Origin: an uncultured bacterium
GTDB taxonomy: Bacteria > SAR324 > NAC60-12
NCBI GenBank assembly: GCA_964010765.1
Contig: CAXGMD010000024.1
Span: forward strand, 1 to 39,320
Reading direction: 5' to 3'
DNA length: 39,320 nucleotides
The translations under genes and the position numbers were made by a program. Position 1 is the first letter of the stretch, and every line of letters starts with the position of its first letter. The notes under the pieces were generated by a model. The model saw only the letters and a program-made list of their open reading frames with translations, was not told where the DNA came from and did not search any database. Below are positions 1-39,320 of this stretch, one piece after another.

Positions 1-1
1 C

Positions 2-211
2 TGATAATTGGAAACTGCCGCTACTCAAACCACTGAGAGTGCGGACTGTTGTTTGACTACCTTGAGAACTTAGTGATGGGATACCTGAAGTTGGATCATC
101 GTTGGTTCCATTCTCATACGTTGTAGTAGTCGAACCTCCGCCCGGAGGACTGCAATTGGACAGTAACAGTAGGCTCAATATAAAACCGCTCAATCGCAAA
201 AAAGAACTCAT
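2..211 (-). CDS. Putative lipoprotein, N-terminal part only (runs off the left edge of the window)
   Basis: Not in the ORF track; translated by hand from ATG at 211: MSSFLRLSGFILSLLLLSNCSPPGGGSTTTTYENG... Hydrophobic signal ends in a lipobox-like LSNC. The frame is open to the window edge and starts 15 bp after the glpQ stop. Confidence 0.7.
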   Translation of the reverse strand, partial: MSSFLRLSGFILSLLLLSNCSPPGGGSTTTTYENGTNDDPTSGIPSLSSQGSQTTVRTLSGLSSGSFQLS

Positions 212-226
212 TCTATTCCACTTGTT

Positions 227-1201
227 TTAGGGAAGCTGAAGATATTCCAAGGTGCGAAGATATGTGTTGGCACGATCAGGAAAATCGGTGAAGATGCCAT
301 CAACGTCTGCTTCATAGTAGAAAATGTGCAGCATCTCTTCAAAAGACTGTATATAAGTAGGCAATCCATCCGCCCGCAAGGTATAGGTGTAGACTTTCAG
401 GTCTAGTTCATGGGCATCTTTGACCAATGAACTCAGTTGTGGCGTTCCGGATAAGTACCTTCCTTCTAGCACATGGCCAGCCCAGACCGCAATTCCCTGT
501 ACGTGTTCAGTCAAAGTTTGTAACCCTTCTTTAGTGAGCAGGAACTCATAGTCTGTCTCCTTACTTTCTTGCCAGGAATTCTTCTCAAGCAATTGCAAGA
601 GCGGGAATTCGGTCTTCAGTTCATTGCGTAATCGTTTGACCTCAGGTGCATCAAAGCTTTCGAGAATGATCGGGCAGTTGTTGTCGTTGACAGAGAGATC
701 TTTAAGTACCTCCAGTACTTTTTGGCTAAGATCCCGTCCTTGTTGGTGATGCCAGCCCGGACTCTTGATCTCGATCAGTAGCCCTACTTTCTTGCCAGTT
801 GAGTGATTAAGTCCCTGAATTAGTTGCACTACCTCTGCCAGCGTGGGGATTTCAAAGCGGGAATGGCCTTGAGGGAAACGTCTTGGGAAAGCAGGATTTC
901 CCTGCTGATCACGTCGTTCAGAAACTCGAAGTTGCCGTAGCTCTTCCAAGGAAAAATCTAGCGCATAGCTGAGGTTGTCTTGTCGCTGTCTTCCGGGGAA
1001 ACGCTGATTCACGTCCGTCAAGCGATCCAGATAGGGATCGTGCAAAACAATCGGCTGATCGTCTTGGGAAAGAATCACATCAAGTTCTAGCCAATCGCAA
1101 CCCAGCCCATGCGCCATTGCAAAAGCTGGCAGTGTATTTTCGGGCAGGTATCCGGACGCACCACGGTGGGCAATGACCCACTTCTGCTGACCTAAGGCCA
1201 T
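227..1201 (-). CDS. glpQ: Glycerophosphodiester phosphodiesterase
   Basis: IAHRGASGYLPENT, ELDV, VLHD, IEIK and C-terminal DGIFTDFPD motifs of the GDPD family; GGAG RBS upstream. Confidence 0.93.
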   Translation of the reverse strand: MALGQQKWVIAHRGASGYLPENTLPAFAMAHGLGCDWLELDVILSQDDQPIVLHDPYLDRLTDVNQRFPGRQRQDNLSYALDFSLEELRQLRVSERRDQQGNPAFPRRFPQGHSRFEIPTLAEVVQLIQGLNHSTGKKVGLLIEIKSPGWHHQQGRDLSQKVLEVLKDLSVNDNNCPIILESFDAPEVKRLRNELKTEFPLLQLLEKNSWQESKETDYEFLLTKEGLQTLTEHVQGIAVWAGHVLEGRYLSGTPQLSSLVKDAHELDLKVYTYTLRADGLPTYIQSFEEMLHIFYYEADVDGIFTDFPDRANTYLRTLEYLQLP

Positions 1202-1416
1202 CTTGGTTTACTCCAAGAAATGAAGGTGTTGCAATGAAAGTTACAAAAAACCGATTGCAACACTCTCCGCTCATAAGAGCAAGTGAGGTCTTACGGAACG
1301 ATAATGAACAGGAATATGGGGGCTGCCGTTTTTGCCAAGTCAATCTATAGTGCTTCTGGTCAACGGTTTCGGAGATTTGCTGATTTCGTTTTTGTAAGCT
1401 CTCACTGAGGATAGCC

Positions 1417-1872
1417 ATGCGTGCTTTGATACAGCGTGTTTCGATGAGCCAAGTTCGGGTTGATGGTGTGACTATCGGCCAGATCGAGCAGGGATTGCTT
1501 GTTCTGCTTGGCGTGGCGCCCGATGATGAGCTGGCAGACAGAGATTGGTTGCTGCGCAAGATCCTGAATCTGCGCATTTTTGCTGATGAGGAAGGTCGGA
1601 TGAATCGTTCAGTCACAGATATTCAGGGAGGATTGTTGGTAATCTCACAGTTCACCCTCTTTGGCGATGCAAGCCAAGGGAATCGTCCTTCGTTTATTCG
1701 CTCGGCTCCACCTGAATTTGCTGAATCGGCATACAACGATTTTCTTGAGAAACTTCGCCAGAACTATAGTGGTTCTGTAGCCGCAGGGCGTTTTGCTGCA
1801 GATATGCAGGTTGAACTGATCAACGATGGACCCGTCACTTTGTTGTTGGATTCCAAGCAGAAGAATTTCTGA
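1417..1872 (+). CDS. dtd: D-aminoacyl-tRNA deacylase
   Basis: MRALIQRV start, SQFTL motif, NDGPVT (Gly-cisPro) motif; GAGGA RBS. Confidence 0.97.
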   Translation: MRALIQRVSMSQVRVDGVTIGQIEQGLLVLLGVAPDDELADRDWLLRKILNLRIFADEEGRMNRSVTDIQGGLLVISQFTLFGDASQGNRPSFIRSAPPEFAESAYNDFLEKLRQNYSGSVAAGRFAADMQVELINDGPVTLLLDSKQKNF

Positions 1873-1975
1873 TTCAATTGCTACCAAAGAGGGGGCATGT
1901 TGCTTGCTGCAAGTAGATATATCTAGTCTTTCAAAGTTATAATTCTACAGAAAATCAGATTGTTGAGGTGTTTTT

Positions 1976-2557
1976 ATGAATTTTCAAGCACACCTGCAAG
2001 GCGGGTTGGTTGCGGGCAGCATTGCAGTTGGTGTGGCCTTGGGAACTGGCTATGCGGAATGGCAAAGTGATGCTTTGCAGCGATTTGTGGATCAACCACT
2101 CGATTTTGGACAACCAATTTCGCTATTGTTAAGCTTGTTCGTTACAGCAGTCTTTATGGCTCTGTTTCCCGATCTGGACACGACTTCAGTTCCGCAACGT
2201 TGGTTTTTTCGAGCGATGTTTGTAATGTTGGCGATTCTCTACTTCCAGAACGAGCTGGAGGTTTTCTGTCTGCTCGCCTTTGTTACGCTGTTACCAGTGA
2301 TGCATAAGCATCGGGGTTGGACCCACTGGAAAGTGACTCCATGGTTAGTTGCCTTGTTTCTAGCAATTATTTGGGAGTATTTCCGAGTACAGGACACTTG
2401 GCGGGACCGCTTCTCCTGGGAGAACGTCTGGGATGCATTGCATAGTAGCTGGGCCTTCGTGTTCGCCTGTGTGCTTGGACACTATACCCACTTGTTGCTA
2501 GACTCACGACGGATTCGGTTATTGCCATTCATTCGAAATAAACCTCAGCACCACTAG
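1976..2557 (+). CDS. Membrane-bound metal-dependent hydrolase (YdjM-like)
   Basis: N-terminal His, FPDLD, HRGWTH and GHYTHLLLD motifs; several hydrophobic segments; GAGGTG RBS. Confidence 0.82.
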   Translation: MNFQAHLQGGLVAGSIAVGVALGTGYAEWQSDALQRFVDQPLDFGQPISLLLSLFVTAVFMALFPDLDTTSVPQRWFFRAMFVMLAILYFQNELEVFCLLAFVTLLPVMHKHRGWTHWKVTPWLVALFLAIIWEYFRVQDTWRDRFSWENVWDALHSSWAFVFACVLGHYTHLLLDSRRIRLLPFIRNKPQHH

Positions 2558-2581
2558 CCTGCCATCTCTTGCAAGGCCTCT

Positions 2582-3685
2582 ATGGGCAACATCATCAAGG
2601 TTGATTTTTCGGGGCGTTGGTCTCAATCGCTGGATCAGTTGATTGAACGCCACATCAAGGAAGAGACTTTTCCAGGCATTGAGATTCTCTTTGCTCAAGG
2701 CCCTGAAATTCTGCTCCATAAGACCTGGGGTCGACAGGAAGCGGGTAGTGATAAGCCGATGGGGTTGAATACCGTCTTTGATATCGCTTCCTTAACAAAA
2801 CCAGTAGCGACAACCAGCCTGATCATGCTTTTGCAGGAGCAAGGAATGCTTGATCTGGAAGAGCCAGTGGCAACATTCCTTCCTGGATTTGGTAATGGGA
2901 CAAAATCCAAAATCACTCTGCGCCATTTGCTCACTCACACATCCGGATTACCTGCCTGGGCAAATCTTTATGAGGACTCTGATTCGTTTGAAGTCGCTCG
3001 TCAAAGATTGGTGGATACCAACCAAGAGGCCCCACTTGATCAAAGAGTAATCTATAGTTGTCTGAATTTTCTGTTGTTGGGTCAGATTATAACGGAGGTG
3101 ACGAACAGTAGTCTCAGTCGTTTTTTCCAACATAGCATTAGCGAACCACTCTCACTGGAAAATACGCTCTTTTCTCCAGCGAAGCACTGGAAAAACCTGA
3201 GTGGGATTGCACCTACTCAATATTGCCCATGGCGCAAGCGTCTATTGCGTGGTGTTGTTCATGATGAAAATTGCTATTTCTTTGGTGAAGAAGCAGGCAA
3301 TGCGGGTTTGTTCTCAACAGCATTGGATCTTCATCGCTTCTGCTGCATGCTTTTGAATGAGGGTAGCCTGGATGGAGTCACGATCCTCTCTCCGTCTTCT
3401 GTGCAGCAAATGGTCAGCAACCAAAACCAACCACCACTGAGCACCCGTGGATTGGGTTGGGACTTCAAGGATGTCGTTCCTGGATATTGGAGTTGTGGAT
3501 TTCTGTTCCCTCCTGGAGCAGTTGGGCACACCGGTTTTACAGGAACCTCAATCTGGTTTGATCCCCTCAATCAATGGATTGCGATTGTACTGACGAACCG
3601 GGTTCATCTCTCGCGAGATGGGAATCTGGCAGCAATGCATCAGTTCCGTCCACGACTGCACAATTTGTTGCTCTCTATGGTCTGA
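2582..3685 (+). CDS. Serine hydrolase, beta-lactamase/AmpC-like family
   Basis: SxxK (ASLTK), LLTHTSGL, YSC in place of YxN, VHDEN, GLFST, GHTGFTG, LTNR; no signal peptide. Confidence 0.9.
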   Translation: MGNIIKVDFSGRWSQSLDQLIERHIKEETFPGIEILFAQGPEILLHKTWGRQEAGSDKPMGLNTVFDIASLTKPVATTSLIMLLQEQGMLDLEEPVATFLPGFGNGTKSKITLRHLLTHTSGLPAWANLYEDSDSFEVARQRLVDTNQEAPLDQRVIYSCLNFLLLGQIITEVTNSSLSRFFQHSISEPLSLENTLFSPAKHWKNLSGIAPTQYCPWRKRLLRGVVHDENCYFFGEEAGNAGLFSTALDLHRFCCMLLNEGSLDGVTILSPSSVQQMVSNQNQPPLSTRGLGWDFKDVVPGYWSCGFLFPPGAVGHTGFTGTSIWFDPLNQWIAIVLTNRVHLSRDGNLAAMHQFRPRLHNLLLSMV

Positions 3686-3687
3686 CC

Positions 3688-3751
3688 AAAAAAACGTGAG
3701 AAAAAAAACATAAAAATATCTTTGCTTCCTGCAACCTTAATCTGCTAGTCT
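3688..3751 (+). promoter_or_regulatory. Candidate sigma70 promoter with upstream A-tracts (UP-element-like)
   Basis: A7/A8/A5 tracts at 3688-3716, TTGCTT at 3722-3727, 18-bp spacer, TGn-extended TAGTCT at 3746-3751. Confidence 0.4.
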
Positions 3752-3793
3752 ATTTCCTGAACATTGTCTTGCTGAATCCTCGCAGGAAAGCTT

Positions 3794-4198
3794 ATGCACA
3801 AAGCAGGTCGGCCCTTGCTAACCAGTAGTCAACTAGCGGAACAGGTTTCTAACTCCCAATCACTGGAAGCAAACCTTGAGGGTGCGATCCTCGAATACGC
3901 CATCAATACCTTTCCCTTCGCTGACTCCTTCGATTACTTCCCCGGACTAGAAAATGCAGACTTCCGCGAGACCCTTACAGAAATGATCACCAATGGTGGT
4001 CTCAAAGTGGGCTTTTACTATGAAGAGATGCAGGAGAGCTTAACACTTTTCTACTTCCTGAAGGTACGGAACCAGGCTCACATCGTACTCGGCCTGGATC
4101 CAGAAAATGTTCAGGTTGCTATAAATGACGACATTGACGGTGTCTTTCGCATTGATGAGGAGCAGTACATTGAGCTTCTACAAATCCCACTAAGTTGA
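3794..4198 (+). CDS. Hypothetical acidic protein
   Basis: 134-aa ORF with AGGA RBS fills the gap between genes; no family recognised. Confidence 0.7.
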   Translation: MHKAGRPLLTSSQLAEQVSNSQSLEANLEGAILEYAINTFPFADSFDYFPGLENADFRETLTEMITNGGLKVGFYYEEMQESLTLFYFLKVRNQAHIVLGLDPENVQVAINDDIDGVFRIDEEQYIELLQIPLS

Positions 4199-4234
4199 AT
4201 TCACTCACCATCTATCAAACCCCTCTTTCAAACT

Positions 4235-4591
4235 TTGAAAAGCATGTTGCGAAATCCGCTGGGACGTTTTCGCCTGATTGCTCAGGTTGAGGGTGCTTCC
4301 TACATCTTGCTTGTTTTCATTGCAATGCCCTTGAAATATGGAATTGGCTGGGATTTGGCTGTTCGATATCTTGGCATGGCTCATGGTGTATTGTTCATCG
4401 CATACTGCTTGGCTCTTGTAATCACACGCAATGTGGTTCCATGGAGTTTTCCAAGAGTGATCGTTCTCTTCGTCGTTTCACTAGTCCCCTTTGGTACCAT
4501 TTGGGCAGATCGTCGCCTTAAAGAAGAGGAAACCGAGTTATTCGGCAATCCAACCTCGTCAGCAGCAAATCCTGCGGCCTCCGAGGCTTAG
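4235..4591 (+). CDS. DUF3817 family membrane protein
   Basis: RFR..A..EG.S, AMPLKY, GMAHGVLF and VPFGT motifs. True start may be ATG 4244. Confidence 0.85.
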   Translation: MKSMLRNPLGRFRLIAQVEGASYILLVFIAMPLKYGIGWDLAVRYLGMAHGVLFIAYCLALVITRNVVPWSFPRVIVLFVVSLVPFGTIWADRRLKEEETELFGNPTSSAANPAASEA

Positions 4592-4605
4592 ATCCACAAT
4601 TGACC

Positions 4606-5529
4606 TTACTGCCATCCATATCGCCTTTTTCTCCAAGACCAATAGCTTGGCCTGTTGAAATTCCACCAAAGAAAATCTCTCGGTTCCCAAACAGTTTGGC
4701 TGATGGACGCTAAGCGAGCAATACGCTCCGAGGTGGCTGGATGACTTCGGAGCAGAGTAGTTCCTGATGGATGAACTGGTGCAGAACTACCTGGATTAAT
4801 TTTAGTCAAGGCCTGTATCAGAGCTTGAGGGTCACCTGTCAAGCGCGCTGCTCCCAAATCTGCTTGAAACTCCCTAGTTCGTGAAAGCCCCGCTTGGAGG
4901 AGTAAACTTAGCCATGGAGCCACTATCACCAACAACAACCATGACCACGGAACTGGCTGTCCATACAACCAGGACAGAGGCAGACTGAATAAAATCAAAG
5001 CAATTCCAAACCAAGCCAACCAGTGAATCAGCCGTCCAACAATACTTGATAGCATCATGACGGAAACGTCATGATGCTGAAGATGTGTCATTTCGTGGGC
5101 TAGGACAGCCCGAATCTCTTGATAACTCAGAGTTCGTAACAATCCGTCAGTCACTGCTATGGCACCATCCTGACGATTTCCAACCGCAAAAGCATTGAGC
5201 GCAGAACTTGGAACATAATAGAGCGCTGGGGATCGAACTAAACCAGCCCTTTTGGCCAAGTCCTTTTGTATTTGATATAGCTGAGGCAGTTCCTCTGTTC
5301 TTAACAAACGTCCTTGATGCCAACGCATCAAAACAGCTGGAGACAGCCGGGGTAGGAACCATAGGGTTAGCAGAACAGTACCAGTGGCGAAAGCAATCCC
5401 GAGTGTTCCTGCCAATAGCCAGCCCAGCAGGCTGAGCAGGCCTGTTAAGGTTCCCAGTTGTAGTATTGATTGTGCAGTGTTCCACCATTGATGGCTCTCT
5501 ACTGCTTTTTTCCTCAAAATTGTTTTCAT
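4606..5529 (-). CDS. htpX: Zinc metalloprotease HtpX (M48 family)
   Basis: NAFAVG, AVTDGLL, HEXXH (AHEMTH), SRTREFQAD, SHP..ERI; transmembrane segments. Confidence 0.92.
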   Translation of the reverse strand: MKTILRKKAVESHQWWNTAQSILQLGTLTGLLSLLGWLLAGTLGIAFATGTVLLTLWFLPRLSPAVLMRWHQGRLLRTEELPQLYQIQKDLAKRAGLVRSPALYYVPSSALNAFAVGNRQDGAIAVTDGLLRTLSYQEIRAVLAHEMTHLQHHDVSVMMLSSIVGRLIHWLAWFGIALILFSLPLSWLYGQPVPWSWLLLVIVAPWLSLLLQAGLSRTREFQADLGAARLTGDPQALIQALTKINPGSSAPVHPSGTTLLRSHPATSERIARLASISQTVWEPRDFLWWNFNRPSYWSWRKRRYGWQ

Positions 5530-5539
5530 GTCTTAATTA

Positions 5540-5566
5540 TTAGCACTCGTTTTTAGTGAGTGCTAA
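5540..5566. promoter_or_regulatory. CIRCE element (HrcA operator) upstream of htpX
   Basis: Exact TTAGCACTC-N9(gtttttagt)-GAGTGCTAA. The inverted repeat extends to 14-bp arms (5535-5571). It lies 10 bp upstream of the htpX ATG. Confidence 0.95.
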
Positions 5567-5567
5567 T

Positions 5568-5595
5568 AATTTAACAGATATATTACGCAAAGCAA
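5568..5595 (-). promoter_or_regulatory. Candidate sigma70 promoter for htpX
   Basis: Minus strand reads TTGCTT (5595-5590), 16 bp, TGn-TAAATT (5573-5568), immediately upstream of the CIRCE. Confidence 0.5.
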
Positions 5596-5626
5596 ATAGA
5601 AATTAGGGTGAGTGATTATCTCACCC
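5595..5626 (-). terminator. Intrinsic terminator after the RND operon
   Basis: 7-bp stem GGGTGAG/CTCACCC (5606-5626) with a 7-nt loop, followed on the minus strand by the T-rich TAATTTCTATTT. Confidence 0.6.
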
Positions 5627-5636
5627 CAGCCAAAAA

Positions 5637-8600
5637 TCAGGCTTCTACCGTCTCCTTATTTTTCGCTTTTGTATCTTCCTCTTCTTCGTCATCAAGGTCT
5701 ACAAAGTAAACGGGTTGACTCATTGGAGAACGAGACAAGGGAGAGAGTTCTTCTTCGTTATCTGCAGTGTCTTCTTCCATCGAGAGAATGTTTTGCGGGG
5801 CCTCATACTCTTCGTCATCGGGCTCAGCATCCAGGTCCACAAACATAGAAGATTGGTTCATGCTTGACTGAGACAGTGGAGACAACTCCTCCTCATTCGC
5901 TGGCTCAATCTCTTCAATAACAGAAACAATCTTATCCGTGTCCTCGTAGTCAATTTCATCAGGTTCGGCATCCAAGTCTACGAACATTGTAGATTGACTT
6001 ATGGTTGCTTGAGACAGTGGAGACAACTCCTCCTCATTCGTTGGCTCTGTCTCTTCTATAACGGAAACGATCTTGTCCGTATCCTCGTAGTCAATTTCAT
6101 CAGGTTCGGCATCTAAGTCTACAAACATGGAAGATTGGTTGATCGAAGGCTGCGATAACGGAGACAGCAACTCTTCATTGCCACTTGCATCCCCTCCAAC
6201 AATTCCTAAGGGGGATCCTGTGGAGATCGTTGCCAGAGACCCTGGATGCACTAGGGATGATTTTTTGTCAGTTTTGGCCGTATTTAACGGATTTGAGGGC
6301 TCATCGTCATCGGGCGAAATGTTCGTTACAGCCTGACTCACAGTAGAGCGTGACAGAGGAGACATTTCCAAATTCTTTTCTTCACTGAGATTTCTTTGAT
6401 TCCCCACCAAAGGTGAATCAAAGTCTTCTGTCGAAACATCACCAAAGATAGTTTCTGACGGTTGAATCGGTGCCGCAGCCTTTGGAGGGAGAGGCTCGGT
6501 TCCATGAAACAACCAGTACCAAGCTCTTGAGAAGTCATGGAGAATCAGATAGTTGACAGGAATAATTATTAGCGTTGTGAACGTAGCGAATAAGACACCG
6601 TATCCCAGTGAAACAGCCATAGGAATCAGGAATTGAGCTTGAGTGCTCTTGTCAAAAATAATTGGTGTCAAGCCTGCAAAAGTAGTGAGAGACGTAAGCA
6701 AAACAGGGCGGAAGCGAGCGACTCCAGCCACCTTGATCGCTTCTTGTACGCTCATACCTTCTTCTCGTTGCTGACGATTAATGTAGTCCACCAGGACCAG
6801 ACTGCTGTTCACTACGACTCCTGTTAAAGCCAACATCCCCATCAAACTCATGATTGTTAAATCGAGATCCATTATCCAGTGACCAATCACGGCTCCAATC
6901 GCTCCAAAGGGAATCGCCGTCATCACAATTAGTGGTTGCAGATAGGAGCGGAAAGGGATGGCCAGTAAGGCATAAATCGCGAACAAGACACCAGCTAGCC
7001 CAAAAATCAGAGTATTGAAGGAGTCTCTTTGTTCTCGTGCTTCTCCTTCAAGAGAATACTTGACGTTAGGATAGAAGCGGGTCGTTTCCTGGAGGAAAAT
7101 CTCCAAGTCGCTCTTGATGGCCTCCAGGTTGGCCTGTTGCTTATTAGCATCTGCCGTAACGTTCATCGTTCTGTTCCGATCAATGCGTGTGATCGCTGCC
7201 GGGGTTCTGCCAGGTTCCAGGCTCGCAACTTCGGCAAAAGGAACGGCCACACCTCCTGGCGTTCGGATCGTCATATTTTGAAGGGAGGCGAGGGTCGCTC
7301 GTTCTTGCTCCGGATAGCGTAAGATGACATTCACTTCATCACGACCACGCTGAATTCGTTGAACGGTAATTCCAAAAAAGCCCTCTCGTACCTGACGTGC
7401 CAAGTTATCCAACCGAACTCCGAGAGTTTCAGCAGCTGGCAGTAGGCGCAACTGTAGTTCTTCCTTGCCATTAGACATACTGTCTTCGATATCGAAGACG
7501 TTCGGATAGGTACCGAGCTTGGTCTTCAATTGATCAGCGACAGCCTGTAATTCCTCAAAATTACTGCCAGAGAGTTGGATGTCAATCGGGCTGGAAGTTC
7601 TTCCAAATTCCGCTCGAAAATTCAGGCTTTCTGCACCTGGTAAGGGGCCGATCATTTTTCGCCACTCACGAACCAGATCGTTCGTAGTCACGTCAATTTT
7701 ACGTTTTTCGGGTGCCTCAACCTCAAAAAAGACTCGACCACGGTTACTTTGACCTGACGAACTTCCTCCGGTAGTACCACTGTTAGAGAGAATATTGATC
7801 ACCACACTTTGCCCAGTTTCCGGATCCCTATATTTATCCTGAAGCTGAAGCGCAGCATCGGTCATTCGATCAACGTAAGCTGAGGTTGTCACAAAAGGAG
7901 TCCCAGCTGGCATCACCAGGGTTGCACGTGCGACTTCACTTTGAATGCGTGGAAAAAAAATCCAGCGCATCCAACCACTCATGATCAGCGCTGTCAATAG
8001 TGCACCACCCACGCAAAAGATGGCTACCGTCAGGTAGCGTTCCGATAGAGAAAGATTGAGGACTGGGCGATAAATGCGGAAGATGAAAGTTTCTAGACCA
8101 TCTGCAAACCAGCGTTGAATTCTTGAAATGTGGCGTAGAATGGGCCCTTCGTGATCCAGGCGAATACCAGAAAGGTGTGCTGGGAGGATCCATTTGGATT
8201 CAATCAAAGAAAAGAGCAACACGGGAATCACAATCATCGGGATTTGTGAGAAGATTGCTCCTCGTACTCCTTCCACCATCAATAGTGGGACAAAGGCCAC
8301 CATGGTTGTCAGGACTCCAAAGGTCACCGGAACAGCCACTTCTACTGTTCCTTTCTCTGCTGCCACTTGAGGCGAGGCTCCACGACGTAGATGGCTGTAG
8401 ACGTTCTCTCCAGTCACAATCGCGTCATCCACCACAATGCCCAACACCAGGATGTAGGCAAACAAGCTGATGGTGTTCAGGGTGACTCCAAGTTCTGGCA
8501 TCAACAACGCACTCCCCATGAAACTTACTGGAATCCCTATGCAAACCCAAAAGGCGACAGAGGGATGGAGGAATAATCCCAGTAGGAGCAAAACAAGCAT

Positions 8601-9620
8601 TCCCCCTTGAAGGGCACTGTCGGTCAGTGTCTTTAGGCGTGCCGAAACCGTCTTGGAACGATCTCGCCAGGTTTCCAGAGTGATTCCTGCGGGAAGTAAA
8701 ACGCTTTTCTCAGCAATGTATTTCCGAACAGCTGCCGCTACAGTGATTGCGTTTTGGTCACCAATTCTATAAACCTCAACGGTCAGTGCCGGTTGCCCAT
8801 TGAATTTGGTAATGATGGGAGTTTCATCGAAGTCATCTGTGATTGTGGCAATGTCTCCAAGTCGTAACCGAGTCCCATCTGGCCTGGACAGGATCACCAG
8901 ATCCGCATAATCCTCCTTGACGTAAGCCTGACCTTTGGTGCGAATTAGCACTTCTCCGCCATTGGTCTTGATGCTGCCTGCTGAAAGATCCAGAGATTGT
9001 CGGCGGATGATGTTAGAAATTTCACTGAGGGTCAGTCCAAATTCTCGGAGCGTTCGTTCTGGAATTTCAATGGATAGCTCGTATGGTCGGATTCCCTCTA
9101 CTTGGGCTTGAGTGACTTCGGGGAGAGCGCGAATATCCTCCTCAATCTGTAAAGCCATATCTCGCAATTCACGCTCACCAAGGGGGCCGGCTAATGCCAC
9201 ACTGATCACTTCTCGTTGCCATGCAGGGATACTAATCGCAGGGCGTTCCACCTCATCTGGAAGAGTGTTCAGGCCTTCAACACGAGTCGTGATTTCATCT
9301 TTGATGAGTTGGGGATCGTAGCCATTTTCTAACTCAATCCTGATATTCGAAGAACCCTCTGAAGAGGTCGAGATCATCTTCTCTATGCCTTCAATGTCCT
9401 GAATCGCCTCCTCAATACGCACTGTTACTCCTTCCTCGACTTCTGAAGGGGGTGCCCCTGGGAAGGAAGTGCGGATGTTGACGCGTTCCAGTTCAATCGA
9501 AGGAAAAACTTCGAGAGGGATCCTGGTGAAGAGCGAATACGCTCCGGCGATCAGGATGCAGACCATCAAGAGGTTGGCTGCCACGGTATTTCGGGCAAAC
9601 CAGCGTATGGAGCCGTTCAT
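5637..9620 (-). CDS. RND efflux transporter permease (AcrB/AcrD/AcrF superfamily) with a ~300-aa acidic C-terminal extension
   Basis: WFARNTVAANLL start, FPGAPP.EVEE, TM4 VVDDAIVTGEN, RFRPVLLTSLTT, PMAVSLGYG; 1327 aa versus ~1040 typical. Confidence 0.95.
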   Translation of the reverse strand: MNGSIRWFARNTVAANLLMVCILIAGAYSLFTRIPLEVFPSIELERVNIRTSFPGAPPSEVEEGVTVRIEEAIQDIEGIEKMISTSSEGSSNIRIELENGYDPQLIKDEITTRVEGLNTLPDEVERPAISIPAWQREVISVALAGPLGERELRDMALQIEEDIRALPEVTQAQVEGIRPYELSIEIPERTLREFGLTLSEISNIIRRQSLDLSAGSIKTNGGEVLIRTKGQAYVKEDYADLVILSRPDGTRLRLGDIATITDDFDETPIITKFNGQPALTVEVYRIGDQNAITVAAAVRKYIAEKSVLLPAGITLETWRDRSKTVSARLKTLTDSALQGGMLVLLLLGLFLHPSVAFWVCIGIPVSFMGSALLMPELGVTLNTISLFAYILVLGIVVDDAIVTGENVYSHLRRGASPQVAAEKGTVEVAVPVTFGVLTTMVAFVPLLMVEGVRGAIFSQIPMIVIPVLLFSLIESKWILPAHLSGIRLDHEGPILRHISRIQRWFADGLETFIFRIYRPVLNLSLSERYLTVAIFCVGGALLTALIMSGWMRWIFFPRIQSEVARATLVMPAGTPFVTTSAYVDRMTDAALQLQDKYRDPETGQSVVINILSNSGTTGGSSSGQSNRGRVFFEVEAPEKRKIDVTTNDLVREWRKMIGPLPGAESLNFRAEFGRTSSPIDIQLSGSNFEELQAVADQLKTKLGTYPNVFDIEDSMSNGKEELQLRLLPAAETLGVRLDNLARQVREGFFGITVQRIQRGRDEVNVILRYPEQERATLASLQNMTIRTPGGVAVPFAEVASLEPGRTPAAITRIDRNRTMNVTADANKQQANLEAIKSDLEIFLQETTRFYPNVKYSLEGEAREQRDSFNTLIFGLAGVLFAIYALLAIPFRSYLQPLIVMTAIPFGAIGAVIGHWIMDLDLTIMSLMGMLALTGVVVNSSLVLVDYINRQQREEGMSVQEAIKVAGVARFRPVLLTSLTTFAGLTPIIFDKSTQAQFLIPMAVSLGYGVLFATFTTLIIIPVNYLILHDFSRAWYWLFHGTEPLPPKAAAPIQPSETIFGDVSTEDFDSPLVGNQRNLSEEKNLEMSPLSRSTVSQAVTNISPDDDEPSNPLNTAKTDKKSSLVHPGSLATISTGSPLGIVGGDASGNEELLSPLSQPSINQSSMFVDLDAEPDEIDYEDTDKIVSVIEETEPTNEEELSPLSQATISQSTMFVDLDAEPDEIDYEDTDKIVSVIEEIEPANEEELSPLSQSSMNQSSMFVDLDAEPDDEEYEAPQNILSMEEDTADNEEELSPLSRSPMSQPVYFVDLDDEEEEDTKAKNKETVEA
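5672..6179 (-). repeat. Intragenic tandem repeat with 141/141/138-bp period (47/47/46 aa), about 3.6 copies
   Basis: Units starting NEE[EL]LSPLS begin at 6179, 6038, 5897 and 5759. Near-identical DNA, e.g. GAGACAGTGGAGACAACTCCTCCTCATTCG at both 5870 and 6011. Confidence 0.95.
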
Positions 9621-9654
9621 AAAACCTTGTACAACCTAAGAGTTGGGAGATAGC

Positions 9655-10977
9655 TCAACGGGAAGCAGCGACCTTTTCTACGTTTTGTCGAGGTGCTGAT
9701 CCACGTGAATCGTTGTTGGCAGCGTCGGCGGCTTCCGGCTTGCCGGGACGCTCACGCCTTCGATTTTGGTCAGGTGCTCCTTCCTGGATAGATCGCCCCT
9801 CGAGCAGAGCGTTCACTTCAGTTCCACTGGGTAGTGAACCTACAGGAGTCAGTGTCAGCAAGTCGCCTGCAGTTAATCCACTACTGATCACAGCTTCTTC
9901 TGCATTGCTCCAGAGAATGTTAACTGGTTGACGATGGAGCTTATTGTCGCGAACCAAGACTACCTCGTTACCCTGATAGATGGCCTGACGTGGAACCACC
10001 AAGGCGTCCTTGATCAATCGGCCTTCAATTTCAGCTGCTACAAATTGTCCGATCTTCAGGGGTGGCTTCCCGTCTTTCTGTGGCTCATAAGGATTACGAA
10101 TCTGTGCCACAACATGTAGTTGTCGACTACTGGCGTCAAAGACTCCCTCTGTACGAGTGATCTGGCCTTCCCATGGAAACGACTGCTGACCGGTGCGTGC
10201 TTCAAACTGAACAATGGGGCCATTTTGCTGCTGTTTGCGGCTTGAACGATATTCTTCTGGAAGATTTACGTATTCCAGCTGTGCACTATGCAAAGGCAAC
10301 CTAACCTCAACGTAATCAATCGAATAGATTTTAGCGAGCTGTGTTCCGGTCCCGACATACTGGCCAATGTCTACCATTTGATCCATGATGCGTCCGGCAT
10401 ACGGAGCAACTACACGTGTGCGCTCCAGATTTCGTTTTGCTTTTGCTAAGCGAATACGTCCCGCTTCGATCGCTGATTTGGCAACCTCCAACTGGGGTCT
10501 GCGCATTGCCAGATCACTTGGAAATCCTTGTTGGCCAAGGCGTTGCCAGTTGCGAATAGCCTGCTGACTACGTGCCTGCTCTTCTTTAAGTGTCAGATAG
10601 GATTGCGTCAAGGCCGTCTCTGTCAGGCGAACCTCGGCTTCGTATTCGGTAGGATCAATTTCTAGGAGCAGTGCCCCTTTTTCAAAAAAGCCACCATCCC
10701 GGAAGCTCGGCGCAATCCGTAAAATATTTCCCGATACCTGTGAAACTAGCGTGCTTTGGGTGCGGGGCTGGATAGTACCGAAGGTGTTGACGTTGATTTG
10801 ATAATCGGTGGGTTTCACCTGAATCGCTTCAACGGTGAGACGGGTCGCAGGAGGAGGAGGCCTTCTTTGGGCTTCGGTTTTCTGATCTAAGATGGTGCGC
10901 GTACCCCAAACGCCACCACCAATGACCACCACAAGCAATACGATGCGGAGAATCAGTCGAAACCAGCGCATAGTCAT
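9655..10977 (-). CDS. RND efflux membrane-fusion (periplasmic adaptor) subunit
   Basis: N-terminal TM anchor, lipoyl-like SQVSG, coiled-coil hairpin, APYAG; ATGA overlap with the upstream OMF gene. Confidence 0.93.
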   Translation of the reverse strand: MTMRWFRLILRIVLLVVVIGGGVWGTRTILDQKTEAQRRPPPPATRLTVEAIQVKPTDYQINVNTFGTIQPRTQSTLVSQVSGNILRIAPSFRDGGFFEKGALLLEIDPTEYEAEVRLTETALTQSYLTLKEEQARSQQAIRNWQRLGQQGFPSDLAMRRPQLEVAKSAIEAGRIRLAKAKRNLERTRVVAPYAGRIMDQMVDIGQYVGTGTQLAKIYSIDYVEVRLPLHSAQLEYVNLPEEYRSSRKQQQNGPIVQFEARTGQQSFPWEGQITRTEGVFDASSRQLHVVAQIRNPYEPQKDGKPPLKIGQFVAAEIEGRLIKDALVVPRQAIYQGNEVVLVRDNKLHRQPVNILWSNAEEAVISSGLTAGDLLTLTPVGSLPSGTEVNALLEGRSIQEGAPDQNRRRERPGKPEAADAANNDSRGSAPRQNVEKVAASR

Positions 10978-12386
10978 CCTGAAGCAGGAGGTTGAGCCGG
11001 CAGAGCAAAATCACCACCAAGTGCCAGGTGGAGTTGAATGCGATTCTGCAGGCGGTCGCTGCGCACCTGAATCAGGGCGCTACGGGCATCAAAGGCACGT
11101 CGTTGAGCTTCCAGCACGGTTACGAAGGAAACAAGACCTGAGACATATTGTTCCTCCGCTAGATCTTCTGCATTTCGAGCTTCGGTTGCAGAACGACGAA
11201 TAGCAGCTTCCTGCTCAGCCAGCAATGTTTCTGCTGACAAGGCCGCCTCCACTTCTTGTAGGGCGTTTAGAAGAATTCGATTGTAGTCCAAGGCTACAAG
11301 ACGTGTTTGGATGTTAGCCTGTTCCAAATTTGCTTCGAGTTCCGTACCGTTCCAAAGAGGCTGGGTCAAGTTGACACCCAAGGACCAGATCATTGATTCA
11401 AGATCCAGTAATTTGTCTACATCTTCACTCCGAGCCCCTACGGAAGAGTTGAGACTGAATCTTGGAAAGCGGGCCTTGTAGGCCACCATTGCGTCTTGAT
11501 CAGCTGCCTTGAGACGTCGTTCCACGGCCAACAAGTCCGGTCGTCGCTGGAGTAGTTCTGAAGGGAGACCGGTTCCTGGCATCGCTGGTAAATCAGGTAA
11601 TTCTTCTGGGAGGCTCAGTTGACCTGAAGGAGTTCGCCCGAGCAAGGTTTCCAGGGACTGAATGGCCTTGGTGCGCTGCAGGCGTAACCCAATAATTCGG
11701 TTGTCTTGTGAGGCGACATCGGACCGCGCCAGATGCACATCCAGAGCGTCATTCAAGTTGAGTTGGAAGCTCTCTTCCACAACCTGTAGGCGATCCAACA
11801 GATTTGCCTTACGTTGCTGAAGTAGTTGTAATTGTGCCTCTGTTTCAATTGCATCGAACCAGGCCTTGGCAACATTCGCCGCAAGTGCTAGTCGGGCTGC
11901 TTGTTGATCCCCAATCTGTGCTTCAATTGAGAGCGCAGCAGAGCGTTCCTGATTGCTGAGGCGATTCCAAAGATCGGCTTCCCACGAAATCTGAAAGTTG
12001 AGATTAAAATTCTGGGTATAGTCTCCCAAGTCAGGTGTGAGACGGCTGTAACTGTGATTGACACTGGTGCCAACGCTCGTGTTGAAATCAGGACGATTAC
12101 TGACTCCCAAAGCTTTCAGCCTGCTTTGAGCGAGTTCAATCCGTAGCACTGTAGCCTGCAATCCAGGGCTGTTCTCTTGAGCTTCCTTAATCAAGGCCTG
12201 AAGTTGCTCATCCCTGAAATCTGCCAGCCAAGGTCGCACCTCTGCATAGTAAGCAGAAGGATCACTCCAATTTTGTGGTAGAGTTGGTTCTAGCTTGGTT
12301 GGTGTAGGTTCGGGCAGGTTCGTGCACCCAATCCCCAAACAGCAAGCCAAGATCAACCATCTTCCTTTAGGAAAACAGCTAAACAC
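10974..12386 (-). CDS. Outer-membrane efflux factor lipoprotein (OprM/NodT family)
   Basis: GTG start, lipobox LGIGC, SWEADLW, PSELLQRRPD, LHLALGG motifs. Confidence 0.93.
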   Translation of the reverse strand: MFSCFPKGRWLILACCLGIGCTNLPEPTPTKLEPTLPQNWSDPSAYYAEVRPWLADFRDEQLQALIKEAQENSPGLQATVLRIELAQSRLKALGVSNRPDFNTSVGTSVNHSYSRLTPDLGDYTQNFNLNFQISWEADLWNRLSNQERSAALSIEAQIGDQQAARLALAANVAKAWFDAIETEAQLQLLQQRKANLLDRLQVVEESFQLNLNDALDVHLARSDVASQDNRIIGLRLQRTKAIQSLETLLGRTPSGQLSLPEELPDLPAMPGTGLPSELLQRRPDLLAVERRLKAADQDAMVAYKARFPRFSLNSSVGARSEDVDKLLDLESMIWSLGVNLTQPLWNGTELEANLEQANIQTRLVALDYNRILLNALQEVEAALSAETLLAEQEAAIRRSATEARNAEDLAEEQYVSGLVSFVTVLEAQRRAFDARSALIQVRSDRLQNRIQLHLALGGDFALPAQPPASG

Positions 12387-12556
12387 TCAAAACTCTGGAA
12401 AGCTTAGGTTCATGAAGATCTGATTTTTCAGTGAAATCAAATCATATCGACAGCAAGTTATAAGAATGTCGAGTGCAAAATCAGTGCGAATACGTAGTTA
12501 TTTCAGGGGAGAAAAACTTTGGAGTGGAGTTGGTAGGAGGACGTTATGGAGTGGGG

Positions 12557-13408
12557 TTAGTCCTGGAAATGGATTTTTCGAATCATCTGGGCAGAAGCCA
12601 CAGGCTGGATGACCTTGTCACGTTCATGGGCGTCGTAACCTAGCTGTTCTCCAACATCTCGGACAAAATTAGCTTCCTCCTCAGTGTATTCATCGTCAAT
12701 CATCATGATTTCAACGATATAGCGGTAGATCTCCTTGCGTAAGTTTTGATCCAATCCAATGATCGAAGGGAAGGGAACTTTGGAATCTAATTGACACAAC
12801 TGTTGGAAACGAAGGGGATCATGCTCAATCAATTGCAGGATGGTCTCAACATATTTGTACTCTCGTTGATCGACGCGGTGATCTGCATGAATTGCACGCC
12901 AGATCATCTGGGCTACCCAATAGCGTTGCTCTTCCTCTAACAACTCCAGCAGATTGGTGGTGAAATTGCGACGCCGTAGATAATCAATTTGTTCAATCAA
13001 CTTATCTACGTCTTTCCCTGAAACACCCAGAGCCAAACGCACATCATTGATGAAATCAAGCTTGTCTTGGGACAAGGGCTGATCGACAGAGAGGATGTGA
13101 AGCAACTTGTCCAGTAGCTGAAGACTTACCGGACCTGCCAATGGATGAACTTTAATTTCTTCTTCCTCATAGTGATCTGTCGACGCGACCAGGACGGCTT
13201 GTTCAAAGATCGTCTCGACCCATTGGCTTTGCTCAACAAGAGCTTTTTTCAGCTCCTGCTGCAACTGATCGACTGGGACATTCAAGCTCAATTTGTCGAC
13301 TGCATTAGGCAACAATCCCATCATCAGTTCACCACCCATTTCCAGCAATTGGCAGATTTCAGTCTGAAAAGTATTCCTTAGCTTGCTCAGTCTAACCTGA
13401 TTCTCCAT
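12557..13408 (-). CDS. TerB-like (tellurite-resistance fold) domain protein, probably with repeated domains
   Basis: Repeated TerB-type motifs: AIHADHRVDQRE, IMMIDDEYTEEE..FV....LG and a degenerate LSVDQPLSQDK..FI....LG. Confidence 0.65.
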   Translation of the reverse strand: MENQVRLSKLRNTFQTEICQLLEMGGELMMGLLPNAVDKLSLNVPVDQLQQELKKALVEQSQWVETIFEQAVLVASTDHYEEEEIKVHPLAGPVSLQLLDKLLHILSVDQPLSQDKLDFINDVRLALGVSGKDVDKLIEQIDYLRRRNFTTNLLELLEEEQRYWVAQMIWRAIHADHRVDQREYKYVETILQLIEHDPLRFQQLCQLDSKVPFPSIIGLDQNLRKEIYRYIVEIMMIDDEYTEEEANFVRDVGEQLGYDAHERDKVIQPVASAQMIRKIHFQD

Positions 13409-13681
13409 GCTTTGACTCGGATGGTTTCTGAAAATGGGATCATCAACTCTTGTGATTTTCTATCGTATTCAAAAACAAGAGGATCCTGATTCTTAAATAG
13501 TCTTATTTTGTCTGCATGATGCTACAATCTTTCAACATTCTCAATAAGATTGTTGACTTCTTCAAACTTGAGCTTTGCCCCTAGTAGTTAAGATGCTAAG
13601 AATTCAATTTTCCAAAGACTCAAGATGTGTAAAGTCATTGTACTCTAGCGAAACCTTCACTAATAACTGCCCAGACAAACA

Positions 13682-14674
13682 ATGCCACTAGCCCAGATTC
13701 GTGGTCAAGAGGCTTCCATAGACTTGATTTCAAGGACCATACAGTCGAAGCGGCTGCCCTCTGCCTGGTTATTCAGTGGTCCTCCCAACGTGGGTAAGTG
13801 TCTTACTGCCCTGTTGATTGCCCAGGCGCTGAACTGTAAGACATATCAGGGCCTCGACGCCTGTGGCCAATGTGATCCTTGTCGACAAATTGAGGTTGGT
13901 AACTTTGCAGATGTCGAATTGATTGAGCCTTCTGGTCAAAACATACGCATGGAGCAAATCCAGGAGGCTTTGCGTTGGATGCAGTATCGACCAGAACGGG
14001 GACATTACCGGGTATTGATCTTGGATGAAGCTGACCGAATGAATCGGGAATCAGCCAATGCGTTTCTGAAAACACTTGAGGAACCTCCACCTCAGACAAC
14101 GATTATTCTATTGACCACTTCTCCGATGCTTTTGCTGGAGACCATTCTCTCACGGTGCCAGCATGTACGCTTCCAACCCCTCTCCTCAGAGATATTGACA
14201 GATTTGTTGGCAGAGAAAACGGAACTGGCTAATGATGAGCGGAACTGGCTAATGCAGCAAGGAATGGGGAGTGTCCGGCTTGATCTGGTCAAGGATGTTC
14301 AAGGCTTACGGGAGTTGCACTCGCAATGGGGGTTCTGGTTACAACGGATTGGTGCCTCCGAAATGATGGAGATTCTCCCACGTTGTCAAGAATGGAGCTC
14401 AGCCAAGGATCTTACGTGGGAACGACTGCTAGATTGGCTCGAGACTTGGCTTCGAGACCTTGCGTGGTTGTTGCATGAGTTGCCTGAAACTGAGCTACTG
14501 AATCAAGACCAATTACCTGCTCTGCGCAAGTGCCTACAACGTTACAGTTCTGAGAGCGTACTTGCCCTCTACGAGGCGGTTTTGGAAGTCCGCCACAACA
14601 TTGCCCGAAATGCCAACAAGACCCTACAATTGGAAGGGCTTTGGCTAAGGCTAAAGCATTTACAGGAAGCATGA
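13682..14674 (+). CDS. holB: DNA polymerase III subunit delta'
   Basis: GPPNVGK, zinc module C...CGQCDPC, ILDEAD, NAFLKTLEEPP and SRC motif. Confidence 0.93.
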   Translation: MPLAQIRGQEASIDLISRTIQSKRLPSAWLFSGPPNVGKCLTALLIAQALNCKTYQGLDACGQCDPCRQIEVGNFADVELIEPSGQNIRMEQIQEALRWMQYRPERGHYRVLILDEADRMNRESANAFLKTLEEPPPQTTIILLTTSPMLLLETILSRCQHVRFQPLSSEILTDLLAEKTELANDERNWLMQQGMGSVRLDLVKDVQGLRELHSQWGFWLQRIGASEMMEILPRCQEWSSAKDLTWERLLDWLETWLRDLAWLLHELPETELLNQDQLPALRKCLQRYSSESVLALYEAVLEVRHNIARNANKTLQLEGLWLRLKHLQEA

Positions 14675-15126
14675 AAAAATGGTTGCCCTTACTGTTGGGG
14701 TGCTGGCTGATTCTCAGTCTCCCGGCACAAGCTAGAACCCTGACGCCTATTGAATTGGAAACCATCCTCACTCAGGCCCGGGCACAGTTCACCAACTTTT
14801 TGCAACTCTGGCAGGAAGAGCGCTATTTCGAAATGTATGAATTCGGGGTCAGGCAATCTAAACAACAACTCAGTGTCGAAGAATTCGCTACAAGGATGGT
14901 TGAACTCGACTGGGTGCCTGTGAATGTGGATCAGGAACCACTGCAGGTCGACTTTCGTTTTCGGACGATGGTCTACGTAACAACAGTCCTTGAATTCCGA
15001 CACAAGAGCTTCCCCGAACTCCAATACGGCAAACGTCAGTCTTTCCTGCTGATTCAAGAGAGAGAAGGCTGGCATCTGGACCTACTTCAGATGATTCGTA
15101 CGCCCTACTACACTCCGAGTGAATAA
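14671..15126 (+). CDS. Hypothetical exported protein
   Basis: ATG 14671 overlaps the holB stop (ATGA). MKKWLPLLLGCWLILSLPAQA is a classic Sec signal peptide. Confidence 0.75.
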   Translation: MKKWLPLLLGCWLILSLPAQARTLTPIELETILTQARAQFTNFLQLWQEERYFEMYEFGVRQSKQQLSVEEFATRMVELDWVPVNVDQEPLQVDFRFRTMVYVTTVLEFRHKSFPELQYGKRQSFLLIQEREGWHLDLLQMIRTPYYTPSE

Positions 15127-15143
15127 ACACTTCTTCCGCACTT

Positions 15144-17393
15144 TTGTCTGGGCAAACAGCCCAGCTCATTTTCCCACCAAACATGCTGACCGCTGAAACT
15201 GCATCGACATTGACAGGTCTGCTGCAACGTATCATCTATCACAAAGCTGAGAGCGGCTTTGTGATCGCCAGCTTCCAGGTTGAGGGCCAGAATGAGCCCA
15301 TCACGATCAAGGGCACCCTTGGTGGCTTCAATGAAGATGAAACCCTGCAACTCAAAGGGCGCTGGCAACAGCATCCCCTCTATGGCAGCCAGTTCCTGGT
15401 AGAGGAGGCAATGCCCGTGTTGCCCTCTTCGTTGGATGGCATTCAGCGCTATCTCGCCAGTGGAATTTACTCCGGCATTGGTGAGAAGACCGCTGAGCGA
15501 ATTGTTGTTGCTTTCGGGGAAGACACTTTTCGGGTGATTGACGAAGAGCCTGAGCGCCTGCTGAAGGAAGTTCCACGATTTACTCGCAAACAATTAGAAG
15601 TCTTGCATGAGGCTCGTGAAGAACAGCGGGGACTACGAGAAGTGATGACCTACCTGCACGGAGCAGGAGTTTCAAACGCTCAGGCCCAACGAATTTTTCA
15701 GCGCTATGGCCTGAACAGCATTCAAGTTTTGAGGGAAAACCCTTACCAATTGACAGAGCTGCCAGGGATTGGATTCCTGACTGCAGATGCGATCGCTCGT
15801 AAACTTGGTTTTGCTGCTGATTCATTGGAACGAGCCGTTGCTGGAACGGTTTATGTGATTGAGCAGCAAGCACAACAGGGCCATACCTGCCTGCCTCAGG
15901 AGTTGCTGTTGGAGAAAGTCTGCACAGAATTGCACCTACCTGAAGAACGTACCAGACAGGCGATTGATCACCTCTTACAAGAGCGACAACTCAAAGGCCG
16001 AGACAGTGTTCACCTGACGGGTGGGAACCAGTCGTTGCTCTCCAGACCACGTTTTTATTTTGCAGAACAGCGTATTGCAGAAAACCTGTTTCGCTTGCTG
16101 GAGAGCGCTGCGCTGACCAACTTTGGTCCTTCTGCAGAACTCCTTGACGCATGCCAGGAACGGCTCGACTTGCGCCTGGACTCAGTCCAGCATCAGGCAA
16201 TACAGGCAGCCCTGCAACACAAGGTACTGATCCTCACCGGCGGTCCAGGTACCGGAAAGACAACGATTGTCCGCTTCATCCTGGAGTTGATGCTCCCACA
16301 AATTCCAGAAACGGCACTGGCAGCTCCCACAGGAAGGGCTGCCAAACGGCTCTCAGAAGCCACGGGACACTCTGCCTCAACCATTCACCGTCTATTGGAA
16401 GCTGGTAATCAAGGATTTCAGCGCAATCAGGACAATCCGCTGGAGTATGAACTGTTGATCATTGATGAGACATCAATGATTGATACCTTGCTGATGGATG
16501 CATTGTTGGAAGCGATTCCTTCTCCTTCCCGGCTGATCTTGGTTGGCGATGTGGATCAATTACCATCCGTTGGTGCAGGAGCGATTCTTCAGGATCTGAT
16601 TGCTTCACAACAGATACCAGTAGTGCGGTTAGAGACCATCTTTCGACAGGCCCAGGATAGCTTGATCACTCTCAACGCCCACCGAGTCCGCAAAGGGGAG
16701 CTTCCGGATTTGGAGGGTCCTCTGAATTCAAGCGAACTGAGAGATTTCTACTTTATGCAGGAAGGTGATCCGCAGCGGATTGTTGATAAGCTACTCCGTG
16801 TCTGTACCGAACGGATTCCCGAGCGTTTTGGTTTTGATCCCCTGAATCAGGTTCAAGTACTGACCCCCATGCATCGTGGATTAACAGGATCCATTCATCT
16901 CAATCAACGCCTGCAAGAGGTTTTCAATCCGAGTGGGGAAGGGGTTGAATTTAAGCAGTGGCAGTTTCGAGTCGGCGACAAGGTGATGCAACAGGTCAAT
17001 AACTACGATAAGGAAGTCTTCAATGGAGATACTGGCCAAATTCGAGAGGTGAACACCGAGACTCGAGAACTCAGGGTAGAATTTGAACACGCCATTATTC
17101 CCTACACCGCCAGTGAATTGGACCAACTGCAACTCGCCTACGCGATCTCTGTGCACAAGTCCCAAGGAAGTGAATACGCAGCAGTCTTGCTTCCGTTAAC
17201 CCACCACCACTACCTCATGCTGCAACGCAATCTGCTCTACACCGCAATGACAAGGGGCAAAGAGTTGTTTGTTCTGATTGGAACCCCAGAGGCTATCGAC
17301 CAGGCTGTTCGGACAGTAGGCACCCTGACCCGTTACACAGCACTGAATTACGAATTGGCCGAGGTCAGACGGATTCTCGACAAGGCTCGCTAA
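15144..17393 (+). CDS. recD2: RecD2-like ATP-dependent SF1B DNA helicase
   Basis: N-terminal HPLYGSQF, HhH region (ENPY.L...GIGF.TAD), Walker A GGPGTGKT, APTGRAAK, IIDETSM, GDVDQLPSVG, HKSQGSEY, LYTAMTR. Start may be ATG 15183. Confidence 0.95.
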   Translation: MSGQTAQLIFPPNMLTAETASTLTGLLQRIIYHKAESGFVIASFQVEGQNEPITIKGTLGGFNEDETLQLKGRWQQHPLYGSQFLVEEAMPVLPSSLDGIQRYLASGIYSGIGEKTAERIVVAFGEDTFRVIDEEPERLLKEVPRFTRKQLEVLHEAREEQRGLREVMTYLHGAGVSNAQAQRIFQRYGLNSIQVLRENPYQLTELPGIGFLTADAIARKLGFAADSLERAVAGTVYVIEQQAQQGHTCLPQELLLEKVCTELHLPEERTRQAIDHLLQERQLKGRDSVHLTGGNQSLLSRPRFYFAEQRIAENLFRLLESAALTNFGPSAELLDACQERLDLRLDSVQHQAIQAALQHKVLILTGGPGTGKTTIVRFILELMLPQIPETALAAPTGRAAKRLSEATGHSASTIHRLLEAGNQGFQRNQDNPLEYELLIIDETSMIDTLLMDALLEAIPSPSRLILVGDVDQLPSVGAGAILQDLIASQQIPVVRLETIFRQAQDSLITLNAHRVRKGELPDLEGPLNSSELRDFYFMQEGDPQRIVDKLLRVCTERIPERFGFDPLNQVQVLTPMHRGLTGSIHLNQRLQEVFNPSGEGVEFKQWQFRVGDKVMQQVNNYDKEVFNGDTGQIREVNTETRELRVEFEHAIIPYTASELDQLQLAYAISVHKSQGSEYAAVLLPLTHHHYLMLQRNLLYTAMTRGKELFVLIGTPEAIDQAVRTVGTLTRYTALNYELAEVRRILDKAR

Positions 17394-17495
17394 TTCGCTC
17401 TCTCGCTTGAGATTTTCTTCTTTCACTTACCCAGATTGGGTTTGAAAATCCATTTTTTGGCTGGAAGGTCGGGCCAAAGTCGCACGGCACTTATC

Positions 17496-17702
17496 ATGAG
17501 CAAGGAAAGCTATCTTGGACTGTCGTTGGTATTTTTTGTTTTGAGTGGTGGTTGTTTGTTTGGATATCACTTGATCGGAGCATCGGTAGACACGGAAGGA
17601 TTGCTCATTGAGCCGTTTGCCCTGATCCCACTGGGCTGGTTCTTTTTACTGCTGGGGTTAGTGACCATTGGTGCTTATCTCTGGATCAGCAAAAAACCAT
17701 GA
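17496..17702 (+). CDS. DUF3955-like small two-TM membrane protein
   Basis: MSKESYLG...VDTEGLLIEPFALIPLGW matches the DUF3955 pattern as I recall it. ATG 17496 preferred over TTG 17436. Confidence 0.7.
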   Translation: MSKESYLGLSLVFFVLSGGCLFGYHLIGASVDTEGLLIEPFALIPLGWFFLLLGLVTIGAYLWISKKP

Positions 17703-17822
17703 TTATCTAGTGTGTGCGAGGAATCGATTTCTTTGATTTGCAAAGGATTAATCTGAGAAATGCTAGCCTGGCTAAAAAAGAGCTAGTAGTTTTGGATCGT
17801 ACTGATTTCAGAAAGATCACAG

Positions 17823-18581
17823 ATGCTTGACGCGCTCTCCTTAACCATCAATGAAGTTGGCTTCTTAGCAGCTGTTGCCTTTTGTGCCGGGCTAGTTCGA
17901 GGGTTTTCTGGCTTTGCGCTCTCAGCGCTGTTCATGTCATTGTCCGTGCTACTCCTACCTCCCATTGCACTACTCCCCGTTTGCTGGGTGATGGAGACCG
18001 TAGCCTCTGCGATTTTGGTGCGTGGTGGCTGGAAAGAAGCAGATCGGGGTATGGCCCTGGGTTTGATTGCTGGCGTTCTGTTTGGTATGCCGATTGGTCT
18101 GACCGTGACGGGCTGGTTGCCTGAGAATGACTCGCGCCTCGTTGCCTTGTTGCTGATCATCATTCTTGCGAGTTTGCAATTGGCGCGTATCCGTATCCAA
18201 GCACTAGCCAGTAAGCCTGGACTACTGGGCTCTGGTATCTTGGCAGGATTTGCAACAGGAATCGCCTCACTGGGTGGGATGGTGGTGGCGCTTTACGTAC
18301 TAAGCCAAGACCGACCTGCACCAGTCATGCGGGCCACGCTAATCTTTTATGTAATGCTGTCTTCGGTTGTTGTACTAGTATGGCTTTTGACTTTGGGAGT
18401 GATGGACTGGCTGGCTATCAAACGTGGCTTGGCTATGACTATACCCGTCACAGCTGGTGTTTTATTGGGACAGTTTATCTTTCGACCGAGTATGGAGCGT
18501 TACTACAAAACCTTTTGTCTGGTGTTGCTATTAAGCTTGGCAACGGCATCACTACTTCACACATCGGGATTTGTTGGTTAG
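17823..18581 (+). CDS. Sulfite exporter TauE/SafE family membrane protein
   Basis: AGLVRGFSGF motif, about 8 TM segments, internal two-fold repeat, MRATL motif. Confidence 0.87.
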   Translation: MLDALSLTINEVGFLAAVAFCAGLVRGFSGFALSALFMSLSVLLLPPIALLPVCWVMETVASAILVRGGWKEADRGMALGLIAGVLFGMPIGLTVTGWLPENDSRLVALLLIIILASLQLARIRIQALASKPGLLGSGILAGFATGIASLGGMVVALYVLSQDRPAPVMRATLIFYVMLSSVVVLVWLLTLGVMDWLAIKRGLAMTIPVTAGVLLGQFIFRPSMERYYKTFCLVLLLSLATASLLHTSGFVG

Positions 18582-18595
18582 TTTGAATGCAACTC

Positions 18596-18742
18596 TGAGA
18601 TTCCAGAAAATTGCCATAATGAAATAGATTCTTAAGATACCAACCAGTTCAGTCTCTCAAAAACTATTTGCGCTACACGACGAAAGCTGGTTCATCCATC
18701 CCGCATTGTGAAATCATACAAAGAATGAGATTCCAGAAAATT
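18596..18742. repeat. 17-bp perfect direct repeat, 130 bp apart
   Basis: TGAGATTCCAGAAAATT at 18596-18612 and 18726-18742. Confidence 0.85.
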
Positions 18743-18891
18743 CTATGATCATTTTTTCTCAAATTTGCTCAAGAAAAATGGTCATCCACTGAGGACTTTA
18801 TGCTCAACAATATGGAAGTTCTAATCTAATCCAGATCTATTCCTGCCTCACAGCTTATATGCGATGTACTCCATTGATCTCCACTTCTGAA

Positions 18892-19791
18892 TCAAGCCCG
18901 CCCGTCCAAGTAGCTCAGCACCGCTGGTCCATACACCGCAAAAGACTTGTAAATCTGAAGATCTTCGGGCCAGTGACGTAGTGTTTGGGCCAACTGGTAA
19001 GCTTCTGAATCCTTCAGTTCCGCCAGTGGGCACTGGAGTATCCGGATGGTAAAGAGAATGGCACCTGTCTTGGGAAGCCTGCGGAGTGTCTGGCGTTCCA
19101 AGCGCAAGAACACTTCTGTTCCAGCATTTTCTGAGGTGAGGTTGGGTGCGGCTTCTAAAACTCCATGACCTCCCGGCTGAAAGAGTGTTGGGTCCTCATT
19201 CAAGCTCCAGTTGACACGCCACATCGGCTTCTCTGGTGTCAGACGACCCATAAACTGATTCACTGGGGCATTGATCTGCTCCCTGTATCCCGGCACTGGA
19301 TCATGGATTTCGGACATCCGGCGCCCAATCTTCTCCTGTAGATTCCAACGAGTAGGGAAGCATAGTGCTGCTGCGGTCAAACGATACTCTCCAGCATCCT
19401 CGGCATCCTCTGGAACTGCCTGCATCACGCAGAGATCTTCCTGTACCAACCGCCCAGCCAATTCCAGCGGATGCATTGTTCTAACGGCCATTTCAAAAGT
19501 TGTTTGCCCAGGAGCCAGACTCTTGTCTTCCTGAATCTGTTGAAAGCGCTCCAGATGCTGTGTTTCAAGAAATGTGAGAACCAGTTCGAGTATCTCCGTG
19601 CTGGCGGCATGTGCTTCAGGGCAGGCCTGAAACACTTCATCTCGACGCTGATCGAGAAGTTCTCTCCTCAGAGCAACCTCTGTGTCGTAGCGGCCATCTA
19701 GCCAGAGCCAGTCTGCTGGAGCAAGCGGACGTAACCCCATTGTCCAGCGGTGTGGCTTTCCATCAAAAGGGAGAGGAAATGGGAAGGGCAT
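18892..19791 (-). CDS. DUF3445 / heme-dependent oxidative N-demethylase alpha-subunit family protein
   Basis: MGLRPL....WL, VQEDL, LCFPTRW..EKIG, IHDPVP, RVNW, RLERQTLRRLP..GAILFTIR motifs. Confidence 0.88.
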   Translation of the reverse strand: MPFPFPLPFDGKPHRWTMGLRPLAPADWLWLDGRYDTEVALRRELLDQRRDEVFQACPEAHAASTEILELVLTFLETQHLERFQQIQEDKSLAPGQTTFEMAVRTMHPLELAGRLVQEDLCVMQAVPEDAEDAGEYRLTAAALCFPTRWNLQEKIGRRMSEIHDPVPGYREQINAPVNQFMGRLTPEKPMWRVNWSLNEDPTLFQPGGHGVLEAAPNLTSENAGTEVFLRLERQTLRRLPKTGAILFTIRILQCPLAELKDSEAYQLAQTLRHWPEDLQIYKSFAVYGPAVLSYLDGRA

Positions 19792-20360
19792 AAGATAAGG
19801 GAAAGTGTTCTGCTACTTCAAATATCTCGTTCACTCACAGCCGGTAAACTCACGGTTTCCAAACAGTGTTGGTATTCAACTGGAGCAAACGGACTGTAGC
19901 AGTTTATTTTGGGATCGACTCAAAGGGAGTGAGAGATTTTGGGAGCTTGTGATCATGTTTTCAAATAGCCACAAATCTAAGTGAGGCTCTTGCAGGGGTT
20001 TTGATCTGAATTCAGAAAAACTTTGAAAACAATGCCCAGAGGAGGTGGATAGAGTGTGCCATGAATAAAACAAAAAGCACTGTCAGTGTTGAAGTACCTT
20101 GCTTGGCTAAACCACTAAAAAACGCCTTGAAGCCAAAAAAGTTCCGAGTTTTCTCACCAGGTCCAAATTGGGCGGTAGTCATAGTCAATTCTTGTAAGAG
20201 TAAAAACGAGATAGCGAATCAAAAATTCGATTTGAATTTACTATGATCTTAGAGTCTAAAAATAGCGAATCACAGGAATGACTACACAGTAAAGTCTAAA
20301 TTCATTTCTGAAATTAGACTTAATTAGTGGGAATTTTAGGAATCTGTTCTGCCAAGAGAG

Positions 20361-20390
20361 AAAAAGTGGGATCCTAGTAATTAGGATCCC
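20361..20390 (-). terminator. Intrinsic terminator downstream of the RidA gene
   Basis: 9-bp perfect stem GGGATCCTA/TAGGATCCC (20368-20390), then ACTTTTT on the minus strand, 28 bp after the stop. Confidence 0.7.
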
Positions 20391-20418
20391 CATTAGGCTT
20401 AAGGAAGGCCCGCAAGAT

Positions 20419-20814
20419 TCAACTACCGCTACCGATAATCGCAATGGCTTCAACCTCAACTAACAAAGAAGGAAGGACCAGTGCAGGAGTGGAGTAGGAA
20501 GCACTAGCTGGAACACCGGCTGGAAAAGCTTCATTGCGCGCTCTACTAAACTCGCCGTATTGAGACATATCAGTCAGGAATGTGTTGATCTTGATTACAT
20601 CAGCCATTGTTGCTCCAGCAACAGCTAGCAGACTCTCAATATTTTTGAAAACCTGACTAGATTGGGTGTAAACGTCCTCGCCAATCACATTGCCCTCACT
20701 GTCTAGGGCCACTAAGCCAGATGCATAGATAGTGTGCCCAACCTTTACGCCGGCACCTATATTATATTTCTTTGTCCAAGCCCATCCTGGATCTAAACGT
20801 TCTTGTTTCTGCAT
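20419..20814 (-). CDS. RidA/YjgF/UK114 family protein
   Basis: IYASG, Q...VFKNI..LL..AG..M.DVIK, catalytic-type R in ARNEAF, VEVEAIA. ATG 20814 has an AAGGAG RBS, so the ORF-track start at 20859 is too long. Confidence 0.9.
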   Translation of the reverse strand: MQKQERLDPGWAWTKKYNIGAGVKVGHTIYASGLVALDSEGNVIGEDVYTQSSQVFKNIESLLAVAGATMADVIKINTFLTDMSQYGEFSRARNEAFPAGVPASASYSTPALVLPSLLVEVEAIAIIGSGS

Positions 20815-21039
20815 ATGACTCCTTGTTGCTGAATAATCTATTCGCATAAGACACAACACCCGAAATTATTAGAAATACGGATATTAAGCAAATTTATTTG
20901 GGTCAAACAAAGGTCATTATTGACAAGGTGGGATTACTAATGTTGGACAATCACGCACACAGATCGAAAAGATATTTCTGAATACGTGACGATGCGGAAG
21001 GAAAGTGTCTCACCAAGCCTTCCGAAGCAACTTTAATGA

Positions 21040-21180
21040 CTAGAGTCCGACGATACTGTATATAGAGGAGAAGAGTTCGGGTTTCCAGAAACTAACCAAG
21101 CTCAATAACCACACCGTGCTACCAGTCAGAACGCTCCAAACCAAAATTCTCTTCCAACGACGAAAATCAGCAGGTGCCAT
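21040..21180 (-). CDS. Putative 46-aa single-pass small membrane protein (below the ORF-track cutoff)
   Basis: GAGAGG RBS 5 nt before ATG 21180. MAPADFRRWKRILVWSVLTGSTVWLLSLVSFWKPELFSSIYSIVGL: basic patch then a ~20-aa hydrophobic helix. Hairpin CGGAAGG/CCTTCCG downstream. Confidence 0.55.
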   Translation of the reverse strand: MAPADFRRWKRILVWSVLTGSTVWLLSLVSFWKPELFSSIYSIVGL

Positions 21181-21453
21181 ACAGACCTCTCATGGTGAGG
21201 GTGAACGAATACAAGCCTGATGTAGGAAATATCCACGCTGGTCAAAATTTCCCACAAATTGTCTCACTGACTGAATTTGTGAAGTGCATCAGTGATAGAA
21301 AAGTTGTATCAGCTTAGCTTCTGTGTCAGAGCATATTGCTGTAATTTTCAGATTTACAGTAGCCAACATTTATTAATAAATCAATAAATATAAATATACA
21401 TACATTTATTTATTTTTACAAATCATAAGTTATCGTCACACTATAATCAAAGG

Positions 21454-23367
21454 TTGCATAAATTGATTTCTAAACACCTGACCTCTGAATCAATCATCTA
21501 CAGTACATCAAAAAATCTCGTTCAAGAGTTTGCGAGTAGAGGGGTTGCCGTTCTTTGTCCAGAAAGTCTAGGAGTCTCTTCTGAAATCCATCAACGTATT
21601 TACGAAAAGGAAAAGAAAGCAGTTCAGGATCAGCTACGAATTACTCCTGAAGTGATTCCAGAGATTTTTGATATTTTGAACGCACCCGGATTGATCGACG
21701 CCTGTGATCGACTTGTCGGCAAAAACTGGGCGATTGTGCCTTTCATTCATAATGCTCCTTTCATCAGCGGGGCTCGTGACCAACACTGGCACAAAGACGA
21801 TAATGCTCCTTACAATGCTCGCAAACAGAGACATCACCAAGCGATCCAAATTGAGATGCTTTACTACCCACAAGATGTTTCATCAGAGATGGGACCAACA
21901 GCGATTGTACCGTTCAGCCACTACTGGACTTTCAACCACGAGGAGAACCACGATAACTTTGCAGGAGCTGATCACATTGACTTTGGTTACTTAATCGAGG
22001 GCTTGGAGAGCATACCCGTTAGTGGGCCTGACTCCAAATACACTTTGGAAGACATTATTCAGCGCAAAACCAAGCACGACCGTAGAATGATGGAAGCCGT
22101 TTCAGGGCTAAACTGGCCACTGACCAGTGTCTTTGAAGTTGCCCCACTGCGGGCCGGGAGTGTCCTTCTCTATTCTCACAACACTTTCCATCGTGGGAAT
22201 CATCGAAGAGATGATTGGCGTCAATGGACAGAAAATCCAAGGTTTATGTGGAGATTTTGGATTTATCGCACAAATGAACCCTCGGGGACGGACTCAGGAG
22301 AGGTGGACTGGTGTGAGGAGAGCGTGGATCCTCTCACAGGCTTTGATCTGACTGAGGTGAGTTCTGGAATCAAGAGCACCTGGCGTTACCACAAGCATTG
22401 GCTAGAAACTGGTAAACCACCATCGCCAAAAATCGACGATACGATCCAATCTAATGAATATCTGAAAAAACAGGCCTTACAACTCTTCGGGCAGATGCTG
22501 GAAAAAGGAGATGAAAAGGAACCCATCCGAATTGGTGCTGCTTACGAACTTGCAGCAATCAGGGATCAGGTACTTGCCAAGGTACTACTGCGGAAAACAC
22601 TTTTGAATGAGCGTGAAAGTGTCAGAAGAGCTGGAACCTATGGACTTGTCGCTCTGGGTACTGCCGCCGAAGATGTATTTTTAGAGACGATCAAATCACC
22701 AATTAAATGGCTGCGGAAGGCAGGTGTCTACGGATTGGGTGAAGTGAGTACACTGAACCAAGAAATCTTTGATGCGGTCAAGGGATGTTTACTGGAGGAT
22801 GCGTCCAAATATGTGCGTTCTGTCGCTGCGGGTTCCTTGGGGTGTCTCGGTAGACGTACGATTGCATCGGGGCAAGGACTAGAGTGGATTCCAAAATGTA
22901 TCGAGGTTCTCATCCGAAGTCTTCAGCAGGAAGAGAATCGGCTCTCCATGGATCGGGTACAAAAGAGAAACATCAAGTTCGTAAGACCAACGGATGAGTG
23001 TGATGTCTGTGAGGGAATGGGAATTGATTTTGGGATTGAGAGATTTGAGCCAGTCCGCTCGACAGTTCGTGAGAATGTCCTATGGGCGCTGGTGATGCTC
23101 TGCTCTCACGGAGAGGAAGTCCTCGGTGAAAATCTAGACTCTTTACTAGAGGAACTTAAGAAAATCATCAGAGAAGACCAGAATGTGATTTCTGTTGGTT
23201 TCGCAATGGATGCACTCAGCCGACTTGCCCACTTGAGAATTGGTGAGGAAGCTCCTTCCACCTCCATCATTGAGTTAAGAACTGATCTAGAGACGATTCT
23301 CAATTCATCACCGATTCAGTGTTGGGAATCCTTGGTTCGATCCGGGTTGAGGCCAGCGTCTCCCTAA
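21454..23367 (+). CDS. Phytanoyl-CoA dioxygenase (PhyH, Fe/2OG) domain fused to HEAT repeats
   Basis: QHWHKD (HxD), YYPQDV..MGPT.IVP.SH, distal FHRG. C-terminal HEAT units: IRIGAAYEL, VRRAGTYGL, LRKAGVYGLG, VRSVAAGSLG, VRENVLWAL. TTG start uncertain (21454 or 21463). Confidence 0.85.
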   Translation: MHKLISKHLTSESIIYSTSKNLVQEFASRGVAVLCPESLGVSSEIHQRIYEKEKKAVQDQLRITPEVIPEIFDILNAPGLIDACDRLVGKNWAIVPFIHNAPFISGARDQHWHKDDNAPYNARKQRHHQAIQIEMLYYPQDVSSEMGPTAIVPFSHYWTFNHEENHDNFAGADHIDFGYLIEGLESIPVSGPDSKYTLEDIIQRKTKHDRRMMEAVSGLNWPLTSVFEVAPLRAGSVLLYSHNTFHRGNHRRDDWRQWTENPRFMWRFWIYRTNEPSGTDSGEVDWCEESVDPLTGFDLTEVSSGIKSTWRYHKHWLETGKPPSPKIDDTIQSNEYLKKQALQLFGQMLEKGDEKEPIRIGAAYELAAIRDQVLAKVLLRKTLLNERESVRRAGTYGLVALGTAAEDVFLETIKSPIKWLRKAGVYGLGEVSTLNQEIFDAVKGCLLEDASKYVRSVAAGSLGCLGRRTIASGQGLEWIPKCIEVLIRSLQQEENRLSMDRVQKRNIKFVRPTDECDVCEGMGIDFGIERFEPVRSTVRENVLWALVMLCSHGEEVLGENLDSLLEELKKIIREDQNVISVGFAMDALSRLAHLRIGEEAPSTSIIELRTDLETILNSSPIQCWESLVRSGLRPASP

Positions 23368-23487
23368 TTGATTCGGCATTAAAGAAGCCAGCTTCACAAC
23401 CCCAAGAAACCAATCTCCGTTCACATCTTCCAGAATCCAACTCAGCACTTCGCACTCTCTCATTCAGGCTAGAGTGTAAAAGTTTGA

Positions 23488-23501
23488 CTGAAACGATTCC
23501 A
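23488..23501. promoter_or_regulatory. LacI/GalR-type operator-like site upstream of the isomerase-moc operon
   Basis: CTGAAACGATTCCA (reverse complement TGGAATCGTTTCAG) resembles TGNAANCGNTTNCA and overlaps a TTGACT hexamer. Confidence 0.35.
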
Positions 23502-23539
23502 TGATTCAGGTTTTACGACAGGCAATAAAAGGAAAAAAT

Positions 23540-24334
23540 ATGTCCTATCAATTCCCACTAGCAGTCTGTGCCGAAATGCTCTGGCAAGATAAGCCGATCG
23601 AGTGGCGTGTGAGCAAGTTGACGGAAATGGGATTTGCTGTGGGTTTATGGAATTGGCCAGCTCATGACCTGTACAAGCTTGAGAAAACCAAGGCCAATTT
23701 TTCAATCATGAATGGCTACCTGCGAGGACGTCTTGCTGACGATGAGGGAGCAGCAGAACTCCTTGCTACAGCAAAAGAGACCATTGTTGTTGGGAAACGA
23801 CTCAACGTGGATCGACTGAACCTCCATGGCACCGGTTTGGGCGAGGGAGGATTGCCAGTACAACCTTGTGAAACAGTAACTGGAGCGATGTGGCTGAAAG
23901 CTGTGGATACACTAAATCGTGTCGCAGACCTGGCTGACAAAGAGGGAGTTGTCTTTGCTCTTGAAAATCTGAACCTGCCGGTGGACCACCCAGGAGTACC
24001 TTTCGCTTTGGCGGAAGACACCCTAGCTTTGGTTGCTGCAGTCAACCGCCCCAATTTGAAGCTCAATCTGGATTTATATCATGTGCAGATTGGCGAAGGG
24101 AACCTGATTGAAATGTGCCGAAAATGTCTACCCTACATTGGTGAAATCCAAGTTGCCGATGTGCCAGGTCGGAAGGAACCTGGAACTGGAGAAATCAATT
24201 ACCCAAAGATTGCCGAAGCTCTCTATCAAATGGGCTACCGGGGACCTGTTGCCATGGAAGCGTACGCATCTGGTGATCCCGAAGAGGCAATTGAAGCATT
24301 TCAAAAGGCATTCACAATTGCTGATGCTCGTTAA
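23540..24334 (+). CDS. Hydroxypyruvate isomerase (Hyi)-like / xylose-isomerase TIM-barrel protein
   Basis: LENLN..VDHPG, LNLDLYH.QIGEGNL, EIQVADVPGR.EPGTGEINY, GY.G.VAMEA. ATG 23540 with AAGGA RBS. Confidence 0.88.
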   Translation: MSYQFPLAVCAEMLWQDKPIEWRVSKLTEMGFAVGLWNWPAHDLYKLEKTKANFSIMNGYLRGRLADDEGAAELLATAKETIVVGKRLNVDRLNLHGTGLGEGGLPVQPCETVTGAMWLKAVDTLNRVADLADKEGVVFALENLNLPVDHPGVPFALAEDTLALVAAVNRPNLKLNLDLYHVQIGEGNLIEMCRKCLPYIGEIQVADVPGRKEPGTGEINYPKIAEALYQMGYRGPVAMEAYASGDPEEAIEAFQKAFTIADAR

Positions 24335-24366
24335 TTCAAGAATATAAATACCGATACAAGGACATC

Positions 24367-24678
24367 ATGACCAAATGGGTTCAAGTCTGTGCTGCTGATG
24401 ATATTGAAGAAGAAGATGTGATTCGCTTTGATCACGGTGATCGAACGTTTGCGGTCTATCGTTCTCCAGATGATGAATACTACGCTACCGATGGTCTGTG
24501 CACTCATGAAAAAATTCATCTGGCCGATGGCCTCGTGATGGATAATGTCATCGAATGCCCAAAGCACAACGGCAGGTTTGACTACACCGATGGTAGCGCA
24601 TTGGGAGCCCCCGTTTGCGTAAATCTACAGACTTATCCTGTAAAGGTAGAAGACGGCCTCGTATTTATCAGCTTGTAA
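24367..24678 (+). CDS. mocE: Rieske 2Fe-2S ferredoxin, MocE-like
   Basis: CTH...CPKH Rieske ligands. DVIRFDHG.RTFAVYR and HLADGLVM match the MocE family as I recall it. AAGGA RBS. Confidence 0.88.
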   Translation: MTKWVQVCAADDIEEEDVIRFDHGDRTFAVYRSPDDEYYATDGLCTHEKIHLADGLVMDNVIECPKHNGRFDYTDGSALGAPVCVNLQTYPVKVEDGLVFISL

Positions 24679-24693
24679 AGCAAAGGTAGTCTG

Positions 24694-25914
24694 ATGGAGT
24701 CCCTCACGATCATTGGTGCCGGTGAAGCAGGCACCCGAGCTGCCCTCCATTTGCGAGAAAGCAACTGGGATGGTGAGATCGTTTTGATTGGCCAGGAACC
24801 CCACACACCCTACGAACGCCCTCCCCTTTCCAAAACTTTACTCGCCGAAGGCATTCCACCTCCCTTGTTATCCTCTGCCGAGCAGCTGCAAGAACTTCAA
24901 ATCCAATTTCTACAGAGTAGCCAGGTCGCTGAGATTGACCGTCAATCCCACCGGCTGCGACTCCAAAATGACGAGTTCTTTCCTTACAATAAATTATTGA
25001 TTGCCACAGGAGCGAGTGCTCGCAAACTGACCTGCACCGGAGGTGAGCACGCTCTTGTTTTGCGTAATCTGGACGAGGCCCTTGCATTTTGTTGCTTGCT
25101 GGCTCCAGGCAAACACCTGATTCTGATTGGAGCAGGTTTCATTGGCTTGGAATTGGCGGCCAGTGCCCGAAAGGTAGACTGTAAAGTAACTGTTTTGGAG
25201 ATGGCGCAAAGAATCCTTGGACGTGCTGTACCGCCCGAGGTTGCGGAGGTTGTTGCCTCTGAACACAAGCGACAGGGTGTAGAGATTCGATGTGATATCG
25301 AATTGGATCAGATCCAGGCATCGAAAAGTGGCTACACCATTGAATTGAAGAATGGTGAGTCCATTTCAGGTGATTTGGTTGTCGCTGGAATTGGTGCTGT
25401 CCCTGAAGTTGCCTTGGCAGAAGCAGCGGGCTTGGATATCGAGAATGGGGTTTCTGTCAATGCGTTCCTGCAGACCTCGGATCCAGATATTTACGCGGTA
25501 GGTGACTGTTGCTCCTTTCCTCATCCTCTGTATGAGCAGCAACGTATGCGCCTGGAGATGTGGCGTTGCGCCCGAGATCAAGCAGAGTGTGCCGTGCAAA
25601 ATCTTTTGGGGGAAACTAAGGAATTCAGCGCTATCCCATGGTTCTGGAGTGATCAGTTTGAACTCAGTTTGCAGGTGGCAGGGCTTCCTTCTTTTGCAAA
25701 ACGAGTCATCCCACGAACCCGACCGGATGGAGTAACGATCTATTTCGGATTGAATGATCAGGAACAGTTGGTTTCTGCAGCTGGAATAGGAACTGGAAAC
25801 AGTGTCGCCAAAGATATTCGTCTAGCCGAAATGTTGATTGCTGCCCAAAAAACGATGAATCCAGCAGAACTCTGCGATCCCAAGCTGAATCTCAAGAAGC
25901 TCTTGAAGAGCTGA
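24694..25914 (+). CDS. mocF: FAD-dependent ferredoxin reductase (MocF/HcaD-like)
   Basis: IIGAG, PYERPPLSK, IATG, IGAGFIGLE, TSDPDIYAVGD, PWFWSDQ, DIRLAEMLI. Confidence 0.88.
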   Translation: MESLTIIGAGEAGTRAALHLRESNWDGEIVLIGQEPHTPYERPPLSKTLLAEGIPPPLLSSAEQLQELQIQFLQSSQVAEIDRQSHRLRLQNDEFFPYNKLLIATGASARKLTCTGGEHALVLRNLDEALAFCCLLAPGKHLILIGAGFIGLELAASARKVDCKVTVLEMAQRILGRAVPPEVAEVVASEHKRQGVEIRCDIELDQIQASKSGYTIELKNGESISGDLVVAGIGAVPEVALAEAAGLDIENGVSVNAFLQTSDPDIYAVGDCCSFPHPLYEQQRMRLEMWRCARDQAECAVQNLLGETKEFSAIPWFWSDQFELSLQVAGLPSFAKRVIPRTRPDGVTIYFGLNDQEQLVSAAGIGTGNSVAKDIRLAEMLIAAQKTMNPAELCDPKLNLKKLLKS

Positions 25915-25948
25915 CCCGCAAACATCACCCATCTCTTTGACTCTGTAT

Positions 25949-26737
25949 ATGACTAAGGTCGTTTTCCTCTCTCATGGAGGAGGTCCCCTACCCTTGCTGG
26001 GCGATCCCAATCATATTGAGCTGATTCAGCATCTTCGGCAGCTCTCGCAGGACTTGGAAGCGCCTAAACAAATTCTGGTGATCAGTGCCCACTGGGAGGC
26101 TAGTGTGATCCAGATTACACATCACTCCAATCCTCCACTGCTTTACGACTACTACGGCTTTCCAGAGCAGTCCTATCATCTTGATTATCCAGTTCCCGGT
26201 TCACCAGCGCTAGCAGAGGCCGTCCAGGGGCAACTCAGAAAACAAGGAATCGCTGCGGAGTTGGAGCAAAGCCGCGGACTGGATCACGGCGTATTTGTAC
26301 CGTTGATGCTGATGTATCCTAACGCCGACATTCCCTGCATCCAGGTTTCCCTGCAGCAGAGTCTTGACCCATTGGCCCATTTGCAACTCGGGCAGGCCCT
26401 GGCTTCTCTGGATCAGGAAGGGTTACTGATTCTCTGCTCAGGGTTTTCCTTTCACAACATGCAGGCTTTCTTCCAGCAGGGTGCAGGAATTCCAGATGCC
26501 AAGAATTTGGCTTTTGAGACTTGGCTGAAGGAGACTCTGAACAATCGTGACTTCTCGGAAACAGAGCGGTGGGAACGCCTGCGGAATTGGGAACGCGCTC
26601 CAAACGCAAGATACTGTCGCCCTCGAGAGGAGCACCTGTTGCCGCTGCTTGTTTGCTATGGTGCTGCTCAACGCCCTTGTAAACGAGTAGATACCGTTAC
26701 AGTACTGGGCAAGCAGGCTAGCTTCTTCATCTGGTGA
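25949..26737 (+). CDS. DODA-type (LigB/YgiD-like, class III) extradiol ring-cleavage dioxygenase
   Basis: SHGGGP, ISAHWE, YDYYGFP, RGLDHG, SFHN, EEHLLPL. ATG 25949 preferred. Confidence 0.9.
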   Translation: MTKVVFLSHGGGPLPLLGDPNHIELIQHLRQLSQDLEAPKQILVISAHWEASVIQITHHSNPPLLYDYYGFPEQSYHLDYPVPGSPALAEAVQGQLRKQGIAAELEQSRGLDHGVFVPLMLMYPNADIPCIQVSLQQSLDPLAHLQLGQALASLDQEGLLILCSGFSFHNMQAFFQQGAGIPDAKNLAFETWLKETLNNRDFSETERWERLRNWERAPNARYCRPREEHLLPLLVCYGAAQRPCKRVDTVTVLGKQASFFIW

Positions 26738-26792
26738 ACGCACATTTCTTCAGATTGATGGAATTTCCCTCCAGTAAGTGAGCTACAGGGCA

Positions 26793-26821
26793 TTGCACTC
26801 TGATCCCTGAACCGCTATAAC
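26793..26821 (+). promoter_or_regulatory. sigma70 promoter upstream of the mocD-like gene
   Basis: TTGCAC-N17-TATAAC, followed directly by the LacI-operator-like GCGCAAACATTCCC. Confidence 0.55.
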
Positions 26822-26880
26822 TGCGCAAACATTCCCTTCTTCCTTTTCTTCTCCAATCAATCCTTATCAGATCTGAAACC

Positions 26881-27933
26881 ATGGCGAGTACAACTATCCA
26901 CCGAGATTACAGCCTCATCGGACCAGAAGCCCAAAAAGCGGAAGAGAAAGGACTGGCCTCCGCAACTTGGTACGCCACGCCTATCCCCCGCAAACGTATG
27001 AAGGAATTGATGCGTCGCTCAGATCAACCAGCGATTCGAGACACAGCCATCTGGTTGGGCCTGCTTACCCTGACAGGTGGATTTGGTGTGTATTTCTGGG
27101 GAACCTGGTGGTGTGTGCCCTTCTTTTTTGTTTATGGGATTCTTTACGGCAGTGCCTCGGATTCCCGTTGGCACGAGTGCGGTCATGGTACCGCATTTCG
27201 CACCCAGTGGATGAATCAAGCTGTGTATCAACTCGCCTGCTTCATGATTATGCGAAGCCCCACTGGATGGCGTTGGTCCCACACACGTCATCACACAGAC
27301 ACCATCATCGTCGGTCGTGATCCTGAGATTGCCATTGGTCGTCCTGCTCGGCTGTTTCGACTGTTCCTTAATTTCTTTGGCCTGATCGATATTCCAATCT
27401 CACTGGCAAAGACGGTCCTACATTCTTTTGGACAGTTGACTGCCGAGGAGGCTGACTACATCCCCGAGATGGAAAGACACAAAGTTTACAATGTGGCCCG
27501 TGTCTGGATCGTGGTCTACGGACTGACTGCTGCGGCCAGTCTGATCTATCAGAGTTGGCTTCCATTGATGCTGATCGGCTTGCCCCGCGTGTATGGAACC
27601 TGGCTACACATCGTCTTTGGTCTGACCCAACATGCTGGCCTGGCTGAAGATGTCCTTGATCATCGCCATAACACGCGCACTGTTTACATGAACCCCATCT
27701 TTCGTTTTCTCTACTGGAACATGAATTATCACGTGGAACATCACATGTTTCCGATGGTTCCATATCACGCACTCCCTGCTCTTCATGAAGAGATGAAAGC
27801 CGATACGGCCCCTGTTTATCGGAACATGATTGAAGCCTATCGTGAGATCATTCATGCCTTGTGGAAGCAATCCAGTGATCCTGATTTTTTTGTTCCCAGG
27901 GCTATTCCAAACTCAGACCCAATAAGTGCATAA
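26881..27933 (+). CDS. mocD: Membrane fatty-acid-desaturase-family di-iron oxygenase, MocD-like
   Basis: Three His boxes (HECGH, HTRHH, HVEHH); RDYSL.G..., MRRSD.PAIRDT and GRDPEI segments. Clustered with MocE/MocF-like genes. Confidence 0.85.
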   Translation: MASTTIHRDYSLIGPEAQKAEEKGLASATWYATPIPRKRMKELMRRSDQPAIRDTAIWLGLLTLTGGFGVYFWGTWWCVPFFFVYGILYGSASDSRWHECGHGTAFRTQWMNQAVYQLACFMIMRSPTGWRWSHTRHHTDTIIVGRDPEIAIGRPARLFRLFLNFFGLIDIPISLAKTVLHSFGQLTAEEADYIPEMERHKVYNVARVWIVVYGLTAAASLIYQSWLPLMLIGLPRVYGTWLHIVFGLTQHAGLAEDVLDHRHNTRTVYMNPIFRFLYWNMNYHVEHHMFPMVPYHALPALHEEMKADTAPVYRNMIEAYREIIHALWKQSSDPDFFVPRAIPNSDPISA

Positions 27934-28102
27934 TCAAGCCCGGTAGCAGTAGCCTGAAACAGATTTGAGAGGTTTTTTAACTATCATTACTGGGAGGTGA
28001 TTTTTTAGGTTTTCTCAACTTCAAAACTTACCATTTGGAAAATTGGTAATCTTGCCATCTAAGAGTGATCTTGAGAGTAGATTTGCATTCAGGTTTTTGA
28101 TC

Positions 28103-29626
28103 ATGATTTCAATCTTTAAAAAGACTGTAAAAATCAGAAAATCCCTGGAATCAGTTCTCATTGGAATCATCGTTCTTATTGTTTCCATCACAACCACACA
28201 CGCTCAATCCAATGAGTTGCTTCAATCAAGAATACGACTCTTTGAAGCCTGGCTTAATACGCTAATGAGTGATCAATCCTTACGTGGAGTTTCTGTCAGC
28301 CTTGTTCAGAATCAAAAGCTTATTTACGCAAAGGGATTTGGGGTTTCCGACTTCGAAAAACAATCTCCAGCTACTGAGTCAACCAATTATCGAATTGCTT
28401 CAATCACAAAGCTCTTTACGAGTATTGCTTTGATGCAACTCGTAGAGCGTAAGAAAATTTTCTTAGACACTCCTGTAGTTGAAATAATTCCTGAACTGAG
28501 AGCAATCAAAACGAATGGTCATTCTGTAGAAGACATCACTATCAAGTCCATCCTGACCCACACTACGGGTCTACCCACCAATCCCAATTTCCTCTTGGAC
28601 AAAAGAGGTCAGAATCAGGCATTGGTCCTTGATGAATTTTTGAAGGGATTGGCCCAACAATCTTTGTTGTTCCCACCAAATCGAATCCATAAGTACTCCA
28701 ACTTGGCAATGAATCTTGGTGGATTGATTGTAGAGCGCGTCTCCGGATTGTCTTATGAGCAGTATATCCAAGAAGTTATCCTCACACCTTTACAACTGGA
28801 GTCCACTCGCTTTCCCACTGATTCGGAAACTACAAAGGTGATTGGCTACAGCCAAATCGTTGGAGGCCAACGATTGAAAAATGAATTTCCTGAAATGGCG
28901 AGTGTCTTAGGATTGCCATCTTCCGGACTCATTTCTACTGTCACGGATCTGGCTAAATTCATTAGTTGGCATTTTCGTACACTGAGTGCGGAGGACCAAA
29001 CACTCCTTGCAAGAGCCACCTTGTCTGAGATGCTGAAGGTTCAGTGGGTACCATTGCCCATTGAACTTCACCCCATGTTAAATACTGCGTTAGCTTTACT
29101 TGCAAACACCCTGGAACTTGGTGGAACAGGGCTTGGTTATTTTCGAGAAAAAGAGTTTGTTCTGCACAGTGGAGGCTTGATGGGATTTGCTTCAGAACTG
29201 GTGATGGATAATCAAAACAAACTTGGAGTCGTTGTCCTCTCCAATACGGTTGAGGCACCTGTTTATTTCAACCATCCCCAAAGCATCTCAAGGAATTTAT
29301 ATGAAATGATCGGTAGAGTGTTGGCTGATCCTAAATCGTTTGATCGGCCCCTGTTATATGCTGAATATGAAAATCTCTATTCAGATGATCACCACTGGCA
29401 CTACTACGTTACAGAAATGGGAGAGAATTTGATTTTGCTAAATATGCGAGAGGGAATGCCGCTGGCTAGGCCCGTTGTACTTTCCAAGGTGGGAACTGAT
29501 CATTTTGTTGATCCTAATCATGAAGGTATCTATGCAGGGGAGTTTTCCGTCTACTTTCAACGAGATCAGAATGGTAAGGTCGACTCAATGATCGTGAAGA
29601 ATAATAAGCTATATCCTAAAGATTAA
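28103..29626 (+). CDS. Exported serine hydrolase (beta-lactamase/AmpC-like) with C-terminal extension
   Basis: Signal/anchor ending THA-QS, IASITK (SxxK), ILTHTTGL, YSN, HSGG. ATG 28103. Confidence 0.87.
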   Translation: MISIFKKTVKIRKSLESVLIGIIVLIVSITTTHAQSNELLQSRIRLFEAWLNTLMSDQSLRGVSVSLVQNQKLIYAKGFGVSDFEKQSPATESTNYRIASITKLFTSIALMQLVERKKIFLDTPVVEIIPELRAIKTNGHSVEDITIKSILTHTTGLPTNPNFLLDKRGQNQALVLDEFLKGLAQQSLLFPPNRIHKYSNLAMNLGGLIVERVSGLSYEQYIQEVILTPLQLESTRFPTDSETTKVIGYSQIVGGQRLKNEFPEMASVLGLPSSGLISTVTDLAKFISWHFRTLSAEDQTLLARATLSEMLKVQWVPLPIELHPMLNTALALLANTLELGGTGLGYFREKEFVLHSGGLMGFASELVMDNQNKLGVVVLSNTVEAPVYFNHPQSISRNLYEMIGRVLADPKSFDRPLLYAEYENLYSDDHHWHYYVTEMGENLILLNMREGMPLARPVVLSKVGTDHFVDPNHEGIYAGEFSVYFQRDQNGKVDSMIVKNNKLYPKD

Positions 29627-29698
29627 GTTTTCCTGCTGCTTGTTTTTGTGCTCTATATTGGTTGAAATTATTACTGTCACTTCCCACTATTTAAGCTT

Positions 29699-29929
29699 AT
29701 GAACAAAAACACAAAAACAACGGTTATCATCTTATCGTCATTGGCAGCACTTGTAGGAATTGGCATCGCCACGGGCTTCATCACATTCAATCCCATTGAT
29801 AAATCTAAGCCTGCCTACGCCAAGGATCAGCAGTGTTTTGAAGAACTCAAAGCGAAACTGACTCCTGATGAGATGATGGAGATTATGAAAAAGAAGACAA
29901 TGACTCAATCTCACTGCGACTTTCTTTGA
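29699..29929 (+). CDS. Small hypothetical membrane-anchored protein
   Basis: 76 aa; basic N-terminus, one TM helix, two Cys in the soluble part. Confidence 0.6.
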   Translation: MNKNTKTTVIILSSLAALVGIGIATGFITFNPIDKSKPAYAKDQQCFEELKAKLTPDEMMEIMKKKTMTQSHCDFL

Positions 29930-29968
29930 TCAAGTCAGCATGAGCAGAGATACAGCTTCACTTACTGC

Positions 29969-30550
29969 TTAAGTTCCGGGCTGAATCCAAGCATACTCCA
30001 TCTGCCTGGCAGTTCGCTCTGCTAACTTCTCTCCAGCGAATTTGGAGACTAACTCCAAGCTCAGATCTATCCCAGCGGAGATTCCTGCCGCAGTGAACAG
30101 CTTGCCTTGTTCAATCCAGCGAACACCCTCTCGAACCTGTACGTTGGGATAATTTCTCTGTAAATCCGGGATATCTTCCCAGTGAGTTGTCACTTCCAAG
30201 CCATCCAGCAACCCCGCCTCCGCCAATAAGAAAGCTCCTGTACAGATCGAAGCAATCACCTGCACTTTCTCAGCAGTCTCTCTGATCCAGTCGATCACTT
30301 CCCTCTTGTGAACTTCTTCCAGATGAACGCCCCCGACCACAATCAACAGATCCAATGCTGGCACATTCTGGATGGAATAATGAGGTATCACCTTGAAGGC
30401 TCCACGAGCTTCAACCAAGTTTTCACTCGCACCAACGAGCCAGATATTCCAATCCAATTTTGCGAGTCGGTTAGCAACACTGAACACCTCAAAAGGTCCT
30501 GAAAAATCCAAGACCTCTGCCTGATCGTAGAGGTAGATCCCAATGTTCAT
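29969..30550 (-). CDS. DJ-1/PfpI family protein (isonitrile hydratase-like clade)
   Basis: EVLDFSGPFEVF, SICTGA (nucleophile Cys), TTHW, TAAGISAGID, A..MEY; no AraC HTH. Confidence 0.9.
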   Translation of the reverse strand: MNIGIYLYDQAEVLDFSGPFEVFSVANRLAKLDWNIWLVGASENLVEARGAFKVIPHYSIQNVPALDLLIVVGGVHLEEVHKREVIDWIRETAEKVQVIASICTGAFLLAEAGLLDGLEVTTHWEDIPDLQRNYPNVQVREGVRWIEQGKLFTAAGISAGIDLSLELVSKFAGEKLAERTARQMEYAWIQPGT

Positions 30551-30665
30551 GGGTTCACGGAAGATAAAAGGATTATTTCAGCGCTGAAACCAAAGCGAGG
30601 AATAGCCTGTAAGGGCTCGGATAAAAACAGCTGTGCGTGGTGACGGAATCAGATTTGTCAGAATC

Positions 30666-31469
30666 TCAGGCGTGACCGACCTTTAAATCGCTACCTGCCC
30701 GGTTCTCACCTCGAATCAGCCAAAGGGGTCTTTTCGCAAAATTAATCAGATAACCGGAGCCAGTGCCCGTATCAATCAAGTCTCGGTTGAACAGGCTCGT
30801 GGAGGGCATGTAGCGAATGGCCAGACCAGCCCGTCGTTTGCCCGAGCGATTTGGATGGGAGCCATGCACCAAGTGGACGTCATGCATGGAGAACTGCCCT
30901 GGCGCGAGCTCCAAGCTGACTGTATTTTCTGGATCAATCCGACCATCATTCACTCGTTGATTGAGCACAAGATCTTCTCGAGATTCTTTTTGATGTGTCA
31001 GCGATTGATGCCGATGTGAGCCAGGAACAACTTGCATACAGCCGTTCTCTTCAGTCACATGATCCAACGCAACCCAAACGGTACAAGTCGCCAAAGGACG
31101 GATCGGCCAATAGGCCCCATCCTGATGCATCGGCACTTCCATGCCATCTGAGCCAGGCTTGCAGAAGAGTTGACATCCCCACAGAATGATATCGGGGCCA
31201 ATCAACTGTTCTACACAATCCACGATCACTGGATCCTTGGCCAATTCCATGAAAGCCTCATCACCGCGCACACCCTCCTGGTTCAAGCCACTGATGTGGA
31301 CACTGACCAGCTTCTCTGGTCGCACCTCGGGATTAGCCAGCAACACACGATCAACGGCAGCCATCAAATCGGTTAACCGAGATTCTGGTAACTGACAGTC
31401 TGGGATTAAGTAGCCCTCTTCTTGATATTGTTGAATCGCTTCAGCAGAGAGTGGGGCGTTGGTTGTCAT
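30666..31469 (-). CDS. Phytanoyl-CoA dioxygenase family protein
   Basis: FCKPG, HQD, WVALD...ENGCM.VVPGSH, HGSHPNRS..RR. Confidence 0.9.
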   Translation of the reverse strand: MTTNAPLSAEAIQQYQEEGYLIPDCQLPESRLTDLMAAVDRVLLANPEVRPEKLVSVHISGLNQEGVRGDEAFMELAKDPVIVDCVEQLIGPDIILWGCQLFCKPGSDGMEVPMHQDGAYWPIRPLATCTVWVALDHVTEENGCMQVVPGSHRHQSLTHQKESREDLVLNQRVNDGRIDPENTVSLELAPGQFSMHDVHLVHGSHPNRSGKRRAGLAIRYMPSTSLFNRDLIDTGTGSGYLINFAKRPLWLIRGENRAGSDLKVGHA

Positions 31470-31503
31470 CGATACCTTTTCGGAGTCAAGTCATTAAACA
31501 ATG

Positions 31504-32280
31504 TCACTGGGCCACCCAGCCGCCATCAACAGGAAGAGTGTGTCCCGTGATCATTGCAGCTGCGTCACTAGCCAGAAAACGAATTGCATCTGCCACCTCG
31601 TAGGTTTCTACCATCCGTCCGAGTGGCGTTCGTGCGAGTAATTTTTCTTCCATCCCATCTTCTGCCAGTAGACTTTGAGTCAGGGGGGTTCTCACGAAAG
31701 CAGGAGCCACGGCATTGACCCGAATACCTTGTGCTGCCCAATCCAGCGCTAAGGAGCGTGTCAGATTGACCACTCCCCCCTTGCTGGCCTGATAGGCAGG
31801 ATTGGGATAGACCCCACCTCCAATCAAACCCATGATCGAAGCCACATTGACAATGCTCCCCTTGCCCTGCTCGAGCATCGTCTTGGCAGCTTCTCTGGAG
31901 CAAAGAAAGGTCCCCGTCAGGTTGATGTTGAGCACTTCCTGCCAACGCTCCAAGGGCAACTCAGTCGCTTCCATCCGGGCTCCTGTTCCAGCGGAATTGA
32001 CCAGAATCTCATAGGAACCCAACGCTGCCACTTTCCTCATGACCTCTACAACGGAATCTTCCCTAGTCACATCCAGATACATGATCTCGATGGAGATGCC
32101 CTGATCATTGAGTTGAGCCTGAGCTTTCTGCAAAGCGGCTTCATTCCGATCGCCAATCACGACCTGTGCTCCTGCTTGAGCAAACACCTTGGCGGTCTCC
32201 AGACCAATGCCACTAGCTCCTCCTGTGATCAATGCTGTTTTCCCATCTAGAGAAAGGCGATCGTTTGGCTTGGTTGTCAT
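31504..32280 (-). CDS. SDR family NAD(P)-dependent oxidoreductase
   Basis: TGGASGIG, VNSAG, catalytic S...YQASK, NAVAP, VDGG. Confidence 0.93.
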   Translation of the reverse strand: MTTKPNDRLSLDGKTALITGGASGIGLETAKVFAQAGAQVVIGDRNEAALQKAQAQLNDQGISIEIMYLDVTREDSVVEVMRKVAALGSYEILVNSAGTGARMEATELPLERWQEVLNINLTGTFLCSREAAKTMLEQGKGSIVNVASIMGLIGGGVYPNPAYQASKGGVVNLTRSLALDWAAQGIRVNAVAPAFVRTPLTQSLLAEDGMEEKLLARTPLGRMVETYEVADAIRFLASDAAAMITGHTLPVDGGWVAQ

Positions 32281-32313
32281 GTGTCACTCCCTAGTAGAGC
32301 AGCCAACACTGGT

Positions 32314-32895
32314 TCACACTAAATCGCAGGCGTCCGCTGGCATCCAGTGCGCGTCTTGATCTAACCACTTGACGTTACAACCGATCGGATTGGTCAAGGG
32401 GACACTTACCGATTGTCCAGCCGTAACTTCTGCAAGCGCCTTTTCCAGGTCATTGACCTGCATCTTTGAAGTATCGCGTGGTTGATCTACTCCACGGCCG
32501 CAGTACGCCAGCTTACGATCCGCATCAAAGACGTAAAAGTGAGGTGTCCGAAGTGCTCCATAGGCCAAAGCAACCTCCTGGGAAGCATCCCTCGCATAGA
32601 TCCACGGGAAGTTGTGTTCCTTCATCCGCAAAACCATCTGGTCGAAATCATCAGTGGGATTGGTCTTCTCACTGTTGGAATTGATTCCAATAAAGGCCAC
32701 TCCCTTGTGCTGAAATTTCTCAGCAGTGGCCCTTGTGACTTCATCAGATCCAACGACGAATGGACAGTGGTTGCAGGTAAAGAAGACCACGAGCGTGGAA
32801 GCAGATTCAAAGTCAGCTAGGCTGTAGTTTTTACCATCAGTACCAGCGACAGAAAAATCAGGAGCAGTTGCTCCTAGTTCAAGGGTAAAGGACAT
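32314..32895 (-). CDS. Thioredoxin-fold (AhpC/TSA, PRX-like) protein
   Basis: [13 protein letters not shown] (CxxC), YGA.RTP.FYVFD, IGCNVKW. Confidence 0.9.
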
Positions 32896-32937
32896 CGTCT
32901 CTCGTAAAAAATCAGGTTTTGTTAACTGTAAGGTCTC

Positions 32938-34278
32938 TTAGAACTGGGCCCGAAATAGGAAGCTGGTTCCTTTTGCCTTATCTTCCTCTGAAACCAAGTA
33001 ATTGAAGGTCAACGAAGAAGACAGGAAGACCCAGCCACTGAGGGTGAAGCCCACTTCGTAGTATTGCATGATGTAGAGCTCTGTCCCGTAATAGCGAGTA
33101 TCCAGCAAGTACGGATCAAAAGTGGCTCCGTCTCTAATAAAGCCGGTAGGGAACTGGAAGATCAGGCCATTCCGCAGAACCGTGCTCTCAATACCTGCAT
33201 CAAAAGTAGTCCCTCCAACCGAAAGCGGCATCGAGCGATATTGCCCAGCCTGGTTTCCGATTCGGATTGCACCCCAGGAAGCGGTCCAATCGTAGATACT
33301 CAGCAGGGAATAGCTAGCTAGCGCTCCTCCAGAACCCAGACTTTCTGAGGCAGTCACTCCGTAATTTAGATTTGGGGAGATCTGCCAATTGGGGGTCAAG
33401 TTTTGGCGATAGTTCAAACCCAAGCCGAAGGCAATTCCTGTATTTCCATCAACATCCAGTTGTGAGATAGGTAGCCGTAGGGTCAGGCTGGGTTTGCTCT
33501 CTCCTTCAAAATTCCAACTGTAAGAAAGGGGAATGGTTATTGTGTTGACCTTGGAGTCCCCCTGATCATAGGAACTGAACCCCAGACCAATGCCAATTTT
33601 GTTCTCACGTTCGTCAATTTCGGTGCTGCTCTCTTCGTTCTCTTCGCTGCCAGCCACTTCTGGGGAAGCTGAAGAAACAGAAGAATCAGATTCATCAACG
33701 GCCATTCCTTCCGCATCTGCCATTGGCACCGCTTCGACTCCCGCAGCTCTACCTTGCAAGGCATTACCGAGCGGCAAATCCACCAGCACCGCTGAGAAAT
33801 CCAGGCGCACTAGGTTGTCCATCAAACTGCTGGGATTCCCTGCTACTGGGTCATTTGAAGTATACTGTACCATCAGTGCAAGCAGGTCGTTGACCAGATC
33901 GGATTCTTAAACTAGGGCATCTGTCAATTGAGACCAACTTCCTTGCCGTGAAGCTCCTTCGTAAGACCAGTTTTTATTCAGCGTGGGGATGTTGAAGGTG
34001 ACTTTGTTCCCTCCAGGATTGCCAGCTACGTTTGGATAAGCTGCCTTTAATTCGATACCTCTATAATTAAGCAAGAAATCAATTTGACCGTTGTCAAAGT
34101 CAATACCGCTAAATTGATTCTTCATTGTGTTGTAGTCTGGCAACTCATCAACAGAACTATAACTCATGGTCTTGGTCACTCCACCCTCCGTAATGGTCAG
34201 CTGAAACAGATCCGCTGCGGTCACTGATCCGACGTACAACAATAGCAGGAAGATAGCAGAGCATAGTCTGAGGGGCAT
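32938..34278 (-). pseudogene. Outer-membrane beta-barrel-type protein gene interrupted by one in-frame TAA
   Basis: ORFs 33907-34278 and 32938-33873 share a frame and are joined by TAA plus 11 sense codons (…DALV*ESDLVNDLLALMVQY…). Only the first part has a signal peptide; only the second ends in an OMP-like FLFRAQF. Confidence 0.75.
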
Positions 34279-34447
34279 ACGATCTCATTTGTTTGCGAGT
34301 GAATGAAATCCAAGGAACAGAGTTTCAGAGTTATAAATACTGATACTTGGCAAAGCGTGAATCATTGAATGAAACCTGCTGATACACTCTTTAGGATCAG
34401 AGTCCAAGTCATTTGGTTTAATGGATAAAAAAACAGGTCCCTTCGGG

Positions 34448-35008
34448 TTACTGAGATAACATTTGCATCGAGGTTTTTGCTGAAGGAGCAAAGTAACGAA
34501 TCATTAGTAATGTGTCTGAGTTCGAATACAAAAAACCAACATTCATCAAACACCCGACAACCACCCCAGATTTGTCGCCACTTTCTCCATAGAACAAACT
34601 TTTTTTTGGTCGCAATTCTAGATCTTCCAAAAACTCTGTTTTTTCAAACTCATAAATCTCCTTCAAGTTCTCTACTAACCGCTCTTTCACTTGGAGACAT
34701 TTACGCTGCTGAAGGGAATGGTTCAGGCCATTGATCTCCAAGAGACTCTTGTTTTCTTTATCCAGTTTTAGCGCATATTTTTCAATCACAGGATTGGGTC
34801 GGGGAATAACCGTTGGTTCAACAATCATTACCTCATTATCCTCTGACTTGATTTTATAGCTTTGGATTTTTTCTCCAAAGTGAAAACCAAAGGCACCAGT
34901 GATTGTATTTAGCTCTTCTGGCACTTGGTGTTGCAAACTGCAGCCAATGAGTAGATTAATCAGTGTAGAATAAGCTACTAAAATGATAAGCCTTGAACTC
35001 TTCATCAT
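34448..35008 (-). CDS. Hypothetical lipoprotein
   Basis: Signal peptide with lipobox LIGC; GAFGFHFG segment; AT-rich codons. Confidence 0.7.
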   Translation of the reverse strand: MMKSSRLIILVAYSTLINLLIGCSLQHQVPEELNTITGAFGFHFGEKIQSYKIKSEDNEVMIVEPTVIPRPNPVIEKYALKLDKENKSLLEINGLNHSLQQRKCLQVKERLVENLKEIYEFEKTEFLEDLELRPKKSLFYGESGDKSGVVVGCLMNVGFLYSNSDTLLMIRYFAPSAKTSMQMLSQ

Positions 35009-35083
35009 TTAAAAGATTCTGAGGTAAAGATATTTCTGTGAATCATTCTCTTTGCCAAACAAAAAACTACATATATTTAGCAA

Positions 35084-36334
35084 ATGCAGCAACTCTATCG
35101 ATTTAGGAGACTATTCGGGTTTAGCATTCCCTTTTGGGTCATGAGCTTGTTTGGTTGCTTACCTGAGAAAACGAGCCGTGCTGAGAAAGCAGAGTTAAGC
35201 ACCAATACGGAAAGTTCTACAAAACCTGAAATTCTTTGGAAAACTACTGCAGCTGGAAGTGGGGAAGAGTCCCATGGACATTTCCTACTGTCCTGTTCGG
35301 ATGGTGGGTTCCTCCAAATTGGTGAGACCGGAAGTTTACCAACAAATGCACGAATTTTTGTCGTCAAAGTCAGTCAGGATGGAGCAATCCAGTGGAAAAA
35401 AGAATATCCTTCTGCTGGCCATAATCTTGGCAACGGTGCAATCGAAGTAGATGACGGGTACGTTGTTTTTGGTGCCATGAACCAGGACAGTGCACTGATC
35501 AAATTGAATAAGACAACTGGTGAGGTTGTCTTCAGTAAATCATATGATTTTGGGGGTGTGGACGCCATAGAGAGTATGATTCAACTGGGATCAAGTCTGG
35601 TTGCTGTCGGCTATATTAACGCACAAGATTCTGATACCACCTTCTATGCAGAAGGAGAGGGCCATCTGATGAAATTCGATATGCTGGGCAATCATCTGTC
35701 GGATTCAAGTCTAAATTTTTACACATCCCATGCTTATCGAATATACGCCTTCGAAGACAAGTTGATCATTGGAGGGCTAACCCAAGATGCCTTGGACTAC
35801 TCGTTGATCAAGATGACTGGATCCGGCGAGGTGATATGGTCCAAGAAATACGGTGGGTCCGGCGCAGATCACATGTTTGCAATGGATTTGGGGCCTGATG
35901 GAAGTATTTTCTTGTCTGGTCATACCACATCTGGCACAGCGAATTGGGATACTTATACCTTGAAATTGGATCAGCTCGGAAATGTGATTTGGGAGAACAA
36001 GGTAGGTAATCCTAGGGGTTTTGATCCAAGATACATTCACGATGAAGCTTGGGGAGTAAAAGCTACACCTGATGGAGGTGCTATTGTTGTAGCTGGTACC
36101 GGGGATGAATATGAAAGTTATTCAGAATGTTCGGACCTCGATTGCTCAGATCAATGGCATGCCTTTCTAATTCGGTTTAAATCAGACGGGAACCTTCTGT
36201 GGAAGGCGACATACCCAAATCCAGAAGGCGGAGATTGGGCAGGCGAGGATATCGTGCTCACAAAGGACGGAGGGGCTTTGATGGCTGTTGATGATGGTCA
36301 ATTTGCTTTTGTTCAACTCTCCTCAGTGTATTGA
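35084..36334 (+). CDS. Lipoprotein with beta-propeller-like repeats
   Basis: Lipobox LFGC; recurring units such as K...G...W.K.Y(G) and T.DGG. Confidence 0.8.
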   Translation: MQQLYRFRRLFGFSIPFWVMSLFGCLPEKTSRAEKAELSTNTESSTKPEILWKTTAAGSGEESHGHFLLSCSDGGFLQIGETGSLPTNARIFVVKVSQDGAIQWKKEYPSAGHNLGNGAIEVDDGYVVFGAMNQDSALIKLNKTTGEVVFSKSYDFGGVDAIESMIQLGSSLVAVGYINAQDSDTTFYAEGEGHLMKFDMLGNHLSDSSLNFYTSHAYRIYAFEDKLIIGGLTQDALDYSLIKMTGSGEVIWSKKYGGSGADHMFAMDLGPDGSIFLSGHTTSGTANWDTYTLKLDQLGNVIWENKVGNPRGFDPRYIHDEAWGVKATPDGGAIVVAGTGDEYESYSECSDLDCSDQWHAFLIRFKSDGNLLWKATYPNPEGGDWAGEDIVLTKDGGALMAVDDGQFAFVQLSSVY

Positions 36335-36496
36335 AGGCTTTCTCCATTACTTCGCATTCTTTTGGAGACGTTGAAGCGAAAGCAAGTGGGAGTTGATGGG
36401 TTATTTGTGCATGTTTGATTAAGGAAAACCTGACTCATTGCTGTTGGCAATTTTGTCTGAGTTACTGACGAGGTGCGGTACGAAGTTGCTTCCCAC

Positions 36497-37270
36497 TCAA
36501 CTAGGCTTCAGCTTACCACGGGCAAAGGATTGGCGCATGTGGTAGTCAGCAGCGTGGGGAACGCCAATGCCGTTTTCCATGCGGAGAAGTTCGCGCTGTC
36601 TTTGAGATAAGAGATCGTACCATTCGGCCGGGAATCCATCGTGGGGATCAACTTGGAAAATCAGGCTGGATTTTCGATAGTGTCCAAACAGGGCATGTCG
36701 GTTGACCTCTGTCTGGTTGTTTCCTCCAGCATGCCAGCACTGCCCATTGAAAACCAACACACTCCCCGCTTTTGCGGTCACTTGAAAAACATGCTGAACC
36801 GCAAATCCTTCTGGTGGACCGGCCAACCCACTCTTGTGACTGCCTGGAACAATCCGTGTTGAACCATTCCTCGGGGAAAAGTCATCCAGCATCCAGACTG
36901 TATTGCACATCACTGGCGATGCAGGATTCAGCAACTCCGCGCCAATATCAGTGTGGAAGCCCTGCTCATCATCAGCAGGACGAGCGATTCGGGCGTTTAA
37001 GCTTCCCAGGATCAGGTTCTTGCCGAGGATTGCCTCAAGGATAGGAAGTATCTTCGGATGATCCAACAGGGGAAAGAAAAGTGGATCCTGAGTCGGAAGA
37101 TTGGTTACATGTCCGGCAGTCCCCATGAAGTTCTGTTCGTGGCCCGTGCGCTCATAGCAGCGAATCAGGCATTCTCTCAGGTGGGACACCTCCTCAGGAT
37201 TCAAAACCTCCTCCAACAGCGTGAACCCGTAGACTTCCATCTCCAGTAGCGCTTGCTCCAGTGATTCCAA
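36497..37270 (-). CDS. Phytanoyl-CoA dioxygenase family protein
   Basis: GFTLLEEVL, FHTD (HxD), WMLDDF...NGSTRIVPGSH, WHAGGNN....R; TTG start. Confidence 0.9.
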   Translation of the reverse strand: MESLEQALLEMEVYGFTLLEEVLNPEEVSHLRECLIRCYERTGHEQNFMGTAGHVTNLPTQDPLFFPLLDHPKILPILEAILGKNLILGSLNARIARPADDEQGFHTDIGAELLNPASPVMCNTVWMLDDFSPRNGSTRIVPGSHKSGLAGPPEGFAVQHVFQVTAKAGSVLVFNGQCWHAGGNNQTEVNRHALFGHYRKSSLIFQVDPHDGFPAEWYDLLSQRQRELLRMENGIGVPHAADYHMRQSFARGKLKPS

Positions 37271-37277
37271 GGTCTTC

Positions 37278-37448
37278 TCAGTTCAATGTGGCTGATTTGG
37301 TTTCACTGCCAGTGATTTTGTTCGCTTCCATCAGCACCGCCACGAGTCGTTCCAGCCGCTCAATCCGATATTCCAGCTTTCCGATTTTTGCATTTTGGAA
37401 ATCCAGTAAGTTTTCCAATTCCAGAATACGGCCTTCAGTGACTTCCAT
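37278..37448 (-). CDS. Small SlyX-like coiled-coil protein
   Basis: MEVTEGRILELENLLDFQNAKIGKLE resembles the SlyX R..ELE..L.FQ...I..L pattern. ATG 37448 has a GAAGGG RBS (alternative start 37490). Confidence 0.55.
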   Translation of the reverse strand: MEVTEGRILELENLLDFQNAKIGKLEYRIERLERLVAVLMEANKITGSETKSATLN

Positions 37449-37582
37449 GTCGTTTCCCTTCAACAGCAAATGATGTGAGAACAAATCCATTGTTCCCCAG
37501 GGTGATCTACATTAAATGTTTGACCCTACTGCACTGGTTGTTCCAGATCTTCTTTCGTTCTGGTCTTACGTAAAAAAACCTT

Positions 37583-37825
37583 TCAACCAAATTTTGTCCG
37601 TCGAGAGCCTACTCCTGTCTCGTTGTCCCAGAACTGTTGACTACCAGGCATCACACACTGGCAGCAGGTGTGATCCAATCGTGCCAGGTCATCAAAATAG
37701 AGCCGATATTCATACTGCCACTCCATCTCGCATTCATTGGTGAAGTTGTGGACCCGAGGCTCTGGAGCACTGCAAGCAACCAATATCAAAACTCCTCCAA
37801 CGATGAAAAGTCTTCTCTTCCACAT
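37583..37825 (-). CDS. Small Cys-containing lipoprotein
   Basis: Strong AAGGAGG RBS, signal peptide with lipobox LVAC, four further Cys. Confidence 0.7.
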   Translation of the reverse strand: MWKRRLFIVGGVLILVACSAPEPRVHNFTNECEMEWQYEYRLYFDDLARLDHTCCQCVMPGSQQFWDNETGVGSRRTKFG

Positions 37826-37869
37826 ACCCCCTCCTTGCTAAGAGATTCACTTGTTCGACTATGAGGAGT

Positions 37870-38256
37870 TGCGGAATTCAAACCAAATGGACCTGTGCTC
37901 CTTATTGCTCCCACTACATCCAGAAGCCAAAGGCTATCCGAACACAGCCTAATTCTCCAACTTTGACGGTTCTGGACTCAAACAAAAATTGAAGCCTCTT
38001 CCTTAGCAAGAATTCCATCCTTTGCTTCTCTGCACATGTTTGGTCTTTCAGCAATATGCAATCGAACAAAAAGTGCTCGTATCTCGATGGCTTATCTTTG
38101 CTGATCCCATAAATCTCATAATTTTTCTCGCTCATTTCCGTGAACGTCATGCCCCGTAGATCAAGATACCAGGTTCCGGTGGAGATCAGATCCTTTAGTA
38201 GATGAATATGATCCAATTTTTTTTGACGTAATCTGAATTTTTTTGATGTCTATCAT
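37870..38256 (-). pseudogene. Degraded PAS-domain gene
   Basis: GAGG RBS and ATG at 38256 are one base out of frame with the 37914-38216 ORF across A7/A8 runs. The ORF has PAS-like GTWYLD...SEKNYEIYG and FESR...GELGCVR segments, followed by several stops. Confidence 0.55.
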
Positions 38257-39025
38257 TCTAGCTACCTCAGCAAATGTTACAACATAGTGTCATTAAAATT
38301 AGGCTTCATAAGTAGATAATCGCCATTAAACTTATTATTAATCAATTTTCCTTTTATTTGTGTTTCATAGTTGTTTAATAATCAAAAAACATTATATTTG
38401 ACTAATCAGATATTATTATATATTTGAAATTAAATAGAATTCTTTGTATTTTTTCCTTGCAATACGGATCATCTATTTAGTAAGAATTGGCATGGATATT
38501 TCAATTTTTTTGTTATAAATCATCTGTACAAAAAAATTTCGACTATTTCGATAATTGTCTGTTTTGAATTTTTATTAGACAGGAATGGACTCCTCTCTTG
38601 CGCTGAGCGCTCTGCTCAATGACCTATACTGGCTCCACAAGCAATCTCCCAAAGCCTGTGGCAGCCAAGTCGATCTTCGGGTTTCCTCGACTTAAAACAC
38701 CTGAGCCCGCTGAACCACTCTTTTTCGTAGAGAGCATTGCGCTCTTCTACGAGGTGGATAAGTCGGTCTTCAGGCTTCTCAAGGTAGCACGCCTGAGCTC
38801 TTGCTAAGTTAACATTCATTGATCCGAGCACTCTGGCCCTCGGCACGAAGCAAAAGATCTTGCTGAATCACCAGCTCATTGCGCCTGATTGAGCAATGCC
38901 CGGGTGAAGTCGGACAGGCCCCTGGAAGCTCAATCGAAAAGAGATCCTGCATGTTCAATAGGATCAGATTGGTTGCCTGTTGGGCTGAAAGGGAAGGTAG
39001 AGAGGAAATATTCTGAGATTCTAGG

Positions 39026-39320
39026 ATGAAATACCTACTGCAATATTTTTTTATTCTGATCGTTTTTGGGCTGCTGCAAACAGGCTGTGACCGGATTCCT
39101 GAAGAAGGCACCATTGTCTACGATGTTGATTACCCTCGCGCTGATGAAGTTCCCACAGGTGGCGGTGGCGGCTCCGGTGGTTCAACGGGTGGCGGCTCCG
39201 GTGGCGGCTCCGGTGGTGGTGGCAATGGTACTACAGGCTCTGGGGCTGGGACGGGGGGAAGCGCTCCAGACAACGCATCTATCGGATATACTATCGTTGA
39301 ATCAGGCGATTCCACAGATG
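39026..39320 (+). CDS. Lipoprotein with Gly/Ser-rich linker, N-terminal part (runs off the right edge)
   Basis: Translated by hand: MKYLLQYFFILIVFGLLQTGCDRIPEEG...TGGGGGSGGSTGGGSGGGSGGGGNG...YTIVESGDSTD. Signal peptide ends in TGC; frame open to the window end. Confidence 0.8.
   Translation, partial: MKYLLQYFFILIVFGLLQTGCDRIPEEGTIVYDVDYPRADEVPTGGGGGSGGSTGGGSGGGSGGGGNGTTGSGAGTGGSAPDNASIGYTIVESGDSTD
39158..39223 (+). repeat. GGTGGCGGCTCC (GGGS) coding minirepeat, three copies
   Basis: Copies at 39164, 39188 and 39200 within a Gly-rich stretch. Confidence 0.8.

Follow-up and report, generated by a model that had tools for sequence, protein, structure and literature searches.

We think it somewhat likelier than otherwise that the cluster described here is a MocDEF-type three-component oxygenase in rearranged gene order, which O-demethylates a methyl-cyclitol for the iol pathway. 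The cluster lies in a 39,320-nt stretch of DNA (the window). It belongs to a kind of oxygenase system that is widespread among bacteria and probably demethylates plant methyl-inositols, making them usable for the ordinary inositol pathway. Family assignments and comparative context support the original prediction that the system is of MocDEF type, but remodelled and in a host outside the rhizobia. The further proposal that the cluster represents an undescribed catabolic system is not borne out: it is a MocDEF-type system with a local rearrangement and reveals no new pathway.

Organization of the cluster

The order of the five genes, all of them intact (Table 1), and the gaps of 32, 15 and 34 bp between the first four were confirmed from the open reading frames, and a further 143 bp separate the DODA gene from mocD. 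Five further genomes of the genus and three metagenome contigs show the same gene order, which excludes an assembly accident. As had been stated before, a Pfam scan of 32 ORFs of the window gives no Gfo/Idh/MocA dehydrogenase, sugar transporter or DNA-binding regulator; MocR, MocA, MocB and MocC of the rhizopine locus (mocCABRDEF) are not found among these ORFs either, and the window holds no one-carbon module. The lack of a dehydrogenase, transporter, regulator and one-carbon module in the window counts against cyclitol demethylation.

Table 1. Features of the oxygenase cluster and its upstream elements (window coordinates)
Feature	Position	Strand	Remarks
Conserved upstream block GCACTTCGCACTCT	23445–23458	+	95 nt ahead of the TIM ATG; resembles a block before mocD
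TIM-barrel gene	23540–24334	+	ATG after AGGA; longer frame from 23501
Rieske ferredoxin gene mocE	24367–24678	+	MocE family
Ferredoxin reductase gene mocF	24694–25914	+	MocF-type FAD/NAD(P)H reductase
LigB/DODA gene	25949–26737	+	ATG; TTG at 25937 also open
Promoter-like TTGCAC-17 nt-TATAAC	26793–26821	+	About 60 nt before mocD
Desaturase-family gene mocD	26881–27933	+	MocD-type membrane di-iron oxygenase

Around the cluster lie genes for unrelated oxygenases and hydrolases (PhyH-HEAT fusion, beta-lactamase-fold protein, HODM-like protein, Rid protein), which likewise counts against cyclitol demethylation. The window also encodes an RND efflux system and a TauE exporter, both unrelated to the cluster. 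We considered a DJ-1 gene (29969–30550) as the leading part of a disrupted GbdR/FtrA-type regulator and rejected this assignment, as the next 342 bp contain no helix-turn-helix remnant.

Components of the oxygenase

MocD, the predicted catalytic component, scores 134.9 bits with PF00487 (gathering threshold 29.7) and has all three histidine boxes of the types HX3H, HX2HH and HX2HH (HECGH at 98, HTRHH at 134 and HVEHH at 284). It is 55–71% identical to 80 MocD homologs, 60.4% to MocD of a rhizopine-type locus and 58–63% to rhizobial plasmid homologs; no PDB sequence matches it at E ≤ 0.01. In a quick maximum-likelihood tree, MocD falls within homologs encoded beside MocE/MocF, and the MocD proteins of the genus form one clade with that of G020, a genome from the same family (SH-aLRT 98).

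MocE scores 179.9 bits with TIGR02377 (cut-off 136.15) and has the CxH...CxxH Rieske ligands (C45-T-H47 and C64-P-K-H67) of the [2Fe-2S] ferredoxin family. MocF comprises domains PF07992 (225.7 bits), PF14759 (63.6 bits) and PF00070, carries the nucleotide motifs GAGEAG (residue 8) and GAGFIG (residue 146), and stays under the equivalog cut-offs of HcaD (347 versus 450) and AndAa (317 versus 650). MocE is 86% identical to its counterpart in G020, and MocF is 57% identical to the reductase beside it there. A literature search returned no biochemical assay of any MocD-family enzyme and no bacterial methyl-inositol demethylase; the demethylase role of MocDEF is a 1998 model (Bahar et al. 1998, as cited in the excerpted text of PMC10107442). 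Both points weigh against our reading.

The TIM-barrel protein

The TIM-barrel protein matches the xylose-isomerase-like family PF01261 with 104 bits. It fails the cut-offs for hydroxypyruvate isomerase (TIGR03234, 114 versus 353.45) and 2-oxo-tetronate isomerase (NF043033, 97.8 versus 325), and its match to the Hyi/OtnI profiles is limited to residues 124–264. The nearest folds to its predicted structure (pLDDT 81.6) are 1k77 and 3ngf, followed by sugar 3-epimerases, YcjR and IolE; Foldseek TM values for Hyi/OtnI (YgbM, 1k77; 3ngf) and YcjR (6wn6) are 0.72–0.74. The protein resembles Hyi/OtnI in fold and in the sequence of its C-terminal half, whereas the N-terminal half is divergent.

The sequence is 74–80% identical to alphaproteobacterial proteins. 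Homologs with 59–75% identity adjoin a Gfo/Idh/MocA or iolG gene and a sugar transporter in all seven plasmid loci that we examined out of 216 matching records, and in two of the seven the homolog lies inside iolCDBE. By gene neighborhood, the family is tied to inositol dehydrogenase genes and not to aromatic pathways, which weakens an aromatic reading of the cluster; such a genomic partner also sets it apart from Hyi/OtnI. YcjR works with a Gfo/Idh/MocA dehydrogenase. The TIM-barrel protein is probably a keto-cyclitol or keto-sugar isomerase or epimerase. It has no significant match among the sequences of solved inosose isomerases at E ≤ 0.001, which counts against the demethylation pathway that we favor.

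Context of MocD homologs and the inositol genes of the host

Among the 80 MocD loci, a Rieske gene is found in 68, a LacI regulator in 45, a reductase in 41, a Gfo/Idh/MocA gene in 37, a sugar-binding protein in 32 and a PanB-like gene in 26. Neither a TIM barrel of the window type nor DODA occurs in any of them, in line with the claim that DODA is foreign to the described moc loci. The MocD ortholog of G020 (71% identical) sits inside an iol cluster, flanked by two Gfo/Idh/MocA genes and an SDR gene on one side and by IolA, IolC and IolB genes on the other, and the MocE and MocF genes of this genome come after those for an RpiR regulator, a sugar ABC transporter, a PanB-like protein and PurU. 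The latter two are a pair for one-carbon handling, such as the release of formaldehyde would call for; they also stand behind mocDEF in a rhizopine-type locus on a Phyllobacterium plasmid. Taken by gene context, the comparison points to O-demethylation of a methyl-cyclitol or methyl-sugar.

The original prediction had suggested that inositol and sugar transport genes be sought elsewhere in the genome, and another contig (C28) indeed carries a complete iol cluster, accompanied by genes for an ABC transporter and RpiR. The scores there exceed the cut-offs for IolG (396 versus 355), IolE (390 versus 290), IolB (377 versus 205), the IolC N-domain (376 versus 300) and MMSDH (720 versus 448); IolD reaches 427 versus 715, with only the portion within the fetched locus scored. 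IolB is intact in all nine genomes of the genus.

Transcription signals and neighboring genes

The promoter-like element before mocD is kept in all nine genus sequences, as TTGAAC in the first hexamer of G002 and G004, where it persists although the adjoining upstream DODA gene has decayed. This conservation suggests that mocD has its own putative transcription start; the element is not listed by a consensus scan, as its first hexamer has three of six matches. The same scan finds no terminator or plus-strand promoter inside the cluster, a result of little weight because the scan is tuned to the sigma-70 consensus, and a search of positions 17000–34500 against Rfam (E ≤ 0.1) gives no riboswitch or other RNA family. 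The stretch around GCACTTCGCACTCT is kept in an alignment of six genus sequences, and the motif, defined post hoc from its two sites, has just these two occurrences in the window, compared with a mean of 0.11 in shuffled sequence; genome-wide it has 15 matches and is not enriched. We regard it as a weak candidate for an upstream element shared by the TIM-barrel gene and mocD.

Sequence of the cluster is present in RNA libraries of four studies, and the matching libraries are labelled salt marsh. Contigs from these libraries span nearly all of a 9.7-kb region, minus-strand genes included, and carry no strand or level information. One contig bridges the mocF/DODA junction, others bridge the DODA/mocD spacer, and MocD is also bridged to the downstream hydrolase gene. 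Such bridging may be a sign of co-transcription, with DNA carry-over as a possible source.

The bridge to the hydrolase gene bears on a different reading, in which the oxygenase would have been recruited to act on a small molecule other than a cyclitol (e.g., a methylated osmolyte or ester) that is processed together with co-directional neighbors, namely the PhyH-HEAT protein upstream and the secreted beta-lactamase-fold hydrolase downstream. Seven co-directional genes run from 21454 to 29626 with no terminator-like site (9.3 in shuffles), and the PhyH-HEAT, MocD and hydrolase genes stay intact and syntenic in G002 and G004, where mocF, DODA and the TIM-barrel gene decay. However, a co-directional run is weak evidence of a shared pathway, the MocD, MocE and TIM families are all found in sugar or cyclitol contexts elsewhere, and neither the PhyH-HEAT protein nor the hydrolase of the window has a counterpart in any of the 80 MocD loci at E ≤ 1e-8. 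We therefore consider recruitment unlikely.

The DODA gene

The DODA protein scores 97.8 bits with PF02900 (threshold 26.3), consistent with a LigB fold, and stays under the YgiD/4,5-DOPA equivalog cut-off (NF007914, 154.4 versus 233). It aligns over its full length with PDB entries 2pw6 (YgiD, E 1e-33), 8in2 (E 1e-43), 29ky and 9j2l (E about 1e-33 to 1e-44 across the four), and motifs that align with those of 8in2 and 29ky contain the conserved histidines H9, H48, H113, H169 and H229; some of these we take to be the iron ligands of class III extradiol enzymes. By fold and motifs, it is a predicted YgiD/DODA-like class III extradiol dioxygenase.

An intact dioxygenase with its histidine motifs, placed tightly between mocF and mocD, could belong to an aromatic route. 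Here, a catechol would arise from a methoxylated aromatic through O-demethylation by MocDEF, its ring would be opened by DODA in an extradiol cleavage, and the product would then be isomerized by the TIM-barrel enzyme. A dN/dS of 0.16 in comparison with contig L103, the closest relative with an intact gene, and the RNA-library contigs across the mocF/DODA junction and the DODA/mocD spacer fit this route, as does the salt-marsh label, salt marsh being rich in lignin-derived methoxy-aromatics. The same three features, namely the intact gene 34 bp after mocF, its constraint and the bridging, count against the demethylation of a cyclitol. On the other hand, DODA is absent from the 80 MocD loci, and among 80 DODA loci MocD is a neighbor in just three, each of them from the genus; relatives of DODA outside the genus stand alone. 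DODA has nine stops in G002, six in G004 and two plus a frameshift in G007, while MocD is intact in the first two and has one TGA in the third. The iol-embedded MocD ortholog and the dehydrogenase partners of the TIM family also speak against an aromatic substrate, and the window contains no genes for a meta-cleavage hydrolase, hydratase or aldolase.

Because DODA adjoins MocD in one genus only and has decayed in congeners, the catechol-cleavage reading is unsupported, and we rate the aromatic route as quite improbable. Of the two functions originally offered, the comparative context favors O-demethylation of methylated cyclitols and lends nothing to catechol formation with cleavage and isomerization; nor is DODA conserved between mocF and mocD beyond the genus, and in three congeners it is a pseudogene. 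Most of what had been named in advance as speaking against the idea was found, with iol genes, sugar ABC transporter and RpiR regulator all encoded on another contig. DODA is a genus-specific insertion, probably with no part in the oxygenase pathway, and seems to be a local hitchhiker whose decay is already under way in sister species. A DJ-1 homolog 2 kb from stand-alone DODA in five metagenome loci was considered as a partner and dismissed, since the intervening LysR and TPMT genes give no pathway logic.

Decay and selection within the genus

The cluster was not found in three of nine genomes of the genus (G001, 94% complete; G008, 93%; G006, 68%), and stops or frameshifts occur in the TIM-barrel gene, mocF, DODA and once in mocD across G002, G004 and G007. 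As decay reaches mocF and the TIM-barrel gene as well as DODA, the whole unit may be dispensable, which counts against our preferred explanation. The cluster could then be a relic, an accessory module that is being lost from the genus, is intact here because decay has not begun and does nothing important. We give this little credence: between the window and its nearest relatives, dN/dS is far under 1 for all five genes (0.02–0.04 for mocE, 0.04–0.11 for mocD, 0.10–0.13 for the TIM-barrel gene, 0.13–0.18 for mocF and 0.16–0.33 for DODA), every motif is intact, and the sequence is found in the RNA libraries.

Very improbable, in our view, is that DODA is wired to the MocE/MocF chain, either cleaving a catechol made by the O-demethylase or having its iron re-reduced by the ferredoxin and reductase, much as XylT re-reduces the iron of catechol 2,3-dioxygenase; it keeps a small probability because DODA is intact and constrained in this sub-lineage, closely follows mocF and decays together with it in G002 and G004.

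Proposed mechanism

For methyl-cyclitol demethylation, we propose that MocF would draw electrons from NAD(P)H and pass them to the Rieske ferredoxin MocE, which would in turn reduce the membrane di-iron enzyme MocD. MocD would hydroxylate an O-methylated cyclitol (e.g., a methyl-inositol) at its methyl carbon, and the resulting hemiacetal would break down to the free cyclitol and formaldehyde. An inositol dehydrogenase, the gene of which lies on another contig, would oxidize the cyclitol, and the TIM-barrel enzyme, product of the first gene of the operon, would isomerize or epimerize the keto-cyclitol to the form taken by the iol pathway (IolE, D, B, C, A). The genes would be divided between two units, TIM-mocE-mocF-DODA on the one hand and mocD with its own promoter-like element on the other. 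DODA, a copy translocated from a family whose genes otherwise stand alone, would be unneeded for the demethylation chemistry. The analysis shows the gene identities, cofactor motifs, synteny, selection and decay, while substrate class, reaction, promoter and the part played by the TIM barrel are inferred.

If this is correct, a salt-marsh/marine lineage outside Pseudomonadota joins the many bacteria carrying MocDEF. Assays of MocDEF could make use of two pointers, a highly conserved TIM partner that stands beside an inositol-type dehydrogenase in the loci examined elsewhere, and congeners that provide a natural series, with mocF, TIM and DODA in decay next to an intact mocD (G002, G004). The value of the follow-up lies mostly in removing the catechol-cleavage idea.

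Comparison with known systems

The MocD-MocE-MocF 'ferredoxin oxygenase', assigned to the catabolism of rhizopine (3-O-methyl-scyllo-inosamine) in Rhizobium and Sinorhizobium (PMC10107442, excerpt), has the same three component families as the window. A canonical rhizopine-type locus comprises Gfo/Idh/MocA, a sugar-binding protein, a MocR-type regulator, mocDEF, a PanB-like gene and PurU. In contrast to its D-E-F order, the window has TIM-E-F-DODA-D, with mocD set apart behind the spacer; MocR, MocA, MocB, MocC, PanB-like and PurU genes are missing nearby, TIM-barrel and DODA genes are added to the trio, and the host is from a small phylum.

Clusters of mocDEF type that also carry LacI, a sugar ABC transporter, Gfo/Idh/MocA and a PanB-like gene are widespread (e.g., on Sinorhizobium meliloti pSymB, Rhizobium etli CIAT 652 pA and Acidiphilium multivorum pACMV1). 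They contain the same trio, and by inference they would share with the window a methyl-ether chemistry on sugars or cyclitols. None of these loci has a DODA gene. The Acidiphilium locus has a TIM-barrel gene after mocF, yet it is unrelated in sequence to that of the window (BLASTP E 5.3 and 4.1) and was rejected as a relative.

Bacterial DODAs have been described (PMC6426604 and PMC7533325). E. coli YgiD and the plant 4,5-DOPA dioxygenases share the LigB fold and histidine motifs with the DODA of the window, which, unlike them, is embedded in an electron-transfer operon. In Pseudomonas syringae of woody hosts, mocDEF lies beside an alternative xylose-isomerase gene, xylA2 (PMC5132102, excerpt). 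Going by that description, it resembles the window in having mocDEF outside rhizobia, with a xylose-isomerase neighbor and without mocCABR, and differs in gene order and in having no DODA. Erwinia uses pinitol via iol genes, with the demethylase genes vanB1 and vanB2 being dispensable, according to the excerpted text of PMC9788770.

Gene content of the cluster

The source genome is a 3.86-Mb draft in 266 contigs (92% complete), and the window is the entire contig C24. Pfam and NCBIfam match every family of the originally predicted five-gene cluster, whose members are separated by 32, 15, 34 and 143 bp, in order. MocD possesses three histidine boxes, the Rieske protein (MocE) carries CxH...CxxH and scores 179.9, above the MocE-family cut-off of 136.15, and both dinucleotide-binding motifs are found in the reductase (MocF). 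The alignment of DODA with plant DODA structures and with E. coli YgiD is full-length, and its histidine motifs are retained.

Genes of the cluster and its surroundings
Feature	Position	Strand	Remarks
Beta-lactamase-fold serine hydrolase, second	2582-3685	+	
Complete RND efflux system	5637-12386	-	AcrB-type pump (1327 residues), membrane-fusion protein, outer-membrane factor
Haem-dependent oxidative N-demethylase alpha-subunit-like	18892-19791	-	PF11927, 253.6 bits; just upstream of cluster, opposite strand
Rid-family deaminase	20419-20859	-	just upstream of cluster, opposite strand
PhyH-type 2-oxoglutarate oxygenase domain fused to HEAT repeats, 637 residues	21454-23367	+	directly upstream
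TIM barrel	23540-24334	+	Pfam/NCBIfam
Rieske protein (mocE)	24367-24678	+	Pfam/NCBIfam
Reductase (mocF)	24694-25914	+	Pfam/NCBIfam
LigB/DODA	25949-26737	+	Pfam/NCBIfam
Desaturase-family gene (mocD)	26881-27933	+	Pfam/NCBIfam
Beta-lactamase-fold serine hydrolase	28043-29626	+	hydrophobic N-terminus; 109 bp after mocD
DJ-1/PfpI, stand-alone	29969-30550	-	matches only N-terminal half of GbdR/FtrA AraC-type regulators
PhyH oxygenase, SDR, redoxin-type protein trio	30666-32895	-	conserved

Both the N-demethylase-like protein and the Rid-family deaminase are conserved in the genus, and no further N-demethylase subunits were seen near 18892-20859. The PhyH-HEAT fusion is co-directional with the cluster and intact even in congeners whose cluster is decaying. 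The two beta-lactamase-fold hydrolases score far under every named beta-lactamase cut-off. No DNA-binding domain follows the DJ-1/PfpI gene. Its G002 copy has four stops, and its identity is only 60-65% in both G002 and G004, against about 90% for the neighbouring genes.

Transcription units

The 143-bp spacer 5' of mocD contains TTGCAC-17-TATAAC (26793-26821), which is kept in all nine genus sequences, even in G002 and G004 with their dead upstream genes. This conservation suggests that mocD has its own putative promoter and that TIM-mocE-mocF-DODA would form a separate unit. Contigs from four RNA libraries of four coded studies (three labelled salt marsh, one marine) span 26-30 of the 30 bins of 21000-30700. 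They cross the junctions TIM/mocE, mocF/DODA and mocD/hydrolase as well as the spacer between DODA and mocD, where they reach into mocD; as such contigs tell nothing of strand or level and may reflect carried-over DNA, co-expression is no more than possible. Loosely similar blocks of GCAYT, 0-2 bases and GNACTCT lie at 23445-23458 (+) and 26790-26801 (+), 95 nt before the TIM start codon and 91 nt before that of mocD. These are the sole two matches in the window; the motif is post hoc, without genome-wide enrichment, and weak.

A probable cyclitol O-demethylase

The best-supported function of the cluster is that of a MocDEF-type O-demethylase, which would act on a methylated cyclitol with the TIM barrel as its helper; the demethylated cyclitol would then enter the iol pathway encoded elsewhere in the genome. 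O-demethylation of cyclitols was one of two originally predicted alternatives, and it is supported by the iol and Gfo/Idh/MocA neighbours of MocD and TIM-barrel homologues. Our literature search found no assay of any MocD-family member.

On a Phyllobacterium plasmid, a mocD 60.4% identical to that of the window lies in a locus laid out in the canonical rhizopine manner (Gfo/Idh/MocA, sugar-binding protein, MocR-type regulator, mocD, mocE, mocF, PanB-like, PurU), and LacI-mocDEF-PanB-like is found on S. meliloti pSymB and R. etli pA. PanB-like and PurU belong to the folate-linked one-carbon enzymes, and their recurrence is consistent with formaldehyde release by an oxidative demethylase. Among 80 genome loci with MocD homologues (55-71% identity), mostly from Alphaproteobacteria but also from Actinomycetota, Verrucomicrobiota and Acidobacteriota, MocD, Rieske protein and reductase usually follow one another in that order. 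In these loci, tblastn recovered a Rieske protein in 68, LacI in 45, a reductase in 41, Gfo/Idh/MocA in 37, a sugar-type binding protein in 32, PanB-like in 26 and PurU in 3; DODA and a window-type TIM barrel were found in none of the 80. The arrangement seen in the window is thus not general, and the cluster is a further, locally rearranged case of the known MocDEF-type system.

The family context of the TIM barrel is a line of evidence independent of that of MocD. We examined seven of the 216 plasmid records that carry a homologue; the seven homologues are 59-75% identical and come from Sinorhizobium, Rhizobium (three), Agrobacterium, Thioclava and Pantoea. In all seven records, the gene directly adjoins a Gfo/Idh/MocA gene (iolG by name in one) and a sugar transporter, and in two it lies within iolCDBE. 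Nearest to the predicted structure (pLDDT 81.6) are YgbM/OtnI and a Hyi-like protein of Brucella, followed by keto-sugar 3-epimerases, YcjR and IolE; the fold thus fits an enzyme shifting or inverting a centre beside a carbonyl.

Contig C28 of the source genome, which carries the remainder of the proposed cyclitol route, encodes an SDR, an ABC transporter, IolG, a second Gfo/Idh/MocA, IolC/J, IolB, IolA, RpiR, IolD and IolE; IolG, IolE, IolB, IolC and IolA pass their equivalog cut-offs. IolB is intact in all nine genus genomes, indicating that the iol pathway is core and the MocD cluster accessory to it.

L203 (on contig C67 of G020, a genome of the same family but another genus) and L215 (a Thioclava plasmid) each encode a PhyH protein of some 390-400 residues, the two proteins being 45% identical to each other. 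Together with a PRK06198-type SDR, this protein recurs next to iol, TIM or mocEF genes in these two unrelated lineages, and both may be further members of an extended cyclitol gene pool. The PhyH and SDR of the trio at 30666-32895 are unrelated to them.

DODA and decay of the cluster

DODA is a genus-specific insertion without demonstrable role. The other predicted alternative, in which the oxygenase makes a catechol for DODA to cleave, is not supported, although a DODA that is intact and constrained in the window leaves it a small probability. Among 80 metagenome loci with DODA homologues, only L102, L103 and L104 contain a MocD cluster, and these are 84-99% identical and hence from the same genus. 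One contig (L160) ends within DODA, and in the remaining 76 the gene is stand-alone (49-57% identical).

Orthologous clusters are present in G002, G003, G004, G005 and G007 (MocD 87-97% identical), and none was found in G001 (94% complete), G008 (93%) or G006 (68%). In some members of the genus, the cluster is in decay.

Gene integrity in decaying clusters
Source	TIM barrel	mocE	mocF	DODA	mocD
G002	1 stop	intact	1 stop	9 stops	intact
G004 (67% complete)	not found	not found	frameshift	6 stops	intact
G007	intact	intact	2 stops	2 stops + frameshift	1 TGA
L104 (near-identical to G007)	off contig	off contig	off contig	as G007	intact

Single stops also hit some neighbouring genes in these drafts, so isolated ones may be assembly errors; with 6-9 stops and 41-71% identity, the decay of DODA is not attributable to such errors. 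Nei-Gojobori dN/dS against the window copy is 0.04-0.11 for MocD, 0.02-0.04 for MocE, 0.10-0.13 for the TIM barrel and 0.13-0.18 for MocF. DODA gives 0.16 (L103), 0.30 (G005) and 0.33 (G007), making it the least constrained of the five, though constraint on it persists in the sub-lineage to which the window belongs.

Origin of the parts

In a quick-search maximum-likelihood MocD tree (86 rows, excluding G007 because of its mocD stop), the genus and G020 form one clade (SH-aLRT 98). The parts are dispersed in G020: MocD (71%) is embedded in an inositol cluster, flanked by two Gfo/Idh/MocA and an SDR on one side and IolA, IolC and IolB on the other; MocE (86%) and MocF (57%) come after an RpiR regulator, a sugar ABC transporter, PanB-like and PurU; and DODA (63%) is solitary on a third contig. 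A TIM-barrel orthologue is absent from G020 and the other 82 phylum genomes outside the genus (5 of 88 match, all in-genus), and Alphaproteobacteria have proteins 74-80% identical to it. We infer that the genus brought its own mocD, mocE, mocF and DODA together and that the TIM-barrel gene was probably added from an alphaproteobacterial source. The G+C content of G020 is about 60% in the fetched stretches (L100, L203, L204), compared with about 47% in the window.
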